Source: Nitrospirota bacterium (GTDB taxonomy: Bacteria; Nitrospirota; Thermodesulfovibrionia; Thermodesulfovibrionales; UBA9159). Taken from it: DNA of 64,000 nt. The translations under genes and the position numbers were made by a program. The stretch spans positions 7,462-71,461 of the forward strand of contig JBBISG010000002.1 of assembly GCA_037441365.1 (NCBI GenBank), in the 5' to 3' direction. Below are positions 1 through 64,000 of the stretch, one piece after another. Below the pieces are notes generated by a model. That model was given only the letters and a program-made list of their open reading frames with translations. It ran no database searches and was not told where the DNA came from. How positions within the stretch are numbered: position 1 is the stretch's first letter; each line of letters starts with the position of its first letter.

Positions 1-693
1 CTTAAAGATCTGATAGATTCTGCACGGGCTGTAATAAATGAACTGGCCCAGAACAGGATACAGGATGCGAGAAAAAAATTAGGCATGATAGTCGGAAGGG
101 ACACAGATTCTCTTGATGAAAAAAGAATCCTTATGGCAACCATCGAGACCGTCTCTGAAAATCTCTCTGACGGGGTAATAGCGCCCCTGTTTTACCTCTC
201 AATTGGGGGGCTTCCTCTTGCAATGACATACAAGGCCATAAACACAATGGATTCCATGCTCGGTTATAAAGATGAAAGGTACAGGTATCTTGGATGGGCA
301 GCAGCAAGGCTCGATGATATGGCAAACTACATACCCTCAAGGATAACCGGATGGTTGATAGTGGCGTCTGTATCAGCCCTCACATTTTTTAAAGATACCC
401 GCCGCACACTGACCATCGCTCACCGGTCGATCATGATTATGCTCCGCGACGGTAAAAAACATCTAAGTCCGAATGCGGGAATCCCTGAAGCGGCTGTAGC
501 AGGCGCTATCGGTGTCAGGCTCGGTGGGGCTTCCACATATAGAGGCGTCCTTGTAGAAAAACCATATATCGGATACGATATGAGCGAGGATTATTTTGCT
601 GCCTTTGACAGCACAATAAATATTGTAAGGGTTGCGTCATTGATAGGCGTTATAACAGCGGCAATGATTTTATACATGAGGGGAGCTATATGA
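1..693 (+). CDS. cbiB: adenosylcobinamide-phosphate synthase CbiB, C-terminal part (5' end lies outside the window)
   Basis: Frame 1 is open from nt 1 (LKDLIDSARAVINELAQNRIQDARKKLGMIVGRDT...). The family-typical stretch is VGRDTDSLDEKRILMATIETVSENLSDGVIAPLFY...YLGWAAARLDDMANYIPSRITG. Stop at 691-693 overlaps the next ATG (ATGA). Confidence 0.85.
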   Translation, partial: LKDLIDSARAVINELAQNRIQDARKKLGMIVGRDTDSLDEKRILMATIETVSENLSDGVIAPLFYLSIGGLPLAMTYKAINTMDSMLGYKDERYRYLGWAAARLDDMANYIPSRITGWLIVASVSALTFFKDTRRTLTIAHRSIMIMLRDGKKHLSPNAGIPEAAVAGAIGVRLGGASTYRGVLVEKPYIGYDMSEDYFAAFDSTINIVRVASLIGVITAAMILYMRGAI

Positions 694-1979
694 ACAGGAC
701 ATGGAGTCCAGAAATGGGGTCCCCAGAAAGTCGCAGACTTTCTGGGGCAGAGAGTCAAGTTGCATACCCCTTAGAAATCCACCATTCCCTGTCGATGCAG
801 GGGTGTGGTGAAACCGATGGGATGTCTGGCTCGTGCGGATACCCCAAAAAATCTTCGATTTTTTGGGGACCCCATGGTCTCAGCGATTATGATATAGAGC
901 ATGGAGGCAATATATACAGGGCATCAGAAGAATTGGGCGTGCCCGAAGGCGGCATAATTGATTTCAGCGCATCCATAAACCCCCTCGGCGTTCCCTGGTC
1001 GGTGATCACCGAGGTCATGAACAATATCAGATCGCTGCGCCATTACCCTGACCCCGATGCAAAACGACTCAGGCAGGAGATCGCAAAATACCACAATGTC
1101 GAACCAGAATCAATCGTCTGCGGTAACGGCAGCACCGAATTGATATATCTTATCGTAAGGGCGCTGAGGCCTGATGCTGTTTTAATCCCGGCACCAACAT
1201 TCTCAGAATATGAAAAGGCATGCAGGATGAGTGATAATCGGGTAGTAACGGAGTACAAGCTGAAGAAAGAAGAATCCTTCGATATAAATCCTGACCGGTT
1301 TATCGAAGAATTGAAAAGACTTGCCGCATGCCACTCCTCACCAGGCACTAATATTATGGCGTTTCTCTGCAATCCCAACAACCCTACAGGCAGGCTGCTC
1401 AAAAGATCCGATATAATGAAGATCGCCGATGCCTCAAAAATGCTGAGGTGTTATCTTGTTGTTGACGAGGCATTTGTAGATTTTGCGCCGGAGGAGAGCG
1501 TAATCAAAGATGTCGGGGGAAACCCGTATCTGATCGTCCTTAGATCAATGACAAAGTTTTATGCCCTTGCCGGCCTGAGGCTCGGCTATGGGATATTCCC
1601 ATCAAGCCTTCTGAAGGTCATGCATCAGCATAAGGAACCATGGACGGTAAATACCCTTGCACAGACGGCTGGAATAACTGCAATAAATGACAATGGCTAC
1701 AGAAATGAGACATTCAGAATTATCAGGCAGGAAAAACAGTTCATGGAGAGTGGATTTAAAAAACTCGGGATAGATTATATCCCTTCATCAGTCAATTATT
1801 ATCTGATAAGATCGGGCAATGCAGAGAGGGTGATCACCTCACTCCGCAATAAAGGCATCCTTGTGCGGAAATGTTCCAATTTCTCGGGGCTTGACGAATC
1901 CTACATCAGGGTTGCAGTTAGATCCCGAAGGGATAATGCCCGTTTGCTTAAGGAGTTCTCCTTATGTCTAAAGGCATAG
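690..1979 (+). CDS. cobD: L-threonine-O-3-phosphate decarboxylase (class I/II aminotransferase fold; Salmonella CobD / CobC type). The ~65-aa N-terminal extension contains two palindromic elements
   Basis: HGGNIYRASEELGVPEGGIIDFSASINPLG, NPNNPTG and the PLP-lysine context RSMTKFYALAGLRLGY. ATGA coupling to cbiB supports the 690 start. The catalytic core begins near nt 890. Confidence 0.8.
   Translation: MNRTWSPEMGSPESRRLSGAESQVAYPLEIHHSLSMQGCGETDGMSGSCGYPKKSSIFWGPHGLSDYDIEHGGNIYRASEELGVPEGGIIDFSASINPLGVPWSVITEVMNNIRSLRHYPDPDAKRLRQEIAKYHNVEPESIVCGNGSTELIYLIVRALRPDAVLIPAPTFSEYEKACRMSDNRVVTEYKLKKEESFDINPDRFIEELKRLAACHSSPGTNIMAFLCNPNNPTGRLLKRSDIMKIADASKMLRCYLVVDEAFVDFAPEESVIKDVGGNPYLIVLRSMTKFYALAGLRLGYGIFPSSLLKVMHQHKEPWTVNTLAQTAGITAINDNGYRNETFRIIRQEKQFMESGFKKLGIDYIPSSVNYYLIRSGNAERVITSLRNKGILVRKCSNFSGLDESYIRVAVRSRRDNARLLKEFSLCLKA
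716..750 (+). repeat. P-element copy P1 (palindromic ~35-nt element), inside the cobD 5' region
   Basis: GGGGTCCCCAGAAAGTC-GCA-GACTTTCTGGGGCAG, translated as GSPESRRLSGA. Confidence 0.8.
841..873 (-). repeat. P-element copy P2, opposite orientation, inside the cobD 5' region
   Basis: ACCCCAAAAAATC-TTC-GATTTTTTGGGGACCCC, translated as YPKKSSIFWGP. Confidence 0.85.
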
Positions 1980-3394
1980 TAATAGCAGGCACACATAGCG
2001 GATGCGGGAAGACGACCATAACGCTTGGACTTATGGCTGCCTTAAAGAAAAGAGGGCTGAAGGTCCAGCCGTTCAAGGCAGGTCCTGATTTTATAGACGC
2101 CGGGCTTCACAGGATGGTGACGGGCAGACCTTCAAGGAATCTCGATTTATGGATGTGCGGTGAGGAATATGTGAAGGATTGTTTTTATAAATACTCGCAG
2201 GATGCGGATATGGCGATAATTGAAGGTGTAATGGGAATGTATGACGGCGAATGCAGCACTGCAAAACTGGCAGGACTGCTTAACCTGCCTGTGATTTTAG
2301 TTGTCGATGCCTATGGCATGGCTGAAAGCGCAGGGGCGTTAGTTCAAGGGTTTAGGGATTTGGGATTTGGGATTAGTAAAAAAGCTAACCCCCAGTCCCT
2401 AACCCCTAATCCCTTAGTGGGTGTTATCTTCAACCGTGTTGCATCGGAGAGACATTATGAAAGACTCAAACGCAGTATCCGCAATGTGAAAGTTCTCGGT
2501 TATCTGCCAAGAGACTTGAACTTCGAGATTCCTCACAGGCACCTTGGATTGACCGTTGTAGAAGAGAATCCTCTTGCTGAAGAAAATATGCAAAGGCTTG
2601 CAGACGCAGTTTTGAAGCATATTAATACTGATTTACTTTTAAATATTGCAAGCACACCCCGGCCACTCCACCCCCTTCCCCCTCCGCCCCTGCAGTACTT
2701 CACCGCTTCACCATTAATCGCAGTCGCTTACGACAGGGCATTCAGTTTTTACTACGAGGACAACCTCGATTTGCTGAGAGATGCTGGCGCTGAAATAGTA
2801 GTGTTCAGTCCTATCGCTAATGTATCGGTCCCTGCTGATGCAGATGCCCTTTACATCGGAGGGGGTTATCCTGAGCTTTATGCAAGGGAATTATCTGAAA
2901 ACAGTTCTATGCTTAAGTCTATTAATGAATGGGCAGATTCTAAAAGGCCCATTTATGCTGAATGCGGGGGGCTTATGTATCTGTCAAGGGGCATTTATGA
3001 CCCTGACGGGAACTTTTTCCCGATGGCCGGGATATTCTCCTTTGAAACACGGATGAAAAAAGAGAGGGCACATCTGGGCTACAGGGAGATACTTTTAAAA
3101 GAAGACTGCATACTCGGCAAGAAGGGCGAACGATTAAGGGGGCACGAGTTTCATTATTCGGAGATAGTTGACAACAACTATGAGTCAGGGGTTATGAGTT
3201 ATGAGTTAAAAAACGAAAAGAACTCCAGCCCCCTGAATTGTTACTCGTTACTTCACGGTAATCGTGATGAAGGATATGTATTTAAAAATACCCTTGCAAG
3301 CTATGTGCACGTCCATTTCGGGAGCAACCCATGCATTGCACAGAACTTCGTAAATTTCATATCGCAGGAGAGTAAATGGAAATGGAAAACATAA
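1964..3394 (+). CDS. cbiA: cobyrinate a,c-diamide synthase (CbiA/CobB) with in-frame hairpin-repeat insertions
   Basis: N-terminal P-loop GTHSGCGKTTITLGLMAAL..QPFKAGPDFID. C-terminal glutamine amidotransferase part has YAECGGLMYL and GHEFHYS. Confidence 0.85.
   Translation: MSKGIVIAGTHSGCGKTTITLGLMAALKKRGLKVQPFKAGPDFIDAGLHRMVTGRPSRNLDLWMCGEEYVKDCFYKYSQDADMAIIEGVMGMYDGECSTAKLAGLLNLPVILVVDAYGMAESAGALVQGFRDLGFGISKKANPQSLTPNPLVGVIFNRVASERHYERLKRSIRNVKVLGYLPRDLNFEIPHRHLGLTVVEENPLAEENMQRLADAVLKHINTDLLLNIASTPRPLHPLPPPPLQYFTASPLIAVAYDRAFSFYYEDNLDLLRDAGAEIVVFSPIANVSVPADADALYIGGGYPELYARELSENSSMLKSINEWADSKRPIYAECGGLMYLSRGIYDPDGNFFPMAGIFSFETRMKKERAHLGYREILLKEDCILGKKGERLRGHEFHYSEIVDNNYESGVMSYELKNEKNSSPLNCYSLLHGNRDEGYVFKNTLASYVHVHFGSNPCIAQNFVNFISQESKWKWKT
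2353..2413. repeat. H-element H1: hairpin with heptamer-repeat arms, in-frame in cbiA
   Basis: TAGGGAT TTGGGAT TTGGGAT TAG - loop TAAAAAAG - CTAACCC CCAGTCC CTAACCC CTAATCC C. Translated as DLGFGISKKANPQSLTPNPL. Confidence 0.8.
3179..3265. repeat. H-element H2, in-frame in cbiA
   Basis: Left arm GAGTCAG GGGTTAT GAGTTAT GAGTT. A-rich loop AAAAAACGAAAAG. The right arm contains CCCCTGA and TTACTCG TTACTTC and is imperfectly complementary. Confidence 0.6.
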
Positions 3395-4389
3395 TACTCA
3401 TAGGACACGGCAGCCCCAAAAGAAGTGCAAATAATATTGAACTTGTAGGAAGGCTCTTACATGCTGCAATCCATCCAGATTGCGAGAACGGCTGTGTAAG
3501 GGTTGCGTATCTGCAGTTTGCAGAACCTGATCTTAGAGCCGCCATTAAAGAGAGTGTTCGTGATGGGGCCAGAAGGATAATAATACATCCATACTTTCTG
3601 AGCAGTGGCATGCATGTCACAAAAGACATACCTGAGATAATAAAAGAGGCAAAGGATATGTATCCTGACGCGGAATTTATTTATACAGAGCCTCTTGGTA
3701 TCCACGAAAAATTGGTTCAGGTTATAGCGGAAAGGATTCTATCAGCAAAGGGGTCAGGACCGCAGGACATCGAGAAGAGAAGCTTTGAGATAATCTCAGA
3801 GGAACTCGATTTAAGGAACGTCCCCCCTGAACGGATGCCGATCATAAAGAGGGTGATACACGCAACTGCCGATTTTGAATTCCGCGATACACTCATTTTC
3901 CATCCCGATGCAATAAAGAGTGGCATTGAGTCGATAAGGTCTGGAAAAGATATCCTGACCGATATTGAGATGGTTAAGACCGGAATAATCAAACGGTGGC
4001 TCGAACCCTTTGGCGGAAAGGTAATATGCAATATTAATGACGAGGATGTTATAAGGCTCTCAAAGGAAACAGGAAAGACTCGCTCGGAGATTGCAGTTGA
4101 AAAAGCATTAAATGAAAACAATAGTATTGGCATCATCGCCATTGGCAATGCACCAACAGCCTTACTGAAAGTCGTTGAGATTTTAAGTTCCCACAACACT
4201 CCAATACTCCATCACTCCGTTCCCCTTGTTATCGGCGTGCCTGTCGGTTTTGTTAAGGCATTGGAATCAAAGGTACTGCTCTCGTCACAGAGATTTCCCT
4301 TTATTACAAATCTCAGCAGAAAGGGAGGGACACCGGTTGCAGTCGCAATCGTTAATGCATTATTAAAGATGGCAAAGGAGGAAGCATGA
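3376..4389 (+). CDS. fusion protein: small CbiX-type sirohydrochlorin cobaltochelatase (N-terminal ~125 aa) plus cobalt-precorrin-8 methylmutase CbiC/CobH (C-terminal ~210 aa)
   Basis: N part: ILIGHGSPKRS...RIIIHPYFLSSGMHVTKDIPEII. C part: IIKRVIHATADFEF...IIAIGNAPTALL...VIGVPVGFV...RKGGTPVAVAIVNALL. Confidence 0.75.
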   Translation: MEMENIILIGHGSPKRSANNIELVGRLLHAAIHPDCENGCVRVAYLQFAEPDLRAAIKESVRDGARRIIIHPYFLSSGMHVTKDIPEIIKEAKDMYPDAEFIYTEPLGIHEKLVQVIAERILSAKGSGPQDIEKRSFEIISEELDLRNVPPERMPIIKRVIHATADFEFRDTLIFHPDAIKSGIESIRSGKDILTDIEMVKTGIIKRWLEPFGGKVICNINDEDVIRLSKETGKTRSEIAVEKALNENNSIGIIAIGNAPTALLKVVEILSSHNTPILHHSVPLVIGVPVGFVKALESKVLLSSQRFPFITNLSRKGGTPVAVAIVNALLKMAKEEA

Positions 4390-5144
4390 GAATTAAAGTT
4401 TCAAAGTTCAAGGTTCAAAGTATCTGTACTGCTCTGTTGCTTTTACTTCCTGTCTGTGAGGCCCATGCGATGCACATATCAGAGGGGATACTGCCCTTCG
4501 ACTGGGCAGCGTTGTGGACTGTAATTGCAATCCCATTTGTAGCATACGGACTATATAAGCTAAAGAAGCTCTCTGCCATTGATCTGTCTTTCAAACCCCT
4601 TGTGGGATTGATGGCAGCAGTCGTCTTTATCATCTCCTGCATGCCTATACCTGTGCCGACTGCAGGCACATGCTCACATCCATGCGGAACCGGGATATCA
4701 GGGATACTCGTGGGTCCTGCAATAAGCATATTGATAACTGCTGTTGCCCTTCTAATTCAGGCGCTCTTTCTTGCTCACGGTGGTCTCAGCACATGGGGAG
4801 CGGACATAGTATCAATGGGCGTGATCGGCTCATTTGCAGGATATCTTACCTTCAGGGGATTGAGGGCGTTAAAGGCTAATCTCTGGATTGCAGGCTTCAT
4901 GGCAGGTCTCTTTGCAGACTGGGCAACATATCTGACAACATCTGTTGAACTTGCCTCAGGCATAAAAGGTGATTCGCCGTTCATGCCTCTTTTCTGGAAG
5001 ATACTTATCGCCTTTATACCGACACAGCTTCCATTAGGAATCCTTGAAGGCGCAATGACAGCAGGCATGGTTGTCCTGCTTTATAAGAAAAGACCTGACC
5101 TTCTTGTGAAGATGCGGGTATTAAAGCCAAAGGAGGCGATATGA
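4386..5144 (+). CDS. cbiM: cobalt ECF-type transporter substrate component CbiM
   Basis: Signal peptide ending AHA is followed by MHISEGILP, the conserved mature N-terminus of CbiM. Multiple TM segments. ATGA overlap with the upstream gene. Confidence 0.85.
   Translation: MRIKVSKFKVQSICTALLLLLPVCEAHAMHISEGILPFDWAALWTVIAIPFVAYGLYKLKKLSAIDLSFKPLVGLMAAVVFIISCMPIPVPTAGTCSHPCGTGISGILVGPAISILITAVALLIQALFLAHGGLSTWGADIVSMGVIGSFAGYLTFRGLRALKANLWIAGFMAGLFADWATYLTTSVELASGIKGDSPFMPLFWKILIAFIPTQLPLGILEGAMTAGMVVLLYKKRPDLLVKMRVLKPKEAI
4395..4422. repeat. H-type tandem heptamers (single arm) at the cbiM 5' end
   Basis: AAAGTTT CAAAGTT CAAGGTT CAAAGTA, encoding KVSKFKVQS of the signal-peptide n-region. Confidence 0.6.
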
Positions 5145-5473
5145 AGTTAAAAGTTGAAAGTTTAAAATTTAAAGTTAAAAGTTATGGCGTTATATTTTTG
5201 TTTATTTTTTCATTGTTAGCTGTTCACTGTTCACTTGCAACCGCTGCTGACAAATGGCCTGGTGTTGATGAGTCGGTTGTAGAGAAATACGCAAAAGAGC
5301 ATGGCAGAGAGGCGATGACGCCCTTAATAAACACTGACCAGGGAGACCTCCTTCTCTTTGTCTTCCTGCTTGCAGGCTCTGTTGGCGGTTTTGTAGCAGG
5401 ATACTACTGGAGGGAACTGATAGTCAAAGGACAGCGAGATGATAGTTGCGAAAAACAAAAGATAAAGACATAA
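5141..5473 (+). CDS. cbiN: small membrane component CbiN-like
   Basis: 110 aa with two hydrophobic segments. The loop ...GVDESVVEKYAKEHGREAMTPLINTDQGDLLLFVFLLAGSVGGFVAGYY resembles CbiN. Sits between cbiM and cbiQ. ATGA overlap with cbiM. Confidence 0.65.
   Translation: MKLKVESLKFKVKSYGVIFLFIFSLLAVHCSLATAADKWPGVDESVVEKYAKEHGREAMTPLINTDQGDLLLFVFLLAGSVGGFVAGYYWRELIVKGQRDDSCEKQKIKT
5144..5187. repeat. H-type tandem heptamers (single arm) at the cbiN 5' end
   Basis: GTTAAAA GTTGAAA GTTTAAA ATTTAAA GTTAAAA GTTATGG, encoding KLKVESLKFKVKSYG. Confidence 0.65.
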
Positions 5474-5483
5474 AGGGATAAAG

Positions 5484-6236
5484 GTGGAATTATTTTCAGA
5501 CTACTTTAAAAAGGATCATCTACTTTCAAAGGTTGATGCAAGGCTAAAGCTTATTGTCAGCCTCACCCTTCTGGGAATGATTCTAAGCTATAAGGGATTT
5601 ACCCTTCCTCTGCTTGTGACACTGCTCTGTTTGCTGCTCTGTTTAAGGATGCGGATACCCTTAAGGGTCTTTGCCCTCAGGTTTTCAGAGCCGTTGTTCA
5701 TTATCTCGGTGATCCTTATTTTAAAGGTCTTATTCTCAGGGGAGGACATCCTGTTTTCCATCAGCATATTCGGCGCCAACATTGTTGGACATAAAGACGG
5801 GTTACGGGATGGACTCATGATAGGAAGCAGAATAATAGGCGCAGTATCGGTAGTTGCAGTAATGGGATTTTCCACGCCCTTCACAGAGATTATGGCAGCC
5901 CTTTCATGGATGAGGGTTCCGAAGGGGTTCATAGAGATACTCATGTTTGCCTACCGGTATATCTTTGTCCTTCTTGAAGATGCAATGGTAATTTACAATG
6001 CACAGAAAAATCGTCTCGGTTATTCCAGCATAAAAAAGGGTTTAAACTCTTTCGGAACACTTACCGGCTCTCTTATTATCAAGGCATTTGAGCAAAGCCA
6101 GAATATTACAACTGCGATGATTCAAAGGGGATACGAAGGAAATATGCCAATGCTGAAACATAGACCATTCAGGCCTTCAGAAATTGCCGTTTCAGTCCTA
6201 TTAATAATTGTGCTGGGGTTTGTATGGAAAATATAA
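5484..6236 (+). CDS. cbiQ: ECF transporter transmembrane (T) component CbiQ
   Basis: 250 aa polytopic protein. The C-terminal part ...AYRYIFVLLEDAMVIYNAQKNRLGY... is typical of CbiQ/EcfT. Position between cbiN and cbiO. Confidence 0.8.
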   Translation: MELFSDYFKKDHLLSKVDARLKLIVSLTLLGMILSYKGFTLPLLVTLLCLLLCLRMRIPLRVFALRFSEPLFIISVILILKVLFSGEDILFSISIFGANIVGHKDGLRDGLMIGSRIIGAVSVVAVMGFSTPFTEIMAALSWMRVPKGFIEILMFAYRYIFVLLEDAMVIYNAQKNRLGYSSIKKGLNSFGTLTGSLIIKAFEQSQNITTAMIQRGYEGNMPMLKHRPFRPSEIAVSVLLIIVLGFVWKI

Positions 6237-7168
6237 CAAGAACAGACAACACAGCCCCACCTACCCATCCCTCTCCCTCGAGGGGGGAGGGTAAGGGAAA
6301 GGGTGAAAGTCCGGGGTCTGCTGTCCGGGCTCTGGATTCTGTTAGGTTAGCCGTTAAAATAAATTCATTCAAATATCCTGATGGGACTCGTGCGCTGTCT
6401 GATATCACGTTTGATGTATCGCATGGCGAATTTATCGGTATACTCGGCTCAAATGGTTCTGGAAAGACAACACTGCTTAAAGTAATGGACGGCCTGATGA
6501 AAGATTTTGAAGGCAATGTTTATCTTGACGGAGTTGACATAAAAAAACTTTCTCCAAAGGAGATTTACAAAAAGGTCGGACTCGTCTTCCAAAACCCCGA
6601 TGACCAGCTCTTTGCCTCAACGGTCTTTGAGGATGTTGCATTCGGGCCGAGAAATATGGGATTTTCTGAAAGTGATGTAGTAAGCCGTGTATGGAATGCC
6701 CTGAGCGCTGTTGAAATGGAGGCCCACTCTAAAAAATCCATCCATAACCTGAGTTTTGGACAGAAGAAAAGGGTCTGCATTGCAGGCCTTCTGGCAATGG
6801 GGCATGAAATATTACTGCTTGACGAGCCGACTGCTGGATTAGACCCGATGGGGGAGTATAAGATGATGAACCTCCTCACAAAATTAAACAAAGACAAGGG
6901 GGTAACCACTGTTATGGCAACGCACAGCGTTGACCTTGTGCCCTTATTTCTGGACAGGCTTTATATCTTGAGCAGAGGGGGCATTGTGAGGGGTGGATAC
7001 CCGGAGGATGTCTTTCAGGCGCCAGAGGAAATGGAGAATGTAAAACTCAGGCTTCCCCAGATCGCAGAGCTCGTATGGAGGCTGAAACATGAAGACAATA
7101 TGCCCTTTGAAAGGATTCCGCTCACCGTGGGTGAGGCGAGAAGGGAGATTGTAAGGTTATATGCGTAA
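6224..7168 (+). CDS. cbiO: cobalt ECF transporter ATPase CbiO, with ~40-aa repeat-derived N-terminal extension
   Basis: Walker A GSNGSGKTT, signature LSFGQKKR, Walker B ILLLDEPTAGLD. The 13-nt overlap with cbiQ supports the ATG at 6224. Confidence 0.85.
   Translation: MENITRTDNTAPPTHPSPSRGEGKGKGESPGSAVRALDSVRLAVKINSFKYPDGTRALSDITFDVSHGEFIGILGSNGSGKTTLLKVMDGLMKDFEGNVYLDGVDIKKLSPKEIYKKVGLVFQNPDDQLFASTVFEDVAFGPRNMGFSESDVVSRVWNALSAVEMEAHSKKSIHNLSFGQKKRVCIAGLLAMGHEILLLDEPTAGLDPMGEYKMMNLLTKLNKDKGVTTVMATHSVDLVPLFLDRLYILSRGGIVRGGYPEDVFQAPEEMENVKLRLPQIAELVWRLKHEDNMPFERIPLTVGEARREIVRLYA
6255..6309. repeat. H-element H5 at the cbiO 5' end
   Basis: CACCTAC CCATCCC TCTCCCT C-GA-GGGGGGA GGGTAAG GGAAAGG GTGAAAG. 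Translated as PPTHPSPSRGEGKGKGES. Confidence 0.75.
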
Positions 7169-7679
7169 AGGTTATATACAGGTATATACAGGTAATGGAA
7201 AAGGAAAGACCACTGCAGCGGTAGGGCTTGCTGTAAGGGCAGCAGGTGCTGGTCTCAGGGTATTATTTGCTCAGTTTATAAAAAAGAGAAGGTGCAGCGA
7301 ACACAAGGCCCTTGAGAGATTCAGCGACCTCATTACCGTCAGGCAGTATGGAACGGGTTTTATAAGGGGAAGGAGGCCCTCAAGGGCAGCAAGGTCTTTA
7401 TCAGAGAAAGGACTTGAGGATGCAAGAGAGGAGGTGGTCTCAGGACAGTACGACATCGTTATCCTTGACGAGATAAATGTGGCAATTAATCGCGGGCTTA
7501 TCGATCTTGAAGATGTCATCTCGATGCTGGACAGCAAACCTCCGAATGTTGAGCTTGTTCTTACAGGCAGATATGCCCACAGCAGGATCATAAGAAAGGC
7601 TGACCTTGTTACAGAGATGAAGAAGGTCAAACATTATATGGATAAAGGTGTAAAGGCAAGAATAGGAATTGAAAAGTGA
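7161..7679 (+). CDS. cobO: cob(I)yrinic acid a,c-diamide adenosyltransferase (CobO/CobA/BtuR type)
   Basis: GYIQVYTGNGKGKTTAAVGLAVRAAGAGLRVLFAQFIK and DIVILDEINVAI. Confidence 0.85.
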   Translation: MRKGYIQVYTGNGKGKTTAAVGLAVRAAGAGLRVLFAQFIKKRRCSEHKALERFSDLITVRQYGTGFIRGRRPSRAARSLSEKGLEDAREEVVSGQYDIVILDEINVAINRGLIDLEDVISMLDSKPPNVELVLTGRYAHSRIIRKADLVTEMKKVKHYMDKGVKARIGIEK

Positions 7680-8463
7680 GAGGTCAAAAGTGAGGAAGAT
7701 ATATCTCATCGGTATAGGTCCGGGTGATCCGCAGTATCTGACGCAGCAGGCAGTAGAGATAATGAGAAATGTCGATGTGTTTTTTATCCTTGAAAAGGGG
7801 TCTGAGAAGAACAGAGAGCTTGTGAGGATCAGAAAGGGGATCCTTGAAAGATATCTGCCTGACAGGAATTACAGGATTGTCACGGCGAAGATCCCTGATA
7901 GAAGTAGAGGCGGCAAGGAGTTTGAGATATATAGGGGAAGGGTTGACTCATGGCGTAAACAGAAGGCTGAAATCCTGGCCGGCCTGATCAAGGATGGGAT
8001 GAATGACGGAGAGACTGCTGCCATACTGATCTGGGGTGACCCATCTCTTTATGACGGACATATAGAGATATTAGATTATATACTCAGACAGAAAAAGATA
8101 GATCTTGAATTTGAGGTCATACCGGGTATAACGAGCATACAGGTGCTTACTGCCAGGCATAAGATACCGCTGAATCAGATAGGTGAAGGCATTGTGATAA
8201 CTACATCGAGGGGTCTCAAGGAACTCCTCCCCTCAGAGGTCAGCAATAATGTAGTCTTACTTGATAACTATCTGACCTACAGAAATTTCAGGGAAACAGA
8301 TCTCTATATATACTGGGGGGCCTATCTCGGCAGCCCTGATGAGATCATCCTTTCAGGAAAAGTGAATGATATCCTTGATGACCTTATAAGGACAAGAAAT
8401 GAGGCAAAAAAGAAAAAGGGCTGGATCATGGAGACATACATCCTGAGGAGGCATAGGGAGTGA
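7669..8463 (+). CDS. cobF: precorrin-6A synthase (deacetylating) CobF-like tetrapyrrole methylase. The start may be the GTG at 7690
   Basis: RKIYLIGIGPGDP...VDVFFILEKG...WGDPSLYD...VIPGITS...IYWGAYLGSPDEIILSGKV...GWIMETYILRR matches my recollection of Pseudomonas denitrificans CobF over its full length. Confidence 0.7.
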   Translation: MKSERSKVRKIYLIGIGPGDPQYLTQQAVEIMRNVDVFFILEKGSEKNRELVRIRKGILERYLPDRNYRIVTAKIPDRSRGGKEFEIYRGRVDSWRKQKAEILAGLIKDGMNDGETAAILIWGDPSLYDGHIEILDYILRQKKIDLEFEVIPGITSIQVLTARHKIPLNQIGEGIVITTSRGLKELLPSEVSNNVVLLDNYLTYRNFRETDLYIYWGAYLGSPDEIILSGKVNDILDDLIRTRNEAKKKKGWIMETYILRRHRE

Positions 8464-8476
8464 AGGAGAGGCTGAT

Positions 8477-9388
8477 GTGCTGAGGATAGGGCATCTATCG
8501 ACTTTTTATCATACATCCTTGTTGTTAATGGCCGAGGGAATTGACGATAGACTCGGGACTGTGGTGGAATGGAAACTCTTTGGAACAGGACCTGACATCA
8601 TACGGGCATTTGAACGGGATGAGATAGACATTGCTTATATCGGGCTTCCACCGGTGGTGATCGGGATAGACAGAGGGCTCAGGATTAAATGTATAGCAGG
8701 GGGGCATGTAGAAGGGACTGTAATTGCCGGGGCTGACAGTGTAAGGGGTTTCCCTGATGTGCAGGATCTCGGAGAATTATTACGTCAATTCAGAGGCAAG
8801 AGGATCGGGGTGCCCGGTAGGGGTTCTATCCATGATGTGATAGTGAGAGACTGTATCGATAGCTATAGCCTTGCCGGTGATATAGGGGTAATAAATTTCC
8901 CATGGGCTGATCTCATTGTAGAGGCTGTGAGAAAAGGCGAGGTCTCTATCGCCGCAGGCACGCCAAATCTATCCGTAGCATTAAGGCGGTTTCTTGGCAG
9001 AAGGATTCTATGGCCGCCAGAGAGATTGTGGCCGGACAATCCGAGCTATGGGATAGCGGTGAAGGAGGAGTTTCTCAGGGAATCAGAACTCATAAAAAAA
9101 TTTCTTCTCCTCCATGAAGATGAAACATCTTTTTTGAAAAGAAGGCCCGGGGATGCATCAAAGGTCATAGCGTCAGTCGTGGGGATAGTGGATGAGGACT
9201 TTGTCCTTGAGACCCTCATGGTCTCACCAAAATATTGTGCCTCACTGCCAGAGGGATACATCTCATCAACAATGAAACTTGTGAAGGCCATGAAAAGACT
9301 CGGTTATATAAAACAGGAACTGGCAGCACACGAAATCTTTTATACCGATATAATCAGCGAGATTCACCCCGGCAGAGCTCATTACTGA
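8477..9388 (+). CDS. periplasmic-binding-protein-fold protein (NMT1/THI5 / SsuA-TauA-like); no obvious signal peptide
   Basis: LRIGHLSTFYHTS...GPDIIRAFERDEIDIAYIGLPPVVIG is the type 2 SBP pattern. GTG start. Function not assignable. Confidence 0.45.
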   Translation: MLRIGHLSTFYHTSLLLMAEGIDDRLGTVVEWKLFGTGPDIIRAFERDEIDIAYIGLPPVVIGIDRGLRIKCIAGGHVEGTVIAGADSVRGFPDVQDLGELLRQFRGKRIGVPGRGSIHDVIVRDCIDSYSLAGDIGVINFPWADLIVEAVRKGEVSIAAGTPNLSVALRRFLGRRILWPPERLWPDNPSYGIAVKEEFLRESELIKKFLLLHEDETSFLKRRPGDASKVIASVVGIVDEDFVLETLMVSPKYCASLPEGYISSTMKLVKAMKRLGYIKQELAAHEIFYTDIISEIHPGRAHY

Positions 9389-10484
9389 AGATCTCCTTTA
9401 TTTCTACAGGTGTGAGGGGGATATTGGGGACATCTCTGTTCCCGGGCAGTGCAAGGACATGTATGAAGCGAGGCCCCGGCGACCTTTTATTTATAGCCTC
9501 TATAAGGTCCCTTTTCGTTGATACCTTTACGGTATTAGAAATTCCAAAACCCCTCGCAACCATCTCAAGGTCTGTACATCTCGCTGTGAGTGTAGGCTGG
9601 TCGCCGGTAGAACCATAAGATCCATTATCAATTGCGACGACACTGAGATTTCCCGGCCTGAGATAGGCCATAGTGCCGAGAGTGCCCGGGTTCATGAGAA
9701 GGCTTCCATCTCCATCAATGACAAGGACATCTCTTTTTGTAAAGAGAGAGATGCCAAGACCAATGGGGGTTGCCATACCCATACTTCCGAGCATGTAGAA
9801 GTTTGAAGGCTGGTGTTTTATATAAAAGAGCTCCTTCGACGGAATGCCGAGATTAGAGACCACTATCTTTTGCCCAAGATAGGGTGCCAGTGTCTCTATG
9901 AGCTCGAAACGCGTGTATCTCGGCACAGGTATTTTCGACTGCTTGATCCTGGGTCCCCTGAATCTTCCATCCCTCGGTCTTTTTAGCTGCTTCTTGATAC
10001 CCCATAGTGCTGGACTCATAAGAAAGACGGATATTTTATGACCTTTATAGACATTCTGCAATTCCTCCCTCACGAGTCTTAAATCACTGTCTTCCCTGAG
10101 GATCAGATATTCAATACCGCATGCCTCAAGTATTCCTAAAAGTGCCCGCCCCATGGGTATCTGGGCAGGTATCCTCTCATTGTCCATCCCACGCCAGCTC
10201 ACGAATATACTCAAAGGTAAATCATAGGTCTTCGTCAGCGACATAATGGCATTTAACATGTTTCCAAGGCCAGAGCTCTGGACAAACATCGCCGGCCTCT
10301 TCCCACAGAGGGCAGCACCTGCACAGATGCCCACGCCTTCCTCTTCCCTTGTCAGGGGAATATGTAAGAAATTGGATTCGATGAGTGAGAGGAGAACATT
10401 GATCTTTTCACACGGAAGTGTTGCGATGGGATCTATCGATGATGCCCTGAGGATCTCTATCATCTGTTCCTCACAGGTTTGCAC
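9354..10484 (-). CDS. fused alpha/beta TPP-dependent decarboxylase of the sulfopyruvate / phosphonopyruvate decarboxylase family (ComDE-like)
   Basis: IDPIATLPCEKINVLLSLI...REEEGVGICAGAALCGKRPAMFVQSSGLGN in the N half. TPP motif region GSMGMATPIGLGI...VIDGDGSLLMNPG in the C half. 376 aa. Confidence 0.7.
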   Translation of the reverse strand: MQTCEEQMIEILRASSIDPIATLPCEKINVLLSLIESNFLHIPLTREEEGVGICAGAALCGKRPAMFVQSSGLGNMLNAIMSLTKTYDLPLSIFVSWRGMDNERIPAQIPMGRALLGILEACGIEYLILREDSDLRLVREELQNVYKGHKISVFLMSPALWGIKKQLKRPRDGRFRGPRIKQSKIPVPRYTRFELIETLAPYLGQKIVVSNLGIPSKELFYIKHQPSNFYMLGSMGMATPIGLGISLFTKRDVLVIDGDGSLLMNPGTLGTMAYLRPGNLSVVAIDNGSYGSTGDQPTLTARCTDLEMVARGFGISNTVKVSTKRDLIEAINKRSPGPRFIHVLALPGNRDVPNIPLTPVEIKEIFSNELCRGESR

Positions 10485-11716
10485 AATGCCTCCTCTATCT
10501 CCTTACCTTCTGCCCTCTTTGAGATAAAGATCGGTTTGACAGGATAGGTGTTATACGACCTTCTATATAGATTTTCCCCTCCACCTGTTATGTGAAGAAG
10601 GATGAGGTCATTCTTTTTAAGCCTCCCCTCCTTTTCAGCCTTTATAATGCCTGCCACAGCAGCACCGCTGGCAGGGACGATATCGATCCCTTCTGATTCA
10701 AGGAATAAAGCCATAGCTGAAAAGATTTCCTCGTTTGTCACCCCGTACATCTCTCCATCTGTATTGTCAAGAATATCATATACACCACCCTTTACAGAAT
10801 AGGCAGGGTACCTGCTTGAGAGGACCCTCGTTGATATCCTGTTTATTAATGCAGGCTCAATATCCTCTGGCGATATCCCCCTTGACCTTCTCTGCCATGC
10901 CTTTACCATCGGGGCAAAGGGAAGGTTCTGGACAAGATGAAATCTTGGTAATTTCGACCCAAATCTGCCGTCACGGATAAATCTTTCAGCCATCTCAAAG
11001 ACCCCTATCGCCCCGGCACCACTGCCAACTGCCTGAAAATAATGGTCGGGAAGCCTTTTTATGACAGTGACTGCCTCAAGAAGGACAGCGCCGAGGCCAT
11101 CCCTCTTTGCAGGATTCCTCACCCCTCCCTCAAAGGGCATCCCCGTTGTCTCGGAGACCCTCTTTGCGAGGTCTATGGCATTGGAGTAGTCTCCATCAAC
11201 TACAACAAGGGTTGGAGGATTCCCATTTTTATCTATATACCACATCTCTTTAAGGCAGGCTATTGGAACGACTATTACGACAGGAAGACCTGTGATGCCT
11301 GACAGGTATGCAAATGCCTTTGCCGTATTTCCTGCTGAGGCAACGACAAGACCTTCAATGCCATTTTCTATCGCATTCTGCAAGACCACGGCTACTTCCA
11401 TCTCTTTGAATGTGCAGGTCTTTAACAGGGCCCCCCTTTCAGGCCAGTATCCGCTGAAAGCTATATAGAGGTTATCAAGCTCAAGCCTCCCTGCAAGGCT
11501 ATGAGATTTATACACAACAGTGGCCCCTGCACTGAAGAAACTACCATGCACAGGAAGCCAGTTAAACCTCCAGATACCTTTCTTACAAGGGTCTTCTCTG
11601 AATCTATCCCTGTACTCTGTAACAAGCAAGGATCCCCTGCAGTGCTCGCAGAAGGCGCAATAAGAATCCTCAAGGGCCTTTCCACATCCCCTGCATCTTA
11701 ATATAAAATGGCTCAT
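10460..11716 (-). CDS. threonine-synthase-fold PLP enzyme with N-terminal Cys4 ribbon; cysteate-synthase-like
   Basis: N-terminus CRGCGK...CAFCEHC. PLP-lysine context TCTFKEME. VVASAGNTAKAFA. 418 aa. Translationally coupled to both neighbours. Confidence 0.6.
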   Translation of the reverse strand: MSHFILRCRGCGKALEDSYCAFCEHCRGSLLVTEYRDRFREDPCKKGIWRFNWLPVHGSFFSAGATVVYKSHSLAGRLELDNLYIAFSGYWPERGALLKTCTFKEMEVAVVLQNAIENGIEGLVVASAGNTAKAFAYLSGITGLPVVIVVPIACLKEMWYIDKNGNPPTLVVVDGDYSNAIDLAKRVSETTGMPFEGGVRNPAKRDGLGAVLLEAVTVIKRLPDHYFQAVGSGAGAIGVFEMAERFIRDGRFGSKLPRFHLVQNLPFAPMVKAWQRRSRGISPEDIEPALINRISTRVLSSRYPAYSVKGGVYDILDNTDGEMYGVTNEEIFSAMALFLESEGIDIVPASGAAVAGIIKAEKEGRLKKNDLILLHITGGGENLYRRSYNTYPVKPIFISKRAEGKEIEEALCKPVRNR

Positions 11717-12954
11717 AAGAGGCTCCCTATCAGTTCCATGATATCTACGATCTCTATCTGGTTATGATAGCCTTGCATCGCCTCGTTCACCTTTGAATAA
11801 CAGGCAGGGCAGCTAAGAATGAGTTTTCTGGCGCCCTTTCCGACAGCCTCATCTATTGTCAATCTCCCCATAGCTATAGCATTGTCATGGAAGACCTTCC
11901 GTGCAGCACCACCGGCACCGCAGCATCGTGAGTCAAGCCCGTGACGGTCAAATTCAATGAGTTCAACATTGGGGATGCTTCTCAGGACAAACCTCGGTTC
12001 TTCTATCACTCCAACGCCTCTGCTCAGGTAACATGGGTCGTGATAGATCAATTTTTCATTCAATTCCCCCCTGATCTTTAGCCTCCCACCCTTTATAGCA
12101 TCTGCAACGAACTGGCTTATATGCCTTATCCTGAATGGTAATGGTCTTCCATAAAGGGATGGCCAGTCCCTTGCCATTATATTCACACAGCAGGGACATG
12201 ACGACAACAGCATCTTTACACTCCTTGCCTCATAGGCCCTCACAAGTCTCATTACAAGGCCTTCAAGCATATCCCACTGACCTGTTATGAAAAGTGGAAA
12301 CCCGCAACATACCTCATCTTCGGGTGGAAGCATTGTAAAGGGAATGCCGATGGCATCAAGCACAAGGACATCACCCCTTACCATTGGTTGTGCCTCATAG
12401 CAGCCGGTGCATCCCGCATAATACCCCACCTCTGCCTTTTCATGGACCCTTACCCCTTCAGGAAACCATGGTCTGAATCTATCCTCTGGAGGCTTGTTAT
12501 AGATATTGCCCGTCTCCTTTACAGATTTCGGGAGGTTAGCCTGTGGACCAATCGGTCCAAGCCCTATCTCGACCATTTTTCTCCTGAGCGTGGGCCAGAG
12601 TCTCTGAGTAAATATCCCGACCTCGCATGCCTGGCCACAGGCCCCGCAGGTGGTGCATTCATAGACCGCCCTTGTAAAGTCATCGAGTAGCTTTTTGTCA
12701 ATCTTTTTACCACGTATCTTTGCCTTCAGCCCTTCTGTATTCTCGATAAATTCTCTGTAAAGCCTTATCTTCTCAGGTGGAGAGATATCCCTTCTCCCTG
12801 TAACCTCCTGAACAGGGCACCATTTTAGACATTCGCTGCACCTCGTGCAAGCGTCAAGCTCTATAAGCTGGCGCCGTGTTAAACCATCAACTAAGGATGC
12901 GCCCTTACCCATGGACAAGCCCCTCAAGATAGGCCCTTCTCTTTGATGCCTCAA
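11713..12954 (-). CDS. HdrD/DsrK/GlpC-family iron-sulfur protein with two CCG domains. The likely true start is the ATG at 12912
   Basis: Two ferredoxin motifs, CTRCSECLKWCP and CTTCGACGQAC. CCG motifs EVCCGFP and SRCCGAGG. The 12912 ATG overlaps the upstream stop by 8 nt. Confidence 0.75.
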   Translation of the reverse strand: MRHQREGPILRGLSMGKGASLVDGLTRRQLIELDACTRCSECLKWCPVQEVTGRRDISPPEKIRLYREFIENTEGLKAKIRGKKIDKKLLDDFTRAVYECTTCGACGQACEVGIFTQRLWPTLRRKMVEIGLGPIGPQANLPKSVKETGNIYNKPPEDRFRPWFPEGVRVHEKAEVGYYAGCTGCYEAQPMVRGDVLVLDAIGIPFTMLPPEDEVCCGFPLFITGQWDMLEGLVMRLVRAYEARSVKMLLSSCPCCVNIMARDWPSLYGRPLPFRIRHISQFVADAIKGGRLKIRGELNEKLIYHDPCYLSRGVGVIEEPRFVLRSIPNVELIEFDRHGLDSRCCGAGGAARKVFHDNAIAMGRLTIDEAVGKGARKLILSCPACYSKVNEAMQGYHNQIEIVDIMELIGSLL

Positions 12955-13711
12955 GGGTGGTTATCTGGGCTGCAAACATATGGAACTGCTTGGAAAACGG
13001 AATAAAGGCAATAAAGGTAAATGCAGAGAGGGCATGGAATATCCAGAAGACCATGTAGAGAAGAGGAAGTGGAATGTCTCCACCGAGGGATTTAAATATA
13101 GAGGAAAACACTGCACCAACGGGCGACCAGTCCATGAGTGGAGGATTAAACCTTGCCAGACGTATCCCCTCGATGCAGAAACCACTGAAAATAACAATAA
13201 ACATCAGGATAAGGACAGCTGCATCATCCCAGCCTGAAACCACTGAATGCCTCAAAAACACAGATCTTCTCAGGATATAGAAGGAAAGGCTTATCAGGGC
13301 AAGTCCGCCTGCTATGTCAAGGACGAAGGAATAATAAAGATAAAACTTACCCTTCAGGATATCCAGCCCGAGGTCATAATCAACAGCAACTAACACCGTC
13401 CCGATAAAAAGGATTACAAACCCCCAGTAAATGAATATAAGCATCATCCCTCTGAGTTTGCTCTTCTGCATAACCCTTCGAGCCATGAGACAGTCCGCTG
13501 AAAAGATATAAAGGAGGCTTGCCATTATTAATTTAGATACCGATTTTCCAGATAAGCCGTCGGAAGGGTCAGCCCTTCCCCTGAGCCAGATAGAGACCTT
13601 AAACCACGAGCCTATAAAGAAAATAGCCACGGCCATCGAAGCTGCTGCATAGAAGACATATCTCAGCGATAATGGGATATCTCCAAAAACCTCTCTTGAT
13701 GCCTCAACCAT
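12905..13711 (-). CDS. polytopic membrane protein, NarI/DsrM/HdrE-like (putative b-type cytochrome partner of the CCG protein)
   Basis: 268 aa with about 5-6 hydrophobic helices and His residues within helices. Coupled to the HdrD-like gene. The family call rests mainly on context. Confidence 0.5.
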   Translation of the reverse strand: MVEASREVFGDIPLSLRYVFYAAASMAVAIFFIGSWFKVSIWLRGRADPSDGLSGKSVSKLIMASLLYIFSADCLMARRVMQKSKLRGMMLIFIYWGFVILFIGTVLVAVDYDLGLDILKGKFYLYYSFVLDIAGGLALISLSFYILRRSVFLRHSVVSGWDDAAVLILMFIVIFSGFCIEGIRLARFNPPLMDWSPVGAVFSSIFKSLGGDIPLPLLYMVFWIFHALSAFTFIAFIPFSKQFHMFAAQITTLEASKRRAYLEGLVHG

Positions 13712-13733
13712 CTATCCTCCTCACATCTGACCC

Positions 13734-14681
13734 TTAGAGGGTGCCCTCAAAAAACACGAAAGGACTCTTCATCAGCTCGCTCCTCTGGGCAGATTTAACT
13801 GTGTTTTCAAGGAGCATTGCTATAGTAACAGGGCCAACGCCGCCAGGCACCGGGGTGATAAAAGATGCCTTTTTTGCAACCTGCTCGAAATCCACATCGC
13901 CGACAATCGTCCCATCACTGAGGACATTGATCCCGATGTCCACAACCACAGCTCCTTCCTTAACCATATCTCCTCTTATCAACCCTCTAACCCCTGTTGC
14001 CGAACATATAATATCTGCCTGTCGGGTATGATGCCCCAGGTCATGGGTCTCTCTATGACAGACTGTCACAGTTGCCTCCTTGGCAAGAAACATCAAAGAC
14101 AGCGGCTTGCCAACGGCAAGGCTCTTGCCGATGACAACTACATGTCTTCCCCTGATCTCCACATTGTAATATTCGAGGAGTCTTATAACACCAAAGGGGG
14201 TGCACGGCAAAAAGCTTGATAAGGCAGGCATGTATTGGTTCATTACCACATGGGGCTTATGTTGAAACATCTGGAATGTGGACTCCTCAGCAGCAAGCCT
14301 CCCGACAGAGATAGAACCGAGACCATCAACATCCTTTTCAGGCACTATTGAATTCACGATCCTTCGTGAATTCATTTTGCGCGGCAGAGGGAAGAGCATC
14401 AAAAGACCATTAATCCTTTCATCATGGTTGATGGAATACACAATGTTCAATATCTCATTAATCGATGTTGAGGCAGGCAATCTATACTCATATGTGCTTA
14501 TGCCGACCTTCCTGCATGCCTTTAAGGTGGCGAGGAAATACTGTTCAGATGCAGGGTTATCTCCGACCATCAGAAGGGCCAGACCCACATCGATACCGAA
14601 CTCGTTCAGACTCTTAACGCTCTCCCTTACCCTTGCCTTTATCTCATCGGCGAGTTTTTTACCATCCATTATGTTTGACAT
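13734..14681 (-). CDS. folD: bifunctional methylenetetrahydrofolate dehydrogenase / methenyl-THF cyclohydrolase
   Basis: DGKKLADEIKARV...PVPGGVGPVTIAMLLENTV, with the Rossmann motif VVVIGKSLAVGKPL. Confidence 0.85.
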   Translation of the reverse strand: MSNIMDGKKLADEIKARVRESVKSLNEFGIDVGLALLMVGDNPASEQYFLATLKACRKVGISTYEYRLPASTSINEILNIVYSINHDERINGLLMLFPLPRKMNSRRIVNSIVPEKDVDGLGSISVGRLAAEESTFQMFQHKPHVVMNQYMPALSSFLPCTPFGVIRLLEYYNVEIRGRHVVVIGKSLAVGKPLSLMFLAKEATVTVCHRETHDLGHHTRQADIICSATGVRGLIRGDMVKEGAVVVDIGINVLSDGTIVGDVDFEQVAKKASFITPVPGGVGPVTIAMLLENTVKSAQRSELMKSPFVFFEGTL

Positions 14682-15032
14682 CTAACAGGCACACCCCCTC
14701 TCTATACCCCTGTTCTGATTATGATCTTCAAAGACTATACTCACATCCCTCGGGATACAGACCCCTGCCTCAACCTCAACAGCCTTTAATATCCCGCACG
14801 GCACAGGGCAGGCCACATGTCTTAGATGCATCGCTGCTGACCTGTAAACAGGATTTCTGGCAAACCCGGAAAATGCGGCCCTCACATCGAGGACTGAGAT
14901 ATCTTCAAGCATCCTTTTTACCATCTCACACTCTGTTTCGAGAAAGACGTGGATCTTTTTATCCTTTTCCATCACAACCATAATTCTAACAGAGAAGCCG
15001 CATATACCTGAATTTACGATGACCCCTGTCAA
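14682..15032 (-). CDS. hypothetical small Cys-rich protein (116 aa)
   Basis: The ORF fills the gap between the activator gene and folD exactly. It has seven Cys, including a C-terminal CAC. I recognise no family. Confidence 0.4.
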   Translation of the reverse strand: MTGVIVNSGICGFSVRIMVVMEKDKKIHVFLETECEMVKRMLEDISVLDVRAAFSGFARNPVYRSAAMHLRHVACPVPCGILKAVEVEAGVCIPRDVSIVFEDHNQNRGIERGCAC

Positions 15033-15037
15033 CTTCC

Positions 15038-17011
15038 TTATCCTTTTACCCCGACACGAGCCGCAGACTGCTCAAGGAGGCCTTTCAGGTTCGGGAAGGG
15101 GTCTTTCATGTGTGGTATATGCATGGCCTGCATGAACTCCTTCTGGAAATCGGGCTCTACAGCTATTTCGACGAACTCCACCCACCGCGCCCTCTCCTCT
15201 GCCTCGACTCTCTTACCCCTGTTCAGAAGGGCCATCCTCGCGCCATCTCCTGCTGCATTGCCGACTGCATAGACATTGTTAATATCACAGTCAGGGAACA
15301 TGCCGAGGGTCAGCGCAGATTCCTTATCAATATAACTCCCAAACGCACCTGCGAGTATCACCTTGTCAACCCTTTCGATACCCATCTTTTTCATCATCAG
15401 CTTTGCCCCTGCATAGAGCGCCCCCTTTGCGAGCTGAAGTGCCCTCACATCTGCCTGGTTGATAGTGATGTCCGTGCCTATGGATGTCTCATCGGCCCAT
15501 GCGAGCACATACTCGGGTCTTCCATCAGAGTCGCGTCTTACCCTCGGTGTATCCAGTCCGGAATTAAATTTGCCTGTCTTATCTATTATCCCTGCCTTGA
15601 ACATCTCAGCAACCGCATCAATGATTCCAGAGCCGCAGATGCCCTTTGCATCTATCTTTTCGAGATGGGTATGCCAGTCTGCCTTTCCTATAACCTTATA
15701 TTCAGGCTCTTTTGTTTCAGGGTCTATCCTTACCTTCTCGATTGCACCTGGCGACGCCCTCATACCAAACTTTATCTGGGCCCCTTCGAAGGCCGGACCT
15801 GTTGCACAGGATGTTGAACAGACCCTCTCTCTGCTGCCGAGCAGTAGCTCGCCGTTTGTCCCGATATCGATAATCAAAACCTTTTCATTGAGGTTATAGG
15901 GCTCTTCTGCTATGAGCACACCGACATTGTCAGCGCCTACAAAACCAGCCTCTATCGGAAGGACATATATGTACGATGACGGGTTTATCTTTATCCCTAT
16001 GTCGCGGGCCTTTACATTCAATCCATGCTGCAGGGCAGGTATAAAAGGCGACCTCCCGATATATTCAGGATCGAACCCGAGGAATATGTGGTGCATTGCC
16101 GTATTAAAAACAACTGTCATGTCAATAATGGCATCACCCCCGTCTCTGCCATTCACACGGAGGTCTGTCGTTATTTTATTAATGATCTCATTGATCCCGT
16201 CAATAATCGCCTTCTGCATCTTTTCAAGGCCGTCCTTATTCATCATGGCATAGGTAATCCTCGACATAACATCCTCGCCAAACGGCACCTGTGGATTCAT
16301 CATCGATTCAGTATTGATGACCTTTCCTGTGTTCAGGTCGCAGAGATAGCCGACAACAGTTGTTGTCCCAACGTCAACGGCGAGGCCGTAGGATGATTCA
16401 ATAAACCCTGGTTCAACCTTTATAATCTCTTTATCCATCCAGATAGAGACCGTAATGTTCCAGTTGCCCTTCCTGATGATACCCTGAAGGGTTCTGACCA
16501 CAGGGTAATCGATACTCAGGCCCTTAAGGGCATACTCGCTCTGGAGGGCATCTATGACCCTCTCGAAGTCGCCTGTTGTGAGGTCATGGAGGGTCGGCTG
16601 TCTTAGTTCGAGGAAGTATTTTTTTACTGTAGGGTCGAGGCTTATGCTCAGCTCCTTCGCAGCCTTTCTCACAATCTGTTTACCTGCCCTCGATTTCTCA
16701 GGAACGAAGACCTTTACATCACCTCTTATCACAGCAGCACATGCGAGCCTCATATCAGGGCCTTCATCAGACTTGATAAATTTCCTCTCTACCTCAGTCA
16801 TCGAGGTAAGATGAGACATCCTCGAATCCATCGCATCCTTCTCAAAATACCCCTCTTCAATTCTCACCTTGCATTTCCCGCATGTGCCCTTTCCACCACA
16901 TATAGACTCGATATCAACACCGAGCTGCCTTGCTGCATCAAGCAGGGTTATCTCACCCTGAACCTCTCCCCTCCTGCCAGAGGGCTGAAAAATCACTCTA
17001 TGCTTTCGCAT
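15038..17011 (-). CDS. corrinoid reductive activation protein (RamA/RACo type: N-terminal 2Fe-2S ferredoxin plus ASKHA ATPase domain)
   Basis: CGGKGTCGKCKV plant-type ferredoxin motif, then AVDVGTTTVVGYL and IDIGTNGEL ASKHA phosphate motifs. 657 aa. Confidence 0.8.
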   Translation of the reverse strand: MRKHRVIFQPSGRRGEVQGEITLLDAARQLGVDIESICGGKGTCGKCKVRIEEGYFEKDAMDSRMSHLTSMTEVERKFIKSDEGPDMRLACAAVIRGDVKVFVPEKSRAGKQIVRKAAKELSISLDPTVKKYFLELRQPTLHDLTTGDFERVIDALQSEYALKGLSIDYPVVRTLQGIIRKGNWNITVSIWMDKEIIKVEPGFIESSYGLAVDVGTTTVVGYLCDLNTGKVINTESMMNPQVPFGEDVMSRITYAMMNKDGLEKMQKAIIDGINEIINKITTDLRVNGRDGGDAIIDMTVVFNTAMHHIFLGFDPEYIGRSPFIPALQHGLNVKARDIGIKINPSSYIYVLPIEAGFVGADNVGVLIAEEPYNLNEKVLIIDIGTNGELLLGSRERVCSTSCATGPAFEGAQIKFGMRASPGAIEKVRIDPETKEPEYKVIGKADWHTHLEKIDAKGICGSGIIDAVAEMFKAGIIDKTGKFNSGLDTPRVRRDSDGRPEYVLAWADETSIGTDITINQADVRALQLAKGALYAGAKLMMKKMGIERVDKVILAGAFGSYIDKESALTLGMFPDCDINNVYAVGNAAGDGARMALLNRGKRVEAEERARWVEFVEIAVEPDFQKEFMQAMHIPHMKDPFPNLKGLLEQSAARVGVKG

Positions 17012-17025
17012 TTAACCTCCTGAAA

Positions 17026-17697
17026 TTAAGCAGTTAAGCTAAGAACCCCGGACATGGAGCCTTTTCTACCATAAGGACAGATATTTATACAGACACCGCA
17101 GTTGGGTTTTCTGTTCACTGCTCTGGTGTTCTTCTTGTACGAACTGCAATGGTCGGTCCTGACAAGTTCTACATAAGGCGCATCCCTCGACCAGTCCTTA
17201 CCTGTGATTGCACTGGACGGGCAGTACTCTACGCATAGTTTACACTCCCCGCAAAGACTGAATTTTATCGGACTGCCGGTGCTGAGCGGCGCGTCTGTCA
17301 GGACAGTTGCGAGCGAAAGTCTCGGACCATACTCAGGGCTTATAAGAAGACCATTCCTGCCGATCCATCCAAGCCCTGCAGAGGTTGCTGCTATCTTATG
17401 TGTGAATAACGGGTAAAGCCTCGATATAAAGGTTCCACGTATCCTATCCGAATCTGGAGGTATACAGAGATACCTGTGGCCATCTCTTCTCAGGCACCTC
17501 GCAGCCTTCTTCTGCAGGGCAAGGAGCAGCTTTACTGTATCGTCATTAAGGTTTTTATTTACACCTATCGAGATAGCCTTTCTGAGGTGTGCTATCTCGG
17601 GACCCAGAACCTCACCCACATCGGCAAAACCTACAACGGTTGCCCCTGTGGTCATAAGTTCCTTCATGATAGCCTCATTTAGCAGCCCTTTTAGCAT
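17026..17697 (-). CDS. 4Fe-4S dicluster protein, epoxyqueuosine-reductase (QueG)-like fold. The start may be 17667
   Basis: CGECKLCVEYCP and CGVCINICP motifs; GLGWIGRNGLLISPEYGPRLSLATV. Confidence 0.55.
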   Translation of the reverse strand: MLKGLLNEAIMKELMTTGATVVGFADVGEVLGPEIAHLRKAISIGVNKNLNDDTVKLLLALQKKAARCLRRDGHRYLCIPPDSDRIRGTFISRLYPLFTHKIAATSAGLGWIGRNGLLISPEYGPRLSLATVLTDAPLSTGSPIKFSLCGECKLCVEYCPSSAITGKDWSRDAPYVELVRTDHCSSYKKNTRAVNRKPNCGVCINICPYGRKGSMSGVLSLTA

Positions 17698-18370
17698 CCG
17701 CCTCCTCTTTGAGTTTCTTGAGAGAGCTCACCATATTGATGGCATCTTTCAGGGCATTGCTCGCATCCTTGGCATAACCATCTGCCCCCCATTTCTCAGC
17801 TATATCCTGAGAGACAGGCGCACCACCGATCATTATCTTGACATTGGGATTCCTGGCCTTGAGGTCATCAATAACCTTCTTCATTCCCACCATTGTGGTC
17901 GTCATCATTGCAGACAGACATACAAGGTCAGAATCTGTCCTCAATTGCTCCTCGATAAACTTATCAAGCGGGACATCGCGGCCAAGGTCATACACGGTAA
18001 AGCCTGCCACATCAAACATCATCTTCACAATATTCTTACCGATATCGTGAACATCGCCCTCAACCGTCCCGATCACAACAGAGCCCTTCACCCCGAGGTC
18101 AAGCCTTTTTACATGCGGTTTTAATATATCCAACCCGGCATAAAGCGCATCGGCACACATAAGCAACTCGGGCACAAAATACTCCTGGGCCTCGAATAGT
18201 CTACCGACCTCCTCCATCCCGCTTACAAGCCCGCTGAATATCGCATCGGATGCGTCCATCCCCGATTCGACGGCCTCTTTTGCTGCCTGCCTCGCTGCAT
18301 CTTCATCATAGTTTACCACCGCATCTCTGAGCCTTTTTAATATATCCTGTTTCTTTTCCTCTGTAACCAT
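17675..18370 (-). CDS. corrinoid (B12-binding) methyl-carrier protein, MtaC/MtvC-like
   Basis: B12-binding DxHxxG motif in GDVHDIGKNIV, followed by ...LSAMMTTTM... and a Rossmann-like domain. 231 aa with an N-terminal helical cap. Confidence 0.85.
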   Translation of the reverse strand: MVTEEKKQDILKRLRDAVVNYDEDAARQAAKEAVESGMDASDAIFSGLVSGMEEVGRLFEAQEYFVPELLMCADALYAGLDILKPHVKRLDLGVKGSVVIGTVEGDVHDIGKNIVKMMFDVAGFTVYDLGRDVPLDKFIEEQLRTDSDLVCLSAMMTTTMVGMKKVIDDLKARNPNVKIMIGGAPVSQDIAEKWGADGYAKDASNALKDAINMVSSLKKLKEEADAKRAAK

Positions 18371-18372
18371 CG

Positions 18373-19410
18373 TTACACCCTCCTGTATTTTCTTACTTCA
18401 TCCATCATTGCATCAAAATTTTCTGGCGGGACGGTTGGCCATATATCACAGCCAGGCCATACAGCACTGACCCCATCATCCATACACCTTTTAATGGTCT
18501 CCCTTACAAGCCCTGGGGTCCCTGAAACGAGGACATTATAGGGGTCATAGTTACCAAATATAAGCGCCTCCCTGCCAAGCCTTTTACGGGTCTCGGCAAC
18601 ATCATTTTTCTGATCAACACTGATCGCCCTTGCACCTGATTCTAACATAAAAGGGGCTATATCATTGGTCTTGCCGCAGATGTGTAAAACGCTCGGGACT
18701 GTAATCTTCTCAAAGACCTTTTTGAGATAGGGGAGTATCAGATTCTTGAAAACCCTGGGGCTCAACACATCAGAGGTTGCACCCATCTCCCTCACTGTTA
18801 TGTAATCAACACCTGCCTTTTCATACTCCCCAGCAACCACAGTGATGACATCAGCAAGCGTATCAAGGAGCCTTCCTACCTTATCAGGCTTTTTAAAGGA
18901 GAGTTTTAACAGATCATTAAGTTCCATAATCTGGCCTGCAAGGGTAAATGGTCCGAGGACATAGGAGCCAACCACAACGTCATCCCCTATCTCCTTTTTC
19001 AATATCCTTATTGCTTCACACACAAGGGGAATTCTTCCCCGTTGCTGCAGATTCTGCGGAATCGATATAGCCATCTCATCCTCATTATGGATCACCTTAT
19101 TTTTGATTGTGGGATACAATATGTCTGATGAATGGGCATACACATTTATTTCACAACCGAATGCCTCTGCCTCAACACAGAGGTCAAAAGGGACAACCCC
19201 GCACTCGAAGCCGAAGCGTTTATAACTTGTTGCCGCTGCCCTTGCCATTTTTTCTGCATCGAGGTGGACTGTTGCAAACTTATATCCGAGGGATTTGAGT
19301 CCTTCTATGGTAATGTTTCCCATTCCGCTAAAACAGGGCGGCCTGTCGACCCCTTCCCCATCAAAAAGCCTCAAGACCCTCTCCTTTGAAGATAAATTAG
19401 TACCTATCAT
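18373..19410 (-). CDS. uroporphyrinogen-decarboxylase-family methyltransferase (MtaA/MtvB/MtoB-like)
   Basis: 345 aa. SKERVLRLFDGEGVDRPP at the N-terminus, HICG motif (VLHICGKTND), and C-terminal PGCDIWPTVPPENFDAM. Confidence 0.75.
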   Translation of the reverse strand: MIGTNLSSKERVLRLFDGEGVDRPPCFSGMGNITIEGLKSLGYKFATVHLDAEKMARAAATSYKRFGFECGVVPFDLCVEAEAFGCEINVYAHSSDILYPTIKNKVIHNEDEMAISIPQNLQQRGRIPLVCEAIRILKKEIGDDVVVGSYVLGPFTLAGQIMELNDLLKLSFKKPDKVGRLLDTLADVITVVAGEYEKAGVDYITVREMGATSDVLSPRVFKNLILPYLKKVFEKITVPSVLHICGKTNDIAPFMLESGARAISVDQKNDVAETRKRLGREALIFGNYDPYNVLVSGTPGLVRETIKRCMDDGVSAVWPGCDIWPTVPPENFDAMMDEVRKYRRV

Positions 19411-19433
19411 CTAATCTCCTTTCCATTTTAGTA

Positions 19434-19449
19434 CGCAATTTTCATACCA
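19434..19449 (-). promoter_or_regulatory. sigma-54 type promoter upstream of the URO-D-family methyltransferase / corrinoid protein genes
   Basis: Minus strand reads TGGTATGAAAATTGCG, followed by ...GGAAAGGAGATTAG-ATG (19410). Confidence 0.55.
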
Positions 19450-19460
19450 GTTAATTTATT

Positions 19461-20408
19461 TTATCTCCTCGCCCCGCCTGTCATCAATTTCTCTATGAAA
19501 TCAGGGAAGTATTTTCTTATGGGAAGATTCCCATTGTCAGGTATGCTGCAGGTCTCACCAAACACAAGCGTAGAAAGCAGTATATGGGCAGTAGCCACAG
19601 CAGGAAATATTCTCGGCGCTGTAACTATCGGCCCATAAAAATTGAAATCGCTCCACAGGACAGAAGACATTCCCTGTGCAACTGCATCCATAGCCCTGAA
19701 TCCGTCGATTCCCCAGATAGATATTGAATCTTTCCACATATGGGTTCCGTTTGAGTATGCACCCCCGCATGGCAGTCCGAAATCTTCCTTTATAAGCCTG
19801 TTTGCAATCAGGGAAAGCGATGTTGCAGGCAGATTCATGACCGAGGTGTCAACGATCACTGTATCGAAACTATCTGCCCCCTGCGAGAGGATATTCTCAA
19901 GGGACCTGAGCCGTCCTGCTGGAGATTGATCGGTGTCATCAAATGCCTGAATAACGACGTGCCTTATTCCGAGGTCCTTTAGTTTATTCACCTGACCCCT
20001 GATATCCTTGTCCCATGGAGTTATGCTGTTATAGAGGAACCTGTCCTGAAGACCGAGCCGCGCTATATATTCTGTGGCCTTTGCCCTCTTTTCAGCGACC
20101 CACATATCTATTCCAAAGGGCATATCGGTCGTCTCGATGTAGAAATCTATATAAATCCTTGCCTCCTCAGGGGTGTTTGCGACCATTGCAACCATCGCAG
20201 GTATGCCTGTAGAGGCAGAGAGCTCTTCCTGTTTTTTTATAAGTTCAACTGCCTTTTGTCTGTCGAAGCTACCCTTCCTGTCAATTAGTATCCTGTCCTT
20301 ATTGTGAAACATTGATGCTATGAGAAGCGGTGGATTCTCCCCCGGCTGACCACCGATCTTTATGCCGGATATCTCAAAAGTTTTCTGCTCTTTTGCAAAT
20401 CTAAACAT
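19461..20408 (-). CDS. MtrH-family methyltransferase (methyl-corrinoid:pterin methyltransferase, MtoA/MtvA-like)
   Basis: MFRFAKEQKTFEISGIKIGGQPGENPPLLIASMFH is the characteristic MtrH N-terminus. 315 aa. Confidence 0.75.
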   Translation of the reverse strand: MFRFAKEQKTFEISGIKIGGQPGENPPLLIASMFHNKDRILIDRKGSFDRQKAVELIKKQEELSASTGIPAMVAMVANTPEEARIYIDFYIETTDMPFGIDMWVAEKRAKATEYIARLGLQDRFLYNSITPWDKDIRGQVNKLKDLGIRHVVIQAFDDTDQSPAGRLRSLENILSQGADSFDTVIVDTSVMNLPATSLSLIANRLIKEDFGLPCGGAYSNGTHMWKDSISIWGIDGFRAMDAVAQGMSSVLWSDFNFYGPIVTAPRIFPAVATAHILLSTLVFGETCSIPDNGNLPIRKYFPDFIEKLMTGGARR

Positions 20409-20545
20409 TCCTTCTCCTTTTGTTATCTCTGAATGGGTTTGGTTAATAAAACCTTTCGTGAACAGCGCCTGTGTCTGTTACTGACACGGGTTACCGAGTC
20501 ACTGACAGCAGAACGGAAAGGGGGAGTTTGCACTCCCCGCATTAA

Positions 20546-20995
20546 CTAATACACCCCATGGTCGAATCTGGGTTGGGGCAGGTACTCCCAGCTTTCACCC
20601 TTTCTATACTTGGCAGCAATATCCATGCATTTAAGGGCATACTCGAAGGCGTATGGAATACCAGGGCCGCCTGGCACAAAACCAGCCAGTATCATGCCAA
20701 CAGCCGCAGCCTCGAATATCTCCTGGTCAGTTGCGCCGGCATTTATAGCAGGGACGACATGTATGATACAGCGGGGTGAACAGTAGGCGACTCCGCCCGC
20801 CATGAACATCAACTCCTTGATCTTCTTAGAGAGCGCCCCATCTCCGAAGATGGTCGCATAGAAATCTGCAAAGGTCTTTCCGGGGTCAGGTGTAACAGTG
20901 TTTATTATCTGGAACATCCTCGGCACGAACCCCATGGTCTTTTTCATGTACTCGTTGACTTCCTCTGCTGTCATGGTCTTTCTTTCTTCGGCCAT
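20546..20995 (-). CDS. carboxymuconolactone decarboxylase (AhpD-like) family protein
   Basis: 149 aa, all-helical, with KELMFMAGGVAYCSPRCIIH. Family-level call only. Confidence 0.5.
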   Translation of the reverse strand: MAEERKTMTAEEVNEYMKKTMGFVPRMFQIINTVTPDPGKTFADFYATIFGDGALSKKIKELMFMAGGVAYCSPRCIIHVVPAINAGATDQEIFEAAAVGMILAGFVPGGPGIPYAFEYALKCMDIAAKYRKGESWEYLPQPRFDHGVY

Positions 20996-21124
20996 TTTTG
21001 CCTCCTTTTTCTGCTCGTAAGCGCTATGGCCCCGAGCAAATACCTTCCTAAGTTCTTCCCATGCCCCATGGGAAACCTCCCCTAACCTAAAACTAAACTG
21101 ATACTCCTTTTTATCACCCCCTTC

Positions 21125-22153
21125 TCAGAGCCTCCATTCCCTGGCGACCTGAATGAATTTTTTGATATTCTCGTAGGGAACGGTCGGCGGTATATCACAG
21201 CCTGGCATAAGGACAAAGCCTCCATCGCCTCCAGCGGTCTCGATCACCCTCTTGCTGGTCTCCTCTACCTCCTGGACAGTGCCCTGAAGCATCACCTTTA
21301 CAGGGTCTACATTCCCTGCAAAACACATCTTCCCGTGAAGTATCTCCTTTGCCCTGGCTATGTCGGTCTTATGGTCGAGACTTATACAGCTTGCACCAGT
21401 GAGTGGAAAGAGGTCGAGCCTGTCAGTGGTATTTCCGCATATATGAACAAGCGTATGGACATTGTTAGATTTTGCCCAGTCACTGAACCTCTTAAGATAG
21501 GGCATCGCAAATCTTTCAAATTGCTTCCGCGATATAAGGTCGCCCGATGCTGTGGGGTCAGCGAGGGTTATAACCTCAATGGTGCCGTCCTTTACAAGGG
21601 GCTCATATAAATGAATAAGCAGGTCTGTAGCAAAATCCACAACCTTTTCAACAAATGCAGGTTTTTTAAATGTTGCCTTCATCATGGGTTCCTCTCCAAC
21701 GAGCCTCGCCCCAAGAGTGAAAGGCCCCCATGCAGTCATGGTCACAACATATTCATCGCCGATTCTCGATTTGACGTACCTTAATGCCGTCTTTATCGTT
21801 CTTATAACATCTTCTCTGTCTATTGCCGTAATATCAAGCCTCTGAAGGTCGTCCTCCGAAGATACAAGGGGTGCCTCGAGGTCAGGGGCGCCTATCTCCC
21901 TGAACTTTATGGCGCCTCCGAGGGCAGCCGCATGGAAGTTGTTGTACCCTGAACCAGCATAGACTATGTCACAGAGTAATCTTCCCGACATCTGCACAAG
22001 CATGTCAGACATCTTTGATGCATCCAGTGATAAGTCTTTGAATGTGGTTCCAAAATTATGAATGCTCCACATACCACCGCCGAAGAGCGTTACAGGGACT
22101 CGTTCAGGTTTACCCCCCTCAAATGCCTTTAGAATTATCTCTCTGGGTTTCAT
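21125..22153 (-). CDS. second uroporphyrinogen-decarboxylase-family methyltransferase (paralog of 18373..19410)
   Basis: 342 aa. KPREIILKAFEGGKPERVP, HICGNTTD, PGCDIPPTVPYENIKKF. Confidence 0.75.
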   Translation of the reverse strand: MKPREIILKAFEGGKPERVPVTLFGGGMWSIHNFGTTFKDLSLDASKMSDMLVQMSGRLLCDIVYAGSGYNNFHAAALGGAIKFREIGAPDLEAPLVSSEDDLQRLDITAIDREDVIRTIKTALRYVKSRIGDEYVVTMTAWGPFTLGARLVGEEPMMKATFKKPAFVEKVVDFATDLLIHLYEPLVKDGTIEVITLADPTASGDLISRKQFERFAMPYLKRFSDWAKSNNVHTLVHICGNTTDRLDLFPLTGASCISLDHKTDIARAKEILHGKMCFAGNVDPVKVMLQGTVQEVEETSKRVIETAGGDGGFVLMPGCDIPPTVPYENIKKFIQVAREWRL

Positions 22154-22210
22154 AGTTATCCTCCCTCTATAACCCTATAACCCAATCTTAAAAAGGGTCG
22201 TTGCACTCTT

Positions 22211-22228
22211 AAGGGGCGAAGCCCCTTT
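22211..22228. repeat. short GC hairpin AAGGGGC-GAA-GCCCCTT (copy 1 of 2)
   Basis: A near-identical hairpin AAAGGGGC-AAA-GCCCCTTT lies at 22718-22736. The two bracket the receiver gene. No convincing U-tract on the transcribed (minus) strand. Confidence 0.5.
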
Positions 22229-22292
22229 AAAATCCTGAATAACGGGCATAGATCCATCATGCTAAGGAGTTTGAGAGACCGTCTCTCAACGC

Positions 22293-22649
22293 TCAAGATA
22301 ATGAATTACAGTGATGATGAACATGGCCGATATCATGTATTACCTGTTTAAATTCTTCAAGGTCAATAGGGTTTCCGATACTAAGCGCCTCCATAGAATG
22401 CCCCGTGTCTCCAATAATCACCACCGGTATATCAGGTGACACCGCCCTTATTATCTGGATTGCCTCTCCTGCCGAAAGGCCAAAGGATTCTGAGTCGATT
22501 ATTATAGCAGCATAATTCCACCTCAAGGTCATCTGAACAGCAAGGGCAGGATGATCAACAACCTCTACACTATACCCTTCATCCCTCAATGGCCCATAAA
22601 GACTCTTAACCAGGATCGGATTATGAGAGCATAAAAGAAGATTCTCCAT
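22293..22649 (-). CDS. stand-alone receiver (CheY-like) domain protein. The start is taken at MENLLL, not at the longer ORF
   Basis: The pattern LLLCSHNPILVKSL...IIIDSESFGLSAGEAIQIIRAVSPDIPVVIIGD fits a receiver fold. The acidic pocket is non-canonical (CSH instead of DD). Confidence 0.55.
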   Translation of the reverse strand: MENLLLCSHNPILVKSLYGPLRDEGYSVEVVDHPALAVQMTLRWNYAAIIIDSESFGLSAGEAIQIIRAVSPDIPVVIIGDTGHSMEALSIGNPIDLEEFKQVIHDIGHVHHHCNSLS

Positions 22650-22661
22650 GCTTATGGAATA

Positions 22662-22677
22662 TGCAAATTTAATACCA
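22662..22677 (-). promoter_or_regulatory. sigma-54 type promoter upstream of the receiver gene / methyltransferase genes
   Basis: Minus strand reads TGGTATTAAATTTGCA. Only 12 nt separate it from the ATG at 22649, so the transcript would be nearly leaderless. Confidence 0.45.
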
Positions 22678-22717
22678 TAGCGCCAGCCAGATGGTGAGGC
22701 AGTGAATGACACTTCAT

Positions 22718-22736
22718 AAAGGGGCAAAGCCCCTTT
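22718..22736. repeat. short GC hairpin AAAGGGGC-AAA-GCCCCTTT (copy 2 of 2)
   Basis: See 22211..22228. Confidence 0.5.
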
Positions 22737-22823
22737 AACCCCCCCTCTCCGCCACCTTCACCAATCCCGAATAGCTGAAAAATTACCCACCCTGTGGTAT
22801 TTTTCCCCGGTGAGCATCTCTGT

Positions 22824-23060
22824 CTACCTTTTCCTGATCAAGAATGTGATTGTGCCATTCAGTTCTTTTACCCCGAGGAGTTCATGCCCGAGCCTCTGTA
22901 AGAGGGCCGGAATATCGGCCTTTGATGCGGCATCTGTCGCAATTACCTCGAGTGTCTGTCCTGGTTCAAGCTCGGCCAGCGCCTTCTTTGTCCTTAGCAC
23001 CGGCATGGGGCAGACGAGACCCTTTGCGTCAAGCCTTTTGTCTGCTTTAATATCAGTCAT
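22824..23060 (-). CDS. TusA/SirA-family sulfur-carrier protein
   Basis: 78 aa. DAKGLVCPMPVLRTKKAL carries the CPxP active-site motif. Confidence 0.8.
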   Translation of the reverse strand: MTDIKADKRLDAKGLVCPMPVLRTKKALAELEPGQTLEVIATDAASKADIPALLQRLGHELLGVKELNGTITFLIRKR

Positions 23061-23152
23061 TCTTCCTCCTACTTTCTTCTTTTAATAGCAGTGCGATTAT
23101 ATAGTGCGATAGTCCCCGTGAACCGTGAAACGGAACACGGGTCATAGATTGC

Positions 23153-24022
23153 CTAAAGATAATCTGCGATTGCATCAAGTACCTCACTAACAGCATCTGA
23201 TTTATTCAGGGTATAAAAATGGAGATACCTTACACCGTTGCTTAGCAGGTCTTCGCATTGCTCTATAGCATACTCAACTCCCAGCTTCTTCATTTCATAT
23301 GGTTTATCAAGGGCAGGCTCCATCCTCTCCTTGATAACTTCAGGGATAGTTGTCTTACATAGAGTAGCGAACTCCAATATTTTCCCGTAATCAGTAATAG
23401 GCATAATGCCTGGTATTATAGGGATGGTTATCCCCTTTTTCTCTGCCCTGTCCATAAAATCGTAGTAATATCTGTTATCAAAAAACATCTGGGTAATACC
23501 AAAATCTGCACCTGCATCTATCTTTTGTTTCGTATACTCAATGTCCTTTTCACGGCCCCGAGATTCCTGGTGTCCCTCAGGATAGACAGCTACTGCTATC
23601 GAAAAATAATCGTATCTTCTAACAAACTCAACAAGGTCCTTTGCATATTTAAACTCACCTTTAGTTGGGTCAAAGTTTGGTACATTTTTGGGAGGGTCAC
23701 CCCTCAGGGCAAGGATGTTATCGATGCCATTGGTCATGTAATCCCTGAGGAGAGAATCCATACTTATCTTTGTTGCTCCGATGCAGGTAAGATGAGACAT
23801 CACGGTGAGGTCTGTCTCCTGTTTTATCCAGAGAAGGGTATTCCTCGTTCTATCCTGTGTGCTTCCTCCTGCTCCATAAGTAACAGATACATAGGTTGGA
23901 TCATAATGCCTCAGGGCATTAATAACTTTCATAAAACCTTCTTTTCCCTCCTCAGACCTGGGAGGGAAAAATTCGAAGGAGACCCCCTTTGCCCTTTTCT
24001 TCAATATCTCTCTAATCCGCAT
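23153..24022 (-). CDS. metF: methylenetetrahydrofolate reductase
   Basis: SFEFFPPRSEEG...VSVTYGAGGST...HLTCIG...ILALRGDPP...ITQMFFD. 289 aa. Confidence 0.85.
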   Translation of the reverse strand: MRIREILKKRAKGVSFEFFPPRSEEGKEGFMKVINALRHYDPTYVSVTYGAGGSTQDRTRNTLLWIKQETDLTVMSHLTCIGATKISMDSLLRDYMTNGIDNILALRGDPPKNVPNFDPTKGEFKYAKDLVEFVRRYDYFSIAVAVYPEGHQESRGREKDIEYTKQKIDAGADFGITQMFFDNRYYYDFMDRAEKKGITIPIIPGIMPITDYGKILEFATLCKTTIPEVIKERMEPALDKPYEMKKLGVEYAIEQCEDLLSNGVRYLHFYTLNKSDAVSEVLDAIADYL

Positions 24023-24064
24023 ACATACCTTACCTTAAGCCTATTTTCAAGGTATAACAGACTA

Positions 24065-24080
24065 TGCAAAAAGAATACCA
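24065..24080 (-). promoter_or_regulatory. sigma-54 type promoter upstream of metF
   Basis: Minus strand reads TGGTATTCTTTTTGCA, 42 nt upstream of the metF ATG. Confidence 0.55.
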
Positions 24081-24108
24081 CCTGTCTGTGTGCTGCACAC
24101 AGACAGGT
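24080..24108. promoter_or_regulatory. 14-bp perfect inverted repeat between the divergent metF and activator genes
   Basis: ACCTGTCTGTGTGC-T-GCACACAGACAGGT abuts the -24 element of the metF promoter. A related palindrome GACAGAC-T-GTCTGTC sits at 25862-25876. Confidence 0.45.
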
Positions 24109-24149
24109 ATCTTAATCTTCTCTAAGGGGAAAATGGTATAATAATTAAT

Positions 24150-25658
24150 ATGGGAAATTCCTCTGTTTCGGATATCTTAGACAGGCAAGACAAAAAACTC
24201 TCCATCCTTTATGAGATAGCCCTTACAGTCAGTAAGTCCTTGGATCTGAAAATGATCCTTGACGCTGTCCTCGAAAAGATAATTGCCTTTATGGGTGTGG
24301 ATGCTGGAGTTATCTATGTTATCGAGGAAGAGACACTCGAGATGGTCCCCGTGTCGTTTAAGAACCTTTCTGATGAGGTTGTGAGAGACCTTTGCGAAAA
24401 CAGGGTGAGGGTCGGTGAATGTATGTGTGGCAGTATCGCACAATGCGATAGAGAGGTCATAATCCTCAAGGACGCATCAAAAGACCCGAGATTCACCAGG
24501 GCGACATTGAAAAGGGAGGGGATGGAATTTTATGCCGGTCTGCCGTTGAAATCCAAGGGAAGGGTAGTTGGGGTCTTATGTGTTATTACGCATACGCCCT
24601 ATTACATAGAGGAAGAAAGCCTCGATGTGCTACGCGCTGCGACTGTCCCTATCGGTCTCGCTGTGGAAAATGCAATGCTCTTTGAAAATACAAAGAGGCA
24701 GGCCGATGCAAAGATGAGGTATTACAATTTTGAGGGCATCATCGCAAACAGTCCGAGGATGAAGGATGTCCTGAGCGTTGTAAGGAAGGTAACGGATGTG
24801 CCATCGAGCATATTGATATACGGAGAAAGCGGGACAGGGAAGGAATTGATAGCGCGGGCAATCCATTTTAACAGCATCAGAAGGGATAAGCCATTTATCG
24901 CCGTGAATTGCGCTGCTATTCCCGAGAGCCTCCTGGAATCAGAACTCTTCGGATATGTTAGAGGGGCATTTACGGGTGCTAATGCTGATAAAAAGGGTCT
25001 CTTCGAGGCAGCAGATAGCGGCACCATTTTTCTCGATGAGGTAGAGGCTATGAGTAAAAACCTGCAGGTTAAACTCTTAAGGGTTCTTCAGGAGAGGACG
25101 TTTTATAAGGTCGGCGGCACAACGCCTGTGCCTGTTGATATACGGATTATTGCTGCAACAAACCAGAGCCTCGAGGATGCTGTGAGATCGAAGCAATTCA
25201 GGGAAGACCTCTATTACAGGTTGAACGTTATAAAGATCGAGCTCCCACCCCTTAGAGAAAGGATAGAGGACATCCCTGTACTTGTCAGGTATTTTGTGAA
25301 TAAATTCTCAAAAAAAATAGGCAGAAATATAAGAAGGCTTTCAGATGATGCAATGGATGCGCTCATAAAATACCCGTGGCCAGGAAACATCAGGGAGCTC
25401 GAAAATACCATAGAGCGGGCGGTGGTTATCGCCGAAACCGACGAGATTCGGGGGAAAGACCTTCCACCAGAAATTACCCTCGATTCTAACATCACAAAAG
25501 AGGACCTCTCGCTCAGGAGGGCGATGAAGATCTTGGAGACGGCCCATATCCAGAGGGTTCTGAACCTAACTGGTGGCAATAAGAAAAAGGCTGCAGGCCT
25601 TCTTGGTCTGAATACTGCTACCCTGTGGCGTAAACTACGAAGTGCTGCCAACACATAG
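24150..25658 (+). CDS. sigma-54-dependent transcriptional activator with N-terminal GAF domain and C-terminal HTH
   Basis: GESGTGKELIARAIH (Walker A), ESELFGYVRGAFTGA, FLDEVEAM, C-terminal Fis-type HTH KKKAAGLLGLNTATLWRKL. Confidence 0.85.
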   Translation: MGNSSVSDILDRQDKKLSILYEIALTVSKSLDLKMILDAVLEKIIAFMGVDAGVIYVIEEETLEMVPVSFKNLSDEVVRDLCENRVRVGECMCGSIAQCDREVIILKDASKDPRFTRATLKREGMEFYAGLPLKSKGRVVGVLCVITHTPYYIEEESLDVLRAATVPIGLAVENAMLFENTKRQADAKMRYYNFEGIIANSPRMKDVLSVVRKVTDVPSSILIYGESGTGKELIARAIHFNSIRRDKPFIAVNCAAIPESLLESELFGYVRGAFTGANADKKGLFEAADSGTIFLDEVEAMSKNLQVKLLRVLQERTFYKVGGTTPVPVDIRIIAATNQSLEDAVRSKQFREDLYYRLNVIKIELPPLRERIEDIPVLVRYFVNKFSKKIGRNIRRLSDDAMDALIKYPWPGNIRELENTIERAVVIAETDEIRGKDLPPEITLDSNITKEDLSLRRAMKILETAHIQRVLNLTGGNKKKAAGLLGLNTATLWRKLRSAANT

Positions 25659-25762
25659 ATTGCAGTCGTGCAATACACTTAGAAAAAGATTTTTACTTAT
25701 ATGATAACTCTTTGGGCTGTTTAGTCAGGATACGGCCGTAAAAAAGATTGCATTGTTGCAAT
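25659..25762. promoter_or_regulatory. pair of perfect palindromes ATTGCA-N4-TGCAAT (25659-25674 and 25747-25762); candidate enhancer (UAS) sites
   Basis: ATTGCAGTCGTGCAAT and ATTGCATTGTTGCAAT, 88 bp apart, lie 150-250 bp upstream of the sigma-54 promoter at 25912 and directly after the activator gene. Confidence 0.5.
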
Positions 25763-25911
25763 TGTATATACCCTCTAATCATCCCAGAAAAGACCTGATT
25801 TCTTTTACCTCAAGGTTAATTTATGAAAAAATATGGCCTCTTTGAAGACAGACTTACAGAAGACAGACTGTCTGTCCTCTGTCCAAGGAACACCTTCAGC
25901 GATTTAAATTC

Positions 25912-25927
25912 TGGCAAGTAAATTGCA
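25912..25927 (+). promoter_or_regulatory. sigma-54 (-24/-12) promoter upstream of the osmC-like / dsrE-like (and possibly fdh) genes
   Basis: TGGCAAGTAAATTGCA matches TGGCAC-N5-TTGCW, with GG and GC 12 nt apart. It lies 34 nt upstream of the ATG at 25962. Confidence 0.65.
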
Positions 25928-25961
25928 TGATCTTTTTAAAACCAAAAAGGAGGTAGCGATT

Positions 25962-26495
25962 ATGGCAATAGTAAATGGGCTTGACACAGAGAAATTATTG
26001 AAGGTAGTTGAGACCGTCAAGCAAAACTGGGAGGCAGGAAAGACGGTATGGAAGGCATCGACATCATGGAAGGGCGGTTTCAGGGTCGGGGGATGGTCAA
26101 GGGATTTTGCCCCTGTCCTTTTTGATGAGCCTGAAATGCTGTGCGGGACAAATACGGCGTGCAATCCCGTGGAGATGGTTCTCCAGGCATATGGGGCATG
26201 TTTGACGATCGGCTATGCGATGAACGCTGCTGTCAGAGGGATAAAAATTGATAACATCAAGATCGAACTCGAAGGTGAAATAGACTTGCCAGGATTTCTC
26301 GGGCTCGAACCCCCTGAAAAACTCCATATGGATAAGCTGCCCGGATTCAAGACCATCACCGCAAATGTAAAGATAAAGGCCGATGCTGACGCTAAAACCC
26401 TTAAAGATCTCCATGAACATGTAATTAAAACATCACCTGTGGGTATAACCCTTTCAAGACCTGTAAAGGTGAATACCAATCTGGAGGTTGTTTAG
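25962..26495 (+). CDS. OsmC/Ohr-family protein
   Basis: The ATG at 25962 is preceded by AAAAGGAGG. The length and the pattern ...CNPVEMVLQAYGACLTIGY... fit the OsmC fold. Confidence 0.6.
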   Translation: MAIVNGLDTEKLLKVVETVKQNWEAGKTVWKASTSWKGGFRVGGWSRDFAPVLFDEPEMLCGTNTACNPVEMVLQAYGACLTIGYAMNAAVRGIKIDNIKIELEGEIDLPGFLGLEPPEKLHMDKLPGFKTITANVKIKADADAKTLKDLHEHVIKTSPVGITLSRPVKVNTNLEVV

Positions 26496-26903
26496 ATGCA
26501 GGAGACTGTGAGCGGCGGTTCTGCTGAGAATAAAAACGAGGACCTCTTTGTCGTTCTCTGTGCATCAGGTTTTGATAGGGTTGCAAATGCCCGTTCAGCC
26601 CTTATGTTCGCCACACTCGCTGCATCAGCCAACTATAGAACGATTCTTTTCTGTGTGCAGAACGCAGTAGATGTCATGGTCAAGGGCGCTATAGAGAAAA
26701 ATGAAACCCCTGTGCCTGGTGCCCCTACACTTGCACAGAGGCTGCGTGAGGCGATGGAGATGGGCGTTGAGATCCAGTGCTGTTCCCAGACGATTGACAA
26801 CAAGAGGCTTACAGAGAATGACCTCCTCACAGGCATAAAGGTAGCAGGGGCTATGAACCTCATAGCCCTTGCTACAAGGGCAAAGGGAACGCTTTCTTTT
26901 TAG
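26496..26903 (+). CDS. DsrE/DsrF-like family protein
   Basis: 135 aa. LFVVLCASGFDRVANARSALMFATLAAS...EIQCCSQTI...GAMNLIAL resembles the DsrE-like fold. Confidence 0.55.
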   Translation: MQETVSGGSAENKNEDLFVVLCASGFDRVANARSALMFATLAASANYRTILFCVQNAVDVMVKGAIEKNETPVPGAPTLAQRLREAMEMGVEIQCCSQTIDNKRLTENDLLTGIKVAGAMNLIALATRAKGTLSF

Positions 26904-27082
26904 TCCTTAATATAAATATAAGAGCTTGCAAGGAAACCCATAGGACGGAAAGGGATTAACATCATAATCCGTATCGAGGGTTCTTTGCGGAGTTTATCCT
27001 GAGCGAAAATATGAGATTCTTCGCTACGCTCAGAATGACAGGCGAAGGGTTCAGAGCCGCGAATAAAGCATTCTAAAATACC

Positions 27083-29167
27083 ATGAATAAGATCCTTACC
27101 CTCTGTCCTTACTGTGGGTGTGGTTGTGGCATCCATCTTCATGAAGAGAATGGACTTATTACAGGTGTCTCTCCAAGCAGGTCGCATCCAGTAAACAAAG
27201 GAAGTCTATGTGTAAAGGGCTGGAATGCCCATGAATTCATTCACCATCCTGATAGACTGAAATATCCGGTTATTAAGAAAGACGGAGAACTGAAAAGGAC
27301 TACATGGAAAGAGGCCCTCGATTTTATTGCGGCACGGCTTAATGAAATCAGGGAAAGATACGGATCTGACTCCATAGGGATCCTCAGTTCAGCAAAATGC
27401 ACAAATGAGGAAAACTACCTGATGATGAAGTTTGCAAGGGCTGTGCTGGGAACAAATAACATAGACCACTGTGCAAGACTCTGCCATTCCTCAACAGTTG
27501 GTGGTCTTGCAGCAGCCTTTGGTTCAGGTGCCATGACCAACTCCATCATCGAGATTGCCGATGCGAAGGTTCTCTTTGTTATAGGTTCAAATACCACAGA
27601 GCAGCACCCAATGATAGCAATGCATATGCTTGAGGCCGTTGACAGGGGAGCCACATTGATTGTGGCAGACCCGAGGAGGACAAAGATAGCCGAGTTTGCC
27701 CATACCCATTTGAGGCACAGGGGCGGCACAGATGTTGCCCTCCTTATGGGGATAATGAATGTCATAGTAAACGAAGGGCTTGTTGATGTGGATTTTGTCA
27801 GACGAAGGACAGAGAACTTTGATATCTTTGAAGAGTCACTCAGGCGATATCCCCCGGTGGTCGTTGAGAGTATTGCAGGTGTGAAGGCCAGTGATATAAG
27901 GAGGGTGGCAAGAATCTATGCCATGGAGAAACGCTCAATGCTCTTTTATGCTATGGGAATTACCCAGCATGTAACTGGGGTCGACAATGTAAGGGCATGT
28001 GCAAACCTCGTTATGCTTACAGGTCATATAGGACTGCCAATGTCAGGGATTAACCCCCTGCGGGGGCAGAACAATGTGCAGGGGGCCTGTGACATGGGTG
28101 CTCTGCCAGATTTCTATACGGGTTATCAGAGAGTAACAGACCCCATGGCAAGAAGGAAGTTCGAAAGGGCGTGGAGAAAGAGATTGCCGCAAAAACCTGG
28201 ATTGACCTTGATGGAGATGGTGGACAGGGCATACGAGGGCAGTCTCAAGGCAATGTATATTATGGGAGAAAATCCTATGATTTCTGACCCACACCTTAAT
28301 CATTTAAGGGATGCCATGGAGAGGCTTGAATTTTTAGTAGTTCAGGACATCTTTCCTAATGAGACCTCAGAATATGCAGATGTGATACTCCCGGCTGCAT
28401 CCTATGCAGAAAAGGACGGGACATTTACGAACACGGAACGGCGAGTTCAATTGATTAGAAAGGCAATCGAACCCATAGGTGAATCAAGACCTGACTGGGA
28501 GATCATATGTGACCTTTCAAGCAGGATGGGATATAAAATGAATTATAGAGGTACATACGAAATAATGGAAGAGATTGCACTCTTAACGCCCTCATATGGT
28601 GGGATACTCCATCACCGGCTCAATGAAGGCTTTGGTTTACAATGGCCCTGTCCTGATAGTAATCATCCGGGGACACAGTATCTTCATAGAAAAAAGTTTG
28701 CCAGAGGTCTTGGCACCTTTATTACAGTTGATTTTATACCACCTGATGAGCCACCTGATGAAACATATCCTTTACTTCTTACCACGGGCAGGATTTACTT
28801 CCGTTACCACACTCGAACCATGTGCGGTAGAACATCTGTGCTTGAAAGGGAAGAGCCCGAATGTTTTGTGGAGATAAATCCTGTAGATGCAGAAAAACTC
28901 GGCATAAAGGATAGGTCAATGGTAAGGGTAATGTCCAGAAGGGGGTCCATTGAAGTGAGAGCCTATGTCACAAACAGAACACCTGAAGGAATTGTCTTTA
29001 TCCCCTTCCATTTCAGGGAAGCTACTGTAAATATTCTAACAAATCCTGCTACAGACCCAACAGCAAAGATACCTGAATATAAGGTCTGTGCTGTAAAAGT
29101 AGAGCCGCTTCTTAAAGGGCAAAAAATAGAGAGGCCACATCTTGTAGAGGCAATGAGAAATACATGA
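27083..29167 (+). CDS. fdhA: formate dehydrogenase catalytic subunit (molybdo/tungstopterin bis-MGD oxidoreductase), Cys-type
   Basis: N-terminal 4Fe-4S motif CPYCGCGCG...CVKG. Active-site context HCARLCHSSTV has Cys where selenoproteins carry TGA/Sec. 694 aa. Confidence 0.8.
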   Translation: MNKILTLCPYCGCGCGIHLHEENGLITGVSPSRSHPVNKGSLCVKGWNAHEFIHHPDRLKYPVIKKDGELKRTTWKEALDFIAARLNEIRERYGSDSIGILSSAKCTNEENYLMMKFARAVLGTNNIDHCARLCHSSTVGGLAAAFGSGAMTNSIIEIADAKVLFVIGSNTTEQHPMIAMHMLEAVDRGATLIVADPRRTKIAEFAHTHLRHRGGTDVALLMGIMNVIVNEGLVDVDFVRRRTENFDIFEESLRRYPPVVVESIAGVKASDIRRVARIYAMEKRSMLFYAMGITQHVTGVDNVRACANLVMLTGHIGLPMSGINPLRGQNNVQGACDMGALPDFYTGYQRVTDPMARRKFERAWRKRLPQKPGLTLMEMVDRAYEGSLKAMYIMGENPMISDPHLNHLRDAMERLEFLVVQDIFPNETSEYADVILPAASYAEKDGTFTNTERRVQLIRKAIEPIGESRPDWEIICDLSSRMGYKMNYRGTYEIMEEIALLTPSYGGILHHRLNEGFGLQWPCPDSNHPGTQYLHRKKFARGLGTFITVDFIPPDEPPDETYPLLLTTGRIYFRYHTRTMCGRTSVLEREEPECFVEINPVDAEKLGIKDRSMVRVMSRRGSIEVRAYVTNRTPEGIVFIPFHFREATVNILTNPATDPTAKIPEYKVCAVKVEPLLKGQKIERPHLVEAMRNT

Positions 29168-29187
29168 AGGTGAAGGCGTAAGTATTA

Positions 29188-30294
29188 GTGGGTGAGGTAA
29201 CAGTGGGTGAATGGATACTGGATAAAAATCATCTCTCATACTGGCTGAGACAGTTAAGAAAAGACAGAGAGCTCATTGGCCCATTAAGGAATGAAGGCAA
29301 GGATATAGTTTTCAGTACTGTTGATAAGATCCACGAGCTTGTTCTTGACTGTCCTGCCTTACTTCCTTCGCCAAAGGAGTTCCTTTTTCCCCAATATGAA
29401 GCCATGCTTAGATATACTCCCAAAAATTTTTTGGGGTCCCCGACAAAGAAAGGCACAGGTATCAGCAGGAAAGCCGTGAATAGTGGTACAGATATCATTG
29501 ACCTGGCGGACAGAAAAGAGAGGGTTGTCTTTGGGATAAGGTCATGTGATATCTCTGCCCTGAGTCTTCTGGACAGATTTTATCTTGAAGGGTACAGAGA
29601 CCTTTATTACGAGCACAGGAGAAAAAATACCCTCTTTATATCAGTAGTCTGCAACAATCCAGACCCTACATGTTTCTGTATTGGCCTCGGAACAGGACCT
29701 TATCTTGAAAAGGGCTTTGATATCCAGATGACTGACCTCGGTGACAGGTATTTTTTACAGACAGACTCTGCTGAAGGAACAAGGACACTTAGGTCCATGG
29801 GTTTTCTTTTTCGAAAGCCTAAGAAACTGGATTATGAAGACCAGTATGAGGTTTTTCTCAGTTCAAAGGCAAGATTCCAGAAAAGGATAAACCTCGAGGG
29901 TATAAGACAGATTATTCTTTCAGGGAGCTTAAAGGATGATTTTTGGGAAAAGGTTGCCCTGAGGTGTTTTGAATGCGGTGGCTGTGTCTATAACTGCCCC
30001 CTCTGCACATGCTTCACTGTGACTGACAGGGAATATACTGAGGGTATTGAGAGGATAAGATTATGGGACACATGCCTTTTTAAGGGATTCACACGAATGG
30101 CAGGGGGATTGCTTCCCAATGAAAGAATGGTTCTCAGAACCAAGAGGTGGTATTATCATAAATTGATTTATTATCCGGAGACACTGGGTGGTTTCGGGTG
30201 CGTTGGTTGCGGCAGGTGCACCATCACCTGTCCCGGGAAAATTGATATGGCCACTATCACAACAAAGATAAAGGGTCTTAGCCTAAATGGATAA
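29188..30294 (+). CDS. 4Fe-4S cluster subunit, AsrA / sulfhydrogenase HydB-like
   Basis: CFECGGCVYNCPLCTCF and CVGCGRCTITCPG motifs. 368 aa. GTG start. Confidence 0.6.
   Translation: MGEVTVGEWILDKNHLSYWLRQLRKDRELIGPLRNEGKDIVFSTVDKIHELVLDCPALLPSPKEFLFPQYEAMLRYTPKNFLGSPTKKGTGISRKAVNSGTDIIDLADRKERVVFGIRSCDISALSLLDRFYLEGYRDLYYEHRRKNTLFISVVCNNPDPTCFCIGLGTGPYLEKGFDIQMTDLGDRYFLQTDSAEGTRTLRSMGFLFRKPKKLDYEDQYEVFLSSKARFQKRINLEGIRQIILSGSLKDDFWEKVALRCFECGGCVYNCPLCTCFTVTDREYTEGIERIRLWDTCLFKGFTRMAGGLLPNERMVLRTKRWYYHKLIYYPETLGGFGCVGCGRCTITCPGKIDMATITTKIKGLSLNG
29418..29441. repeat. P-element-like short variant P3 inside the FeS-subunit gene
   Basis: TCCCAAAAATTTTTTGGGGTCCCC (loop-less palindrome), translated as PKNFLGSP. 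Confidence 0.5.
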
Positions 30295-31198
30295 AACAAT
30301 GAATAGGTGGCAAAGTAACAGTGACGAAAGAAAAGTAAAGAAAGGCGCAGGTATTAGTAAAGAAAACATCTACATACCTATCAATGGAAGAATCGAGGAG
30401 GTAATACAGCTGACTGATGATGTAAGGCTTTTCAGGGTTAGACCCGATACCCCGTTGAATTACAGTCCAGGACAGTTTTTTATGGTTTCGGTCTGGGGTG
30501 CTGGTGAGGTTCCGATATCTGTAGCATCTCTGTTCGGTGGCGTAATTAACGGTTCTGAAGAAAAGGGGATACTGGAACTCTGTATCAGAAAGACAGGACT
30601 TGTGACTACCGCAATCCACTCCTTACAAAAAGGGCAATCAGTTGGATTAAGAGGACCCTATGGCAATGGCTTTCCCCTTGATATATCAAAAGGCAGGGAT
30701 GTGGTTTTGGTTGCAGGAGGAATTGGCATAGCCCCTCTGAGACCTCTCATTCAGTGGTTTATAAAGAATAGGCACAGAGATGGAGAGGTAACCCTCCTTT
30801 ATGGTTCAAGGACACCTGATGATGTGATGTTTATGAATGAGGTGGAGAGATGGAGGGCTGGAGGCATAAAGGTGGTTCTTACTGTTGATAGAGGCAACGA
30901 AAACTGGAACGGTCATGTGGGTCTTGTGACAGGCCATTTGCATAAGGTAAATACAGACTTTAAAAAGGCTGTAGCTTATATGTGTGGTCCTGAGGTGATG
31001 ATAAAGGCTGCCATGAGGGAGCTCTTTTCCCTTGGAATGTCTGAGGAGCTCATAATTGCTACCCTTGAGGCACATATGAAATGCGGGGTTGGTAAGTGTG
31101 GTCATTGCTATGCAGGCTCCAAATACATATGCACCGATGGTCCGGTTTTTTCCTGTAGAGAGATTAAAGAAAATTCTATCTGGGAAATGTCAATCTGA
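30287..31198 (+). CDS. FAD/NAD(P)-binding plus 2Fe-2S subunit, AsrB / HydG / PyrK-like
   Basis: Ferredoxin-reductase-type fold (GQFFMVSVWG, VLVAGGIGIAPLRPL) with C-terminal CGVGKCGHCYAGSKYICTDGPVF. Confidence 0.65.
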   Translation: MDKTMNRWQSNSDERKVKKGAGISKENIYIPINGRIEEVIQLTDDVRLFRVRPDTPLNYSPGQFFMVSVWGAGEVPISVASLFGGVINGSEEKGILELCIRKTGLVTTAIHSLQKGQSVGLRGPYGNGFPLDISKGRDVVLVAGGIGIAPLRPLIQWFIKNRHRDGEVTLLYGSRTPDDVMFMNEVERWRAGGIKVVLTVDRGNENWNGHVGLVTGHLHKVNTDFKKAVAYMCGPEVMIKAAMRELFSLGMSEELIIATLEAHMKCGVGKCGHCYAGSKYICTDGPVFSCREIKENSIWEMSI

Positions 31199-31205
31199 GC
31201 CTTTT

Positions 31206-31434
31206 ATGGAAAGACTTTCTGTTTTAGAGATCTTAGACAGGCAAAACAAAAAACTCTCCCACACTCGCTGCATCAGCCAACTATAGAACGATTCTTTAAC
31301 GTAACAAATGGGAAGTGAAGACTTCCTATTTCCTACTTCTTACTTCCTATGTGCCTGGTGCCCCTACACTTGCACAGAGGCTGCGTGAGGCGATGGAGAT
31401 GGGCGTTGAGATCCAGTGCTGTTCCCAGACGATT
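31206..31434 (+). pseudogene. composite gene remnant: first 18 codons of an activator paralog fused to two fragments of the dsrE-like gene, interrupted by a hairpin repeat
   Basis: 31206-31259 is about 81% identical to 24150-24203 (my hand alignment gives 10 mismatches in 54). 31259-31297 is identical to 26611-26649. 31350-31434 is identical to 26711-26795. Confidence 0.8.
31310..31350. repeat. H-element H6 interrupting the dsrE-like gene remnant
   Basis: GGGAAGTGAAG - ACTTCCT ATTTCCT ACTTCTT ACTTCCT. Same unit type as H10. Confidence 0.65.
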
Positions 31435-31439
31435 CCGAT

Positions 31440-32819
31440 TCAGGCAGAACCCTTGATCTTGATACCGTATTTCTTGAGCTTAAGATAAAGGGTTTTTCTA
31501 TCGATACCGAGTATCTGGCTCGCCCTCGATCGATTTTCGTTTGCCTCCTTGAGGACCCTGAGTATATGGTCTCTTTCCATATCCTCAAGCGAAAGAGGTG
31601 TCCCAGAAAAATCCTGCGGCAGCCATGGGTGGAGAGGTGCTGTCTCCCCCAGCGGAAAGACCGCTATAGAAAGGGATTCAGGCCCTATATTTTCCGAGTC
31701 GCAAAGGATTACAGCCCTCTCAATGACATTTTCGAGCTCTCTGACATTGCCGGGCCAGGGGTAGTTAATGAGTATCTCTACCGCCTCCATGGTGAATCCC
31801 AGAATGGACTTTGATAGTTTCTGGCTGTATTTCTTCAAAAAGTATCTTGAGAGCTCAGGGATATCTTCCCTTCTTTCTCTGAGCGGTGGGATGTTTATGT
31901 TTATGACATTCAACCTGTAATACAAATCCTGTCTGAATTTTCCCTCTTTGATGAGTTCCGTCAAGTCTCTGTTAGTAGCCGCAATTACCCTTACATCAAC
32001 AGTAATGGTCTTATTACCACCTACCCTCCTGAATTCACCTGAGTCAAGAAAGCGTAGAAGTTTTGCCTGCAGTCCCAGGGGCATCTCACCGATCTCATCA
32101 AGGAAAAGCGTTCCCTTATCAGCCACCTCAACGATGCCATACTTTGTTTGATAGGCATTCGTAAATGCGCCTTTCTCATGACCAAACAATTCAGATTCTA
32201 TCAGGTTTTCTGAAAAGGTGGCACAGTTCAGGGCTATAAATGGAAGTGTATTCCTTTTGCTGTACTGCCATATAAGATTGGCGACAAGTTCTTTACCTGT
32301 CCCGCTTTCTCCCTGAATAAAAGCTGTAGAATCAGTCGGCGCAATCTTTTTGATTAATGCAAGGATATCTTCGAGCTTTTTGCTTTTATATACAAACTCT
32401 GCCGGTGATTCTTTCCTGACAAGTTCCTGTTGAAACAGTTCACTCTTCTTTTTCAGCCTTCCATATTCATAGGCCCTGCTTATTACAATAATGAGTTCCT
32501 CAAGTTTATAAGGCTTGGTGAGATAATCATAGGCGCCATTCTTCATGGCCTCAACAGCCGTCTCGACAGTGGCCCTGCCTGTCAGGACGATGATAACTGG
32601 AGCTGCAGGGTCTTCCTTCAGCCTCCTCATAAGTGAAATGCCGTCGATCCCCGGCATCACAATATCGAGAAGGATAACATCAAAGGATTTATCCTTAAGC
32701 AGCTCAAGGGCCGCTTCTCCATCAGGTGCCACCTCTGTGTAAAACCCCTTTCTCGTAAGCTCTTTCTTGAGCAGTCTTCTTAAGGGTTCTTCATCATCAA
32801 CTACAAGTATCCTTATCAC
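31440..32819 (-). CDS. NtrC-family sigma-54-dependent response regulator (REC-AAA+-HTH), GAFTNA variant
   Basis: ILVVDDE...DVILLDIVMPGIDG, GESGTGKELVA, ESELFGHEKGAFTNA, C-terminal HTH RSRASQILGIDRKTLYLKLKKYG. Confidence 0.85.
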   Translation of the reverse strand: MIRILVVDDEEPLRRLLKKELTRKGFYTEVAPDGEAALELLKDKSFDVILLDIVMPGIDGISLMRRLKEDPAAPVIIVLTGRATVETAVEAMKNGAYDYLTKPYKLEELIIVISRAYEYGRLKKKSELFQQELVRKESPAEFVYKSKKLEDILALIKKIAPTDSTAFIQGESGTGKELVANLIWQYSKRNTLPFIALNCATFSENLIESELFGHEKGAFTNAYQTKYGIVEVADKGTLFLDEIGEMPLGLQAKLLRFLDSGEFRRVGGNKTITVDVRVIAATNRDLTELIKEGKFRQDLYYRLNVININIPPLRERREDIPELSRYFLKKYSQKLSKSILGFTMEAVEILINYPWPGNVRELENVIERAVILCDSENIGPESLSIAVFPLGETAPLHPWLPQDFSGTPLSLEDMERDHILRVLKEANENRSRASQILGIDRKTLYLKLKKYGIKIKGSA

Positions 32820-32840
32820 TGTAATGGCACCACCAATCTC

Positions 32841-35357
32841 CTATTTGGGTTTGGGATAAAGTTCTCCCTTTGCCTTTAACTTTATGATGAATGTCGTCCC
32901 CTTTCCTTCTTCGCTCTCCACATCGATGGTCCCACCGTGTTCTTCCACGATCTTGAGGCCGATCGCAAGCCCAAGCCCTGTCCCCTCACCGACAGGCTTT
33001 GTTGTAAAAAATGGATCGAATATTTTATCGATGAGATCACCTCTGATCCCTATACCGTTGTCCTTAATGGAGACCCTGATCCAATTGTCAGCCGTCTGCA
33101 ATCCCAGGGCTTCTACTGGATGGTCCTTCTCTGTTTTAATAACAATGCTTCCACCCTCAGGTGTGAAATAGAGGGAATTGATAATTATGTTCATAAAGAG
33201 CTGCCTCAGACTGCCAGGGTCTGCATATATCTTTGGTAAATCTCTGTTCAGCTTTAGCTCTATGTTGTGCTTGAGTCGTGTGGCCTTATGATTCACCAGA
33301 AGTATTACCTCCTTTATGAGTTCATTGATGTCTATTTCCCGAAATGCAGCTCCCTGCGGCCCTGCAAATTCGAGCAGGCTCTGCAATATTTTCTTGCATC
33401 TGAATATCTCGTTATGAATTGTCCCAAGATACTCTGGAAAATCCTCAAATTCCTCGATCTGTAACAGCCTTTCATCCTTGGACCTTTCAAGAAGAGCCTC
33501 TGAATAACCTGCAATTATACTGAGTGGGTTATTGATCTCGTGGGCAATGCCAGCAGCAAGTGTTCCCAGGGATGCAAGCTTGTCTGCCCTTATAAGCTGT
33601 TGTTCAAGAAGCCTTTGAGAGGTAACATCCTTCAGATAGTGAACGATTGCATAAAGTCGCCCATCTTCATCAATCAATGGATAGGCCCAGAAATGGAAGA
33701 TATTTCCACCCGTACCTTTAAGCTCTCTGAAAGATGGCCTTCCGGTTAAAAGGGTGTCCGAACACAGACATCCAGGGCTATGAATCCCTAACCTATCGAG
33801 GATCTCTTTACATTTTTTCCCGGATACCCCAAATGTCGAAAGGCCTGATTTTTCTAAAAGGGTGCGATTAGCACGAATGACGCATTGACCTTCATCCTCG
33901 ATCCATACCATATCTGTAATCGCATCAAAGGTCCTTTCCCATTCCTTTTTCTCCCTTGATATCTCTTCAAAAAGAAGGGCGTTTTCAAGGGCTATGGATA
34001 TATGTTTTGCGACAGGGAGTAATATGTCGAGGTCCTTTTCCGAGTATCTAAAAGGCACTGTGCTATAGAGATTGAAAACACCGAGTATCTTATCCTGGAA
34101 GAGTGGTATGCTGATAATAGACCTGATGCCTTCATCAAGCAACTTCCTGTCGTCAGGGAATCTTATTCCCGTTGAAAGATCGTAGTTTATCAATGGCTGA
34201 TTATTTTTAAGGACCCACCCTGCAGTCGTGCCCTCAATGGGGATGCGCACACCTTTCTTCAGATCGGTCTTTAAAGAGGTATCGAGGGCGAAGATAAACA
34301 GGTCATTCTCGTTTTCATCAAAAAGTAAGATGCTTCCACTGTCGTAATCAATAAGCCTCTTTATCTCGTGCATCATTATCCTGAAGACGGTGCCTATGCT
34401 CAGACTTGAGTTGATAATGCCACTCAGCTCATTAATAAGTTCTATCTGCCTCATCTTCTCCTGCAGCTGCCCGATCAGTTTCGCATTCTCAATCGCAACG
34501 CCAAGTTGGCTCCCTATAGTCTTCAAGAGCTGGATATCCATGGCAGTAAAATACGATGCCTTCTGACTCGCCACACCAAGGACCCCCAAAATAGTCCCCT
34601 TAGAAGATATCGGTACGCCTGCTATACTTTTTATCTTCGTATCCCTGCATGTCGCCCTCGGATCAGCATGGGCATCCTTGACAAGCAATGGCCTGTTGGA
34701 AGAAAAAACCTTACCGCTGAACGACTCTCCGGGTTTTAACCGTTTATCCCTCCCACAGATGTCAACAGTTACGCCTTTCTGGACCGCAGGGGTGAGATCC
34801 CTGGTCTTATCATCAATCAGGTATATCCATCCACCATCTGTTTCCATAAGTAAGAGTAACATATCAATAGTTTCCTGCATTATCTTCTCGGTGTCGCTAT
34901 CCCCTGTAAGTATCTTTGCAAAGGTATCGAAGATAGAAAGTTCCTTTGTCCTCTGGGATGCCTTCATTTGAAGTCTCTTCTGGTCAGAGATGTCCTGTAT
35001 TACAATGAGGGTCTGTATGTCTCTGTATCGAGGGATAACAGATACCCTTGCAAGAAAGAACTCACCGTTTTTCTTCTTGCAGAAGGACTCGAAATGAATG
35101 CCGCACAGGCTAACATCTTCGGGGAAGGATGAAACAGGTGACAAAGGGTATGATAATTCACAGACGGAGTCGGGACCGGATACAATAACTTCAGTGATGG
35201 TTTTACCTGTGATTTCATCAGGGGTGTAATGAAATATACCTTGAGCCGCAATATTGAGCGCTACAATCCTTTGTCCCTCTGTTATAAAAACAGGTATTGT
35301 GAGAGAATCAAAAATGTTTAGCAGGATATCAGATTCTTTGTCAGGCAAAATTCTCAT
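32841..35357 (-). CDS. multi-domain sensor histidine kinase (PAS-GAF-GAF-PAS-HisKA-HATPase)
   Basis: H-box GIAHEINNPL; N, G1 and G2 boxes (...DNGIGI...GTGLGLAI...). 838 aa. No clear TM segment. Confidence 0.8.
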   Translation of the reverse strand: MRILPDKESDILLNIFDSLTIPVFITEGQRIVALNIAAQGIFHYTPDEITGKTITEVIVSGPDSVCELSYPLSPVSSFPEDVSLCGIHFESFCKKKNGEFFLARVSVIPRYRDIQTLIVIQDISDQKRLQMKASQRTKELSIFDTFAKILTGDSDTEKIMQETIDMLLLLMETDGGWIYLIDDKTRDLTPAVQKGVTVDICGRDKRLKPGESFSGKVFSSNRPLLVKDAHADPRATCRDTKIKSIAGVPISSKGTILGVLGVASQKASYFTAMDIQLLKTIGSQLGVAIENAKLIGQLQEKMRQIELINELSGIINSSLSIGTVFRIMMHEIKRLIDYDSGSILLFDENENDLFIFALDTSLKTDLKKGVRIPIEGTTAGWVLKNNQPLINYDLSTGIRFPDDRKLLDEGIRSIISIPLFQDKILGVFNLYSTVPFRYSEKDLDILLPVAKHISIALENALLFEEISREKKEWERTFDAITDMVWIEDEGQCVIRANRTLLEKSGLSTFGVSGKKCKEILDRLGIHSPGCLCSDTLLTGRPSFRELKGTGGNIFHFWAYPLIDEDGRLYAIVHYLKDVTSQRLLEQQLIRADKLASLGTLAAGIAHEINNPLSIIAGYSEALLERSKDERLLQIEEFEDFPEYLGTIHNEIFRCKKILQSLLEFAGPQGAAFREIDINELIKEVILLVNHKATRLKHNIELKLNRDLPKIYADPGSLRQLFMNIIINSLYFTPEGGSIVIKTEKDHPVEALGLQTADNWIRVSIKDNGIGIRGDLIDKIFDPFFTTKPVGEGTGLGLAIGLKIVEEHGGTIDVESEEGKGTTFIIKLKAKGELYPKPK

Positions 35358-35456
35358 ATTTATATTATTATATCAAGGTAATAAAAAGATTTGAAGACGC
35401 GAGGGGGCACACCTTTGTGAGAGGTGACCCTGGGGCAAAGTGGGTTAGGAGGGCAG

Positions 35457-36863
35457 ATGTCAGAAGACAGAGGGCAAGGGGCAGAGAGAATTATAGTTAT
35501 AGGCATTGGTTATAAGCCGCTCGATAAAAGGGCGCGAAAGATTATCTCCACTGCCAACATTATCCTTACATCCAATAGGCTCTGTGAAGTCTTTAGGGAA
35601 TATGAGGAATATGAGGCAGTTAAAAATAAGATCAGGCTAATAAATAATGTGGACGAGACGATTGAATTTATTAGAGCGACAGTGTGGCAGATGGGGTCCC
35701 CGGAGAGGTGTCGCAGACCTTCTGTGGCAGAGTGCGGTAGAGCGACAGTTGTCCTCCTCGCCTCTGGAGATCCGATGTTTTTTGGCATAGGCAGAAGGAT
35801 TATCAGAGAGTTTGGAAAGGAGTGTGTGGAGATAATCCCTGACCTTTCAAGCATTCAGATGGCATTCAGCCGCATCAAGGAACCCTGGGATGATGCATTC
35901 CTTATGAGCCTTCACGGAGGCCCTGACCCTGAAAAGAGAAGGAGGGTAGCAGAGAGGAGGCTTACCTACGAGATAAAGGATATCCCGTCTCTGGCTGAGA
36001 GGTATGATAAAATAGCCATTCTCACTGATAAAGAAAACAATCCTTCTGTCATCGCAAGAGGGCTTTTAAAGCATTCGGCCTTAAAAATATATGTCTGTGA
36101 ACGACTCGGTTATTCCGATGAAAACATCATCGAAGGCACACCAGAGGAGATTGCAGGGATGACCTTCAGAGACCCAAATGTGGTGATAATAGTGAAAGAG
36201 GGCGATGCTGAGGGGGTTAATACTCGATCCGACGATTTACCAATTCAATCATTACCGGGCACCCCTTCACCGTCCCTGCCTCTCTTTGGTTTAACCGCCG
36301 ATGAGATTTACCATTCCCGTGGTCTTATAACAAAGGATGAGGTAAGGGCAATTGTTATTCATAAGTTAAGACCATTTCAGAAGATGGTCTTCTGGGACAT
36401 AGGTGCAGGCTCAGGCTCTGTATCTCTGGAGATCTCAAGGTTTTTTCCTGATGCAAGGGTCTATGCCATAGAGAGAGACACTGAACAGATAGGACACTTA
36501 AGCTTGAATACAAAAATGTTTAATACCGGTATTAATGTAATAAACGGTGAAGCACCAGAAGTCCTCCATGGACTTCCATCACCGGACAGGGTATTTATTG
36601 GTGGCAGTGGTGGAAGACTCACGGATATCCTTGAGTATGTTAACCAGAGAATGCTTAATGGTATTATTACAATAAATGCCACAACCCTTGAGACACTGAA
36701 CAGGGCAATAGAGGTATTAAGTGACAATAGTTATACAATTGATGTGATTGAGGCGAACATATCAAGACTAAAGCCATTAGGAGATTCTCAGCACCTTTCA
36801 GCAGAAAACCCTGTATTTATTATTACAGGAATAAAAGGAGGGGGCTTCAAAGTAGTGCAGTAG
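35457..36863 (+). CDS. cbiET: cobalt-precorrin-6B C5,C15-methyltransferase / decarboxylase, fused CbiE-CbiT (CobL type)
   Basis: The ATG at 35457 is preceded by AGGAGG; the ORF track starts at the GTG at 35424. CbiE part: IIVIGIGYKP...LLASGDPMFFG. CbiT part: LITKDEVRAIVIHKLRP...FWDIGAGSGSVSLE. Confidence 0.8.
   Translation: MSEDRGQGAERIIVIGIGYKPLDKRARKIISTANIILTSNRLCEVFREYEEYEAVKNKIRLINNVDETIEFIRATVWQMGSPERCRRPSVAECGRATVVLLASGDPMFFGIGRRIIREFGKECVEIIPDLSSIQMAFSRIKEPWDDAFLMSLHGGPDPEKRRRVAERRLTYEIKDIPSLAERYDKIAILTDKENNPSVIARGLLKHSALKIYVCERLGYSDENIIEGTPEEIAGMTFRDPNVVIIVKEGDAEGVNTRSDDLPIQSLPGTPSPSLPLFGLTADEIYHSRGLITKDEVRAIVIHKLRPFQKMVFWDIGAGSGSVSLEISRFFPDARVYAIERDTEQIGHLSLNTKMFNTGINVINGEAPEVLHGLPSPDRVFIGGSGGRLTDILEYVNQRMLNGIITINATTLETLNRAIEVLSDNSYTIDVIEANISRLKPLGDSQHLSAENPVFIITGIKGGGFKVVQ
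35693..35730 (+). repeat. degenerate P-element P4 inside cbiET, flanked by a 12-bp direct repeat
   Basis: GGGGTCCCCGGAGAGGTGTCGCAGACCTTCTGTGGCAG. TAGAGCGACAGT occurs at 35672-35683 and again at 35738-35749. Confidence 0.7.
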
Positions 36864-36958
36864 AGCAGCAGAACAGAGAATGGAGAGGATGGAGTAATGG
36901 AGTAATGGAGAAAAATAAGACCCAATACTCCAAAAATAAGAGTAGCTACTGCTCTAAT
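36851..36958. repeat. H-element H7 spanning the cbiET stop, the intergenic gap and the annotated cbiL 5' end
   Basis: Left arm ...TAGAGCAGCAG..ATGGAGTA ATGGAGTA ATGGAG (8-nt units). Right arm CCCAATACTCC...CTGCTCTA. TAGAGCAG (36861-36868) pairs with CTGCTCTA (36949-36956). Confidence 0.55.
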
Positions 36959-37675
36959 AAAGTAACAAATTTGAACTCCTTATATGTCATAGGCGTAGGT
37001 TCTGGGGACCCTGAGTTGCTCACCCTGAAGGCAATGAGGATTATCAGGGAAGTGCCTGTCCTGTTTGTGCCAAAAGGCAGAGAGGATGGAAAGAGTCTGG
37101 CCCTTTCTATTGTGAGCAGTGTTATAGACCTCAATGGAAAGGATATCAGGGAACTCCATTTTCCAATGGTGAAGACAAGGCATATAAACTCTGAACATGA
37201 AAAGAAATGGGAAATGATAACAGCAGAAATGGGAAAAGCCCTTGTTAGCTCTGATTGTGCCTTTCTCACCCTTGGGGACCCATCTTTTTATAGCACCTTT
37301 TTTTATCTCTATGAGAGGCTTCTTGGTTTAAGGCCAGACTTGAGGATAGAGATAATCCCTGGTGTCTCATCCATAAATGCTGCAGCAGCAAAGGCCCAGA
37401 TGTCTTTAGCCCTTGCAGATGAAAAAATAGCGATACTGCCGGCGACATACATGGAAGGCATAAAAGAAACGCTCGACAGATTCGATACTATTGTCCTTAT
37501 GAAGGTCAACAAGGTATTTGGCAGTGTGGTGAATATGCTTGGCGAAATGAATCTGACCGACAATGCTGTCTATATCTGTCGGGCAGGTATGGATGACGAA
37601 AGGATATTCAAGGACATAAGAGATGTCAGGAAAACAGACCTCGACTATTTTTCACTGGTGATAATTAAAAAATGA
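36905..37675 (+). CDS. cbiL: cobalt-factor II (precorrin-2) C20-methyltransferase. The N-terminal 22 aa lie inside a repeat hairpin; alternative TTG start at 36971
   Basis: LYVIGVGSGDPELLTLKAMRIIREVPVLFVPKG...FLTLGDPSFYSTF...IIPGVSS. Confidence 0.75.
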   Translation: MEKNKTQYSKNKSSYCSNKVTNLNSLYVIGVGSGDPELLTLKAMRIIREVPVLFVPKGREDGKSLALSIVSSVIDLNGKDIRELHFPMVKTRHINSEHEKKWEMITAEMGKALVSSDCAFLTLGDPSFYSTFFYLYERLLGLRPDLRIEIIPGVSSINAAAAKAQMSLALADEKIAILPATYMEGIKETLDRFDTIVLMKVNKVFGSVVNMLGEMNLTDNAVYICRAGMDDERIFKDIRDVRKTDLDYFSLVIIKK

Positions 37676-38427
37676 GCAAGGTCTATTTTATAGGCGCAGG
37701 GCCTGGCGACCCTGAATTGATAACCATTAAAGGCAGAAGGCTGCTGGAGGCTGCAGATGTCGTCATTTATGCTGGAAGCCTTGTTAATCCCGAACTATTA
37801 AAGGGCATAAGGGCAGATATACACGATTCATCAAAACTTGCCCTGGATGAAATCATAAAAATCATTGAATCTGCCATTAATAAAAACAAGACGGTTGTGA
37901 GGTTGCATACAGGTGATACATCATTTTACAGCGCCATCTCAGAGCAGATAGAGAGGCTCAGAAAATTGAATATACAATATGAGGTAATTCCAGGCGTATC
38001 CTCAGCAGCGGCAGGAGCGGCAATACTCGGCCAGGAGCTCACAATCCCGGAGGTGAGCCAGACTGTTATATTAACAAGACTTGAAGGAAGGACTCCTGTG
38101 CCAGAGAAGGAGAGATTGAGAGAGCTCGCAAGGCACAATGCCACAATGGTCATATTTTTGAGTGCTGCAATGATCGATAGGGTCCAGGAAGAGCTCCTTC
38201 ACGGCTATCCTGAAGACACACCCTTTGTGGTTATAGAGAAGGCAACATGGCATGAACAGAGGGTGATAAGAGGGGTGCTCAGAGACCTTTCAGATAAGGT
38301 GAAAGCGGCAGGGATTAAGAAAACAGCCCTCATCTATGTTGGCGATGCATTATGGGCCTCAGCAGAACCCCTCGGCAGGAAATCGAGACTTTATAGTAAG
38401 AATTTCACTCATGGATGCAGAAAATAG
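37672..38427 (+). CDS. cbiF: cobalt-precorrin-4 C11-methyltransferase
   Basis: KVYFIGAGPGDPELITIKGRRLLEAADVVIYAGSLVNPELL...RLHTGDTSFYSAI...VIPGVSS. Confidence 0.85.
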   Translation: MSKVYFIGAGPGDPELITIKGRRLLEAADVVIYAGSLVNPELLKGIRADIHDSSKLALDEIIKIIESAINKNKTVVRLHTGDTSFYSAISEQIERLRKLNIQYEVIPGVSSAAAGAAILGQELTIPEVSQTVILTRLEGRTPVPEKERLRELARHNATMVIFLSAAMIDRVQEELLHGYPEDTPFVVIEKATWHEQRVIRGVLRDLSDKVKAAGIKKTALIYVGDALWASAEPLGRKSRLYSKNFTHGCRK

Positions 38428-38435
38428 TGTCAGAT

Positions 38436-39539
38436 TTATCTCTCCCTTTTGCCGGCGATAAACTCCTCTACCATATCCCTTGCCGCCTCGTCAGGGAACT
38501 GCTTTATGGGATGCTTCATAAAATATGCAGATGGCGAAATAAGAACGCCTCCAATATTTCTGTCCCTTGCTATCTTACAGCACCTGATGGCATCTATAAC
38601 CACACCAGCACTGTTCGGTGAATCTTCAACAGAAAGTCTTAGTTCGAGATTTACAGGTATATGTCCGAAACCCCTGCCCTCCATCCTCAGAAAACAGATC
38701 TTGTTGTCATAAAGCCAGGGGATATAGTCCGAAGGACCGATATGTATGTTTTCGTTATTGAGTGGTCTATGAAGCTGGGATTGTACGGCCTCTGTCTTTG
38801 ATATCTTTTTTGATTTGAGCCTTTCCCGATTGAGCATGTTGAGAAAATCTGTATTGCCTCCAACATTTAACTGGTATGTGCTGTCTATCTTTACGCCCCT
38901 GTCTTCGAAAAGTCTTGTCAGTGCCCTGTGAATGATCGTTGCACCGATTTGACTTTTTATGTCATCCCCTATTATCGGGATCCTTTTTTCCTCAAAACGT
39001 CCTGCCCATCCTCTATCAGAAGCGATAAAAACAGGGACACAATTTATAAAACCAACCCCTGCCTTCAGACACATCTCTGCATAAAAGGCCGTTGCCTTTT
39101 CAGAGCCCACAGGCATATAGCTGACCAGCATGTCTGCCCCTGACCTTTTCAGAACCTGAGCCACATTGCACGGCTTTCTGTCTGAGACTATGAACCTCCT
39201 TTCATCCGGGAAATCCTTCATGTGTGGAGCTACCCCATCGAGGACCTCACCCATCTCGACCTTTACAGGATAGTCGGGGGGATCAGGGTTAAATACCTTT
39301 GTGCAATTCGGTTTTGCGAATATCGCCTCCTTAAGCGGCCTCCCGACCTTTCTCCTATCGATATCAAAGGCGGCAACAAACTCGATATCAGAGGGCCTGT
39401 ACCCACCAAGGTCATAATGCATCAGGCCGAGAGACCTGTCAGGATGCCTGTCGCCAAGCCCTTTGTAATACCCTACACCCTGAATCAGCGAGCTTGCGCA
39501 GTTTCCAACACCTGCGATGGCTACACGTATCTTTTCCAT
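38436..39539 (-). CDS. myo-inositol-1-phosphate (inositol-3-phosphate) synthase, short prokaryotic type
   Basis: [24 protein letters not shown]-terminus. 367 aa. ...[15 protein letters not shown]... NAD-binding / catalytic pattern. Confidence 0.8.
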
Positions 39540-39558
39540 TACCCCCCTATCTTAACGT

Positions 39559-39624
39559 CGGGATTAGGGATTCGGGATTAGGGATTGGGGATTCAGGCCC
39601 GAATTCCGAACTCCGAATGCCGAG
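39559..39624. repeat. H-element H8, intergenic
   Basis: CGGGATT AGGGATT CGGGATT AGGGATT GGGGATT CAGG / CCCGAAT TCCGAAC TCCGAAT GCCGAG. Same GGGATT unit type as H1. Confidence 0.8.
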
Positions 39625-39760
39625 CCCCCTTTTGCCGTAGTCGTTGCATAACTCATTCGGGCAGAAGAAGTCTATCGTCTCTGCTGAAAGTACCATGCAG
39701 ATTTTATATATCAACAGGGCTTCTCATGTCAAGATGCCGAATTGCCTCATTAGGAATCAA

Positions 39761-39796
39761 GGCACCCCAAAAAATCTGCGATTTTTTGGGGTGCCC
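39761..39796. repeat. P-element copy P5, intergenic, 12 nt downstream of the ntrC-like stop
   Basis: GGCACCCCAAAAAATC-TGC-GATTTTTTGGGGTGCC is a perfect 16-bp stem. Confidence 0.9.
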
Positions 39797-39807
39797 TTCT
39801 TTCTCCA

Positions 39808-41208
39808 TCACGGTCTTTTTATCCTGTACTCCTTTATCTTGGACCTGAGCGTATTCCTGTTGATGCCGAGGGTCTTCGCAGCCTTGAGCTGATTGCCACC
39901 TGTCTCATTAAGCACAATCTTTATGAGGGCCTTCTCCACCTCGGATATCACAGCATCATAGAGATTACAGTTGTCAAGGTTTACCATCTCTTTGAGATAG
40001 CGTCTCAACCTATCCTCGAGGAATTCCTCTATAGAATACGATCCTGCCTCTTCGAGCAGGAGGTCACGCTTTTCGATTATTGCGCCGCTGGACAGGACAT
40101 AGGCCCTTTTGATTGCATTCTCAAGTTCCCTTACATTGCCAGGCCAGTGATACCTTGACAGAAGGTCCCTAGCCTCTTTCGAGAGGTCCTTCTTGCCTGC
40201 ATTAAATTTCTTTTCTGCATCCTCAAGAAAGTGTCTTGCCAGCGGCAGGATATCCTCACGCCTCTCCCTGAGCGGGGGGAGCTTTATCTGTACTACATCG
40301 AATCTGTAGTAAAGGTCCTCCCTGAATATCCTCCTGCTGACAGCGTCCTTCAGGTCCCGATTCGTTGCGCCTATTATCCTGACATCGGCCTCTACGACAT
40401 GGTTTGACCCGAGGGGGCTGAATCTCCTGTCCTGGATAAATCTCAGGAGCTTTGCCTGAAGGTTCATATCGAGTTCGGATATCTCATCGAGGAACAGTGT
40501 GCCTCCATTTGCTGAGTCGATCTTCCCTCTGCGCCTCTCCCCTGCACCTGTAAAGGCCCCCTTTTCCATCCAAAGAGCTCTTGCCTCGAGAAGGTCCTTT
40601 GGTATAGAGGCAGAGTTTATGGCGACAAAGGGACCGCCCCTGCGGTTGCTGTTATGATGGATTGCCTTCGCAACGATCTCCTTTCCTGTCCCGCTCTCAC
40701 CTGTGATCAAAACAGTGATATCCTTTGATGCTATCCTCCCGATATCCTTAAAGACCTTCAACATCTTTGGGCTCCTTCCGATTATCTGCGGTTCTTCCGC
40801 CTCTGCTGTGGCGCTTCTGAGCTTGTTGAGCTCCTCCCTCATGGCCATATCCCTGAATGCCTTGTCCACAACAATCCTGAGCTCTTCTATATCAAAAGGC
40901 TTCTCTATGTAATCATAGGCCCCCTCCTTCATCGCCTCGATGGTGGTCTCCATCCTGCCGTGAGCAGTTATCATTATCACTGCCGCATCCCTGTAAAGCG
41001 ACCTTATCTCTCTGAGGGCATCAAGGCCATTGCCATCAGGAAGGACCAAATCCAGCAGAACGAGTTGCGAGTCTCCCTTTACTGCCTTCAACCCGGAAGA
41101 AAGTCGGGGGCGCGATACCACCTTATAACCTGATGGCTCGAGGGCCTTTTTCACAACCCATGTTATGGCATCATCATCATCTATTATCAGGACTTCCTTT
41201 TCACTCAT
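39808..41208 (-). CDS. NtrC-family sigma-54-dependent response regulator with an aberrant ESELFGH motif
   Basis: REC (LIIDDDD...LVLLDLVLPDGNG), Walker A GESGTGKEIVAKAIH, EARALWMEKGAFTGA, C-terminal HTH QLKAAKTLGINRNTLRSKIKEY. Confidence 0.85.
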   Translation of the reverse strand: MSEKEVLIIDDDDAITWVVKKALEPSGYKVVSRPRLSSGLKAVKGDSQLVLLDLVLPDGNGLDALREIRSLYRDAAVIMITAHGRMETTIEAMKEGAYDYIEKPFDIEELRIVVDKAFRDMAMREELNKLRSATAEAEEPQIIGRSPKMLKVFKDIGRIASKDITVLITGESGTGKEIVAKAIHHNSNRRGGPFVAINSASIPKDLLEARALWMEKGAFTGAGERRRGKIDSANGGTLFLDEISELDMNLQAKLLRFIQDRRFSPLGSNHVVEADVRIIGATNRDLKDAVSRRIFREDLYYRFDVVQIKLPPLRERREDILPLARHFLEDAEKKFNAGKKDLSKEARDLLSRYHWPGNVRELENAIKRAYVLSSGAIIEKRDLLLEEAGSYSIEEFLEDRLRRYLKEMVNLDNCNLYDAVISEVEKALIKIVLNETGGNQLKAAKTLGINRNTLRSKIKEYRIKRP

Positions 41209-42421
41209 TACTCTCCTCTACAGCGAATGGTATATACACATGAAACACCGTCCCCCTTGCCTGGCCTTGAGGGCTCTCGACTCTTATGAAACCGTTGTGG
41301 TCCTTAATTATCTTCTTTGAAAGGGCAAGGCCAAGCCCCGTGCCCTTTTTCTTCTTCGTATAAAAGGGGAGGAATATCCTGTGGATCTCACTCTTCGGGA
41401 TGCCCTTCCCTGTGTCCCTGATGGATATTACAGCCCACCGCCTTATCTGGCCGCTCAACACCGCATGTTCCCTCGATGGTCTTGTCTCTATGCTTAAAAT
41501 ACCACCTCCTGGCATGGCCTCTATCGCATTCTTTATTATATTCACAAAAACCTGCAGCAGCTTACCCTCATCCCCGATGACCTTCGGCAGGCTTGGGTCA
41601 TAGAACCTCTGGAGTGTTATATTAGCATTTTTAAAAGGACCCTTCGGGAATCTGCATCTCCCGCCCATCAGGGATGCATTCATTATTGAGATGGCCTTCT
41701 CAAGCACCTCGTGGATATTTATCTGGTGAAGGGCAGGCCTCCTGCTTATGGTGAGATAACCCTGAAGGATAGAGTTAAGCCTGTCCGTCTCCCTTATAAT
41801 GAGATTTATATACTCTCGGGCGGTGCCATCAATGCGTCGGTGGGAATTTGCTGCCTTCACAGTCCCCTGATCAGAAAGCCCTGCCTTTAAAAGCTGTGCC
41901 GCCCCCTTTATGCCTCCAAGGGGATTTTTGATCTCATGGGCTATTGCACCGAGAAGGTAAATGAGATAATCGAAGGAAGAGTCATCCCTCTCTGCTATCG
42001 CCATATCCTCACGGATCGAAAAAAGGGCGCCTTCGCATCTGTCGCCTACAATGAAGGGTGCGATATAAAAATCCACACTGTGGCCCCATGGATTCATGTG
42101 GACCTTTGCAGAGCCTGGCTTCGGTATGCCATTGCCCTTTACATCAACTTCTCTTGCGCTGAAGGTCCTGAGCTCTTTGATGGCCTTTTTTACCAGCGTT
42201 GAGATAGAGGCAGTGCCAGGGAATACCTCTTTTATCTTTTTGCCGACTATATCCTGATAGCCCTTCCCGAAGAATTCCTCCCCTGTCCTGTTTATAAATG
42301 TTATCACGCCCTTCCTGTCAAGAAGCAGAACGGTATCTTCAAGACAGTTTATGAGCGCCTCGGGATTGCCGAAGAATTGGTTATAACCTTTCAGTAAACC
42401 AGATGTGTTCCTGCCTGCCAT
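41201..42421 (-). CDS. NtrB-like sensor histidine kinase (PAS-HisKA-HATPase)
   Basis: H-box AHEIKNPLGGIKGAAQLL; N box NIIKNAIEAM; G boxes DTGKGI and GTGLGLALS. 8-nt overlap with the regulator gene. Confidence 0.8.
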   Translation of the reverse strand: MAGRNTSGLLKGYNQFFGNPEALINCLEDTVLLLDRKGVITFINRTGEEFFGKGYQDIVGKKIKEVFPGTASISTLVKKAIKELRTFSAREVDVKGNGIPKPGSAKVHMNPWGHSVDFYIAPFIVGDRCEGALFSIREDMAIAERDDSSFDYLIYLLGAIAHEIKNPLGGIKGAAQLLKAGLSDQGTVKAANSHRRIDGTAREYINLIIRETDRLNSILQGYLTISRRPALHQINIHEVLEKAISIMNASLMGGRCRFPKGPFKNANITLQRFYDPSLPKVIGDEGKLLQVFVNIIKNAIEAMPGGGILSIETRPSREHAVLSGQIRRWAVISIRDTGKGIPKSEIHRIFLPFYTKKKKGTGLGLALSKKIIKDHNGFIRVESPQGQARGTVFHVYIPFAVEESNE

Positions 42422-42580
42422 ATCTAAGGAAACTCTATCACAGTATGTAGCAGATTAGTCAAGTGCCAGCAAAGACCTTGCAAAAAGGGTCTCTTTTATG
42501 ATAAGCTTCCACCCTGATATTAATCAATACACACGCCTTGTAACCCCTTGCTGGTCTTTCCAGTTCAGGAGGAGAGTAGT

Positions 42581-42616
42581 GGGGTCCCGGGGCCTTTGGC
42601 TTCTGGGTAAGGGCGG
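42581..42616 (+). repeat. possible decayed P-element P6 upstream of rpsB
   Basis: GGGGTCCCGGGGCCTTTGGCTTCTGGGTAAGGGCGG shares the GGGGTCCC head and TTCTGGG tail with P1. Confidence 0.35.
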
Positions 42617-42640
42617 AGGTAAAACCAGAGGAGGAACTTT

Positions 42641-43498
42641 ATGGTAGTAACAATGAAAGAGCTCCTGGAGGCAGGGGTCCATTTTGGCCACCAGGTGAAG
42701 AGATGGAATCCGAAGATGAAGAAATACATCTTCGGCGAGAGAAACGGCATTTACATAATCGACCTTCAGAAGACACTGAAGGGGATTGAAGATGCCTGCA
42801 ATGTCATCAGAGAGGTCGCCATGAAAGGTGCACCAATACTCTTTGTTGGCACCAAGAAACAGGCCCAGGACGCTATCCAGGAGGAGGCGCAGAGGGCAGG
42901 GGCCTTTTATGTAAACCAGAGATGGCTCGGCGGAATGCTGACAAACTTTTTTACCATCAAGAAGAGCATAGAGCGACTCAAGGCCATCGAGAAGATGAGA
43001 GAGGATGGCACCTATGATGCCATATCGAAAAAAGAGGTAGCTATCCTCGAGAAGGAGAGGTCAAAGCTCCAGCGGAATCTAAGCGGTATAAAAGAGATGC
43101 CCGGACTGCCAGGTGCTATATTCGTGGTAGACTCCAAAAAGGAGAGGATCGCTGTTCTTGAGGCAAGAAGGCTCTCCATCCCTGTAGTTGCAGTGGTCGA
43201 CACGAACTGCGACCCTGACGAGGTTGACTATGTTATCCCCGGCAATGATGATGCAATCAGGGCAATAAAGCTGCTGACATCAAAGGTGGCTGATGCTGTT
43301 ATAGAGGGGAAAGAGGCGCTCTCAAAGGCTGCCTCGGCAGAGGCCGAAAAGGCGATGATAGAAGACAAGATCGAGCAGGAAGAGGGCACCCCAAAAAGTC
43401 AAAGACTTTTTGGGGACCCCGGTGAGGCAGAAGTATCTGAGGGGGGCCTTGCAGGGGAGGGGGAATATCACCCGCATACTTCGGAGGTTTCGGCATGA
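42641..43498 (+). CDS. rpsB: 30S ribosomal protein S2 with ~35-aa C-terminal extension containing a palindromic element
   Basis: [51 protein letters not shown] upstream. Confidence 0.95.
43384..43420 (-). repeat. P-element copy P7 inside the rpsB 3' extension
   Basis: GGGCACCCCAAAAAGTC-AAA-GACTTTTTGGGGACCCC, translated as [12 protein letters not shown]. Confidence 0.9.
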
Positions 43499-44091
43499 TA
43501 ACTATCTCGGCAGATATGGTTAAAGAACTGAGACAGAAGACAGGGGTCGGCATGATGGAGTGCAAAAGGGCACTCACAGAGAGCAGTGGTGATTTTGATA
43601 AGGCGGTGGCGATCCTCAGGCAGAAGGGGCTTGCGAGTGCATACAAAAAGGCAGGGCGGGCCGCATCTGAGGGTATTGTCGGTTCTTATATCCACATGGA
43701 CAGAATCGGGGTCCTCGTGGAAATAAACTGTGAGACTGATTTTGTTGCAAGGACGGATGACTTCAGGAATATGGTTAAGGATATCGCAATGCACATTGCC
43801 GCTGCAAACCCTCTGTATGTATCGAGAGAGGATGTACCCGGGGATGTCATTGAGAAGGAAAAGGAGATATACAGGGCACAGGTCGCAGGCAAACCACCGC
43901 AGGTTGTTGAAAAGATAGTAGAGGGAAAGCTCGAGAAGTTCTTCAGCGAAAACTGTCTTCTCGAACAGATATTTATAAAGGACCCTGAACAGAAGCTCAG
44001 GGTAAAGGACCTTGTGGCTGAGAAGATCGGGAAGTTAGGCGAAAACATTGTTATAAGGCGCTTTGTCAGGTTCCAGGTGGGTGAACGTTAA
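43495..44091 (+). CDS. tsf: translation elongation factor Ts
   Basis: [41 protein letters not shown]. Short (198 aa) form. ATGA overlap with rpsB. Confidence 0.95.
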
Positions 44092-44094
44092 TAG

Positions 44095-44814
<720 letters not shown>

Positions 44815-44816
44815 CC

Positions 44817-45374
44817 GTGGAAAAGGAATTGAAGAGGAAGACCATTGAAAGAATGGATGGCGCTGTTGAGGCCCTCAGGAGGGAATTCGGCTCTATAAGG
44901 ACAGGGAGGGCTTCTCTTGCCCTTCTCGATGGGATAATGGTGGATTACTATGGAACACCAATGCCGATAGGGCAGCTCGCAAGCCTGAGCGTCCCTGAGC
45001 CGCGTCAGATAGCGATACAGCCCTGGGAACAGAGGATAATCCCTGAAATAGAAAAGGCCATACTTAAGTCCGACCTCGGCCTCACCCCCACAAATGATGG
45101 AAGGATTATAAGAATAAACATCCCACCGCTTACAGAGGAGCGGAGAAAACAGCTTGTGAAGGTTGTGAGGAAAAGGGCTGAGGAGGCGAGGGTCGCCATA
45201 AGGAATATCAGAAGGGATTCGAATGAGGAGCTGAAGAGGCTCGAAAAAGAAAGACATATAAGCGAGGACGAGGTGAAAAGGTCTCAGGATGAGATACAGA
45301 AACTGACCGATTCGTATATAACCAAGGTAGATGAAATTCTCGATCATAAAGAGAAGGAGATAATGGAGGTTTAG
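44817..45374 (+). CDS. frr: ribosome recycling factor
   Basis: [49 protein letters not shown]. 185 aa. Confidence 0.95.
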
Positions 45375-45375
45375 A

Positions 45376-45519
45376 ATGGCTGACATCAATTATATCCTTA
45401 AAGTGAAGGATGCAAGGCCTGCAGATATACAGAAGGCACTTCAGCAGGCAGGCATTCAGGTCAGGAGTATCATAGAGGTATTCAAAGAGGAAGACAAAAC
45501 CGTACAAGAGGCAAAGTGA
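45376..45519 (+). CDS. possible small protein (47 aa), hypothetical
   Basis: ATG at 45376 lies 2 nt after the frr stop, with GGAGG 6 nt upstream. Translation: MADINYILKVKDARPADIQKALQQAGIQVRSIIEVFKEEDKTVQEAK. It fills the frr-dksA gap exactly and is below the ORF-track cutoff. Confidence 0.35.
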   Translation: MADINYILKVKDARPADIQKALQQAGIQVRSIIEVFKEEDKTVQEAK

Positions 45520-45520
45520 C

Positions 45521-46084
45521 ATGGCTATTAAAAAGATTAAAAAGACATGGACAGAAAAGAGGCAGGCGAAGAAGAAGCCGCTCAAACCGTCAAAAAGGAC
45601 TCCTCAGACAGGGGTCAAGGCCAGGACAACAGCAATAAAGACCCCGCAAGAGACGGAACAAAAGAAAAAGGTGTCTTCAAGGGTCAGGAAGGCAGAGGCT
45701 GCCAAAGAAAGGCTGGAATTATTGAGGAGGCAACTGCTTCAGAGGCGAGAGGAGATCATAAAAGAGGCGAAGATCGAGATAGGAAAGTATGTAAAGGGAG
45801 AGGCAAAACAGCTTGTTGAGACAGCCCTCGATGATGGCGATTGGTCTGTTATCGACCTCTCTGAAGATATCAATCTTAAAAGGCTTGAAACACACAGGGA
45901 GAGCCTCCGAAATATAGATGAGGCATTGAGAAAGCTTAAGGAAGGCACCTACGGCATATGCGAGGACTGTGGAGAGGAGATCAGTGTTGAGAGATTGAAG
46001 GTCCTGCCATTTGCCGTTCTCTGCAGGGACTGCCAGGGAAAAAAGGAGGAGATGGAAAAGATAGAGAGGGAAGAGGTTATTTAA
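45521..46084 (+). CDS. DksA/TraR-family C4 zinc-finger protein with a long basic N-terminal region
   Basis: CEDCGEEISVERLKVLPFAVLCRDCQ preceded by a coiled-coil region. 187 aa. Confidence 0.75.
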   Translation: MAIKKIKKTWTEKRQAKKKPLKPSKRTPQTGVKARTTAIKTPQETEQKKKVSSRVRKAEAAKERLELLRRQLLQRREEIIKEAKIEIGKYVKGEAKQLVETALDDGDWSVIDLSEDINLKRLETHRESLRNIDEALRKLKEGTYGICEDCGEEISVERLKVLPFAVLCRDCQGKKEEMEKIEREEVI

Positions 46085-46857
46085 GCGGGCTTATAGATTA
46101 TCCCCTCGAGAAAGAGTCCCTGTGGTGGGGCTGTGGGCCCGGCAAGCCTTCTATCTCTTGATTCGAGTATATCCTTTATAGCCTCTGGCATTATTTTCCC
46201 CCTACCAACCTCGACAAGTGTCCCCACAATATTTCTCACCATATGCCTCAGAAAGGCATCAGCCTCGATCGAGAGTTTTATGAGATTACAGGGGAATTCT
46301 GTAAAGAAAAAGGTCGCCTTTTTAAGCCTTGCAACCTCAATGCGATAGACATGCCTGACAGGATTCCTTGCCCCGCAGCCTGCCCCCCTGAAGGAGGAGA
46401 AATCGTGACTTCCACAGAGATACTCTGCTGCAGCCCTCATGGCCTCAAGATCGAGACAGGTTCTCACAGCCCATACGTATCTGTTGATGAATACAGGGAT
46501 ATCCTTCCCCTCGGCTATAATGTAAAAGTACCGCTTGCTGTGTGCACTGTACCTCGGATGAAAATCACCCTCCTCCACGCTGATGCCTGTAATCCTGATA
46601 TCCTGTGGGAGCAGGGCATTAAGCGCCCTCTTTATAACCCTGGCATCAAGCAAAGATGAAGAATCGAAGGCCGCAACCTGTTCTACGGCATGAACGCCAG
46701 CGTCAGTCCTTCCAGCACCTATGACCTTTACCCTTTCACCTGTCAATCTGTATAAACGGTCCTCAAGTAGCCCCTGAATGGTGATACCTGATGGCTGTAT
46801 CTGCCACCCGTTGTAGGCAGAACCGTCATACTGGAGTCTCAGCACTATCCGCCTCAT
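46081..46857 (-). CDS. truA: tRNA pseudouridine(38-40) synthase
   Basis: LQYDGSAYNGWQIQP...GAGRTDAGVHAVEQVAAF...FLRHMVRNIVGTLVEVG. Confidence 0.9.
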   Translation of the reverse strand: MRRIVLRLQYDGSAYNGWQIQPSGITIQGLLEDRLYRLTGERVKVIGAGRTDAGVHAVEQVAAFDSSSLLDARVIKRALNALLPQDIRITGISVEEGDFHPRYSAHSKRYFYIIAEGKDIPVFINRYVWAVRTCLDLEAMRAAAEYLCGSHDFSSFRGAGCGARNPVRHVYRIEVARLKKATFFFTEFPCNLIKLSIEADAFLRHMVRNIVGTLVEVGRGKIMPEAIKDILESRDRRLAGPTAPPQGLFLEGIIYKPA

Positions 46858-46984
46858 AGGATATATTATACTTTTGGGATAGAAGATGTTGATATACCAT
46901 AATCCGTTGGCTACGGATCATGGTTGATATATTTTATGGCTCTGCCGAACCCAAAAACTGTTATAATTCTCATCTGAGGTAAAC

Positions 46985-49357
46985 ATGCATATCTTCATAT
47001 CATTCCTATCAGGGATAGTCCTCTTCTATACCTCTCATCTGTTCCCTGTCCTGACAGGCATCGTGTTTCTTTTGTCGGCATTGTTCTTACTGTTCAGAAA
47101 GAGATACATCCTTGTGCCGATCATAATCATTGGCTTTCTCTATGCCTTCTTCAGATACGACCCTCCAGTAGAGCCATCTTCTCTAAGCAGCAGGGAGGTC
47201 ATTGTAGATTGTGTTGTGAAAAGCTCACCCTCTGAATTATCATCAGGGCGGTTTGTCAATGAGTCTGATATCCTGTCAGCAGTGGATGTCAGCACAGGCG
47301 AAACCATCGACCCTCTCAGGGGTAAAGAGATGAATCTCATTTCTGATTATGGACTGAAACCTGATCTTCGCTACGAGATTTTAGCAAAGATAGGGAATGA
47401 CAGGGAGAGACACAATCCAGGTATGATGGGGGGAGGCAGGCTTTATGCCTATCTTGAGGACGTAAGAGGGGCAGAGGAGATCAAAGGGAATCCCCTGAAT
47501 AAATGGTTTCAGCAAAATAGAGATAAACTGAATCAATATCTCAAAACTCACTTTGATAGCGATTCTGCTGCCCTGCTGTCTGCCATTACTACAGGCGAGA
47601 GGTCTGTGATGAGCGAAGACCTCAAAGACGCCTTCAGCACCACCGGCCTTGCCCACCTCCTGAGCATCTCAGGCACACACTTCGGGTTATTCTCGATGCT
47701 CATATTCGGGATATTCAGGATTGTTATCGGCTCCGTGCCGTACCGATTTCTTCAGAGGCTGACGATTTATCTCACACCATCTCAGGCATCTGCGATAGTG
47801 TCCCTTCCATTTATGTTCTTCTATCTCATAATCTCAGGGGCGAGCATCCCTGCGCTGAGGTCATTCATAATGATAAACATATTCCTCCTCGGCCTCCTCA
47901 TAGGCAGGAAGGGATTCTGGCTTAATTCTCTTTTGTTCGCTGCATTCTTAATATGCCTGTGGGAGCCCTCTGCAATCCTGAACATATCCTTTCAGCTCTC
48001 ATTCCTTGCAGTACTGTTCATAGGCCTCTGCATAAAAGAAGGGGGTCCCCAGAAGGGCTCAGAACCTTCGGGATGCTGGCAGAGATCCATCCATCGCGTT
48101 GCCGGCATGTTTAAAAATACACTGCTCATGAGCCTTTCAGCATCCCTCGGGACAACTCCTCTTGTGGCGTATTATTTTCATTATTTCTCAATAATCTCTC
48201 CTGCTGCAAACATCTTTATAACACCATTTATAGGCTTCATCCTTGTACCCCTGTCGCTCCTTTCGGCATTTGTATTCATGCTGTCAGGGCATTACCCGCT
48301 TCAGGGCCTCATTGCAGCGATAACCGAGACCGCCATACGGGGCGTAAGGCTCTTTGCATCCATACCGGCAGCAGATATCAAGATGCCTTCCTTTCCACTT
48401 ATAGCAGTCATCATCTTTTATGCCGGCGTTATGATATACATCGTAAAGGGACTGGGGATAATGCTGAGATACGTCTCAGCCTCGGTCTCGATCCTGGTCT
48501 TTTCAGGCATCATCGCCCTGCCGATGATATCGTGGAAAGACGATATGGCTGTCACATATCTCGATGTGGGACAGGGCGATGCAGCGGTCATAGAGGCATC
48601 AGGAAAGATAATCGCCATAGATACAGGAAGGACAGGGAAAGAGCTCACCTCCTATCTGAGATATCTTGGTAAAAGAAGCATTGATGCCCTTGTAATAACA
48701 CATGCTGATACTGACCATTCTGGAGGCACATCTCATGTGTCGAAGAGATTGAGGGTCAAAGAGATATGGGACAACGGACTGCTCGTCTATCCTGATGGGC
48801 CTGACGGGTTTAAAAAGACCTACATCAGGCACCTCGAAAGGGGTGATGTGCTCGAGACCGAAGGGCTCACTATCACAGTCCTCCATCCATATAAAGGATT
48901 TTATACCTTTTCTGACAGCGAGGCTGCTGCCGAAAACAACGACTCCCTCGTGTTGAAGGTAAGGGGGAAAAAAAGCTCCTTTTTGTTCACTGCTGACGCA
49001 GCAGATGAGGCAGAGTGGGATATGGTTCACCTCGGCAGATGGCTTAAGAGCGATGTCATCAAGGTATCCCATCACGGCAGCCGCACATCAACGACAGAGG
49101 ATTTTTTAGGCGCAGTATCACCAGACATAGGGGTAATAAGCGTTGGGAGGTATAATACATACGGCTACCCGCACAGGGACGCGTTAGAGAGACTCAGGGG
49201 TGTAAGGATTTACAGGACAGACAGGGACGGGGCGATCAAGATCACAGAGACCTCTGAGGGCCTTGAGGTGAAGACATACAGGGACTTCGAGTTCGAGAAG
49301 GCGAGAGACCTTGCAGGAGAATGGGGGAATATAAGGAGGCTCTTTATAAGGTGGTGA
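46985..49357 (+). CDS. comEC: DNA internalization-related competence protein ComEC/Rec2 (membrane channel plus metallo-beta-lactamase domain)
   Basis: Polytopic competence domain (TGLAHLLSISGTHFGL). C-terminal MBL domain (YLDVGQGDAAVIE...ALVITHADTDHSGG...KVSHHGS). Confidence 0.85.
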   Translation: MHIFISFLSGIVLFYTSHLFPVLTGIVFLLSALFLLFRKRYILVPIIIIGFLYAFFRYDPPVEPSSLSSREVIVDCVVKSSPSELSSGRFVNESDILSAVDVSTGETIDPLRGKEMNLISDYGLKPDLRYEILAKIGNDRERHNPGMMGGGRLYAYLEDVRGAEEIKGNPLNKWFQQNRDKLNQYLKTHFDSDSAALLSAITTGERSVMSEDLKDAFSTTGLAHLLSISGTHFGLFSMLIFGIFRIVIGSVPYRFLQRLTIYLTPSQASAIVSLPFMFFYLIISGASIPALRSFIMINIFLLGLLIGRKGFWLNSLLFAAFLICLWEPSAILNISFQLSFLAVLFIGLCIKEGGPQKGSEPSGCWQRSIHRVAGMFKNTLLMSLSASLGTTPLVAYYFHYFSIISPAANIFITPFIGFILVPLSLLSAFVFMLSGHYPLQGLIAAITETAIRGVRLFASIPAADIKMPSFPLIAVIIFYAGVMIYIVKGLGIMLRYVSASVSILVFSGIIALPMISWKDDMAVTYLDVGQGDAAVIEASGKIIAIDTGRTGKELTSYLRYLGKRSIDALVITHADTDHSGGTSHVSKRLRVKEIWDNGLLVYPDGPDGFKKTYIRHLERGDVLETEGLTITVLHPYKGFYTFSDSEAAAENNDSLVLKVRGKKSSFLFTADAADEAEWDMVHLGRWLKSDVIKVSHHGSRTSTTEDFLGAVSPDIGVISVGRYNTYGYPHRDALERLRGVRIYRTDRDGAIKITETSEGLEVKTYRDFEFEKARDLAGEWGNIRRLFIRW
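48041..48080 (+). repeat. degenerate P-element P8 inside comEC
   Basis: GGGGGTCCCCAGAAGGGCTCAGAACCTTCGGGATGCTGGC, translated as GGPQKGSEPSGCW. Confidence 0.55.
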
Positions 49358-49361
49358 GGGT

Positions 49362-49401
49362 TTGACAATTCACATTAGAATGTGATACACATATTTATGT
49401 G
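49362..49401 (+). promoter_or_regulatory. candidate vapBC promoter with two operator-like palindromes
   Basis: TTGACA at 49362-49367. Palindromes TCACATT-AG-AATGTGA (49370-49385) and CACATA-TT-TATGTG (49388-49401) lie upstream of the RBS and ATG at 49426. The -10 element is weak. Confidence 0.4.
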
Positions 49402-49425
49402 AACCTTAAAAAAGGAGGATACCCG

Positions 49426-49671
49426 ATGGAGAGACAGAATGTGACATTATCCCTTCCAAAGACGCTGGTGAAGCGAGCAAAGGCATTGGCAGCAAAAGAA
49501 GACAAGTCGCTTAGCGCTTTTATAAGTGAATCCATCGAAGAGAAAGTGAGACAGAAGGCGGGGTACAAGGAGGCGATGGAAAGACATCTAAAGATCCTTG
49601 AAAAGGGTTTTGACCTTGGAACAAAGGGACATATCTCAATCACGAGAGAAGAACTTCATGAGAGGAGATAA
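49426..49671 (+). CDS. ribbon-helix-helix (CopG/VapB-like) antitoxin
   Basis: The ATG at 49426 follows AGGAGG. MERQNVTLSLPKTLVKRAKALAAKEDKSLSAFISESIEE shows the beta-strand-helix-helix pattern. Overlaps the PIN gene by 14 nt. Confidence 0.7.
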   Translation: MERQNVTLSLPKTLVKRAKALAAKEDKSLSAFISESIEEKVRQKAGYKEAMERHLKILEKGFDLGTKGHISITREELHERR

Positions 49672-50089
49672 GGTATTTCTGGATACGAATATCTTAGTTT
49701 ATGCCCATGATACCTCTGCTGGAGACAAACACGCGATAGCACTGAGAATTATGAAGGATTTATGGACTTCAGGTCTCGGAGTTCTGAGCACCCAGGTCTT
49801 ACAGGAGTTTTTCGCTATCGCAACAAAGAGAATCCATAAACCATTAGGCGTCCCGGAGGCTAAAGAAATCATCAGGGTTCTTTTAAAGTGGAATGTTGTT
49901 ATCAATGATGGAGAAGGCATATTGGAGGCGATAGATATTCATTTGCGACATAAGTATTCTTTCTGGGACTCCATGGTCATAGAGTCGGCTATAAGGAGTG
50001 GTGCTGCATTACTGTTGTCCGAAGACCTTTTTGATGGACATACGATAGGTAGTGTTGTAATCAAAAATCCCTTTCGTAGCGCCGGGTAA
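49658..50089 (+). CDS. vapC: PIN-domain toxin (VapC-like)
   Basis: VFLDTNILVYAHD (first acidic residue), ...FWDSMVIESA... (later acidic residues). 143 aa. Confidence 0.75.
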   Translation: MRGDKVFLDTNILVYAHDTSAGDKHAIALRIMKDLWTSGLGVLSTQVLQEFFAIATKRIHKPLGVPEAKEIIRVLLKWNVVINDGEGILEAIDIHLRHKYSFWDSMVIESAIRSGAALLLSEDLFDGHTIGSVVIKNPFRSAG

Positions 50090-50160
50090 TTTTCCTTCTG
50101 ATTTTTGCAAAATATCAGTAATATTAAAAGTTTTATGAAAAAGGAGGAGAAAACATAAAA

Positions 50161-50248
50161 CCACAGAATTTAACCCAGAGCACAGAGAAAAAGAATTTTG
50201 GATTTAGAAAAAACTCTGCGAACTCGTGGTGAGAATTTCTCCGTGAGG
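50161..50248. repeat. H-element H9, intergenic between vapC and the glycosyltransferase block
   Basis: Left arm CCACAGAATTTAACCCAGAGCACAGAG. A-rich loop. Right arm CTCTGCGAACTCGTGGTGAGAATTTCTCCGTGAGG. CACAGAG-type units as in H13. Confidence 0.6.
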
Positions 50249-50288
50249 AATTTTCATTAAGAAGATTTATTCGTAAAAGGTAGGGAAT

Positions 50289-51284
50289 ATGGCGGATGAA
50301 ACTGACAACCCATTAGTTTCGATAATCGTAAGGACGAAGGACAGGCCAAAGCTCTTGAAGAGGGCACTGCAGAGTATTGCTGCCCAGACTTACAGACCAA
50401 TAGAGGTAGTCCTTGTAAATGACGGCGAAATAATATGCGATCTAAAGCTTCTTAAAGAACAGATGCAGGATATCGCCATTAATTATTTAGAAAACAACTG
50501 CGAGGGAAGAACAAGGGCTGCCAATCAAGGCCTTGAAAATGCAAGCGGTAGTTTTGTTTGCTTTCTTGATGATGATGATCTTTTTTATGATGACCATGTA
50601 TCGACCCTTGTTTGCTTTCTCAAGGACAGCGATTATAGAGTGGCATATACCGAGAGCTATTTCGTCCATACGGAATATAACCCTGCTGATAAGGCAGTCA
50701 TTCAAACAAGAAAATATCCAGCTCCAACGATAGATTTTTCCCGTGAGACGCTTCTGTTTTATAATTACATACCCTTCATGTGTCTTATGTTTGATAAAGA
50801 CGTTCTAAGACAGGTTGGTGGATTTGATGAAGATCTTGAAATGTGTGAGGATTGGGATTTAACAATTAGGGTTTCAAAAAGATTTCCCTTTTACCATATA
50901 AAAAAAATCACCTCAGAATATCACATTTGGAGTAAAGATATCCAATCAATTCAGGGCGATGCAAGACTACTCCATTACCGGAGAATGATTTACCAAAAAC
51001 ATTTAGCTGAATTGAACCCTGACATTATCTCAACATTCATTTTCAATGGTTACTGGATAAATATAAAATATATAGAAAATAAGATCCATATCTTAGAAAC
51101 AGAACTTTCAAAAAAAGACGAAGAGCTTCAAAAAATTCGAGAAGAATACCAAACGTTAGAAGCTGAGAAAAAGATGCTGGAAACCAGTTTTCGTCAATTT
51201 GAAGATTATGTCAGGACAAATACAATCAGATTGCCCAAAAGACTGAGGACATTTATTAAGGCGCTAATATCAAAGACCATTTAA
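50289..51284 (+). CDS. family-2 glycosyltransferase with C-terminal coiled-coil tail
   Basis: VSIIVRTKDRPKLLKRALQSIAAQTY...FLDDDDLF (DxD)...CEDWDL. Confidence 0.75.
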   Translation: MADETDNPLVSIIVRTKDRPKLLKRALQSIAAQTYRPIEVVLVNDGEIICDLKLLKEQMQDIAINYLENNCEGRTRAANQGLENASGSFVCFLDDDDLFYDDHVSTLVCFLKDSDYRVAYTESYFVHTEYNPADKAVIQTRKYPAPTIDFSRETLLFYNYIPFMCLMFDKDVLRQVGGFDEDLEMCEDWDLTIRVSKRFPFYHIKKITSEYHIWSKDIQSIQGDARLLHYRRMIYQKHLAELNPDIISTFIFNGYWINIKYIENKIHILETELSKKDEELQKIREEYQTLEAEKKMLETSFRQFEDYVRTNTIRLPKRLRTFIKALISKTI

Positions 51285-51323
51285 CCTCGCCCATGGATTA
51301 CTATTTGCAGATAAGGGTAAAGA

Positions 51324-52172
51324 ATGTATTCGATATCAGTTATTATAAGGACAAAAAATGAAGCAAAAACTATCGGCAAGGTCTTGCAGAGACTAAAAGA
51401 TCAAGAATACGATGGACCTGTTGAGATTATTGTTGTAGATTCAAGTTCTACAGATAAAACGGTTTCAATTGCACAAAGATTTGGATGCCATGTTATCAAT
51501 ATAAAACCAGAAGACTTTTCTTTTGGCCGTGCATTGAATATCGGAATAGAACATGCACGCGGTGAAATCATAGTAAATCTTAGCGGCCATTCAGTTCCGG
51601 TTAATACAGATTATTTTACTCTTATGGTAAAACCCTTTGAATATCCAAATGTTGCTGCAACCTTTGGAAGAGATATTCCGTGGCCTGAGGCGTGTCCGTC
51701 TCAGACAAGAGATATCCTCAATCATTTTCCTGAAACAGGGCTGGATGGAAATAAGTTTTCTAATGCAAATGCGGCGTTAAGGAGAGATATATGGGAAAAG
51801 ATAAGGTTTGACGAACAGGCATTAGCCTGTGAGGACCTTTTATGGGCAAAGAAGGTTATGCCCGCAGGCTACAGTATTGTCTATGTACCTCTGGCCAAGG
51901 TATTTCATTCTCATTCTTCATCAATTGTGTATATATTCAAGAGATACCTCAAAGAAAGGATGTCAGTTAAACATTTACTCAATCTTCCAGAGATACAGTT
52001 AAAAGATGTTTTAAAACACGCCTACTGGCAAACGTTATGTGACTTTAATTATATTAAAGAGAATGGGATTAGCCTTAAATGGTATTTCCACGTACCCTTT
52101 TATAGATTATCGCAGGAGCTGGGGCTGTATATAGGCTGTAAACTTGCAGATAGAAGGAGATTCAATGACTAA
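51324..52172 (+). CDS. family-2 glycosyltransferase
   Basis: ISVIIRTKNEAKTIGKVLQRLKDQEY...EIIVVDSSSTDKT...CEDLLWA. Confidence 0.75.
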   Translation: MYSISVIIRTKNEAKTIGKVLQRLKDQEYDGPVEIIVVDSSSTDKTVSIAQRFGCHVINIKPEDFSFGRALNIGIEHARGEIIVNLSGHSVPVNTDYFTLMVKPFEYPNVAATFGRDIPWPEACPSQTRDILNHFPETGLDGNKFSNANAALRRDIWEKIRFDEQALACEDLLWAKKVMPAGYSIVYVPLAKVFHSHSSSIVYIFKRYLKERMSVKHLLNLPEIQLKDVLKHAYWQTLCDFNYIKENGISLKWYFHVPFYRLSQELGLYIGCKLADRRRFND

Positions 52173-53601
52173 AGAGAGATTTAAAATTCTTATGGTAGTC
52201 CATTGCTTTTTGCCAGAAAGTATAGGAGGTTCGGAGGTCTATACATATAATCTATCAAAGTTATTAATGGAAAAAGGGGTTAATGTAACGGTTCTGACAA
52301 CCTTACATGATTTAACATTAGAAAGATATAAGGTAATTAAAACTGATTTTGAAGGAATCAATGTAATTAAGATAGTGAACTCTCAATTTTATGTTAATGC
52401 ATTTATAGATTATTTCATGAATCCACATATAGACAGGATGTTTATGAGGATATTAGCTGAAGAAAAACCCGATTTAATACATTTTCAACATATACCATAT
52501 TTATCGGGTAGATTGCCTGAAATTGCTCACCAGATGAATATCCCGAGTATTTTCACAATACACGATTACTGGTATATCTGTTATAGAAGTCAACTTATAA
52601 GACCTGGCATTGGCCCATGTCCTGGACCCTCTGAGGGGATATATTGCGCATCATGCAATGGGGTTTCAATCCCAAACCCTACTGCGGTCCCGAGATTTCC
52701 TATGCTAAACAAACTGATTCAATTGCCAGTTATAAGAAAACTTAATTTAAAAGAGAGGCTATCTCCATGGGTAAAACAGAAAGTCAGATCCATACTATAT
52801 AAACAACCTGCTGAGGAGGAGTGTTTATCTAATCCTTACATATTAACGATATTAGAGAATATGTTCAGGTTTAATTTTTTTAAAAGACAGTTTTTATTTC
52901 CTAAAATCGTTACGAGCCCTTCTTATCATCTTAAGAGGAGATATGAGAATGAAGGCTATCGAGAGATTGTGCATCTTCCCCTCGGATTTAATAACCCTGA
53001 CAAGGTAGAGAGATTAGCTTTCAGCGAGAAACTAAGGATTGCATACCTTGGCAATATCGTTCCCTGGAAAGGCGCGATTATTATTCTCAGGGAGCTGTTG
53101 AAGTTGCAAAAGAGAGGCGCGGTCGAGGTGCATTTTCATGGCAGACCTAACGATAAATTGTATCTGGAAGAGATCAAGAATCTTGCCAGGGCATTCCCTG
53201 ATGGAAGCATTAAATTTCATGGTGCTTATAGGGGCGATAAGGAACTTAAAGAAATATTATCCAGGGTTCATTTAGTAGTCTTCCCGTCCCTCTGGGAAGA
53301 AAACTATCCTTTAGTTGTCAGAGAGGCCCTTTTGCGTGGTGTACCAGTTATCGGGTCAAAACTTGGGGGTGTGCCAGAGGCGGTGGAAGATGGTGTTAAT
53401 GGTTTTATATTCGATCCTTACAAAGAAGGGGATCTTGCAGAAAAAATCAACCTTATACTTGAAAGTCCTAAAATTCTGGAGAAGATTACTGAAGGGGCAA
53501 GGAATACAAAGATCGAGAGCATGGAAGACCATGTTGGGAAAATTATTAAGATATACCATGATGCTATAGCTGACAATAGCGATATAAAAAATATCTTCTA
53601 A
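52165..53601 (+). CDS. GT-B fold glycosyltransferase (GT4-like)
   Basis: The ATG at 52165 follows AAGGAG and overlaps the upstream stop by 8 nt. FKILMVVHCFLPESIGGSEVY N-terminus. C-terminal FPSLWEENYPLVVREALLRGVPVIGSKLGGVPE (E-x7-E region). Confidence 0.75.
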   Translation: MTKERFKILMVVHCFLPESIGGSEVYTYNLSKLLMEKGVNVTVLTTLHDLTLERYKVIKTDFEGINVIKIVNSQFYVNAFIDYFMNPHIDRMFMRILAEEKPDLIHFQHIPYLSGRLPEIAHQMNIPSIFTIHDYWYICYRSQLIRPGIGPCPGPSEGIYCASCNGVSIPNPTAVPRFPMLNKLIQLPVIRKLNLKERLSPWVKQKVRSILYKQPAEEECLSNPYILTILENMFRFNFFKRQFLFPKIVTSPSYHLKRRYENEGYREIVHLPLGFNNPDKVERLAFSEKLRIAYLGNIVPWKGAIIILRELLKLQKRGAVEVHFHGRPNDKLYLEEIKNLARAFPDGSIKFHGAYRGDKELKEILSRVHLVVFPSLWEENYPLVVREALLRGVPVIGSKLGGVPEAVEDGVNGFIFDPYKEGDLAEKINLILESPKILEKITEGARNTKIESMEDHVGKIIKIYHDAIADNSDIKNIF

Positions 53602-53624
53602 TGCCATGATAGGTGCATTCTTAA

Positions 53625-54542
53625 ATGTGTGAAAATGGAGATGTGGATAGTATATCTATACTCATTAGGTGCAAGAATGAAGAAAAATTCATAGGTCTAA
53701 CACTCGAGAAGATATTCGAACAAGAGATCAATACGCCATTTGAAGTGATCGTAATAGATTCTGGTTCAACTGATAGAACTATTGAGATAGTGAAAAATTT
53801 CGATGTTAAATTATATCAAATAGCACCAGAAACATTTACTTTTGGCTATGCCCTTAATTATGGAATAGAACGAGCAAAAGGAACAATAATCGCTAATATT
53901 TCTGCTCATTGTATTCCTCGCAACAACCAGTGGCTCTCTGAACTGGTCAGGCCCATTGTGGAAGGTAACGCAGGTGCAACATATGGAAGGCAGATCCCCG
54001 TTGAAGGGGTAAATCCATTCGAGGAGGTTTCCTTATACAAGCACTTTCCTGAAGATGAGAAAAAAAAAGGCAGGGTACCATTTTCAAATGCAGCTTGTGC
54101 CTTTCTGAAAGAGATGTGGATTGAGAGGAGATTTGACGAGGAGATGCCCAGTTGGGAAGATTACCTATGGTATCTATTAATGAAAGACAGATACAGATTT
54201 AAATACTGCCCGGATTCAATTGTATATCACTCCCATGCCTTTTCCATGGAATGGATTAAAAGGCGCGCCTTTATAGATGGCCAGGCATTCAAATTGATCA
54301 AAAAGAAATATGGCATAGACCTTCTTGATGGTTTATATCCAACCTTTAGGGAAAAGGTGAAATGGGGTCCCCAAAAAATCGCAAGATTTTTGGGGGTGGC
54401 ACTAGGAATATTTATAAACGATGTAAAACACCATTTAAGGCTCTTTAAAAAAAATGGTTACTTGAGGCAGATATTCTTGATACCCATTGTGAGATTGCAT
54501 GTCTATAAGGCATACTGGAAGGGATACAGGTCCGTAAGGTAA
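53625..54542 (+). CDS. family-2 glycosyltransferase (paralogous to 51324..52172) carrying an in-frame palindromic element near the C-terminus
   Basis: ISILIRCKNEEKFIGLTLEKIFEQE...EVIVIDSGSTDRT...WEDYLW. Confidence 0.7.
   Translation: MCENGDVDSISILIRCKNEEKFIGLTLEKIFEQEINTPFEVIVIDSGSTDRTIEIVKNFDVKLYQIAPETFTFGYALNYGIERAKGTIIANISAHCIPRNNQWLSELVRPIVEGNAGATYGRQIPVEGVNPFEEVSLYKHFPEDEKKKGRVPFSNAACAFLKEMWIERRFDEEMPSWEDYLWYLLMKDRYRFKYCPDSIVYHSHAFSMEWIKRRAFIDGQAFKLIKKKYGIDLLDGLYPTFREKVKWGPQKIARFLGVALGIFINDVKHHLRLFKKNGYLRQIFLIPIVRLHVYKAYWKGYRSVR
54364..54400 (+). repeat. P-element copy P9 inside the fourth glycosyltransferase gene
   Basis: GGGGTCCCCAAAAAATCGCAAGATTTTTGGGGGTGGC, translated as WGPQKIARFLGV. 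Confidence 0.85.
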
Positions 54543-54567
54543 TTTGTGATTATAACAGTCATACCAT

Positions 54568-54623
54568 TGGGAAATAGGAAGTAAAATTTGTCTGAAAGTC
54601 TGTCACTTCCCATTTCCCATTTC
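54568..54623. repeat. H-element H10, intergenic
   Basis: TGGGAAATAGGAAGTAAAA - loop - CACTTCCCATTTCCCATTTC. Confidence 0.75.
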
Positions 54624-54629
54624 TTAACC

Positions 54630-54666
54630 GGGGTTCCCAAAAAGTCAAAGACTTTTTGGGGTGCCC
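54630..54666 (+). repeat. P-element copy P10, intergenic, adjacent to hairpin H10
   Basis: GGGGTTCCCAAAAAGTC-AAA-GACTTTTTGGGGTGCCC. Confidence 0.9.
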
Positions 54667-54716
54667 TCTTCCCATTTGTCTGAGTCCCCCCGGGAATAGC
54701 GTCATGTATTGAATCT

Positions 54717-57700
54717 TCACCCCTTACACCACTTTCTTGCATTCTGAAACATCTTGAGCCAGGGCGATGCCCTGAGCGTCTTCCAGTCATCGGGCATCCA
54801 CGGCCACTGCCATTTCAAGAATGTCCTCTCTGGATGGGGCATGATAGCGAGGTGTCTTCCGTCAGGCGAGCAAAGGGCCGCAATGCCGAGCGGAGAGCCG
54901 TTTGGATTGAAGGGATAGGATTCTGTAATCCCCCCGCTGTCATCAACGTATCTCACCGGAGCAAGGCCCATCTCTATCACCCTGCCTTTGACCGATTCGT
55001 CGGGGAAATATGCCCTCCCCTCACCATGCGCCACCCAGATGCCAAGGGTCGAGCCCTCCATGCCCTTAAGCATAATGGATGGGCTCGGTAAAATCTTTAC
55101 TGTGGCGAATCTCGATTCAAAGCGGCCTGACCTGTTCTGGATAAACCTCGGCTGCAATCTGTCCTCTATTCCTGTCCACGGCACCCAGCCCAGGAGGGCC
55201 ATCAGCTGGCATCCATTGCATACACCGAGGCTGAAGGTCTCATCCCTGCTGTAGAATCTTTCGAACTGCTCATATATTCTCTTATTGAACCTTATTACCC
55301 CTGCCCACCCCTTTGCCGAATCGAGGACATCTGCATAGCTGAACCCTCCAACAAAGGCGATGCCCTTAAAATCATCGAGGGATATATCCCCTCTGAGAAG
55401 GTCAGTCATTGTGACATCCCATGTCTCGAATCCTGCTTGATAAAAGGCTCCCGCCATCTCCCTGTCGCCATTACTGCCCTCTTCCCTTATGATCGCAACC
55501 CTCGGCTTTGTCCTTCGAGTGATGATTTCGGGTGCTGTTGGCTCGGGCGTGAATGTAAGCCTATATGATGGCCCCTTCCTGTCAAAGATATTCTTCCACT
55601 CCTCATCAACACAGTCAGGGTCTGCCTGCAATCTGTCGAGGCGGTAGCTCGTCTCCTCCCACGATGCCCTCAGATGCTGCATCTCTTCATCTAAAACCGT
55701 AATGCGCGAAGAAGGGCACCCCAAAAAATCTGCGATTTTTTGGGGACCCCGGTTGTGATGCGTGATAAGATTTATTTTTATTCTTTTTTCTATCAGTGTC
55801 CTGCCGATGAACTGATAAGGGACAGAGAAGCCTCTGACAATAGAAATTATCTCGTCTTCTTTCTCTGGCATGTATTCCATCACTAACCCCGATTCCTCGG
55901 AAAACAGTATTCGTATTGTCTCCTCCCCTGACTCCTGACTCCTGACTCCTGACTCCAAACTTATCTCCAATCCACAGTTTCCAGAAAACGCCATCTCCAG
56001 GAGTGCAACGATCAGTCCGCCGTCACTTATGTCGTGCCCGGAGAGGATGAGGTCATCTTCAATGAGTCTCTGGACTGCTAAGAATGTGCGCCTCAGTAAC
56101 TGTGGGTCTTCTATATCTGGAGACTCATCGCCAATCTGGTTGTAAACATGGGCGAGTGCAGAGCCTCCGAGTCTGTATCTGCCTTTCCCGAGGTCGATAT
56201 ACAGGAGCCTGCTATGGCCCGGCCTCTTTATATCAGGGGTGACGACCTTTGTTATGTCAGGACATGTGGCATAGGCTGAGATAACGAGTGCACCAGGGGC
56301 CTTAACAACCTCCCTGTCACCATTAACCCCCTGCACCATGGCTGCCATAGAGAGGCTATCCTTTCCACCATCTACCGCTATGCCGAGCTCTATCATAATG
56401 TCCCTCAAGGCTTCGGCTGCATCATAAAGGGCGGCACCCTCGCCGGGCAGCTTCGCTGCCCACATCCAGTTAGCAGAACACCTGATGTCCTCAAGTCTGC
56501 TCACCTTTGCCCAGAGGATATTTGTGATGGCCTCGGCCACGGCCATCCGCGCCATTGCTGCTGGGCTTATGAGGCCCTTGATAGGCTGCTCTCCTATAGA
56601 TATCGCTGCACCTGTAAAGACTCCATCTGAAGGGAAATGGCTTTGAGAAATGACCGCCACATCAGAGACAGTAAGCTGTAGAGGGCCGACGCACTGCTGC
56701 CTTGCTATCAGACCCGTCACAGACCTGTCGACCTTATTCGTGAGAAACCGTTTTGAGCCGACGGACACAAGCCTCAAGACCCTCTCAAGGGCATCCTTTA
56801 CATTCAGGGCATCAGGCAGTCTTAGCGGTTCAAGCTGAGGGGGGATTCTATCGAGCCTGAAGGTCTTCTGCGGCATCTCGCCAAGGACCTTTCTGAGGTC
56901 GAGATTGACAGGGGTGCTTCCATCACTTTCATCATAGAGGACTATATAGCCGTCACCTGTTATATGGCCGACTGTAGCAGAGGGAACCTTCTCCCTCCTG
57001 CACAACTCTGTGAACATCTCCGCACTTTCAGGTCTTATCAGAAGGGCATTGGATTCCTGATACTCAGCGCCCCATATCTCAAGGACAGAAAGGGTGTTGT
57101 CTCCAAGAGGTATCTTTCTCACCTCTATCTTTGCTCCAGCAGGGTATATTATCTCCTTTATGACATTGCAATTGCCGCCCGCACCCTGGTCATGGATGCT
57201 TATTATCGGGTTTTCGTCACCGAGCTCTACGCATGCACGGATGACCCTGTTGAGCTTTTGCTCCATCTCAGCATCGCCCCGCTGCACTGCATTGAAGTCG
57301 AGTTCCTCTGACAGCTCACCAGCAAGCACAGATGACGCAGATCCGCCGCCTATACCGATTCTATATGCAGGACCGCCCACCTTAACAACGAGCATCCCCT
57401 TGTCAGGCATCCCCTTTTCTGTATGTCTTTCATCCATCTGGCCTACACCGCCTGTGAACATTATAGGCTTTATCCATTCCCTCCTCTGGCCATTGGGAAG
57501 CCTCATGCCAAAAGACCTTGTAAAGCCCTGTATTACAGGCTCCCCAAATTTATTCCCATAGTCTGATGCCCCGTTGCTTGATTCTATCTCTATCTGGAGG
57601 GGGGATGCAAGGTTTCCTGGGTAACCAAAGGAGCCGTCTTCCCACGGGAGTCTGTAGCCGGGTATCCTGAGGTTGCCGACACAGTATGCAGCAGTGCCTG

Positions 57701-58799
57701 CTATCACAAGACCTCCCCTCCCAACGGCCTGTATATCCCTTATCCTCCCCCCTGTCCCTGTCTCTGCACCCGGAAATGGTGCTACACCAGTTGGAAAGTT
57801 GTGCGTCTCTGCAGTGAATATAATGTGGTATGTCGGAGACCTCTCGATGAACGGGGACGGCCTGCCAGGCCTTTCAGGGATAATGGTCTTAATCCTGTAT
57901 CCCCTTATCGCAGAAGAGTTGTCTTTAAAGGCTATTATGCTGTTATTGGGATTCTTTTTATAGGGCTCCTTTATGAGCTCCATAAGGGTAGCAGCGGCCT
58001 CTTTCCCATCTATGATAAGCCTCCCCTTAAAGAACCAGTGCCTTGAGTGTTCGCTGTTTGACTGACCGAGGTCAAAGCACTCAACATCTGTTGGGTTTCT
58101 CCTCAGGTCATTGACAAAGAGATTATAATAGTAGTCGATATCCCATTTATCAAATCCGAGGCCGAGCTCCCTGTTTATCCTCTCAATTGCTGCCCTGCCC
58201 TCTTCGATGACCTTAACCTCATACACAGGTTCAGGCCTGAGCCCTGTCTCAAAGGTCTCGAGCCTTTCAGGATAGAGGCATTCAGTCATTTTGTCAAAGA
58301 AGAGTGATAAGTGATGAGTGATGAGTGATGAGTAAAAATCATTTACACTCGTTACCCTTGACGCATCACGTATTACGAACTTATATCTCCTTGAGCGTTC
58401 AATACGGCTTATCTTCTTTAATCCACAGGCATGACATACGGAGACCGCATTCGTTGACCATGCGGTTGTGAAGTTCATCCTCGGGCCGACCTCAAGAACA
58501 GAGCTAAGAGCACAGAGCCCAGAACTCAGACTGTCTTTATCTGTGCTCTGTGTTCTGTGTTCTGTGTTCTGAATGAAGAAGCTTTCATCCGAGAAATTCT
58601 CGGGCTCGAAGGTCTCACGGAGGAGCCATTCCAGAACCCCGATCTCTTCAGGGAGAAGGGGATCCGAATCGATGTAAAAACAGTACTCTGTCTCGATATC
58701 CTCTATACCGGCGGAGACCCTCTCTCTCAATACGGACAGGAGGTTCTTCTTCTTTGTCTCGGAGAGGGCAGGGACCCTGTATCTGTAGATTAAAGGCAA
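54717..58799 (-). CDS. purL: phosphoribosylformylglycinamidine synthase, single-chain large PurL, with several in-frame repeat insertions
   Basis: 1360 aa. ETHNFPTGVAPFPGAETGTGGRIRD, the DxG-containing FGAM synthetase domains, and a C-terminal triad glutaminase (GVCNGCQ...HGEG). Confidence 0.95.
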   Translation of the reverse strand: MPLIYRYRVPALSETKKKNLLSVLRERVSAGIEDIETEYCFYIDSDPLLPEEIGVLEWLLRETFEPENFSDESFFIQNTEHRTQSTDKDSLSSGLCALSSVLEVGPRMNFTTAWSTNAVSVCHACGLKKISRIERSRRYKFVIRDASRVTSVNDFYSSLITHHLSLFFDKMTECLYPERLETFETGLRPEPVYEVKVIEEGRAAIERINRELGLGFDKWDIDYYYNLFVNDLRRNPTDVECFDLGQSNSEHSRHWFFKGRLIIDGKEAAATLMELIKEPYKKNPNNSIIAFKDNSSAIRGYRIKTIIPERPGRPSPFIERSPTYHIIFTAETHNFPTGVAPFPGAETGTGGRIRDIQAVGRGGLVIAGTAAYCVGNLRIPGYRLPWEDGSFGYPGNLASPLQIEIESSNGASDYGNKFGEPVIQGFTRSFGMRLPNGQRREWIKPIMFTGGVGQMDERHTEKGMPDKGMLVVKVGGPAYRIGIGGGSASSVLAGELSEELDFNAVQRGDAEMEQKLNRVIRACVELGDENPIISIHDQGAGGNCNVIKEIIYPAGAKIEVRKIPLGDNTLSVLEIWGAEYQESNALLIRPESAEMFTELCRREKVPSATVGHITGDGYIVLYDESDGSTPVNLDLRKVLGEMPQKTFRLDRIPPQLEPLRLPDALNVKDALERVLRLVSVGSKRFLTNKVDRSVTGLIARQQCVGPLQLTVSDVAVISQSHFPSDGVFTGAAISIGEQPIKGLISPAAMARMAVAEAITNILWAKVSRLEDIRCSANWMWAAKLPGEGAALYDAAEALRDIMIELGIAVDGGKDSLSMAAMVQGVNGDREVVKAPGALVISAYATCPDITKVVTPDIKRPGHSRLLYIDLGKGRYRLGGSALAHVYNQIGDESPDIEDPQLLRRTFLAVQRLIEDDLILSGHDISDGGLIVALLEMAFSGNCGLEISLESGVRSQESGEETIRILFSEESGLVMEYMPEKEDEIISIVRGFSVPYQFIGRTLIEKRIKINLITHHNRGPQKIADFLGCPSSRITVLDEEMQHLRASWEETSYRLDRLQADPDCVDEEWKNIFDRKGPSYRLTFTPEPTAPEIITRRTKPRVAIIREEGSNGDREMAGAFYQAGFETWDVTMTDLLRGDISLDDFKGIAFVGGFSYADVLDSAKGWAGVIRFNKRIYEQFERFYSRDETFSLGVCNGCQLMALLGWVPWTGIEDRLQPRFIQNRSGRFESRFATVKILPSPSIMLKGMEGSTLGIWVAHGEGRAYFPDESVKGRVIEMGLAPVRYVDDSGGITESYPFNPNGSPLGIAALCSPDGRHLAIMPHPERTFLKWQWPWMPDDWKTLRASPWLKMFQNARKWCKG
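55715..55751 (-). repeat. P-element copy P11 inside purL
   Basis: GGGCACCCCAAAAAATC-TGC-GATTTTTTGGGGACCCC. On the coding strand it is translated as RGPQKIADFLGCPSS. Confidence 0.9.
55928..55956. repeat. tandem heptamer run (CTGACTC x4) in-frame in purL
   Basis: CTGACTCCTGACTCCTGACTCCTGACTCC. The coding strand is translated as GVRSQESGEE. The complementary arm is not clearly retained. Confidence 0.6.
58302..58376. repeat. H-element H12, in-frame in purL
   Basis: GAGTGAT AAGTGAT GAGTGAT GAGTGAT GAGT - AAAAATCATTTA - CACTCGT TACCCTT GACGCAT CACGTAT TAC. Confidence 0.8.
58507..58571. repeat. H-element H13, in-frame in purL
   Basis: AGAGCAC AGAGCCC AGAACTC AGAC - TGTCTTTAT - CTGTGCT CTGTGTT CTGTGTT CTGTGTT CTG. 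The coding strand is translated as QNTEHRTQSTDKDSLSSGLCALSS. Confidence 0.85.
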
Positions 58800-58804
58800 T
58801 CCTG

Positions 58805-60103
58805 TTACTCCTTCCCGAACACCCTCTCGAATATATAATCCACATTCCTGAAATAATGCCCCAGATCAAAAAGGAGGTCTATCTCTTTCTGCATCAGATA
58901 CCTTCTCACATCCCTGTCCTTCAATAACAGCCTTTTGAAATCCCTTCTCGACTGCCAGCTCTTCATGGCATTTCTCTGGACAATGGTATATGCCTTCTCT
59001 CTTGTAAGCCCTTTTTCGATCAGTGCGAGCATGACCCTCTGGGAATTATAAAGCCCGTAGCTCCCTGCCATGTTTTGCTCCATCCTTTCAGGATAGACCT
59101 GAAGGCCATCGAGTATTGTCCTGAGCCTGTTCAGCATATAGTCAACGAGTATTGAGCTGTCAGGTATGATGATGCGCTCTACAGATGAATGGGAGATGTC
59201 CCTCTCATGCCAGAGGGCGATGTCCTCAAGCGCAGCCATTGCATTTGCCCTCACGACCCTTGCAAGTCCTGAGAGGTTCTCACATCCGACAGGATTTCTC
59301 TTATGCGGCATTGCTGATGACCCCTTCTGCCCTGCCTCGAATGGCTCCTCAGCCTCGAGGACCTCTGTCCTCTGCAGATGCCTTATCTCGATGGCTATCT
59401 TCTCTATGGATGCAGCGATCAAGGCAAGGGTCGTGAGATACTCCGCATGTCTGTCCCTCTGCACGATCTGTGTTGCCACTGGTTCGGGACTAAGTCCGAG
59501 TCTCCTGCACACCCTCTCTTCGATGGCGGTAGGGATGTTCGAGAACGTGCCAACAGCACCAGAGAGCTTCCCGACACTTATAACATCCCTCGCCCTCGTC
59601 ATCCGGGCTGTATTCCTCTTCATCTCCTCATACCAGAGGGCGAACTTCAGACCGAAGGTCATCGGCTCTGCATGGACGCCATGGCTTCGGCCCATACAGG
59701 GTGTGTCCTTATATCTGAATGCCTGCCTCTTAAGGACATCCATCAGGTCCTTTATATCATGGATTATGATGTCAGATGCCTCCCTCATCAGGAGCGAGAG
59801 GGCAGTGTCGACTATATCAGATGATGTCAGGCCCTTGTGGATGAATCTCGACTCCTCTCCGACATTTTCAGCAACCGAGGTGAGGAAGGCGATGACATCA
59901 TGCTTCACGGTCTTTTCTATCTCATCGATCCTTTCGACATCGAACCTCGCCTTTTTCTTGATTACCTTAACCGCATCCCTCGGTATCTCTCCGATCTCAG
60001 CCCATGCCTCACAAACGGCTATCTCGACATCGAGCCACTTCATATACCTGTTTTCGAGCGTCCATATCCTGCCCATCTCGGGCCGTGTATATCGTGCTAT
60101 CAT
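58805..60103 (-). CDS. purB: adenylosuccinate lyase
   Basis: MIARYTRPEMGRIW...GLTSSDIVDTA...GSSAMPHKRNP signature. 432 aa. Confidence 0.95.
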   Translation of the reverse strand: MIARYTRPEMGRIWTLENRYMKWLDVEIAVCEAWAEIGEIPRDAVKVIKKKARFDVERIDEIEKTVKHDVIAFLTSVAENVGEESRFIHKGLTSSDIVDTALSLLMREASDIIIHDIKDLMDVLKRQAFRYKDTPCMGRSHGVHAEPMTFGLKFALWYEEMKRNTARMTRARDVISVGKLSGAVGTFSNIPTAIEERVCRRLGLSPEPVATQIVQRDRHAEYLTTLALIAASIEKIAIEIRHLQRTEVLEAEEPFEAGQKGSSAMPHKRNPVGCENLSGLARVVRANAMAALEDIALWHERDISHSSVERIIIPDSSILVDYMLNRLRTILDGLQVYPERMEQNMAGSYGLYNSQRVMLALIEKGLTREKAYTIVQRNAMKSWQSRRDFKRLLLKDRDVRRYLMQKEIDLLFDLGHYFRNVDYIFERVFGKE

Positions 60104-62451
60104 CCTGCCCCCTTAGACAGCGCACTCTTGACAGTCTCTGCGATCTCATTTATATCATAGGGTTTCTGTACAAATCCTTCGATGCCCGCATCCCCTATCA
60201 TCTTCCTTATCTGCTCGCCTATACCGTAACCTGATGATACCAGGACCTTCACCGCCGGGTCTATCATCTTGATACGGTGAAATGCCTCATCGCCGCTCAT
60301 CTTCGGCATGACCATGTCGAGGATGATGAGGTCAATCCTTTCTCGTTGTCCCCTGTAAATCTCGACCGCCTCCTCACCATTTGATGCCTCGATGGTCTCA
60401 TAACCGAGTCCATTGAGTGTATCCCGCAGGAGACCCCTTATATCATCCTCATCATCGACAATAAGTATTGTGCCGCTACCGTGTGGAGGCTCCTTCACCA
60501 CCTCGCCCTTTTTACTGGCCTCTCTTTCTGTAGCAGGCAGGAATATGGTGAATGTCGAGCCCTTGCCCGGTTCGCTATCTACTGTTATAAAGCCATCGTG
60601 GTTCTTCACAACCCCATAGACCATTGCAAGCCCCATGCCTGTTCCCTTACCCTTTTCCTTTGTCGTGAAGAATGGCTCGAAGATGTGTTTCTTTACCTCA
60701 TCGTCCATACCCCTGCCTGTATCCGTGACTCTCACGACAGCATACCTCCCGGCCCTTGCCCATAAGTATGGGAGCTCGTCTTCGGTGATCTCTTTATTCA
60801 GGGTCTCTATATGGAGCACCCCTCCTGCAGGCATCGCATCCCTCGCATTCAGGCATAGGTTCAGGATAACATTTTCGAGCTGGCTTCTCTCTCCCTCTAC
60901 TGTCCATATATCAGGACTGAGGGTAGTCTTTATCTCTATAGCCCTGTCAAATGTCCTCGTTATGATCCTGAGCACCTCATCCACAACATCATTCAGGTTC
61001 AACGGCTCGACAACATATTTCCCTTTTCTGGCAAATCCGAGGAGCTGTTTTGTGAGGTCTGCTGCCCTTTCTGCAGAACGCTCTATCACATCGAGGGGCT
61101 TGTACATAGGGTCTGCCTCCGAGACCTTCATCTTGAGGAGCGATGCATAGCCGAGTATCCCCTGGAGCATGTTGTTAAAGTCATGGGCAATACCTCCGGC
61201 AAGGGTCCCGATGGCCTCCATCTTCTGGGCATGGAAGAGTTCCTCTTTGATACGCTCCTTTTCCCTCTCCTCATCGAGCCTCTCAAGCTCCAGAGCCACC
61301 ATCTGGCCTATGGTCTGAAAGACCTTGATGTCCGATTCATCGAATCCCCTCTCCGTGCCAAATGCATTCACGATCCCGATCACACCACCATTTCTGTCGA
61401 ATATAGCGCTGCCTATGTATGAATCTGCCCTTACCTCTCTGGTAAGCCCGGAGGAAGGATACTGCCTGTATGCATCCCTTTCAATAACGACCAGATGCCG
61501 TTTGGTGAGGACATCATCACAAGGTGTGCCCTTAAGGGAGATGTTCATGCCCTTTTTGATCTCACCGTTGAGATACAGCGCCATTACCTCTGCAGTCTCT
61601 CCATCAGGGGCAAGCCTCGCTATGAGCGAATTAAGGCCAAAGAGCCTGCCTATCGCCATTGCAACCTCGGCAAAGAACTCCTCACCCCTCCTCGATGCCA
61701 CTATGTGGTAAATATTGTTGAGCATCCCGGTTTCCTTCTCATATAACTCCATCGCCTCCTTGAGGCCCTGGCTGAGGTATTCAAACTCGGCAATGCCTCT
61801 GTAATCAGGCTTCTCGCCCCTCTTTACGGCATTCACAATCCTGCTGACCGGGACCCTCAGGGATCTGTCAACATAATAAAAGAGCAGCATGGCGGAGATT
61901 ATCAAAACGAGGTATGTGGCCCCATAGGCGCGGTTTATCCTGAAGGTCAATGGTGCAAATTCGCTGTCATCCTTTATGATGGATATGCGCCAGTCCCATG
62001 GGTCGAACCTCACGGTGTATGAATAATAACCCCTCCCATTGCGTTTGAAGGTAGAAAGCCCTCCCTTAGCATTTAGAATCATTGTCAAAGGCAGGGGAAG
62101 CCTCTCTGTCGAGAATATCGCCTTACCCTCCCCATCGATGATCGCCCCTTCAAGACCGTTGACCCTCATGAAGTCCTCTATCCTGCCGATGGCGAGGCCC
62201 TTTTTAAGCCTCACCTGCCTCGCATCCCCTGACATGCCAGACATCAGAAGGTCATTGAGGGCCTGATCACAGATGTCGTATATGGCCCGGGAGAGGTTGT
62301 CGATGGCGCGCTCAATATGGATATGGGTGAGATCAGACATCGACCTCAGGACGATGAGATGCAGAAGGAGTCCTGACAGGAGGACTGTAATGACTACAGG
62401 TGCGATAAGCCTGAATGTGAGGCTGTTAATTATTCTGTGTTTATATCTCAT
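60100..62451 (-). CDS. hybrid sensor histidine kinase (N-terminal TM-flanked sensor, GAF, HisKA, HATPase, C-terminal receiver)
   Basis: H-box GIAHDFNNML; G boxes DTGRGM and GTGMGLAMV; receiver ILIVDDEDD...LIILDMVMPKMSG. 4-nt overlaps with both neighbours. Confidence 0.8.
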   Translation of the reverse strand: MRYKHRIINSLTFRLIAPVVITVLLSGLLLHLIVLRSMSDLTHIHIERAIDNLSRAIYDICDQALNDLLMSGMSGDARQVRLKKGLAIGRIEDFMRVNGLEGAIIDGEGKAIFSTERLPLPLTMILNAKGGLSTFKRNGRGYYSYTVRFDPWDWRISIIKDDSEFAPLTFRINRAYGATYLVLIISAMLLFYYVDRSLRVPVSRIVNAVKRGEKPDYRGIAEFEYLSQGLKEAMELYEKETGMLNNIYHIVASRRGEEFFAEVAMAIGRLFGLNSLIARLAPDGETAEVMALYLNGEIKKGMNISLKGTPCDDVLTKRHLVVIERDAYRQYPSSGLTREVRADSYIGSAIFDRNGGVIGIVNAFGTERGFDESDIKVFQTIGQMVALELERLDEEREKERIKEELFHAQKMEAIGTLAGGIAHDFNNMLQGILGYASLLKMKVSEADPMYKPLDVIERSAERAADLTKQLLGFARKGKYVVEPLNLNDVVDEVLRIITRTFDRAIEIKTTLSPDIWTVEGERSQLENVILNLCLNARDAMPAGGVLHIETLNKEITEDELPYLWARAGRYAVVRVTDTGRGMDDEVKKHIFEPFFTTKEKGKGTGMGLAMVYGVVKNHDGFITVDSEPGKGSTFTIFLPATEREASKKGEVVKEPPHGSGTILIVDDEDDIRGLLRDTLNGLGYETIEASNGEEAVEIYRGQRERIDLIILDMVMPKMSGDEAFHRIKMIDPAVKVLVSSGYGIGEQIRKMIGDAGIEGFVQKPYDINEIAETVKSALSKGAG

Positions 62452-63593
62452 CTAAATACCGGTCTTGCTGTCCTTGACTTCTCCGGCCAGACGATCTCCT
62501 TCTTGCCGTTCTGCCACTGGATGATGAGGTTCTGGTGTTTCATCTGCAGCCCTGTCCTGTCAACGTTATATCTGCCAAAAATGGTCATTGTGTCCATCCC
62601 CGACAATATATCCCTTATCCTATCTCTGTCGATCTCCCCGACCTTCTTTATCGCAGCCTCCAGCAACTGCCCTGCTGCATATGCCGCTGCTGCATGGTAT
62701 GAGGGCACTCCTTTATATGCCTTTACAAAGGAGCTGTAGAACTCATTGCAACCCGGGGGGAGTAATCCACCGTGATGTTTCCACATGGAGGATGAAAAGA
62801 CATGTTCGGCATCGGCTCTGAGTTCATCATAAAATGCCTGCATCGCAGGTCCAACAGAGGCATAATATGCCTTTGGATGCCAGCCTACCCTCTTAAGGGA
62901 CAGGCGCATGATCACTGCCGCTTCAAAATGGCCACAGACAATCAGCGCATCCGCCTTTAGCTCCTTAGACCTCTTTGCAATCCAATCAAGGTCCTTCGTG
63001 CCCTTTCTGAAACCCTCAAATAAGACCACCCTGAGTCCGAATCGCTCCGCCCATTTCTTTGTGCCGGCAGCGATATCCCTTGAGAAGGAATCATCCGCAT
63101 ACACAATAGCAACCCCATCCAGACCATTTACCACCAGCATCTCAAGAAAACCGACCGAATACCTGCTTGCAGGCGTATAGATGCCAAAGACATATCTATA
63201 ACCCTTCTGCCACAGCCTGTCTGCAGATGCGCCAGACACAAGCAGTGGATAGCCGTATTTCTCTGTTACGGGCAGGACCGCCTCTGTTATCTCGGATGAG
63301 TATGGGCCAAAGACAAGGTCTACCCTATCCTTCAAAATCAGGTGTCCATAAAGTGTTTTTGCGGTCTCAGGGTCGCTCCTGTCATCATAGATGATAACCT
63401 TGACCTCTCTGCCGAGGATGCCGCCGCGGCTGTTAACATCCCTTTCCCAGAGCCTGAGACCCTTTACCTGCATCTGAGACATCTCAGAGTATTTCCCTGT
63501 AAGACCGAGGGTAAGGCCGAACTTGATGGGTTCAGCAAAGGAGGGCACTATAAAGAAAAACAGCAGTGAAAAAACAATCAGGGCCTGTCTCAT
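62448..63593 (-). CDS. periplasmic substrate-binding protein, LivK/Leu-Ile-Val-binding family, coupled to the hybrid kinase
   Basis: Signal peptide MRQALIVFSLLFFFIVPSFA, then IKFGLTLGLTGKYSEM...GGILGREVKVIIYDDRSDP. Confidence 0.75.
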   Translation of the reverse strand: MRQALIVFSLLFFFIVPSFAEPIKFGLTLGLTGKYSEMSQMQVKGLRLWERDVNSRGGILGREVKVIIYDDRSDPETAKTLYGHLILKDRVDLVFGPYSSEITEAVLPVTEKYGYPLLVSGASADRLWQKGYRYVFGIYTPASRYSVGFLEMLVVNGLDGVAIVYADDSFSRDIAAGTKKWAERFGLRVVLFEGFRKGTKDLDWIAKRSKELKADALIVCGHFEAAVIMRLSLKRVGWHPKAYYASVGPAMQAFYDELRADAEHVFSSSMWKHHGGLLPPGCNEFYSSFVKAYKGVPSYHAAAAYAAGQLLEAAIKKVGEIDRDRIRDILSGMDTMTIFGRYNVDRTGLQMKHQNLIIQWQNGKKEIVWPEKSRTARPVFR

Positions 63594-63997
63594 CTTTTAA
63601 AGACCTCCCTTGCCCTCTCCATGAACTCCCTGATATCAGAGGTCCTTTCTTTTACTGTTATGATATTCTGCCAGTTTATCTTCAGATACTGATGGATGGT
63701 TTCATTTCTGTGCTTTACCAGAGGTGCAACCTTTAAGGCTACATCACCTATAAACTCATAACAGGCAAGGAGTGTATCCTTATAGGTCTCAGGAATGTTT
63801 CTCCTGTATTTCTTCAGGATTTCCTCTGATAAGTCTACGATACATAAAATTATGTCATTTATCGTTTTGTCGAGAATATTCCTTATGTCTCTATCAGCAA
63901 AATATCTGTCTCTATCTATCCCCACAAGTTTGAGGGAGAAATAATCTAAAGTTTCATTCAAAAAAGACAGCAAATTCTCGACCTTTGTGCCCATCAA
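63590..63997 (-). CDS. HEPN-domain protein of the DUF86/HepT type (putative toxin of a HepT-MntA pair)
   Basis: 135 aa. Rx4HxY-type motif in KHRNETIHQYL near the C-terminal third. The partner gene would lie beyond nt 64000. Confidence 0.6.
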   Translation of the reverse strand: MMGTKVENLLSFLNETLDYFSLKLVGIDRDRYFADRDIRNILDKTINDIILCIVDLSEEILKKYRRNIPETYKDTLLACYEFIGDVALKVAPLVKHRNETIHQYLKINWQNIITVKERTSDIREFMERAREVFKR

Positions 63998-64000
63998 ACA

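Follow-up and report, generated by a model that had tools for sequence, protein, structure and literature searches.

How did identical pieces of a dsrE-like gene come to lie on both sides of a three-gene formate dehydrogenase (FDH) unit in an uncultured Nitrospirota bacterium? In the 64-kb stretch of DNA that we analysed (hereafter, the window), a 229-nt composite spans the entire gap between the stop of the last FDH gene, fdhC (31198), and the stop codon of a convergent response regulator gene (RR; stop codon at 31440–31442), leaving just 7 nt at its left end and 5 nt at its right end unaccounted for. Repeat search and direct alignment agreed on its parts: 31205–31259 matches the start of a GAF/sigma-54 activator gene (24149–24203) over 55 nt with 82% identity (44 of 54 coding nucleotides identical to the gene beginning at 24150), 31259–31297 is 100% identical to 39 nt of dsrE (26611–26649), and 31350–31434 is 100% identical to a further 85 nt (26711–26795), with a hairpin between the two dsrE patches. 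This is the structure described in the initial annotation, and its reading frame, MERLSVLEILDRQNKKLSHTRCISQL followed by a stop codon, is as stated there; likewise, the FDH block is flanked by direct dsrE repeats, identical over 39 + 85 nt. Exact matches of this length in 64 kb exclude a chance origin, and within the window neither repeat occurs more than twice.

In the left-hand gene (+ strand) the repeats occupy dsrE nt 116–154 and 216–300. The patches on the right, also on the + strand, keep the order and orientation found in dsrE at a spacing of 52 nt versus the native 61 nt, and the right-hand copy lacks dsrE nt 155–215 and nt 301–408 (the 3' 108 nt). We refer to the outer joints as J1 (31258/31259) and J4 (31434/31435), and to the borders of the hairpin insert as J2 and J3. 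Microhomology amounts to 0–1 nt at J1 and 2 nt (TT) at J4.

The FDH unit (27083–31198, + strand) comprises fdhA (27083–29167), a gene for an Fe-S subunit (29188–30294) and a gene for a FAD/NAD subunit (30287–31198). FdhA scored 871 bits against TIGR01591 (cutoff 666), and the other two products resemble sulfhydrogenase beta- and gamma-like electron-transfer subunits (ShyB/AsrA-like and AsrB/HydG-like, respectively). Judged by sequence, the unit is predicted to be a cytoplasmic NAD(P)-linked formate dehydrogenase, and it is kept in many Nitrospirota MAGs. Upstream, on the same strand, lie the resident GAF/sigma-54 activator gene (ACT; 24150–25658; Pfam GAF, Sigma54_activat and HTH_8), an OsmC-like gene (25923–26495; Pfam OsmC) and the intact DsrE-like gene (26496–26903; 135 aa; Pfam DsrE), which aligned over its full length with the orthologues of two relatives, L083 and L084. 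A sigma-54-type promoter-like site, a consensus match only, is found at 25912–25927 (TGGCAAGTAAATTGCA; 1 mismatch to consensus). On the other side, the convergent RR gene (31440–32819, − strand) encodes an NtrC-type response regulator according to Pfam, of 459 aa here versus 457 aa in relatives, the difference coming from a 6-nt tandem duplication of CTTGAT at 31452–31463. The FDH islet also adjoins methyl-branch C1 genes.

Comparison with related contigs revealed that variants without the FDH block, which the initial annotation had suggested looking for, do exist. In L083 and L084 the ACT, OsmC and DsrE genes are followed directly by RR (87.6–93% nucleotide identity in the aligned flanks), and in L147 and L148, which are 98–99.4% identical to the window in RR/HK, the dsrE 3' end is followed by 47 nt and the RR stop. 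The empty site consists of the dsrE stop plus T, a 47-nt spacer and the RR stop; relative to these four contigs, the segment missing in empty-site strains is 26905–31438 (+ strand), and the native 47-nt spacer is lost in the window. The FDH block is an insertion relative to close relatives, and duplication or insertion followed by deletion, as had been proposed, is part of its history. L146 (FDH present; 99.2% identical) and L148 (FDH absent) came from one run and begin with the same 30-mer, which marks a branch in the de Bruijn graph. Three 99%-identical strains have three different repeat-rich right-hand junctions, and strains 98–99.5% identical in the flank carry either the clean empty site or other right-hand junctions, the dsrE patches being wholly missing. 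In more distant relatives the slot between dsrE and RR holds unrelated cargo, such as restriction-modification genes and a porin gene. Three samples contain contigs with FDH alongside contigs without it, breaking at the dsrE 3' end; in these relatives the FDH genes may sit at a second locus that has a copy of the dsrE 3' end, and may not be an allele of the dsrE-RR site.

We considered and rejected a transposon, insertion sequence or integrative element: no transposase or integrase gene was found in 26905–31438, where Pfam matched the three FDH genes only, no inverted repeats were found at the ends of this segment, and the repeats, 39 and 85 nt long, consist of host coding sequence and are not a target-site duplication. 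No GC anomaly was found in the FDH block. A diversity-generating retroelement with a template/variable repeat pair was also rejected, as the repeats show 0 differences in 124 nt and so no changes at adenine positions.

The left part of the composite was clarified by the relative L082. A single alignment matches window 27052–31258 to L082 46–4205 (89.5% over 4.2 kb), running from the fdhA leader through FdhC and a 7-nt spacer into a second activator gene, ACT', and stopping exactly at 31258. In L082, ACT' is intact, lies 7 nt 3' of FdhC and is collinear with the FDH genes; the FdhC-ACT' spacer of the window (31199–31205, + strand) is equally long and is the last sequence common to L146. The 18-codon remnant (31206–31259, + strand) is identical to L082 ACT' at 51 of 54 nt (94%), versus the 44 of 54 nt for resident ACT, and the N-terminus of P0059 (MESPSVLEILDRQNKKLS) matches it in 16 of 18 residues. 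These comparisons identify the 18 codons as the 5' end of ACT' and not a diverged piece of resident ACT, which was not the parent of the fragment. The proposal that the composite is a collapsed activator-osmC-dsrE module thus fails, since the 18 codons belong to ACT'; and the contrast between 81% and 100% identity, for which gene conversion had been offered as one possibility, came from comparing 54 nt with the wrong partner. The remnant was probably collinear with the FDH genes in an ancestor or donor. Following ACT', L082 has OsmC', a molybdopterin oxidoreductase, a ferredoxin (Fer4), OsmC'' and an ABC transporter; no DsrE was found after ACT' in L082, the one relative of such arrangement available. 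At the other end of the FDH unit, the 148-nt spacer from dsrE to the fdhA leader (26904–27051, + strand) is common to L146 and missing in L082, and an Rfam search returned no match to it.

The intact DsrE-like gene is the source of both duplicated patches. At 18 of the 18 sites where the dsrE of the window differs from that of L083/L084, the patches carry the state of the window, so that gene conversion is not needed, and 0 differences in 124 patch nucleotides excludes a divergence of 5% or more (P < 0.002). The patches are thus young copies of the dsrE resident in this genome. Divergence between the window and L083 was 18/124 in the patches and 23/284 in the rest of dsrE, a difference that was not significant (P = 0.07).

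In place of dsrE nt 155–215, the right-hand copy has 52 nt (31298–31349, + strand) consisting of a hairpin (31306–31331) and a heptamer array (ACTTCCT x4; 31321–31349). This element, unique as a string, folds into an 11-bp hairpin (−15.1 kcal/mol; z = −4.3) that is predicted to be terminator-like on both strands. The same 13-nt arms recur in a related hairpin at 54570–54618 (− strand), between convergent genes; two arm matches were found versus 0.03 expected, with 64 kb of genome visible. The window contains many intergenic 7-8-nt arrays whose unit sequence differs from array to array, and arrays recur at the junction variants: ACTTCCT in the window, AGAGCAGT and TGGAGTA in L146, and CTTCCGA in L150. 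At the right-hand end, TTCCGAT (31433–31439, + strand) is shared with L150, in which it closes a CTTCCGA-type array adjoining the RR stop.

On balance, we lean towards reading the composite as a non-functional scar of recombination, which formed as a duplication or circle-integration joint at the right end of a strain-variable FDH islet and then decayed. The three FDH genes and the start of ACT' would have moved, or been passed on by descent, together as a single collinear piece. J1 joins the end of a 4,648-bp unit (26611–31258) to its own beginning, linking ACT' nt 54 to dsrE nt 116, and we infer two routes by which this could occur: an L082-like ancestor may have duplicated the unit in tandem, or a circular copy of it may have integrated through one homologous crossover in dsrE (Campbell-type). 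Either route would leave dsrE complete on the left, with a second dsrE, truncated at its 5' end, in direct orientation on the right; the two would be identical because both derive from one gene at one time. The second dsrE would subsequently have decayed, with nt 155–215 replaced by a hairpin/heptamer element of a kind common in this genome and the sequence from nt 301 on lost to a deletion that ended 5 nt short of the RR stop. Collinear patches with near-native spacing are expected of a decayed longer duplicate and would be a coincidence for independent patches. Against this reading, J1 has only 0–1 nt of microhomology and the undecayed intermediate is hypothetical, no relative with an intact second dsrE copy having been found. 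The suggestion that the repeats leave the FDH block prone to excision holds to the extent that such recombination is possible; however, it would destroy dsrE (leaving a 117-aa chimera or a 51-aa stump) and would not yield the clean empty site.

An unlikely but serious competitor is a single complex repair event, in which a deletion starting at ACT' codon 19 and ending shortly ahead of the RR stop took out the remainder of an L082-like island, while serial template switches during replicative repair (MMBIR/FoSTeS type) copied 39 + 85 nt of dsrE from 4.6 kb upstream and a hairpin from elsewhere. In its favour, all four joints have little or no microhomology and the patches are short stretches of nearby origin; the different repeat-rich right junctions of the three 99%-identical strains suggest repeated breakage, and the 6-nt slippage duplication in the RR 3' end lies only 12 nt away. 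However, the native dsrE order, orientation and near-native spacing are more simply explained by a decayed duplicate, and no source could be identified for the 52 nt, the only related hairpin being that at 54570–54618. It is very doubtful that the junction arrays and hairpins are the footprint of a specific Thermodesulfovibrionia process of break repair and filler synthesis that also copies nearby sequence, such as the dsrE patches, and that would make slots like dsrE-RR hot spots for cassette gain and loss.

We regard as very improbable the model of the initial annotation, that a diverged second activator-osmC-dsrE module after FDH lost ~2.4 kb and that its dsrE remnants were gene-converted. 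L082 does have a second activator followed by an OsmC gene after FdhC, some relatives (L085, L131) carry several DsrE paralogues in one locus, and the slightly higher window-L083 divergence in the patches could hint at conversion (P = 0.07). Nevertheless, the second module of L082 is without DsrE, and all four joints would have to coincide exactly with the ends of conversion tracts that left 0 mismatches in 124 nt, with the adjacent 54 nt staying at 81%. Unrelated sequence takes the place of the 61 nt that separate the patches in dsrE, and the parts have diverged unequally, the probability of 0/124 at 18.5% divergence being essentially zero.

It is also highly improbable that the composite is an assembly artefact, that is, a chimeric path through metagenome strain variants. 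The DNA comes from a metagenome, related samples contain the junction in several strain versions, and the de Bruijn graph permits a second traversal that would place the hairpin inside the left dsrE copy. The Logan contigs are an independent k=31 assembly of run SRR11582170. Three of these stop exactly k−1 = 30 nt inside the repeats: L149 ends at 26640 in the left 39-nt repeat, L001 crosses J1 and ends at 31288, and L145 starts at 31405 and crosses J4, indicating that the repeats and both outer joints are present in the reads. This assembly lacks the intact DsrE protein, which fits a gene broken up by the repeats. Moreover, the joints share 0–2 nt and a k-mer graph cannot create such joints unless reads contain them, and an ordinary read is longer than either the 39-nt or the 85-nt repeat. 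Of the junctions at 31259, 31297 and 31350, for which the initial annotation had sought read support, the first (J1) is confirmed in this way, as is J4, whereas J2 and J3 were seen in the window's own assembly only, a point in favour of the artefact reading. Just as improbable is a functional RNA, in which the hairpin would act as a bidirectional terminator, with RR mRNA ending in 85 nt perfectly antisense to dsrE mRNA and FDH mRNA in sense copies, coupling RR expression to the OsmC-DsrE-FDH operon: the 85-nt patch does begin 5 nt after the RR stop and reaches a stable hairpin that is terminator-like on both strands, and the related hairpin lies between another convergent gene pair, but there is no conservation (the patches are missing in strains 98–99.5% identical), and the composite as a whole gave no Rfam match and folds no better than shuffles (z = −1.4).

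The locus suggests that in this uncultured Nitrospirota lineage FDH, a key enzyme of C1 and acetogenic-type metabolism, is an accessory cassette that varies between strains, placed 3' of an OsmC-DsrE pair under putative sigma-54 control (consensus match) and beside methyl-branch genes. As a caution for genome-resolved metagenomics, whether a MAG of this group shows FDH may depend on the strain, or on contigs having broken at the repeats, and the scar offers a worked example of how k-mer contig stops separate real rearrangement joints from assembly chimeras.

The scar itself is ordinary and represents no new kind of element or mechanism. The 52-nt insert, a hairpin followed by a 7-nt array in a window where 7-8-nt arrays are numerous and the hairpin arms recur once more, resembles the STRR heptamers (short tandemly repeated repetitive sequences) of cyanobacteria and REP-like intergenic hairpins, but here the array units vary, the phylum is another and no associated transposase was seen. 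MMBIR/FoSTeS, documented mainly in eukaryotes, likewise gives a patchwork of short segments copied from nearby with minimal homology at the joints, whereas the patches here keep native order and spacing. Homology-facilitated illegitimate recombination has been described in naturally transformable Acinetobacter and in Streptococcus pneumoniae, where events usually delete recipient DNA and use 3–10 nt of microhomology. The locus is similar in that variable or foreign DNA lies beside a homologous anchor (dsrE and upstream) with its other end illegitimate, compatible with exchange between related strains, and dissimilar in that, besides the loss of the native 47-nt spacer, the recipient dsrE is duplicated, and J1 has 0–1 nt. 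Tandem-duplication or Campbell joints share with it the junction of unit end (ACT' nt 54) to unit start (dsrE nt 116), a full target gene on one side with a 5'-truncated identical direct copy on the other, and empty-site alleles; here, however, the second copy is incomplete (61 nt internally replaced, 3' 108 nt lost) and no circle or intermediate was observed. Finally, the flexible genomic islets of strain-resolved metagenomes have the same fixed flanks (here DsrE and RR-HK), cargo that is present, absent or different, and no mobility gene or GC anomaly; what sets the present islet apart is that its cargo is a core-metabolism FDH beside methyl-branch C1 genes and that its scar is unusually legible.

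Family searches upheld the gene identities proposed in the initial annotation: a GAF/sigma-54/HTH activator (ACT; 24150-25658), an OsmC-like gene (25923-26495), a DsrE-like gene (26496-26903), a formate dehydrogenase (FDH) alpha subunit (FdhA; 27083-29167; TIGR01591, 871 bits, cutoff 666), two sulfhydrogenase/AsrAB-like electron-transfer subunits (29188-30294 and 30287-31198, the latter being FdhC), and a convergent NtrC-type response regulator (RR; 31440-32819, minus strand). Between FdhC and RR, all of the intergenic sequence except 7 nt at its left end and 5 nt at its right end belongs to a composite. A repeat search, applied both to 23000-33000 and to the entire window, resolved it into 55 nt related to the start of ACT (24149-24203 vs. 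31205-31259; 82%) and two exact copies of dsrE sequence, one of 39 nt (26611-26649 = 31259-31297) and one of 85 nt (26711-26795 = 31350-31434), with 52 nt between them that fold into a stable hairpin (-15.1 kcal/mol; z = -4.3). Base-by-base comparison revealed an abrupt loss of identity at each repeat border. These results bear out the earlier description of the sequence, including direct repeats of dsrE at 100% identity on both sides of the FDH block. Each dsrE repeat is present in exactly two copies in the 64-kb window, not as a dispersed multi-copy repeat.

Using the resident activator as a protein query, we retrieved a homologue (P0059) whose N-terminus, MESPSVLEILDRQNKKLS, matches 16 of the 18 residues encoded by the composite's 18 codons. 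Its contig, L082 from JGI metagenome 3300010938, carries FdhA-FdhB-FdhC followed after 7 nt by this second activator gene (ACT'), and then by OsmC', a second molybdopterin oxidoreductase, ferredoxin, OsmC'' and an ABC transporter. Window 27052-31258 aligned with L082 46-4205 as one block (89.5% DNA identity) that ends exactly at the first joint of the composite, and 54 nt of the composite agreed with ACT' at 51/54 positions compared with 44/54 for the resident activator. On these alignments, the 18 codons are the stump of a gene that lay 3' of FdhC in the ancestor or donor, and not a diverged copy of the activator at 24150, as had been thought. An origin in ACT' also accounts for the contrast between 81% and 100% identity, for which gene conversion had been suggested.

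At all 18 positions that distinguish the window's dsrE from its counterparts in two relatives (L083 and L084), the dsrE patches have the state of the window, and with 0 mismatches over 124 nt a divergence of 5% is ruled out (P < 0.002); the patches are young copies of the resident gene. We rejected a transfer of sequence from the composite to dsrE by gene conversion, since divergence within the patches is not significantly raised (P = 0.07). The hairpin was likewise rejected as a dispersed-repeat copy: the exact 52 nt and its 17-nt core each occur once in the window, and the sole looser relative lies at 54570-54618 (minus strand). That second hairpin has the same 13-nt arms (AAATGGGAAGTGA / ACTTCCTATTTCC) around a 22-nt loop, folds at -23.7 kcal/mol, and is located between convergent ORFs (53625-54542, plus strand; 54717-58799, minus strand). 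The window also holds a family of ~40-nt palindromic hairpins, GGGG(T/A)CCCCAAAAA(A/G)TC...GA(C/T)TTTTTGGGG, REP-like or terminator-like and in both orientations (711-747, 831-873, 39754-39796, 43378-43420, 48037-48073, 54359-54401, 54624-54666, and 55708-55750), which are probably the other numbered hairpins of the initial annotation; the composite hairpin (31306-31331) is unrelated to them in sequence and is not a member.

The first joint (31258/31259) connects ACT' nt 54 to dsrE nt 116, that is, the end of a 4,648-bp unit (26611-31258) to its own start, which is the signature of a tandem duplication or of circle integration. We lean towards such a joint with subsequent decay of the second dsrE copy; both the succession of steps and the enzymology are what we infer. 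The unit may have been duplicated in tandem in an L082-like ancestor, after which the rest of copy two and the downstream island would have been deleted; alternatively, the unit may have entered a genome with the empty site as a circular copy, through a single homologous crossover within dsrE. Either route would leave a complete dsrE on the left and an identical, 5'-truncated dsrE on the right. In the latter, the hairpin and an ACTTCCT x4 array would have replaced dsrE nt 155-215, and a deletion beginning at dsrE nt 301 would have reached to within 5 nt of the RR stop. That the patches retain native order, orientation, and near-native spacing (52 vs. 61 nt) is better explained by a longer duplicate that decayed than by separate patching events. 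Repair of a deletion by template switching, which would build the patchwork in one step, is an unlikely though not negligible alternative. A collapsed second activator-osmC-dsrE module touched up by gene conversion, as first proposed, is improbable, since the L082 module is without DsrE and the conversion tracts would need to stop exactly at the joints.

A role of the composite as a functional antisense 3' UTR is very doubtful; as a structured RNA the whole composite folded no better than shuffles (z = -1.4), Rfam gave zero matches at gathering scores in the entire window, and relaxed scans of 26850-27120 and 31150-31500 yielded nothing credible, the one snoRNA match (E = 0.18) being noise. 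Equally hard to credit is an assembly artefact, as exact-protein look-ups led to three Logan contigs (k=31; run SRR11582170) covering window 20150-26640 (L149), 29317-31288 (L001), and 31405-35532 (L145) with 0, 1, and 1 mismatches, respectively. L001 crosses the joint 31258/31259 and L145 the joint 31434/31435, giving both independent support. The contigs end or begin precisely 30 nt (k-1) into the left 39-nt, right 39-nt, and right 85-nt copies, as expected where a k-mer graph breaks at a true repeat, and the parent sequences of the crossed joints have only 0-2 nt in common, so that the graph could not have made these joints without reads containing them. The composite is a real feature. The hairpin borders (31297/98 and 31349/50) are seen only in the window's own assembly, and the k-mer graph would also admit another path that places the hairpin within the left dsrE. 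Exact look-up found no intact DsrE protein in the k=31 assembly of this run, consistent with breakage of its gene at the repeats; exact look-ups of OsmC, FdhA, and a further protein (P0242) gave no match, and a literature search on the run accession found no paper.

Variants without the FDH block were sought and found. In L083 and L084 (activator 95% identical in protein; aligned flanks 87.6-93% in DNA) the order is MTHFR(-), ACT-OsmC-DsrE, RR(-)-HK(-), tetrapyrrole methylases, with ~33 nt from DsrE to RR and no FDH. Two closer contigs, L148 (SRR24079482; 99.4% to the window over RR/HK) and L147 (SRR17771277; 98%), also lack FDH and read from the dsrE 3' end through a 47-nt spacer to the RR stop. 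L146, from the same run as L148 and 99.2% identical to the window, runs from the dsrE 3' end through a 148-nt spacer into FdhABC and departs from the window exactly at the expected ACT' ATG, into 7-8-nt repeat sequence; L146 and L148 start with a common 30-mer, a graph branch right after the dsrE stop codon. In L150 (SRR11582146; 99.55% identical) a CTTCCGA-type array precedes the RR stop, its final unit TTCCGAT being window 31433-31439. There are thus at least four junction states within about 1-2% sequence divergence. The RR gene itself has a 6-nt tandem duplication (CTTGAT CTTGAT, 31452-31463) in its 3' end, 12 nt from the scar, which makes the protein 459 aa compared with 457 aa in L083, L084, L147, L148, and L150.

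FDH-present and FDH-absent contigs occurred together in three samples, breaking at the dsrE 3' end (L082 with L084 in JGI 3300010938; L146 with L148 in SRR24079482; and a branch at the L147 start). The first 38 nt of L082, the dsrE 3' end plus one base, are identical to L084 12657-12695 and then diverge; this dimorphism, or two-locus arrangement, is thus also seen in a sister lineage (~90% identical). Co-occurrence fits mixed strains, as it would a single genome in which a dsrE 3' end is common to two loci; FDH between dsrE and RR is directly seen in the window only. Among more distant relatives, the slot between DsrE and RR is occupied by unrelated genes (BsuBI/PstI restriction-modification genes with Mrr, porin, glycosyltransferase, dehydrogenase; L105 10414-15669, L121 10357-18991, L125 10378-12897, L133 3052-7035), and we conclude that it is a long-standing variable site. 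A DsrE scan of metagenome contigs (best match 75% aa) missed the closest relatives and showed the slot to be variable; an FdhA scan of genome contigs gave a best match of 84% aa, and none of the MAGs matched had ACT-OsmC-DsrE upstream of FDH. Some relatives have two or three DsrE paralogues per locus (L085 9528-14087; L131 1057-2248), in the order DsrE-ACT-OsmC-DsrE-x-DsrE-RR, indicating that dsrE duplication around the module recurs. Gene and family searches revealed no mobility gene in the FDH block, and its GC composition was not anomalous; transfer from a distant donor was rejected on the latter ground and because the nearest FDH relatives are all Nitrospirota.

The 148-nt spacer (26904-27051) between dsrE and the fdhA leader is shared by the window and L146 and absent from L082, where only 8 nt separate the dsrE stop from that leader. 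It contains a stem (TGAGCGAA...TTCGCTACGCTCA), has no Rfam match, and resembles no fetched locus; neither a sigma-54 promoter nor a riboswitch was found in it. A sigma-54 promoter-like site, TGGCAAGTAAATTGCA (25912-25927; 1 mismatch to TGGCAC-N5-TTGCW), lies where the OsmC-DsrE(-FDH) transcription unit begins, 3' of the sigma-54 activator gene; matches to this consensus occur at chance level window-wide, and position alone makes the site suggestive. Upstream of the activator (20000-24022; L083 1-9873) are minus-strand methyl-branch C1 genes, by Pfam MTHFR, TusA, two URO-D/MtaA-like methyltransferases, MtrH, a B12-binding protein, RACo, and FolD, next to which an FDH cassette makes metabolic sense.

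Recombination between the repeats, from which excision of the FDH block had been anticipated, is conceivable but would not regenerate the natural empty site: excision across the 85-nt copies is predicted to yield a 117-aa DsrE chimera, and across the 39-nt copies a 51-aa stump. The FDH-less strains retain dsrE intact together with the native 47-nt spacer and so are not products of such excision. The initial annotation was correct in its observation and partly right in its interpretation. The structure is a recombination scar, legible but of an ordinary type, bordering a metabolic cassette that varies between strains; events of this kind are known, and this is a new example.

Many short tandem arrays of 7-8-nt period, with unit sequences that vary between arrays, are scattered over the window (e.g., 2355-2414, 5144-5235, 31321-31349, 36851-36911, 39558-39623, 55927-55956, 58302-58333, and 58540-58571), and such arrays are present at every FdhC/RR junction variant (window, L146 tail, and L150 head). 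The arrays recall the STRR heptamers of cyanobacteria.

Follow-up and report, generated by a model that had tools for sequence, protein, structure and literature searches.

Heptamer arrays and a short palindrome within the reading frame of purL from a Nitrospirota bacterium

Palindromic elements lying in frame within genes are known from Rickettsia (PMC10969869, which summarises the description of the RPEs by Ogata et al. 2000). Heptamer repeats are the commonest class of long SSR in many bacteria, with polymerase slippage proposed as their origin (PMC4692102, PMC4679880); the examples given in these two sources include the cyanobacterial STRR, the GGGAATC-type repeats of Xanthomonas and Nostoc and the TAACTGA repeat of Beggiatoaceae (Mrazek 2007 as cited there). 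The great majority of published heptamer repeats lie between genes, and units whose length is not a multiple of three are reported as rare in coding DNA (PMC4692102, PMC4679880). As far as could be found, in-gene repeats like those of Rickettsia have not been described for the phylum Nitrospirota. In 1997 Vioque is said to have found STRRs in heterocystous cyanobacteria within the gene for RNase P RNA. Nostoc has 'small dispersed repeats', reportedly described by Elhai et al. in 2008, which are said to be very short, many-copy imperfect palindromes. Here repeats of both kinds, heptamer arrays and a palindrome, are found in the purL gene of the window, the whole 64-kb stretch of DNA that was analysed, which comes from an uncultured member of the Thermodesulfovibrionales.

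The purL product contains five Pfam domains, all above the cut-offs (PF18076, FGAR-AT_N; PF18072, linker; PF02769, AIRS_C; PF22689, PurM_N-like; PF13507, GATase_5), and has the lgPurL architecture of an N-terminal domain, a linker, two PurM-like halves and a C-terminal triad glutaminase. Full-length alignments were obtained to human PFAS (9N9W, E = 0) and Salmonella PurL (1T3T, E = 1e-269). The window purL has the glutaminase motifs GVCNGCQ and MPHPER, neither of which varies in a 57-sequence alignment; these we take to hold the catalytic residues, as in the StPurL literature. The nearest relative locus, L081 (P0002), is 91% identical to the window purL at the nucleotide level, and dN/dS is 0.126 against L081, 0.088 against L082 and 0.054 against L001. 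By these comparisons purL is a working gene under purifying selection. The Rfam covariance models gave no match at the gathering threshold across the whole window. The features discussed below are as follows.

54717-58799, minus strand: purL, large single-chain FGAM synthase; uninterrupted ORF of 1360 aa, hosting all the in-gene repeats
58498-58571, minus strand: H13, hairpin of heptamer arrays; encodes aa 77-100, peptide QNTEHRTQSTDKDSLSSGLCALSS
58302-58369, minus strand: H12; peptide SVNDFYSSLITHHLSLF, aa 151-167
56622-56633, minus strand: 12-nt lineage-specific insertion in the SDGV region; missing in L081, not repeat-like
55927-55956, minus strand: GAGTCAG array at hot spot C, x4.3 with 100% matches; encodes ESGVRSQESG in a beta-alpha loop
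55755-55769, minus strand: degenerate heptamer remnant CTTATCACGCATCAC (LITHH) at hot spot D; adjoins P11 on its 5' sense-strand side
55711-55752, minus strand: P11, 42-nt stop-free palindromic insertion; absent from L081 and L082
54568-54661: intergenic repeats directly 3' of purL; heptamer hairpin and second P11-type palindrome

A sequence-only reading of this DNA had proposed that purL carries four separate in-frame repeat insertions, three of them hairpins, which together make up roughly 65 extra residues and were predicted to lie in surface loops or linkers. The four features are real and in frame, the ORF being intact over all 1360 codons and the translation inferred from it. H13, H12 and P11 fold as hairpins (z = -3.2, -2.8 and -4.1, respectively) and the GAGTCAG array forms no local hairpin (z = -1.1). 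Together the repeats contribute some 55-60 of the 65 extra residues. They lie at gaps in the alignments to 1T3T and 9N9W, where 19 aa are added before chain residue 80, 11 at H12, 6 at the GAGTCAG array and 19 at the P11 site, about 55 in all; the excess over the shortest forms in the clade is 21, 8, 6-8 and 19 aa. The extra length is not evenly spread, and the inserts do not map to the catalytic core or buried strands as would be expected of a pseudogene. The count of exactly four does not hold, since the LITHH remnant is a fifth repeat-derived piece. Nor are all four separate insertions: H13 (+54 nt) and P11 (+42 nt) are indeed missing in L081, but the CATCACT array of H12 and the GAGTCAG array are shared with it. 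Relative to L081, the window purL has three insertions in 4.1 kb, and none falls in the adjoining coding DNA over 4.8 kb.

The placement in loops or linkers is borne out for all but H12. The AlphaFold2 model is of moderate quality (mean pLDDT 65.9), with conserved core segments also of low confidence, and in it residues 78-98 of H13, 953-956 of the GAGTCAG array and 1016-1029 of P11 all have pLDDT < 50 and are unstructured, the last lying between strands 1006-1013 and 1031-1039. The right arm of H12, on the other hand, is modelled as a helix (152-162), which, from the structure alignment and the model, replaces the helix preceding the conserved HDRMTE motif and is therefore not a loop insert.

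In H13 the sense-strand 5' arm is (CAGAACA)x4.6 (58540-58571) and the 3' arm an imperfect complementary array, (TCTGNGC)x3.7 (58498-58523); the arms are 81% complementary across a 16-nt loop (58524-58539), with an RNA folding energy of -31.8 kcal/mol. The two-arm element is also seen at the identical site in the distant L057, and L008 has the 5' arm there. As H13 is near-identical in the window purL and L057, which share 68% amino acid identity, yet missing in L081, either repeated homing or insertion, or loss, is required. The 3' (right) arm of H12 is (CATCACT)x4.6 (58302-58333), encoding SSLITHHLSLF, and its 5' arm a degenerate complement (~58346-58369) encoding RDASRVTS. H12 is common to L081 and about 20 other lineages, and the peptide is kept as SSLITHHSSLF in about 20 lineages. 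Codon identity inside the CATCACT array is 0.9-1.0 compared with 0.39-0.47 gene-wide (Fisher p 2e-4 to 0.01), and the unit is kept even in lineages with saturated synonymous sites. The GAGTCAG array, of which GVRSQESGEE forms aa 951-960, is present in L081 and in a diverged form in L082 and others; diverged forms of both this and the CATCACT array occur in homologues of 68-80% identity. The CATCACT and GAGTCAG arrays are old and clade-shared, and the distribution suggests that H13 and P11 are recent.

P11 is laid out as ACCGGGGT-CCCCAAAAAATC-GCA-GATTTTTTGGGG-TGCCCTTC and encodes (N)RGPQKIADFLGCPS, the peptide RGPQKIADFLGCPSS corresponding to aa 1017-1031. Its arms (55714-55730 and 55734-55750) are 88% complementary around a 3-nt loop, and both L081 and L082 have a 42-nt gap exactly at the site that is filled in the window. 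Directly 3' of purL a further copy of this palindrome (54635-54661) lies beside a heptamer hairpin with TGGGAAA/TTCCCAT arms (54568-54582 and 54605-54619). The general form of the family is GGGCA-CCCCAAAAARTC-loop-GAYTTTTTGGGG-ACCCCGG, about 42-45 nt, and the element is free of stop codons in all six frames. The 64-kb window has six copies of the family, its core sequence being present 5-6 times compared with none in 100 shuffles, and four of the six lie inside ORFs, including purL, a GT2 gene and the tail of rpsB. None of the 82 related purL loci has a copy. The palindrome was found with the same asymmetric ends on at least 120 metagenome contigs. Among the copies outside the window, 13 of 66 distinct ones are within ORFs of at least 150 aa, in three different reading frames, and L103 has copies inside its 23S and 5S rRNA genes. 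As a candidate MITE, the entire element is a single hairpin, the purL site has no clear TSD and no parent IS was identified. Since the palindrome yielded neither a transposase, a target-site duplication nor a second pair of filled and empty sites, the case for mobility is made by the one empty site and the contrasts in copy number, which suggest a family that is mobile or dispersed.

When exact tandem runs of 2.5 units or more are counted, the window has six at period 7, against none in shuffles, and about 0-2 at each of the other periods from 5 to 12. Three of these six are in purL, which makes up 6.4% of the window (binomial p = 0.0045), and none of the other long genes of the window has heptamer arrays. 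The window arrays in purL and CobB are in ORFs, and about a third are in non-coding DNA, which is 5% of the window. They have the head-to-tail 7-nt units, three or more copies and period-7 excess of STRRs; STRRs are also predominantly intergenic, and on this point the purL and CobB arrays, within ORFs, do not agree. The pattern is clade-wide, focused at recurrent hot spots and not peculiar to the window copy. In 83 Nitrospirota-type purL genes there were 103 period-7 rows, 50 of period 8, 16 of period 14 and few others, and the heptamer excess was also seen over all loci. The density of heptamer arrays is about four times greater in purL than in the flanks (0.46 vs 0.11 per kb). The hot spots are at aa 75-100, 140-166, 625-666, 824, 946-960 and 1010-1035, with units that differ, and all 83 homologues keep frame through their arrays. 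Array lengths are quantised, for example by a step of 21 nt, which corresponds to three units and 7 residues. Site A measures 12 aa in 11 loci and 19 aa (+21 nt) in 22, with five octamer cases at 20 aa (+24 nt), and the AACGCTC repeat has two units in L018 and five in L017. Site D has a bimodal length distribution, with 46 loci at 14 aa and 30 at 19 aa, and the 33 aa of the window purL equals 19 + 14.

It would seem likely that purL is a functional gene containing repeat DNA that is translated at permissive sites after selective filtering. Two kinds of short repeat would have accumulated, both translated: heptamer arrays, often paired with a complementary array to give a hairpin, and the hairpin element of ~42-45 nt. 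Because seven is not a multiple of three, three heptamer units (21 nt) make one 7-residue peptide repeat, and for an array to persist within an ORF its unit must be free of stops in all three frames and its length must change by three units at a time. Growth and shrinkage of the arrays would most likely occur by replication slippage. Once an array is homogenised, each base of the unit comes to stand at the first, second and third codon position in turn, so that even 'silent' sites are constrained, and this frame cycling would account for the DNA repeat staying perfect over deep divergence. The P11 hairpin may be recognised by a transposase acting on single-stranded DNA. Purifying selection would then leave solely in-frame copies at a few permissive places, namely the linker joining the two halves of the N-terminal domain, this domain's end, a beta-alpha loop and the turn of a beta-hairpin a little ahead of the glutaminase domain. 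This would be why these places look like recurrent hot spots clade-wide, at which different elements turn over and nest. The encoded peptides are probably neutral.

The roughly fourfold enrichment of arrays in purL over its flanks is not obviously predicted by a pure tolerance filter, and it would fit with selection on the nucleic acid itself, which might keep the arrays and hairpins as mRNA or DNA structures, including opposite-sense pairing of site A with B-left and of C with D around conserved segments. For a long multi-domain enzyme such structures could tune how fast it is translated, how it folds during translation or how stable its mRNA is, or they could provide sites for a heptamer-binding protein. 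Likewise, the persistence of CATCACT at synonymous saturation, far beyond the gene-wide level of conservation, could alternatively reflect direct selection on the nucleotide sequence, although frame cycling explains it with no RNA function. The hot spots are at subdomain junctions and the sense is constant at each site, purine-rich GAGT-type at B-left and C and ACTC-type at A, B-right and D; cognate duplex energies also exceed non-cognate ones (C-D, p = 0.0011; A-B-left, p = 0.011). However, unit-level covariation between C and D is not significant (permutation p = 0.20), and some cognate excess is seen in all opposite-sense site pairs, which fits co-occurrence of arrays within lineages rather than specific pairing. 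Given also that 36 of the 83 loci are array-free, that 46 are short at site D and that arms within the ORF have degraded from perfect complements, as in H13, this explanation is unlikely.

Filtering at permissive sites is also to be preferred over a slippage-driven on/off contingency locus, a decaying pseudogene or an assembly artefact. Gain or loss of one or two heptamers would throw the gene out of frame, and the source is a metagenome-assembled genome, but the 4.1-kb ORF is unbroken and its dN/dS is 0.13, an 86-kb contig on record encodes the identical protein, the independent assembly L081 reproduces two of the arrays and all 83 homologues read through in frame. Contingency loci are typically surface or restriction-type genes and purL is a housekeeping biosynthetic gene. 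Any of the three would be most improbable. That the peptides are adaptive, serving as new linkers, disordered segments or an amphipathic helix of 7-residue periodicity that alters domain communication or partner binding in PurL, is quite unlikely. In its favour are the modelled helix and the conserved peptide of H12, the 7-residue (two-turn) periodicity that a 7-nt repeat necessarily gives and the disorder-creating tandem repeats documented in Borgs (PMC9879509). On the other hand, unit and peptide sequences at one site vary widely by lineage, many relatives lack them, the 91%-identical relative has neither H13 nor P11, and the palindrome is read in three frames across hosts and occurs in rRNAs and intergenic DNA.

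Like the RPEs, as summarised in PMC10969869, P11 is a dispersed palindrome that lies in frame in unrelated housekeeping genes, is read through as an extra peptide that the host protein's fold can accommodate and is also found in non-coding DNA. It differs from the RPEs of that summary, which are ~100-150 bp, in its length of about 42-45 nt, in showing no sequence relationship to them, in its occurrence in the phylum Nitrospirota, in being read in three frames across hosts and in lying also inside 5S and 23S rRNA genes. P11 therefore works like an RPE, being multi-copy, in-frame and stop-free with a filled/empty site, but stands outside the Rickettsia RPE families. With REP/REPIN sequences (PMC3116915) the P11 family shares its form, a very short (20-45 nt), many-copy imperfect palindrome with stem asymmetry kept, and its nesting, P11 lying beside a heptamer remnant and a poly-C/G palindrome inside arrays. 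REPs are, however, extragenic by definition, and unlike REPINs with RAYT transposases (PMC3116915) P11 forms no doublets and no RAYT gene was seen in a non-exhaustive scan of the window; with four of six copies intragenic and all six single, membership was rejected.

The purL arrays resemble the bacterial heptamer repeats in having few units of period 7, several units per genome and an over-representation of period 7, and in occurring at times as inverted pairs able to form stem-loops (PMC4692102, PMC4679880). Unlike the published cases, they are within a conserved essential ORF at recurrent clade-wide hot spots, change in three-unit (21-nt) steps and have conserved synonymous sites. As in the Borgs (PMC9879509), DNA repeats within ORFs add low-complexity, probably disordered peptide to conserved proteins; the Borg in-ORF units are multiples of three, whereas the purL unit is 7 nt (sometimes 8) and cycles through all three frames.

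The purL gene is a single unbroken ORF on the minus strand (54717-58799) encoding a large single-chain FGAM synthase (PurL) of 1360 residues. The protein can be aligned over its full length to human PFAS (9N9W, E = 0) and to Salmonella PurL (1T3T, E = 4e-269), contains all five of the expected Pfam domains and has an identical counterpart on record in NCBI on an 86-kb contig; its closest relatives are from Thermodesulfovibrionales/Nitrospirota MAGs. Since dN/dS is low, at 0.126 against the orthologue of the closest relative (L081, 91% identical) and 0.05-0.09 against more distant orthologues, and the glutaminase motifs are invariant, purL is not a pseudogene. An explanation as a pseudogene or artefact is rejected on these ratios together with the independent assembly of L081, and phase variation is made unlikely by the same observations, by the intact ORF and by the 83 in-frame homologues. 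Only 5 nt (58800-58804) separate the stop codon of purB from the start of purL; in L081 this spacer (~9875-10000) is 136 nt long and contains another small repeat (GTCACCCTGAACTTGTTTCAGGGTC). The features of interest within purL are as follows.

58540-58571 and 58498-58523, purL sense strand: H13, two complementary heptamer arrays 16 nt apart, the first being (CAGAACA)x4.6
58302-58333: H12, (CATCACT)x4.6, paired with a degraded complement ~13 nt upstream on the sense strand
55927-55956: GAGTCAG array, (GAGTCAG)x4.3, perfect
55714-55750: P11, palindrome of 17+17 nt
56622-56633: non-repetitive 12-nt insertion (SDGV) in the PurM_N-like region, lineage-specific, L081 and the next relative, L082, being without it

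The four repeats lie where the sequence-only reading had put them, inside one intact ORF, and its peptide coordinates were correct. Its claim that three of them are hairpins also held, with H13, H12 and P11 folding better as RNA than shuffled sequences (z = -3.2, -2.8 and -4.1, respectively), whereas the GAGTCAG array folds no better (z = -1.1). An older heptamer remnant (LITHH) adjoins P11. Of the exact tandem runs 2.5 units long or longer, period 7 accounts for six in the window, against none in shuffles, and the remaining periods between 5 and 12 for practically none. Half of these six fall in purL, which makes up 6.4% of the window (p = 0.0045).

Relative to both Salmonella and human PurL, the H13 site adds ~19 residues, ahead of the first alignable residue, H12 adds 11, the GAGTCAG array 6 and the P11 site 19. 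Compared with the clade's shortest forms, the four sites are longer by 21, 8, 6-8 and 19 residues, respectively, and a non-repeat insertion adds another 4, so that the earlier proposal of some 65 extra residues, mostly at the four loci, is arithmetically sound. An AlphaFold2 model of residues 1-1200 was only of moderate quality (mean pLDDT 65.9), some segments of the conserved core also scoring low, and was used only at the inserts, where the local picture is clear. Residues 78-98, 953-956 and 1016-1029 are modelled as coil with pLDDT below 50. H13 is predicted to fall in the connector that joins two beta-alpha-beta-alpha halves within the N-terminal domain, the GAGTCAG array in a beta-alpha loop, and P11 at the turn linking strand 1006-1013 to strand 1031-1039. 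For these three the expectation of surface loops or linkers is consistent with the model. It fails for the right arm of H12 (SSLITHHLSLF), modelled as a helix (152-162) that replaces the helix ahead of the conserved HDRMTE motif.

The alignment with L081 and L082 (77% nucleotide identity) shows the window gene to be longer by 54 nt at H13, by 42 nt precisely at the position of P11 and by 12 nt at ~56622-56633, while the CATCACT and GAGTCAG arrays are common to it and its nearest relatives. By this comparison the four features differ in age. The description of purL as carrying four separate insertions is therefore apt for H13 and P11, which are extra relative to L081, but not for the two shared arrays. 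Over 8.9 kb of synteny there are three indels in purL and none in three neighbouring genes (4.8 kb).

The pattern is clade-wide. A set of 83 purL genes (that of the window and 82 related loci) was analysed with Tandem Repeats Finder, which returned 103 rows of period 7, 50 of period 8, 16 of period 14 and few of other periods. The arrays cluster, in the numbering of the window protein, at residues 75-100, 140-166, 625-666, 824, 946-960 and 1010-1035, and their units vary with lineage (ACTCATC, ACGCATC, ACTCGTC, CAGAACA, GGAGTCA, CTCCGAA, TCAGAAG, TTCACCCA and others), the usual size being 4.0-4.9 copies. Array density is 0.46/kb in purL and 0.11/kb in the flanks; arrays are absent from 36 of the 83 loci and from the non-Nitrospirota members, and neither H13 nor the CATCACT or GGAGTCA arrays have copies outside purL in 202 loci and the window. 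Lengths are quantised. At the H13 hot spot (site A) the length is 12 residues in 11 loci and 19 in 22, a difference of 21 nt or three heptamers, and 20 residues (+24 nt) in five octamer carriers. Two AACGCTC units in L018 correspond to five in L017. At the P11/LITHH hot spot (site D) lengths are bimodal, 14 residues in 46 loci and 19 in 30, the window gene having 19 + 14. Depending on the lineage, one hot spot can hold different element types. The two-armed H13 element is nearly unchanged in a distant locus (L057, 68% amino acid identity), and its 5' arm is found again in L008. A second palindrome family, of the form poly-C...TTT-loop-AAA...poly-G and encoding PPxPPFxKGGxxG, occurs at site A and at the H12 (B) and GAGTCAG (C) hot spots in L022, L035, L049, L059, L007, L012, L034 and L062, often nested in or beside heptamer arrays. 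Site A of L081 resembles a half-deleted copy of this palindrome.

Repeats of the same kinds are found elsewhere in the window.

2355-2414 and 3179-3208: (GGGATTT)n heptamer hairpin, its other arm of CCCTAAC type, and TATGAGT array, in frame in a CobB/CbiA-type ORF (1964-3394)
4396-4418 and 5144-5235: heptamer arrays AAGGTTC, and AAGTTAA with a TTCACTG partner, opening ORFs 4386-5144 and 5141-5473
39558-39804: intergenic cluster, heptamer hairpin (GGGATTA)x4.9 + (CCGAATT)x3.6 plus a palindrome copy (39752-39804)
43384-43420: palindrome copy in rpsB (42641-43498), the ORF reading through it in the S2 C-terminal tail, past the Pfam S2 domain (aa 8-223)

ORF 1964-3394 is cobyrinic acid a,c-diamide synthase-like, and its repeats fall within the CbiA and GATase_3 domain matches. 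The arrays opening ORFs 4386-5144 and 5141-5473 may precede the actual start codons and be non-coding. The copy at 39752-39804 is the most symmetrical, and its cluster has convergent or divergent genes on either side.

The consensus of the P11 family is GAAGAGGGCA-CCCCAAAAARTC-NNN-GAYTTTTTGGGG-ACCCCGGT, and its core occurs 5-6 times in the window compared with none in 100 shuffles. Four of the six window copies are inside ORFs, namely those for PurL, the ribosomal protein S2 tail, a family-2 glycosyltransferase and an aminotransferase, the last copy being in the N-terminal part and possibly preceding the true start codon. A short loop-less palindrome similar to the core (ACTCCCAAAAATTTTTTGGGGT) lies at 29416-29437 in ORF 29188-30294. 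The family was not found in the 82 related purL loci (~740 kb), and so was not simply inherited with the nearest sequenced relatives; at least 120 metagenome contigs carry a P11-type hairpin, and the asymmetric ends GGGCA...ACCCC are common to many of them. Among the matches listed, 13 of 66 distinct copies are inside ORFs of at least 150 residues, and three stop-free frames are seen (GPQKVxDFLGCP, GTPKSQxLFG and PKKSKxFWG). In one contig (L103, Ga0190286_1000148) copies lie inside the 23S and 5S rRNA genes (1792-1818 and ~4313-4353); the 23S match is 3173 nt against a model of 2925 nt, and the 5S rRNA is 158 nt against 120 nt, the hairpin interrupting it between ...CCCGGAAG and TTAAGCCC.... 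Contigs L087-L189, from hot-spring and other metagenomes, also contain a multi-copy composite repeat of ~150 nt (…GCTCAGGACAGCGCTTCGGGGCAGGGCA-hairpin-ACCCCGCATTAAGCCCCTCAGAATGAC…) with a P11-type core and flanks that vary from copy to copy. No Rfam match was obtained across the window, nor a convincing target-site duplication at P11. Based on one filled/empty site pair and strong copy-number contrasts, the palindrome seems to behave as a mobile hairpin.

Most probably, repeat DNAs arise or spread genome-wide and are then filtered by selection. Slippage with a 7-nt preference has been proposed for heptamer repeats (PMC4692102, PMC4679880) and presumably operates on the purL arrays. Three units encode one 7-residue repeat, so that an array can persist within an ORF only if its unit lacks stops and its length changes by three units at a time, which accounts for the 21-nt steps and the usual four to five copies. 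A hairpin arm likewise cannot remain a perfect complement where that would introduce a stop, which explains the degraded arms of H12, since GATGAGT contains TGA and the units observed are GATGCGT or similar. The possibility that arrays and hairpins are kept for nucleic-acid structure with a regulatory role is attractive, in that the arrays sit at subdomain junctions of purL, keep a constant sense at each site and are enriched in the gene, and duplex energy favours cognate pairs (C-D, p = 0.0011). However, the cleaner unit-level permutation test of C-D covariation was not significant (p = 0.20), so no covariation is claimed for sites C and D, and arrays are missing from many lineages. Between lineages, residues that are identical in the CATCACT array share their codon at a rate of 0.9-1.0, compared with 0.39-0.47 gene-wide (Fisher p 2e-4 to 0.01), but every base of the unit takes each of the three codon positions in turn, so that no site is truly silent once the array is homogenised, and this synonymous conservation is accounted for without an RNA function.

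An adaptive role for the insert peptides themselves is weakened by their variation between lineages and by the fact that more than one frame is used. We consider unlikely the bolder proposal that the arrays, far from being passive passengers, are a nucleotide-level feature kept at purL subdomain junctions throughout the Thermodesulfovibrionia-type clade, controlling translation or co-translational folding through opposite-sense pairing across conserved coding segments or binding of a heptamer-reading protein, or else that arrays and the 42-nt hairpin are previously unrecognised ultra-small coding-compatible mobile elements that home to sites in proteins and rRNAs where repeats are already present.

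On the favoured reading, a phenomenon known chiefly from Rickettsia, selfish DNA within protein-coding sequence, extends to Nitrospirota, which are free-living anaerobes, and also to 7-nt tandem arrays, which the literature treats as essentially intergenic. Across the clade purL offers a natural experiment on insertion-tolerant loops in a large multi-domain enzyme, on the evolution of non-triplet repeats when the reading frame must be kept (steps of three units, 'silent' sites cycled through the frames) and on the spread of tiny hairpin elements into proteins and even rRNAs. In practice, such inserts lengthen proteins and give spurious low-complexity segments in MAG annotations. No relevant report of heptamer repeats in Thermodesulfovibrio or Thermodesulfovibrionia was found in the literature. 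Functionally, the closest known systems are the Rickettsia palindromic elements (PMC10969869) and the bacterial heptanucleotide repeats or STRRs (PMC4692102, PMC4679880). The window palindrome differs in size from the Rickettsia families, has no homology to them and is not a member, nor is it a classical REP, those being extragenic; the purL arrays differ from the published heptamer repeats in that they lie within a gene, are ancient and are bound to hot spots.
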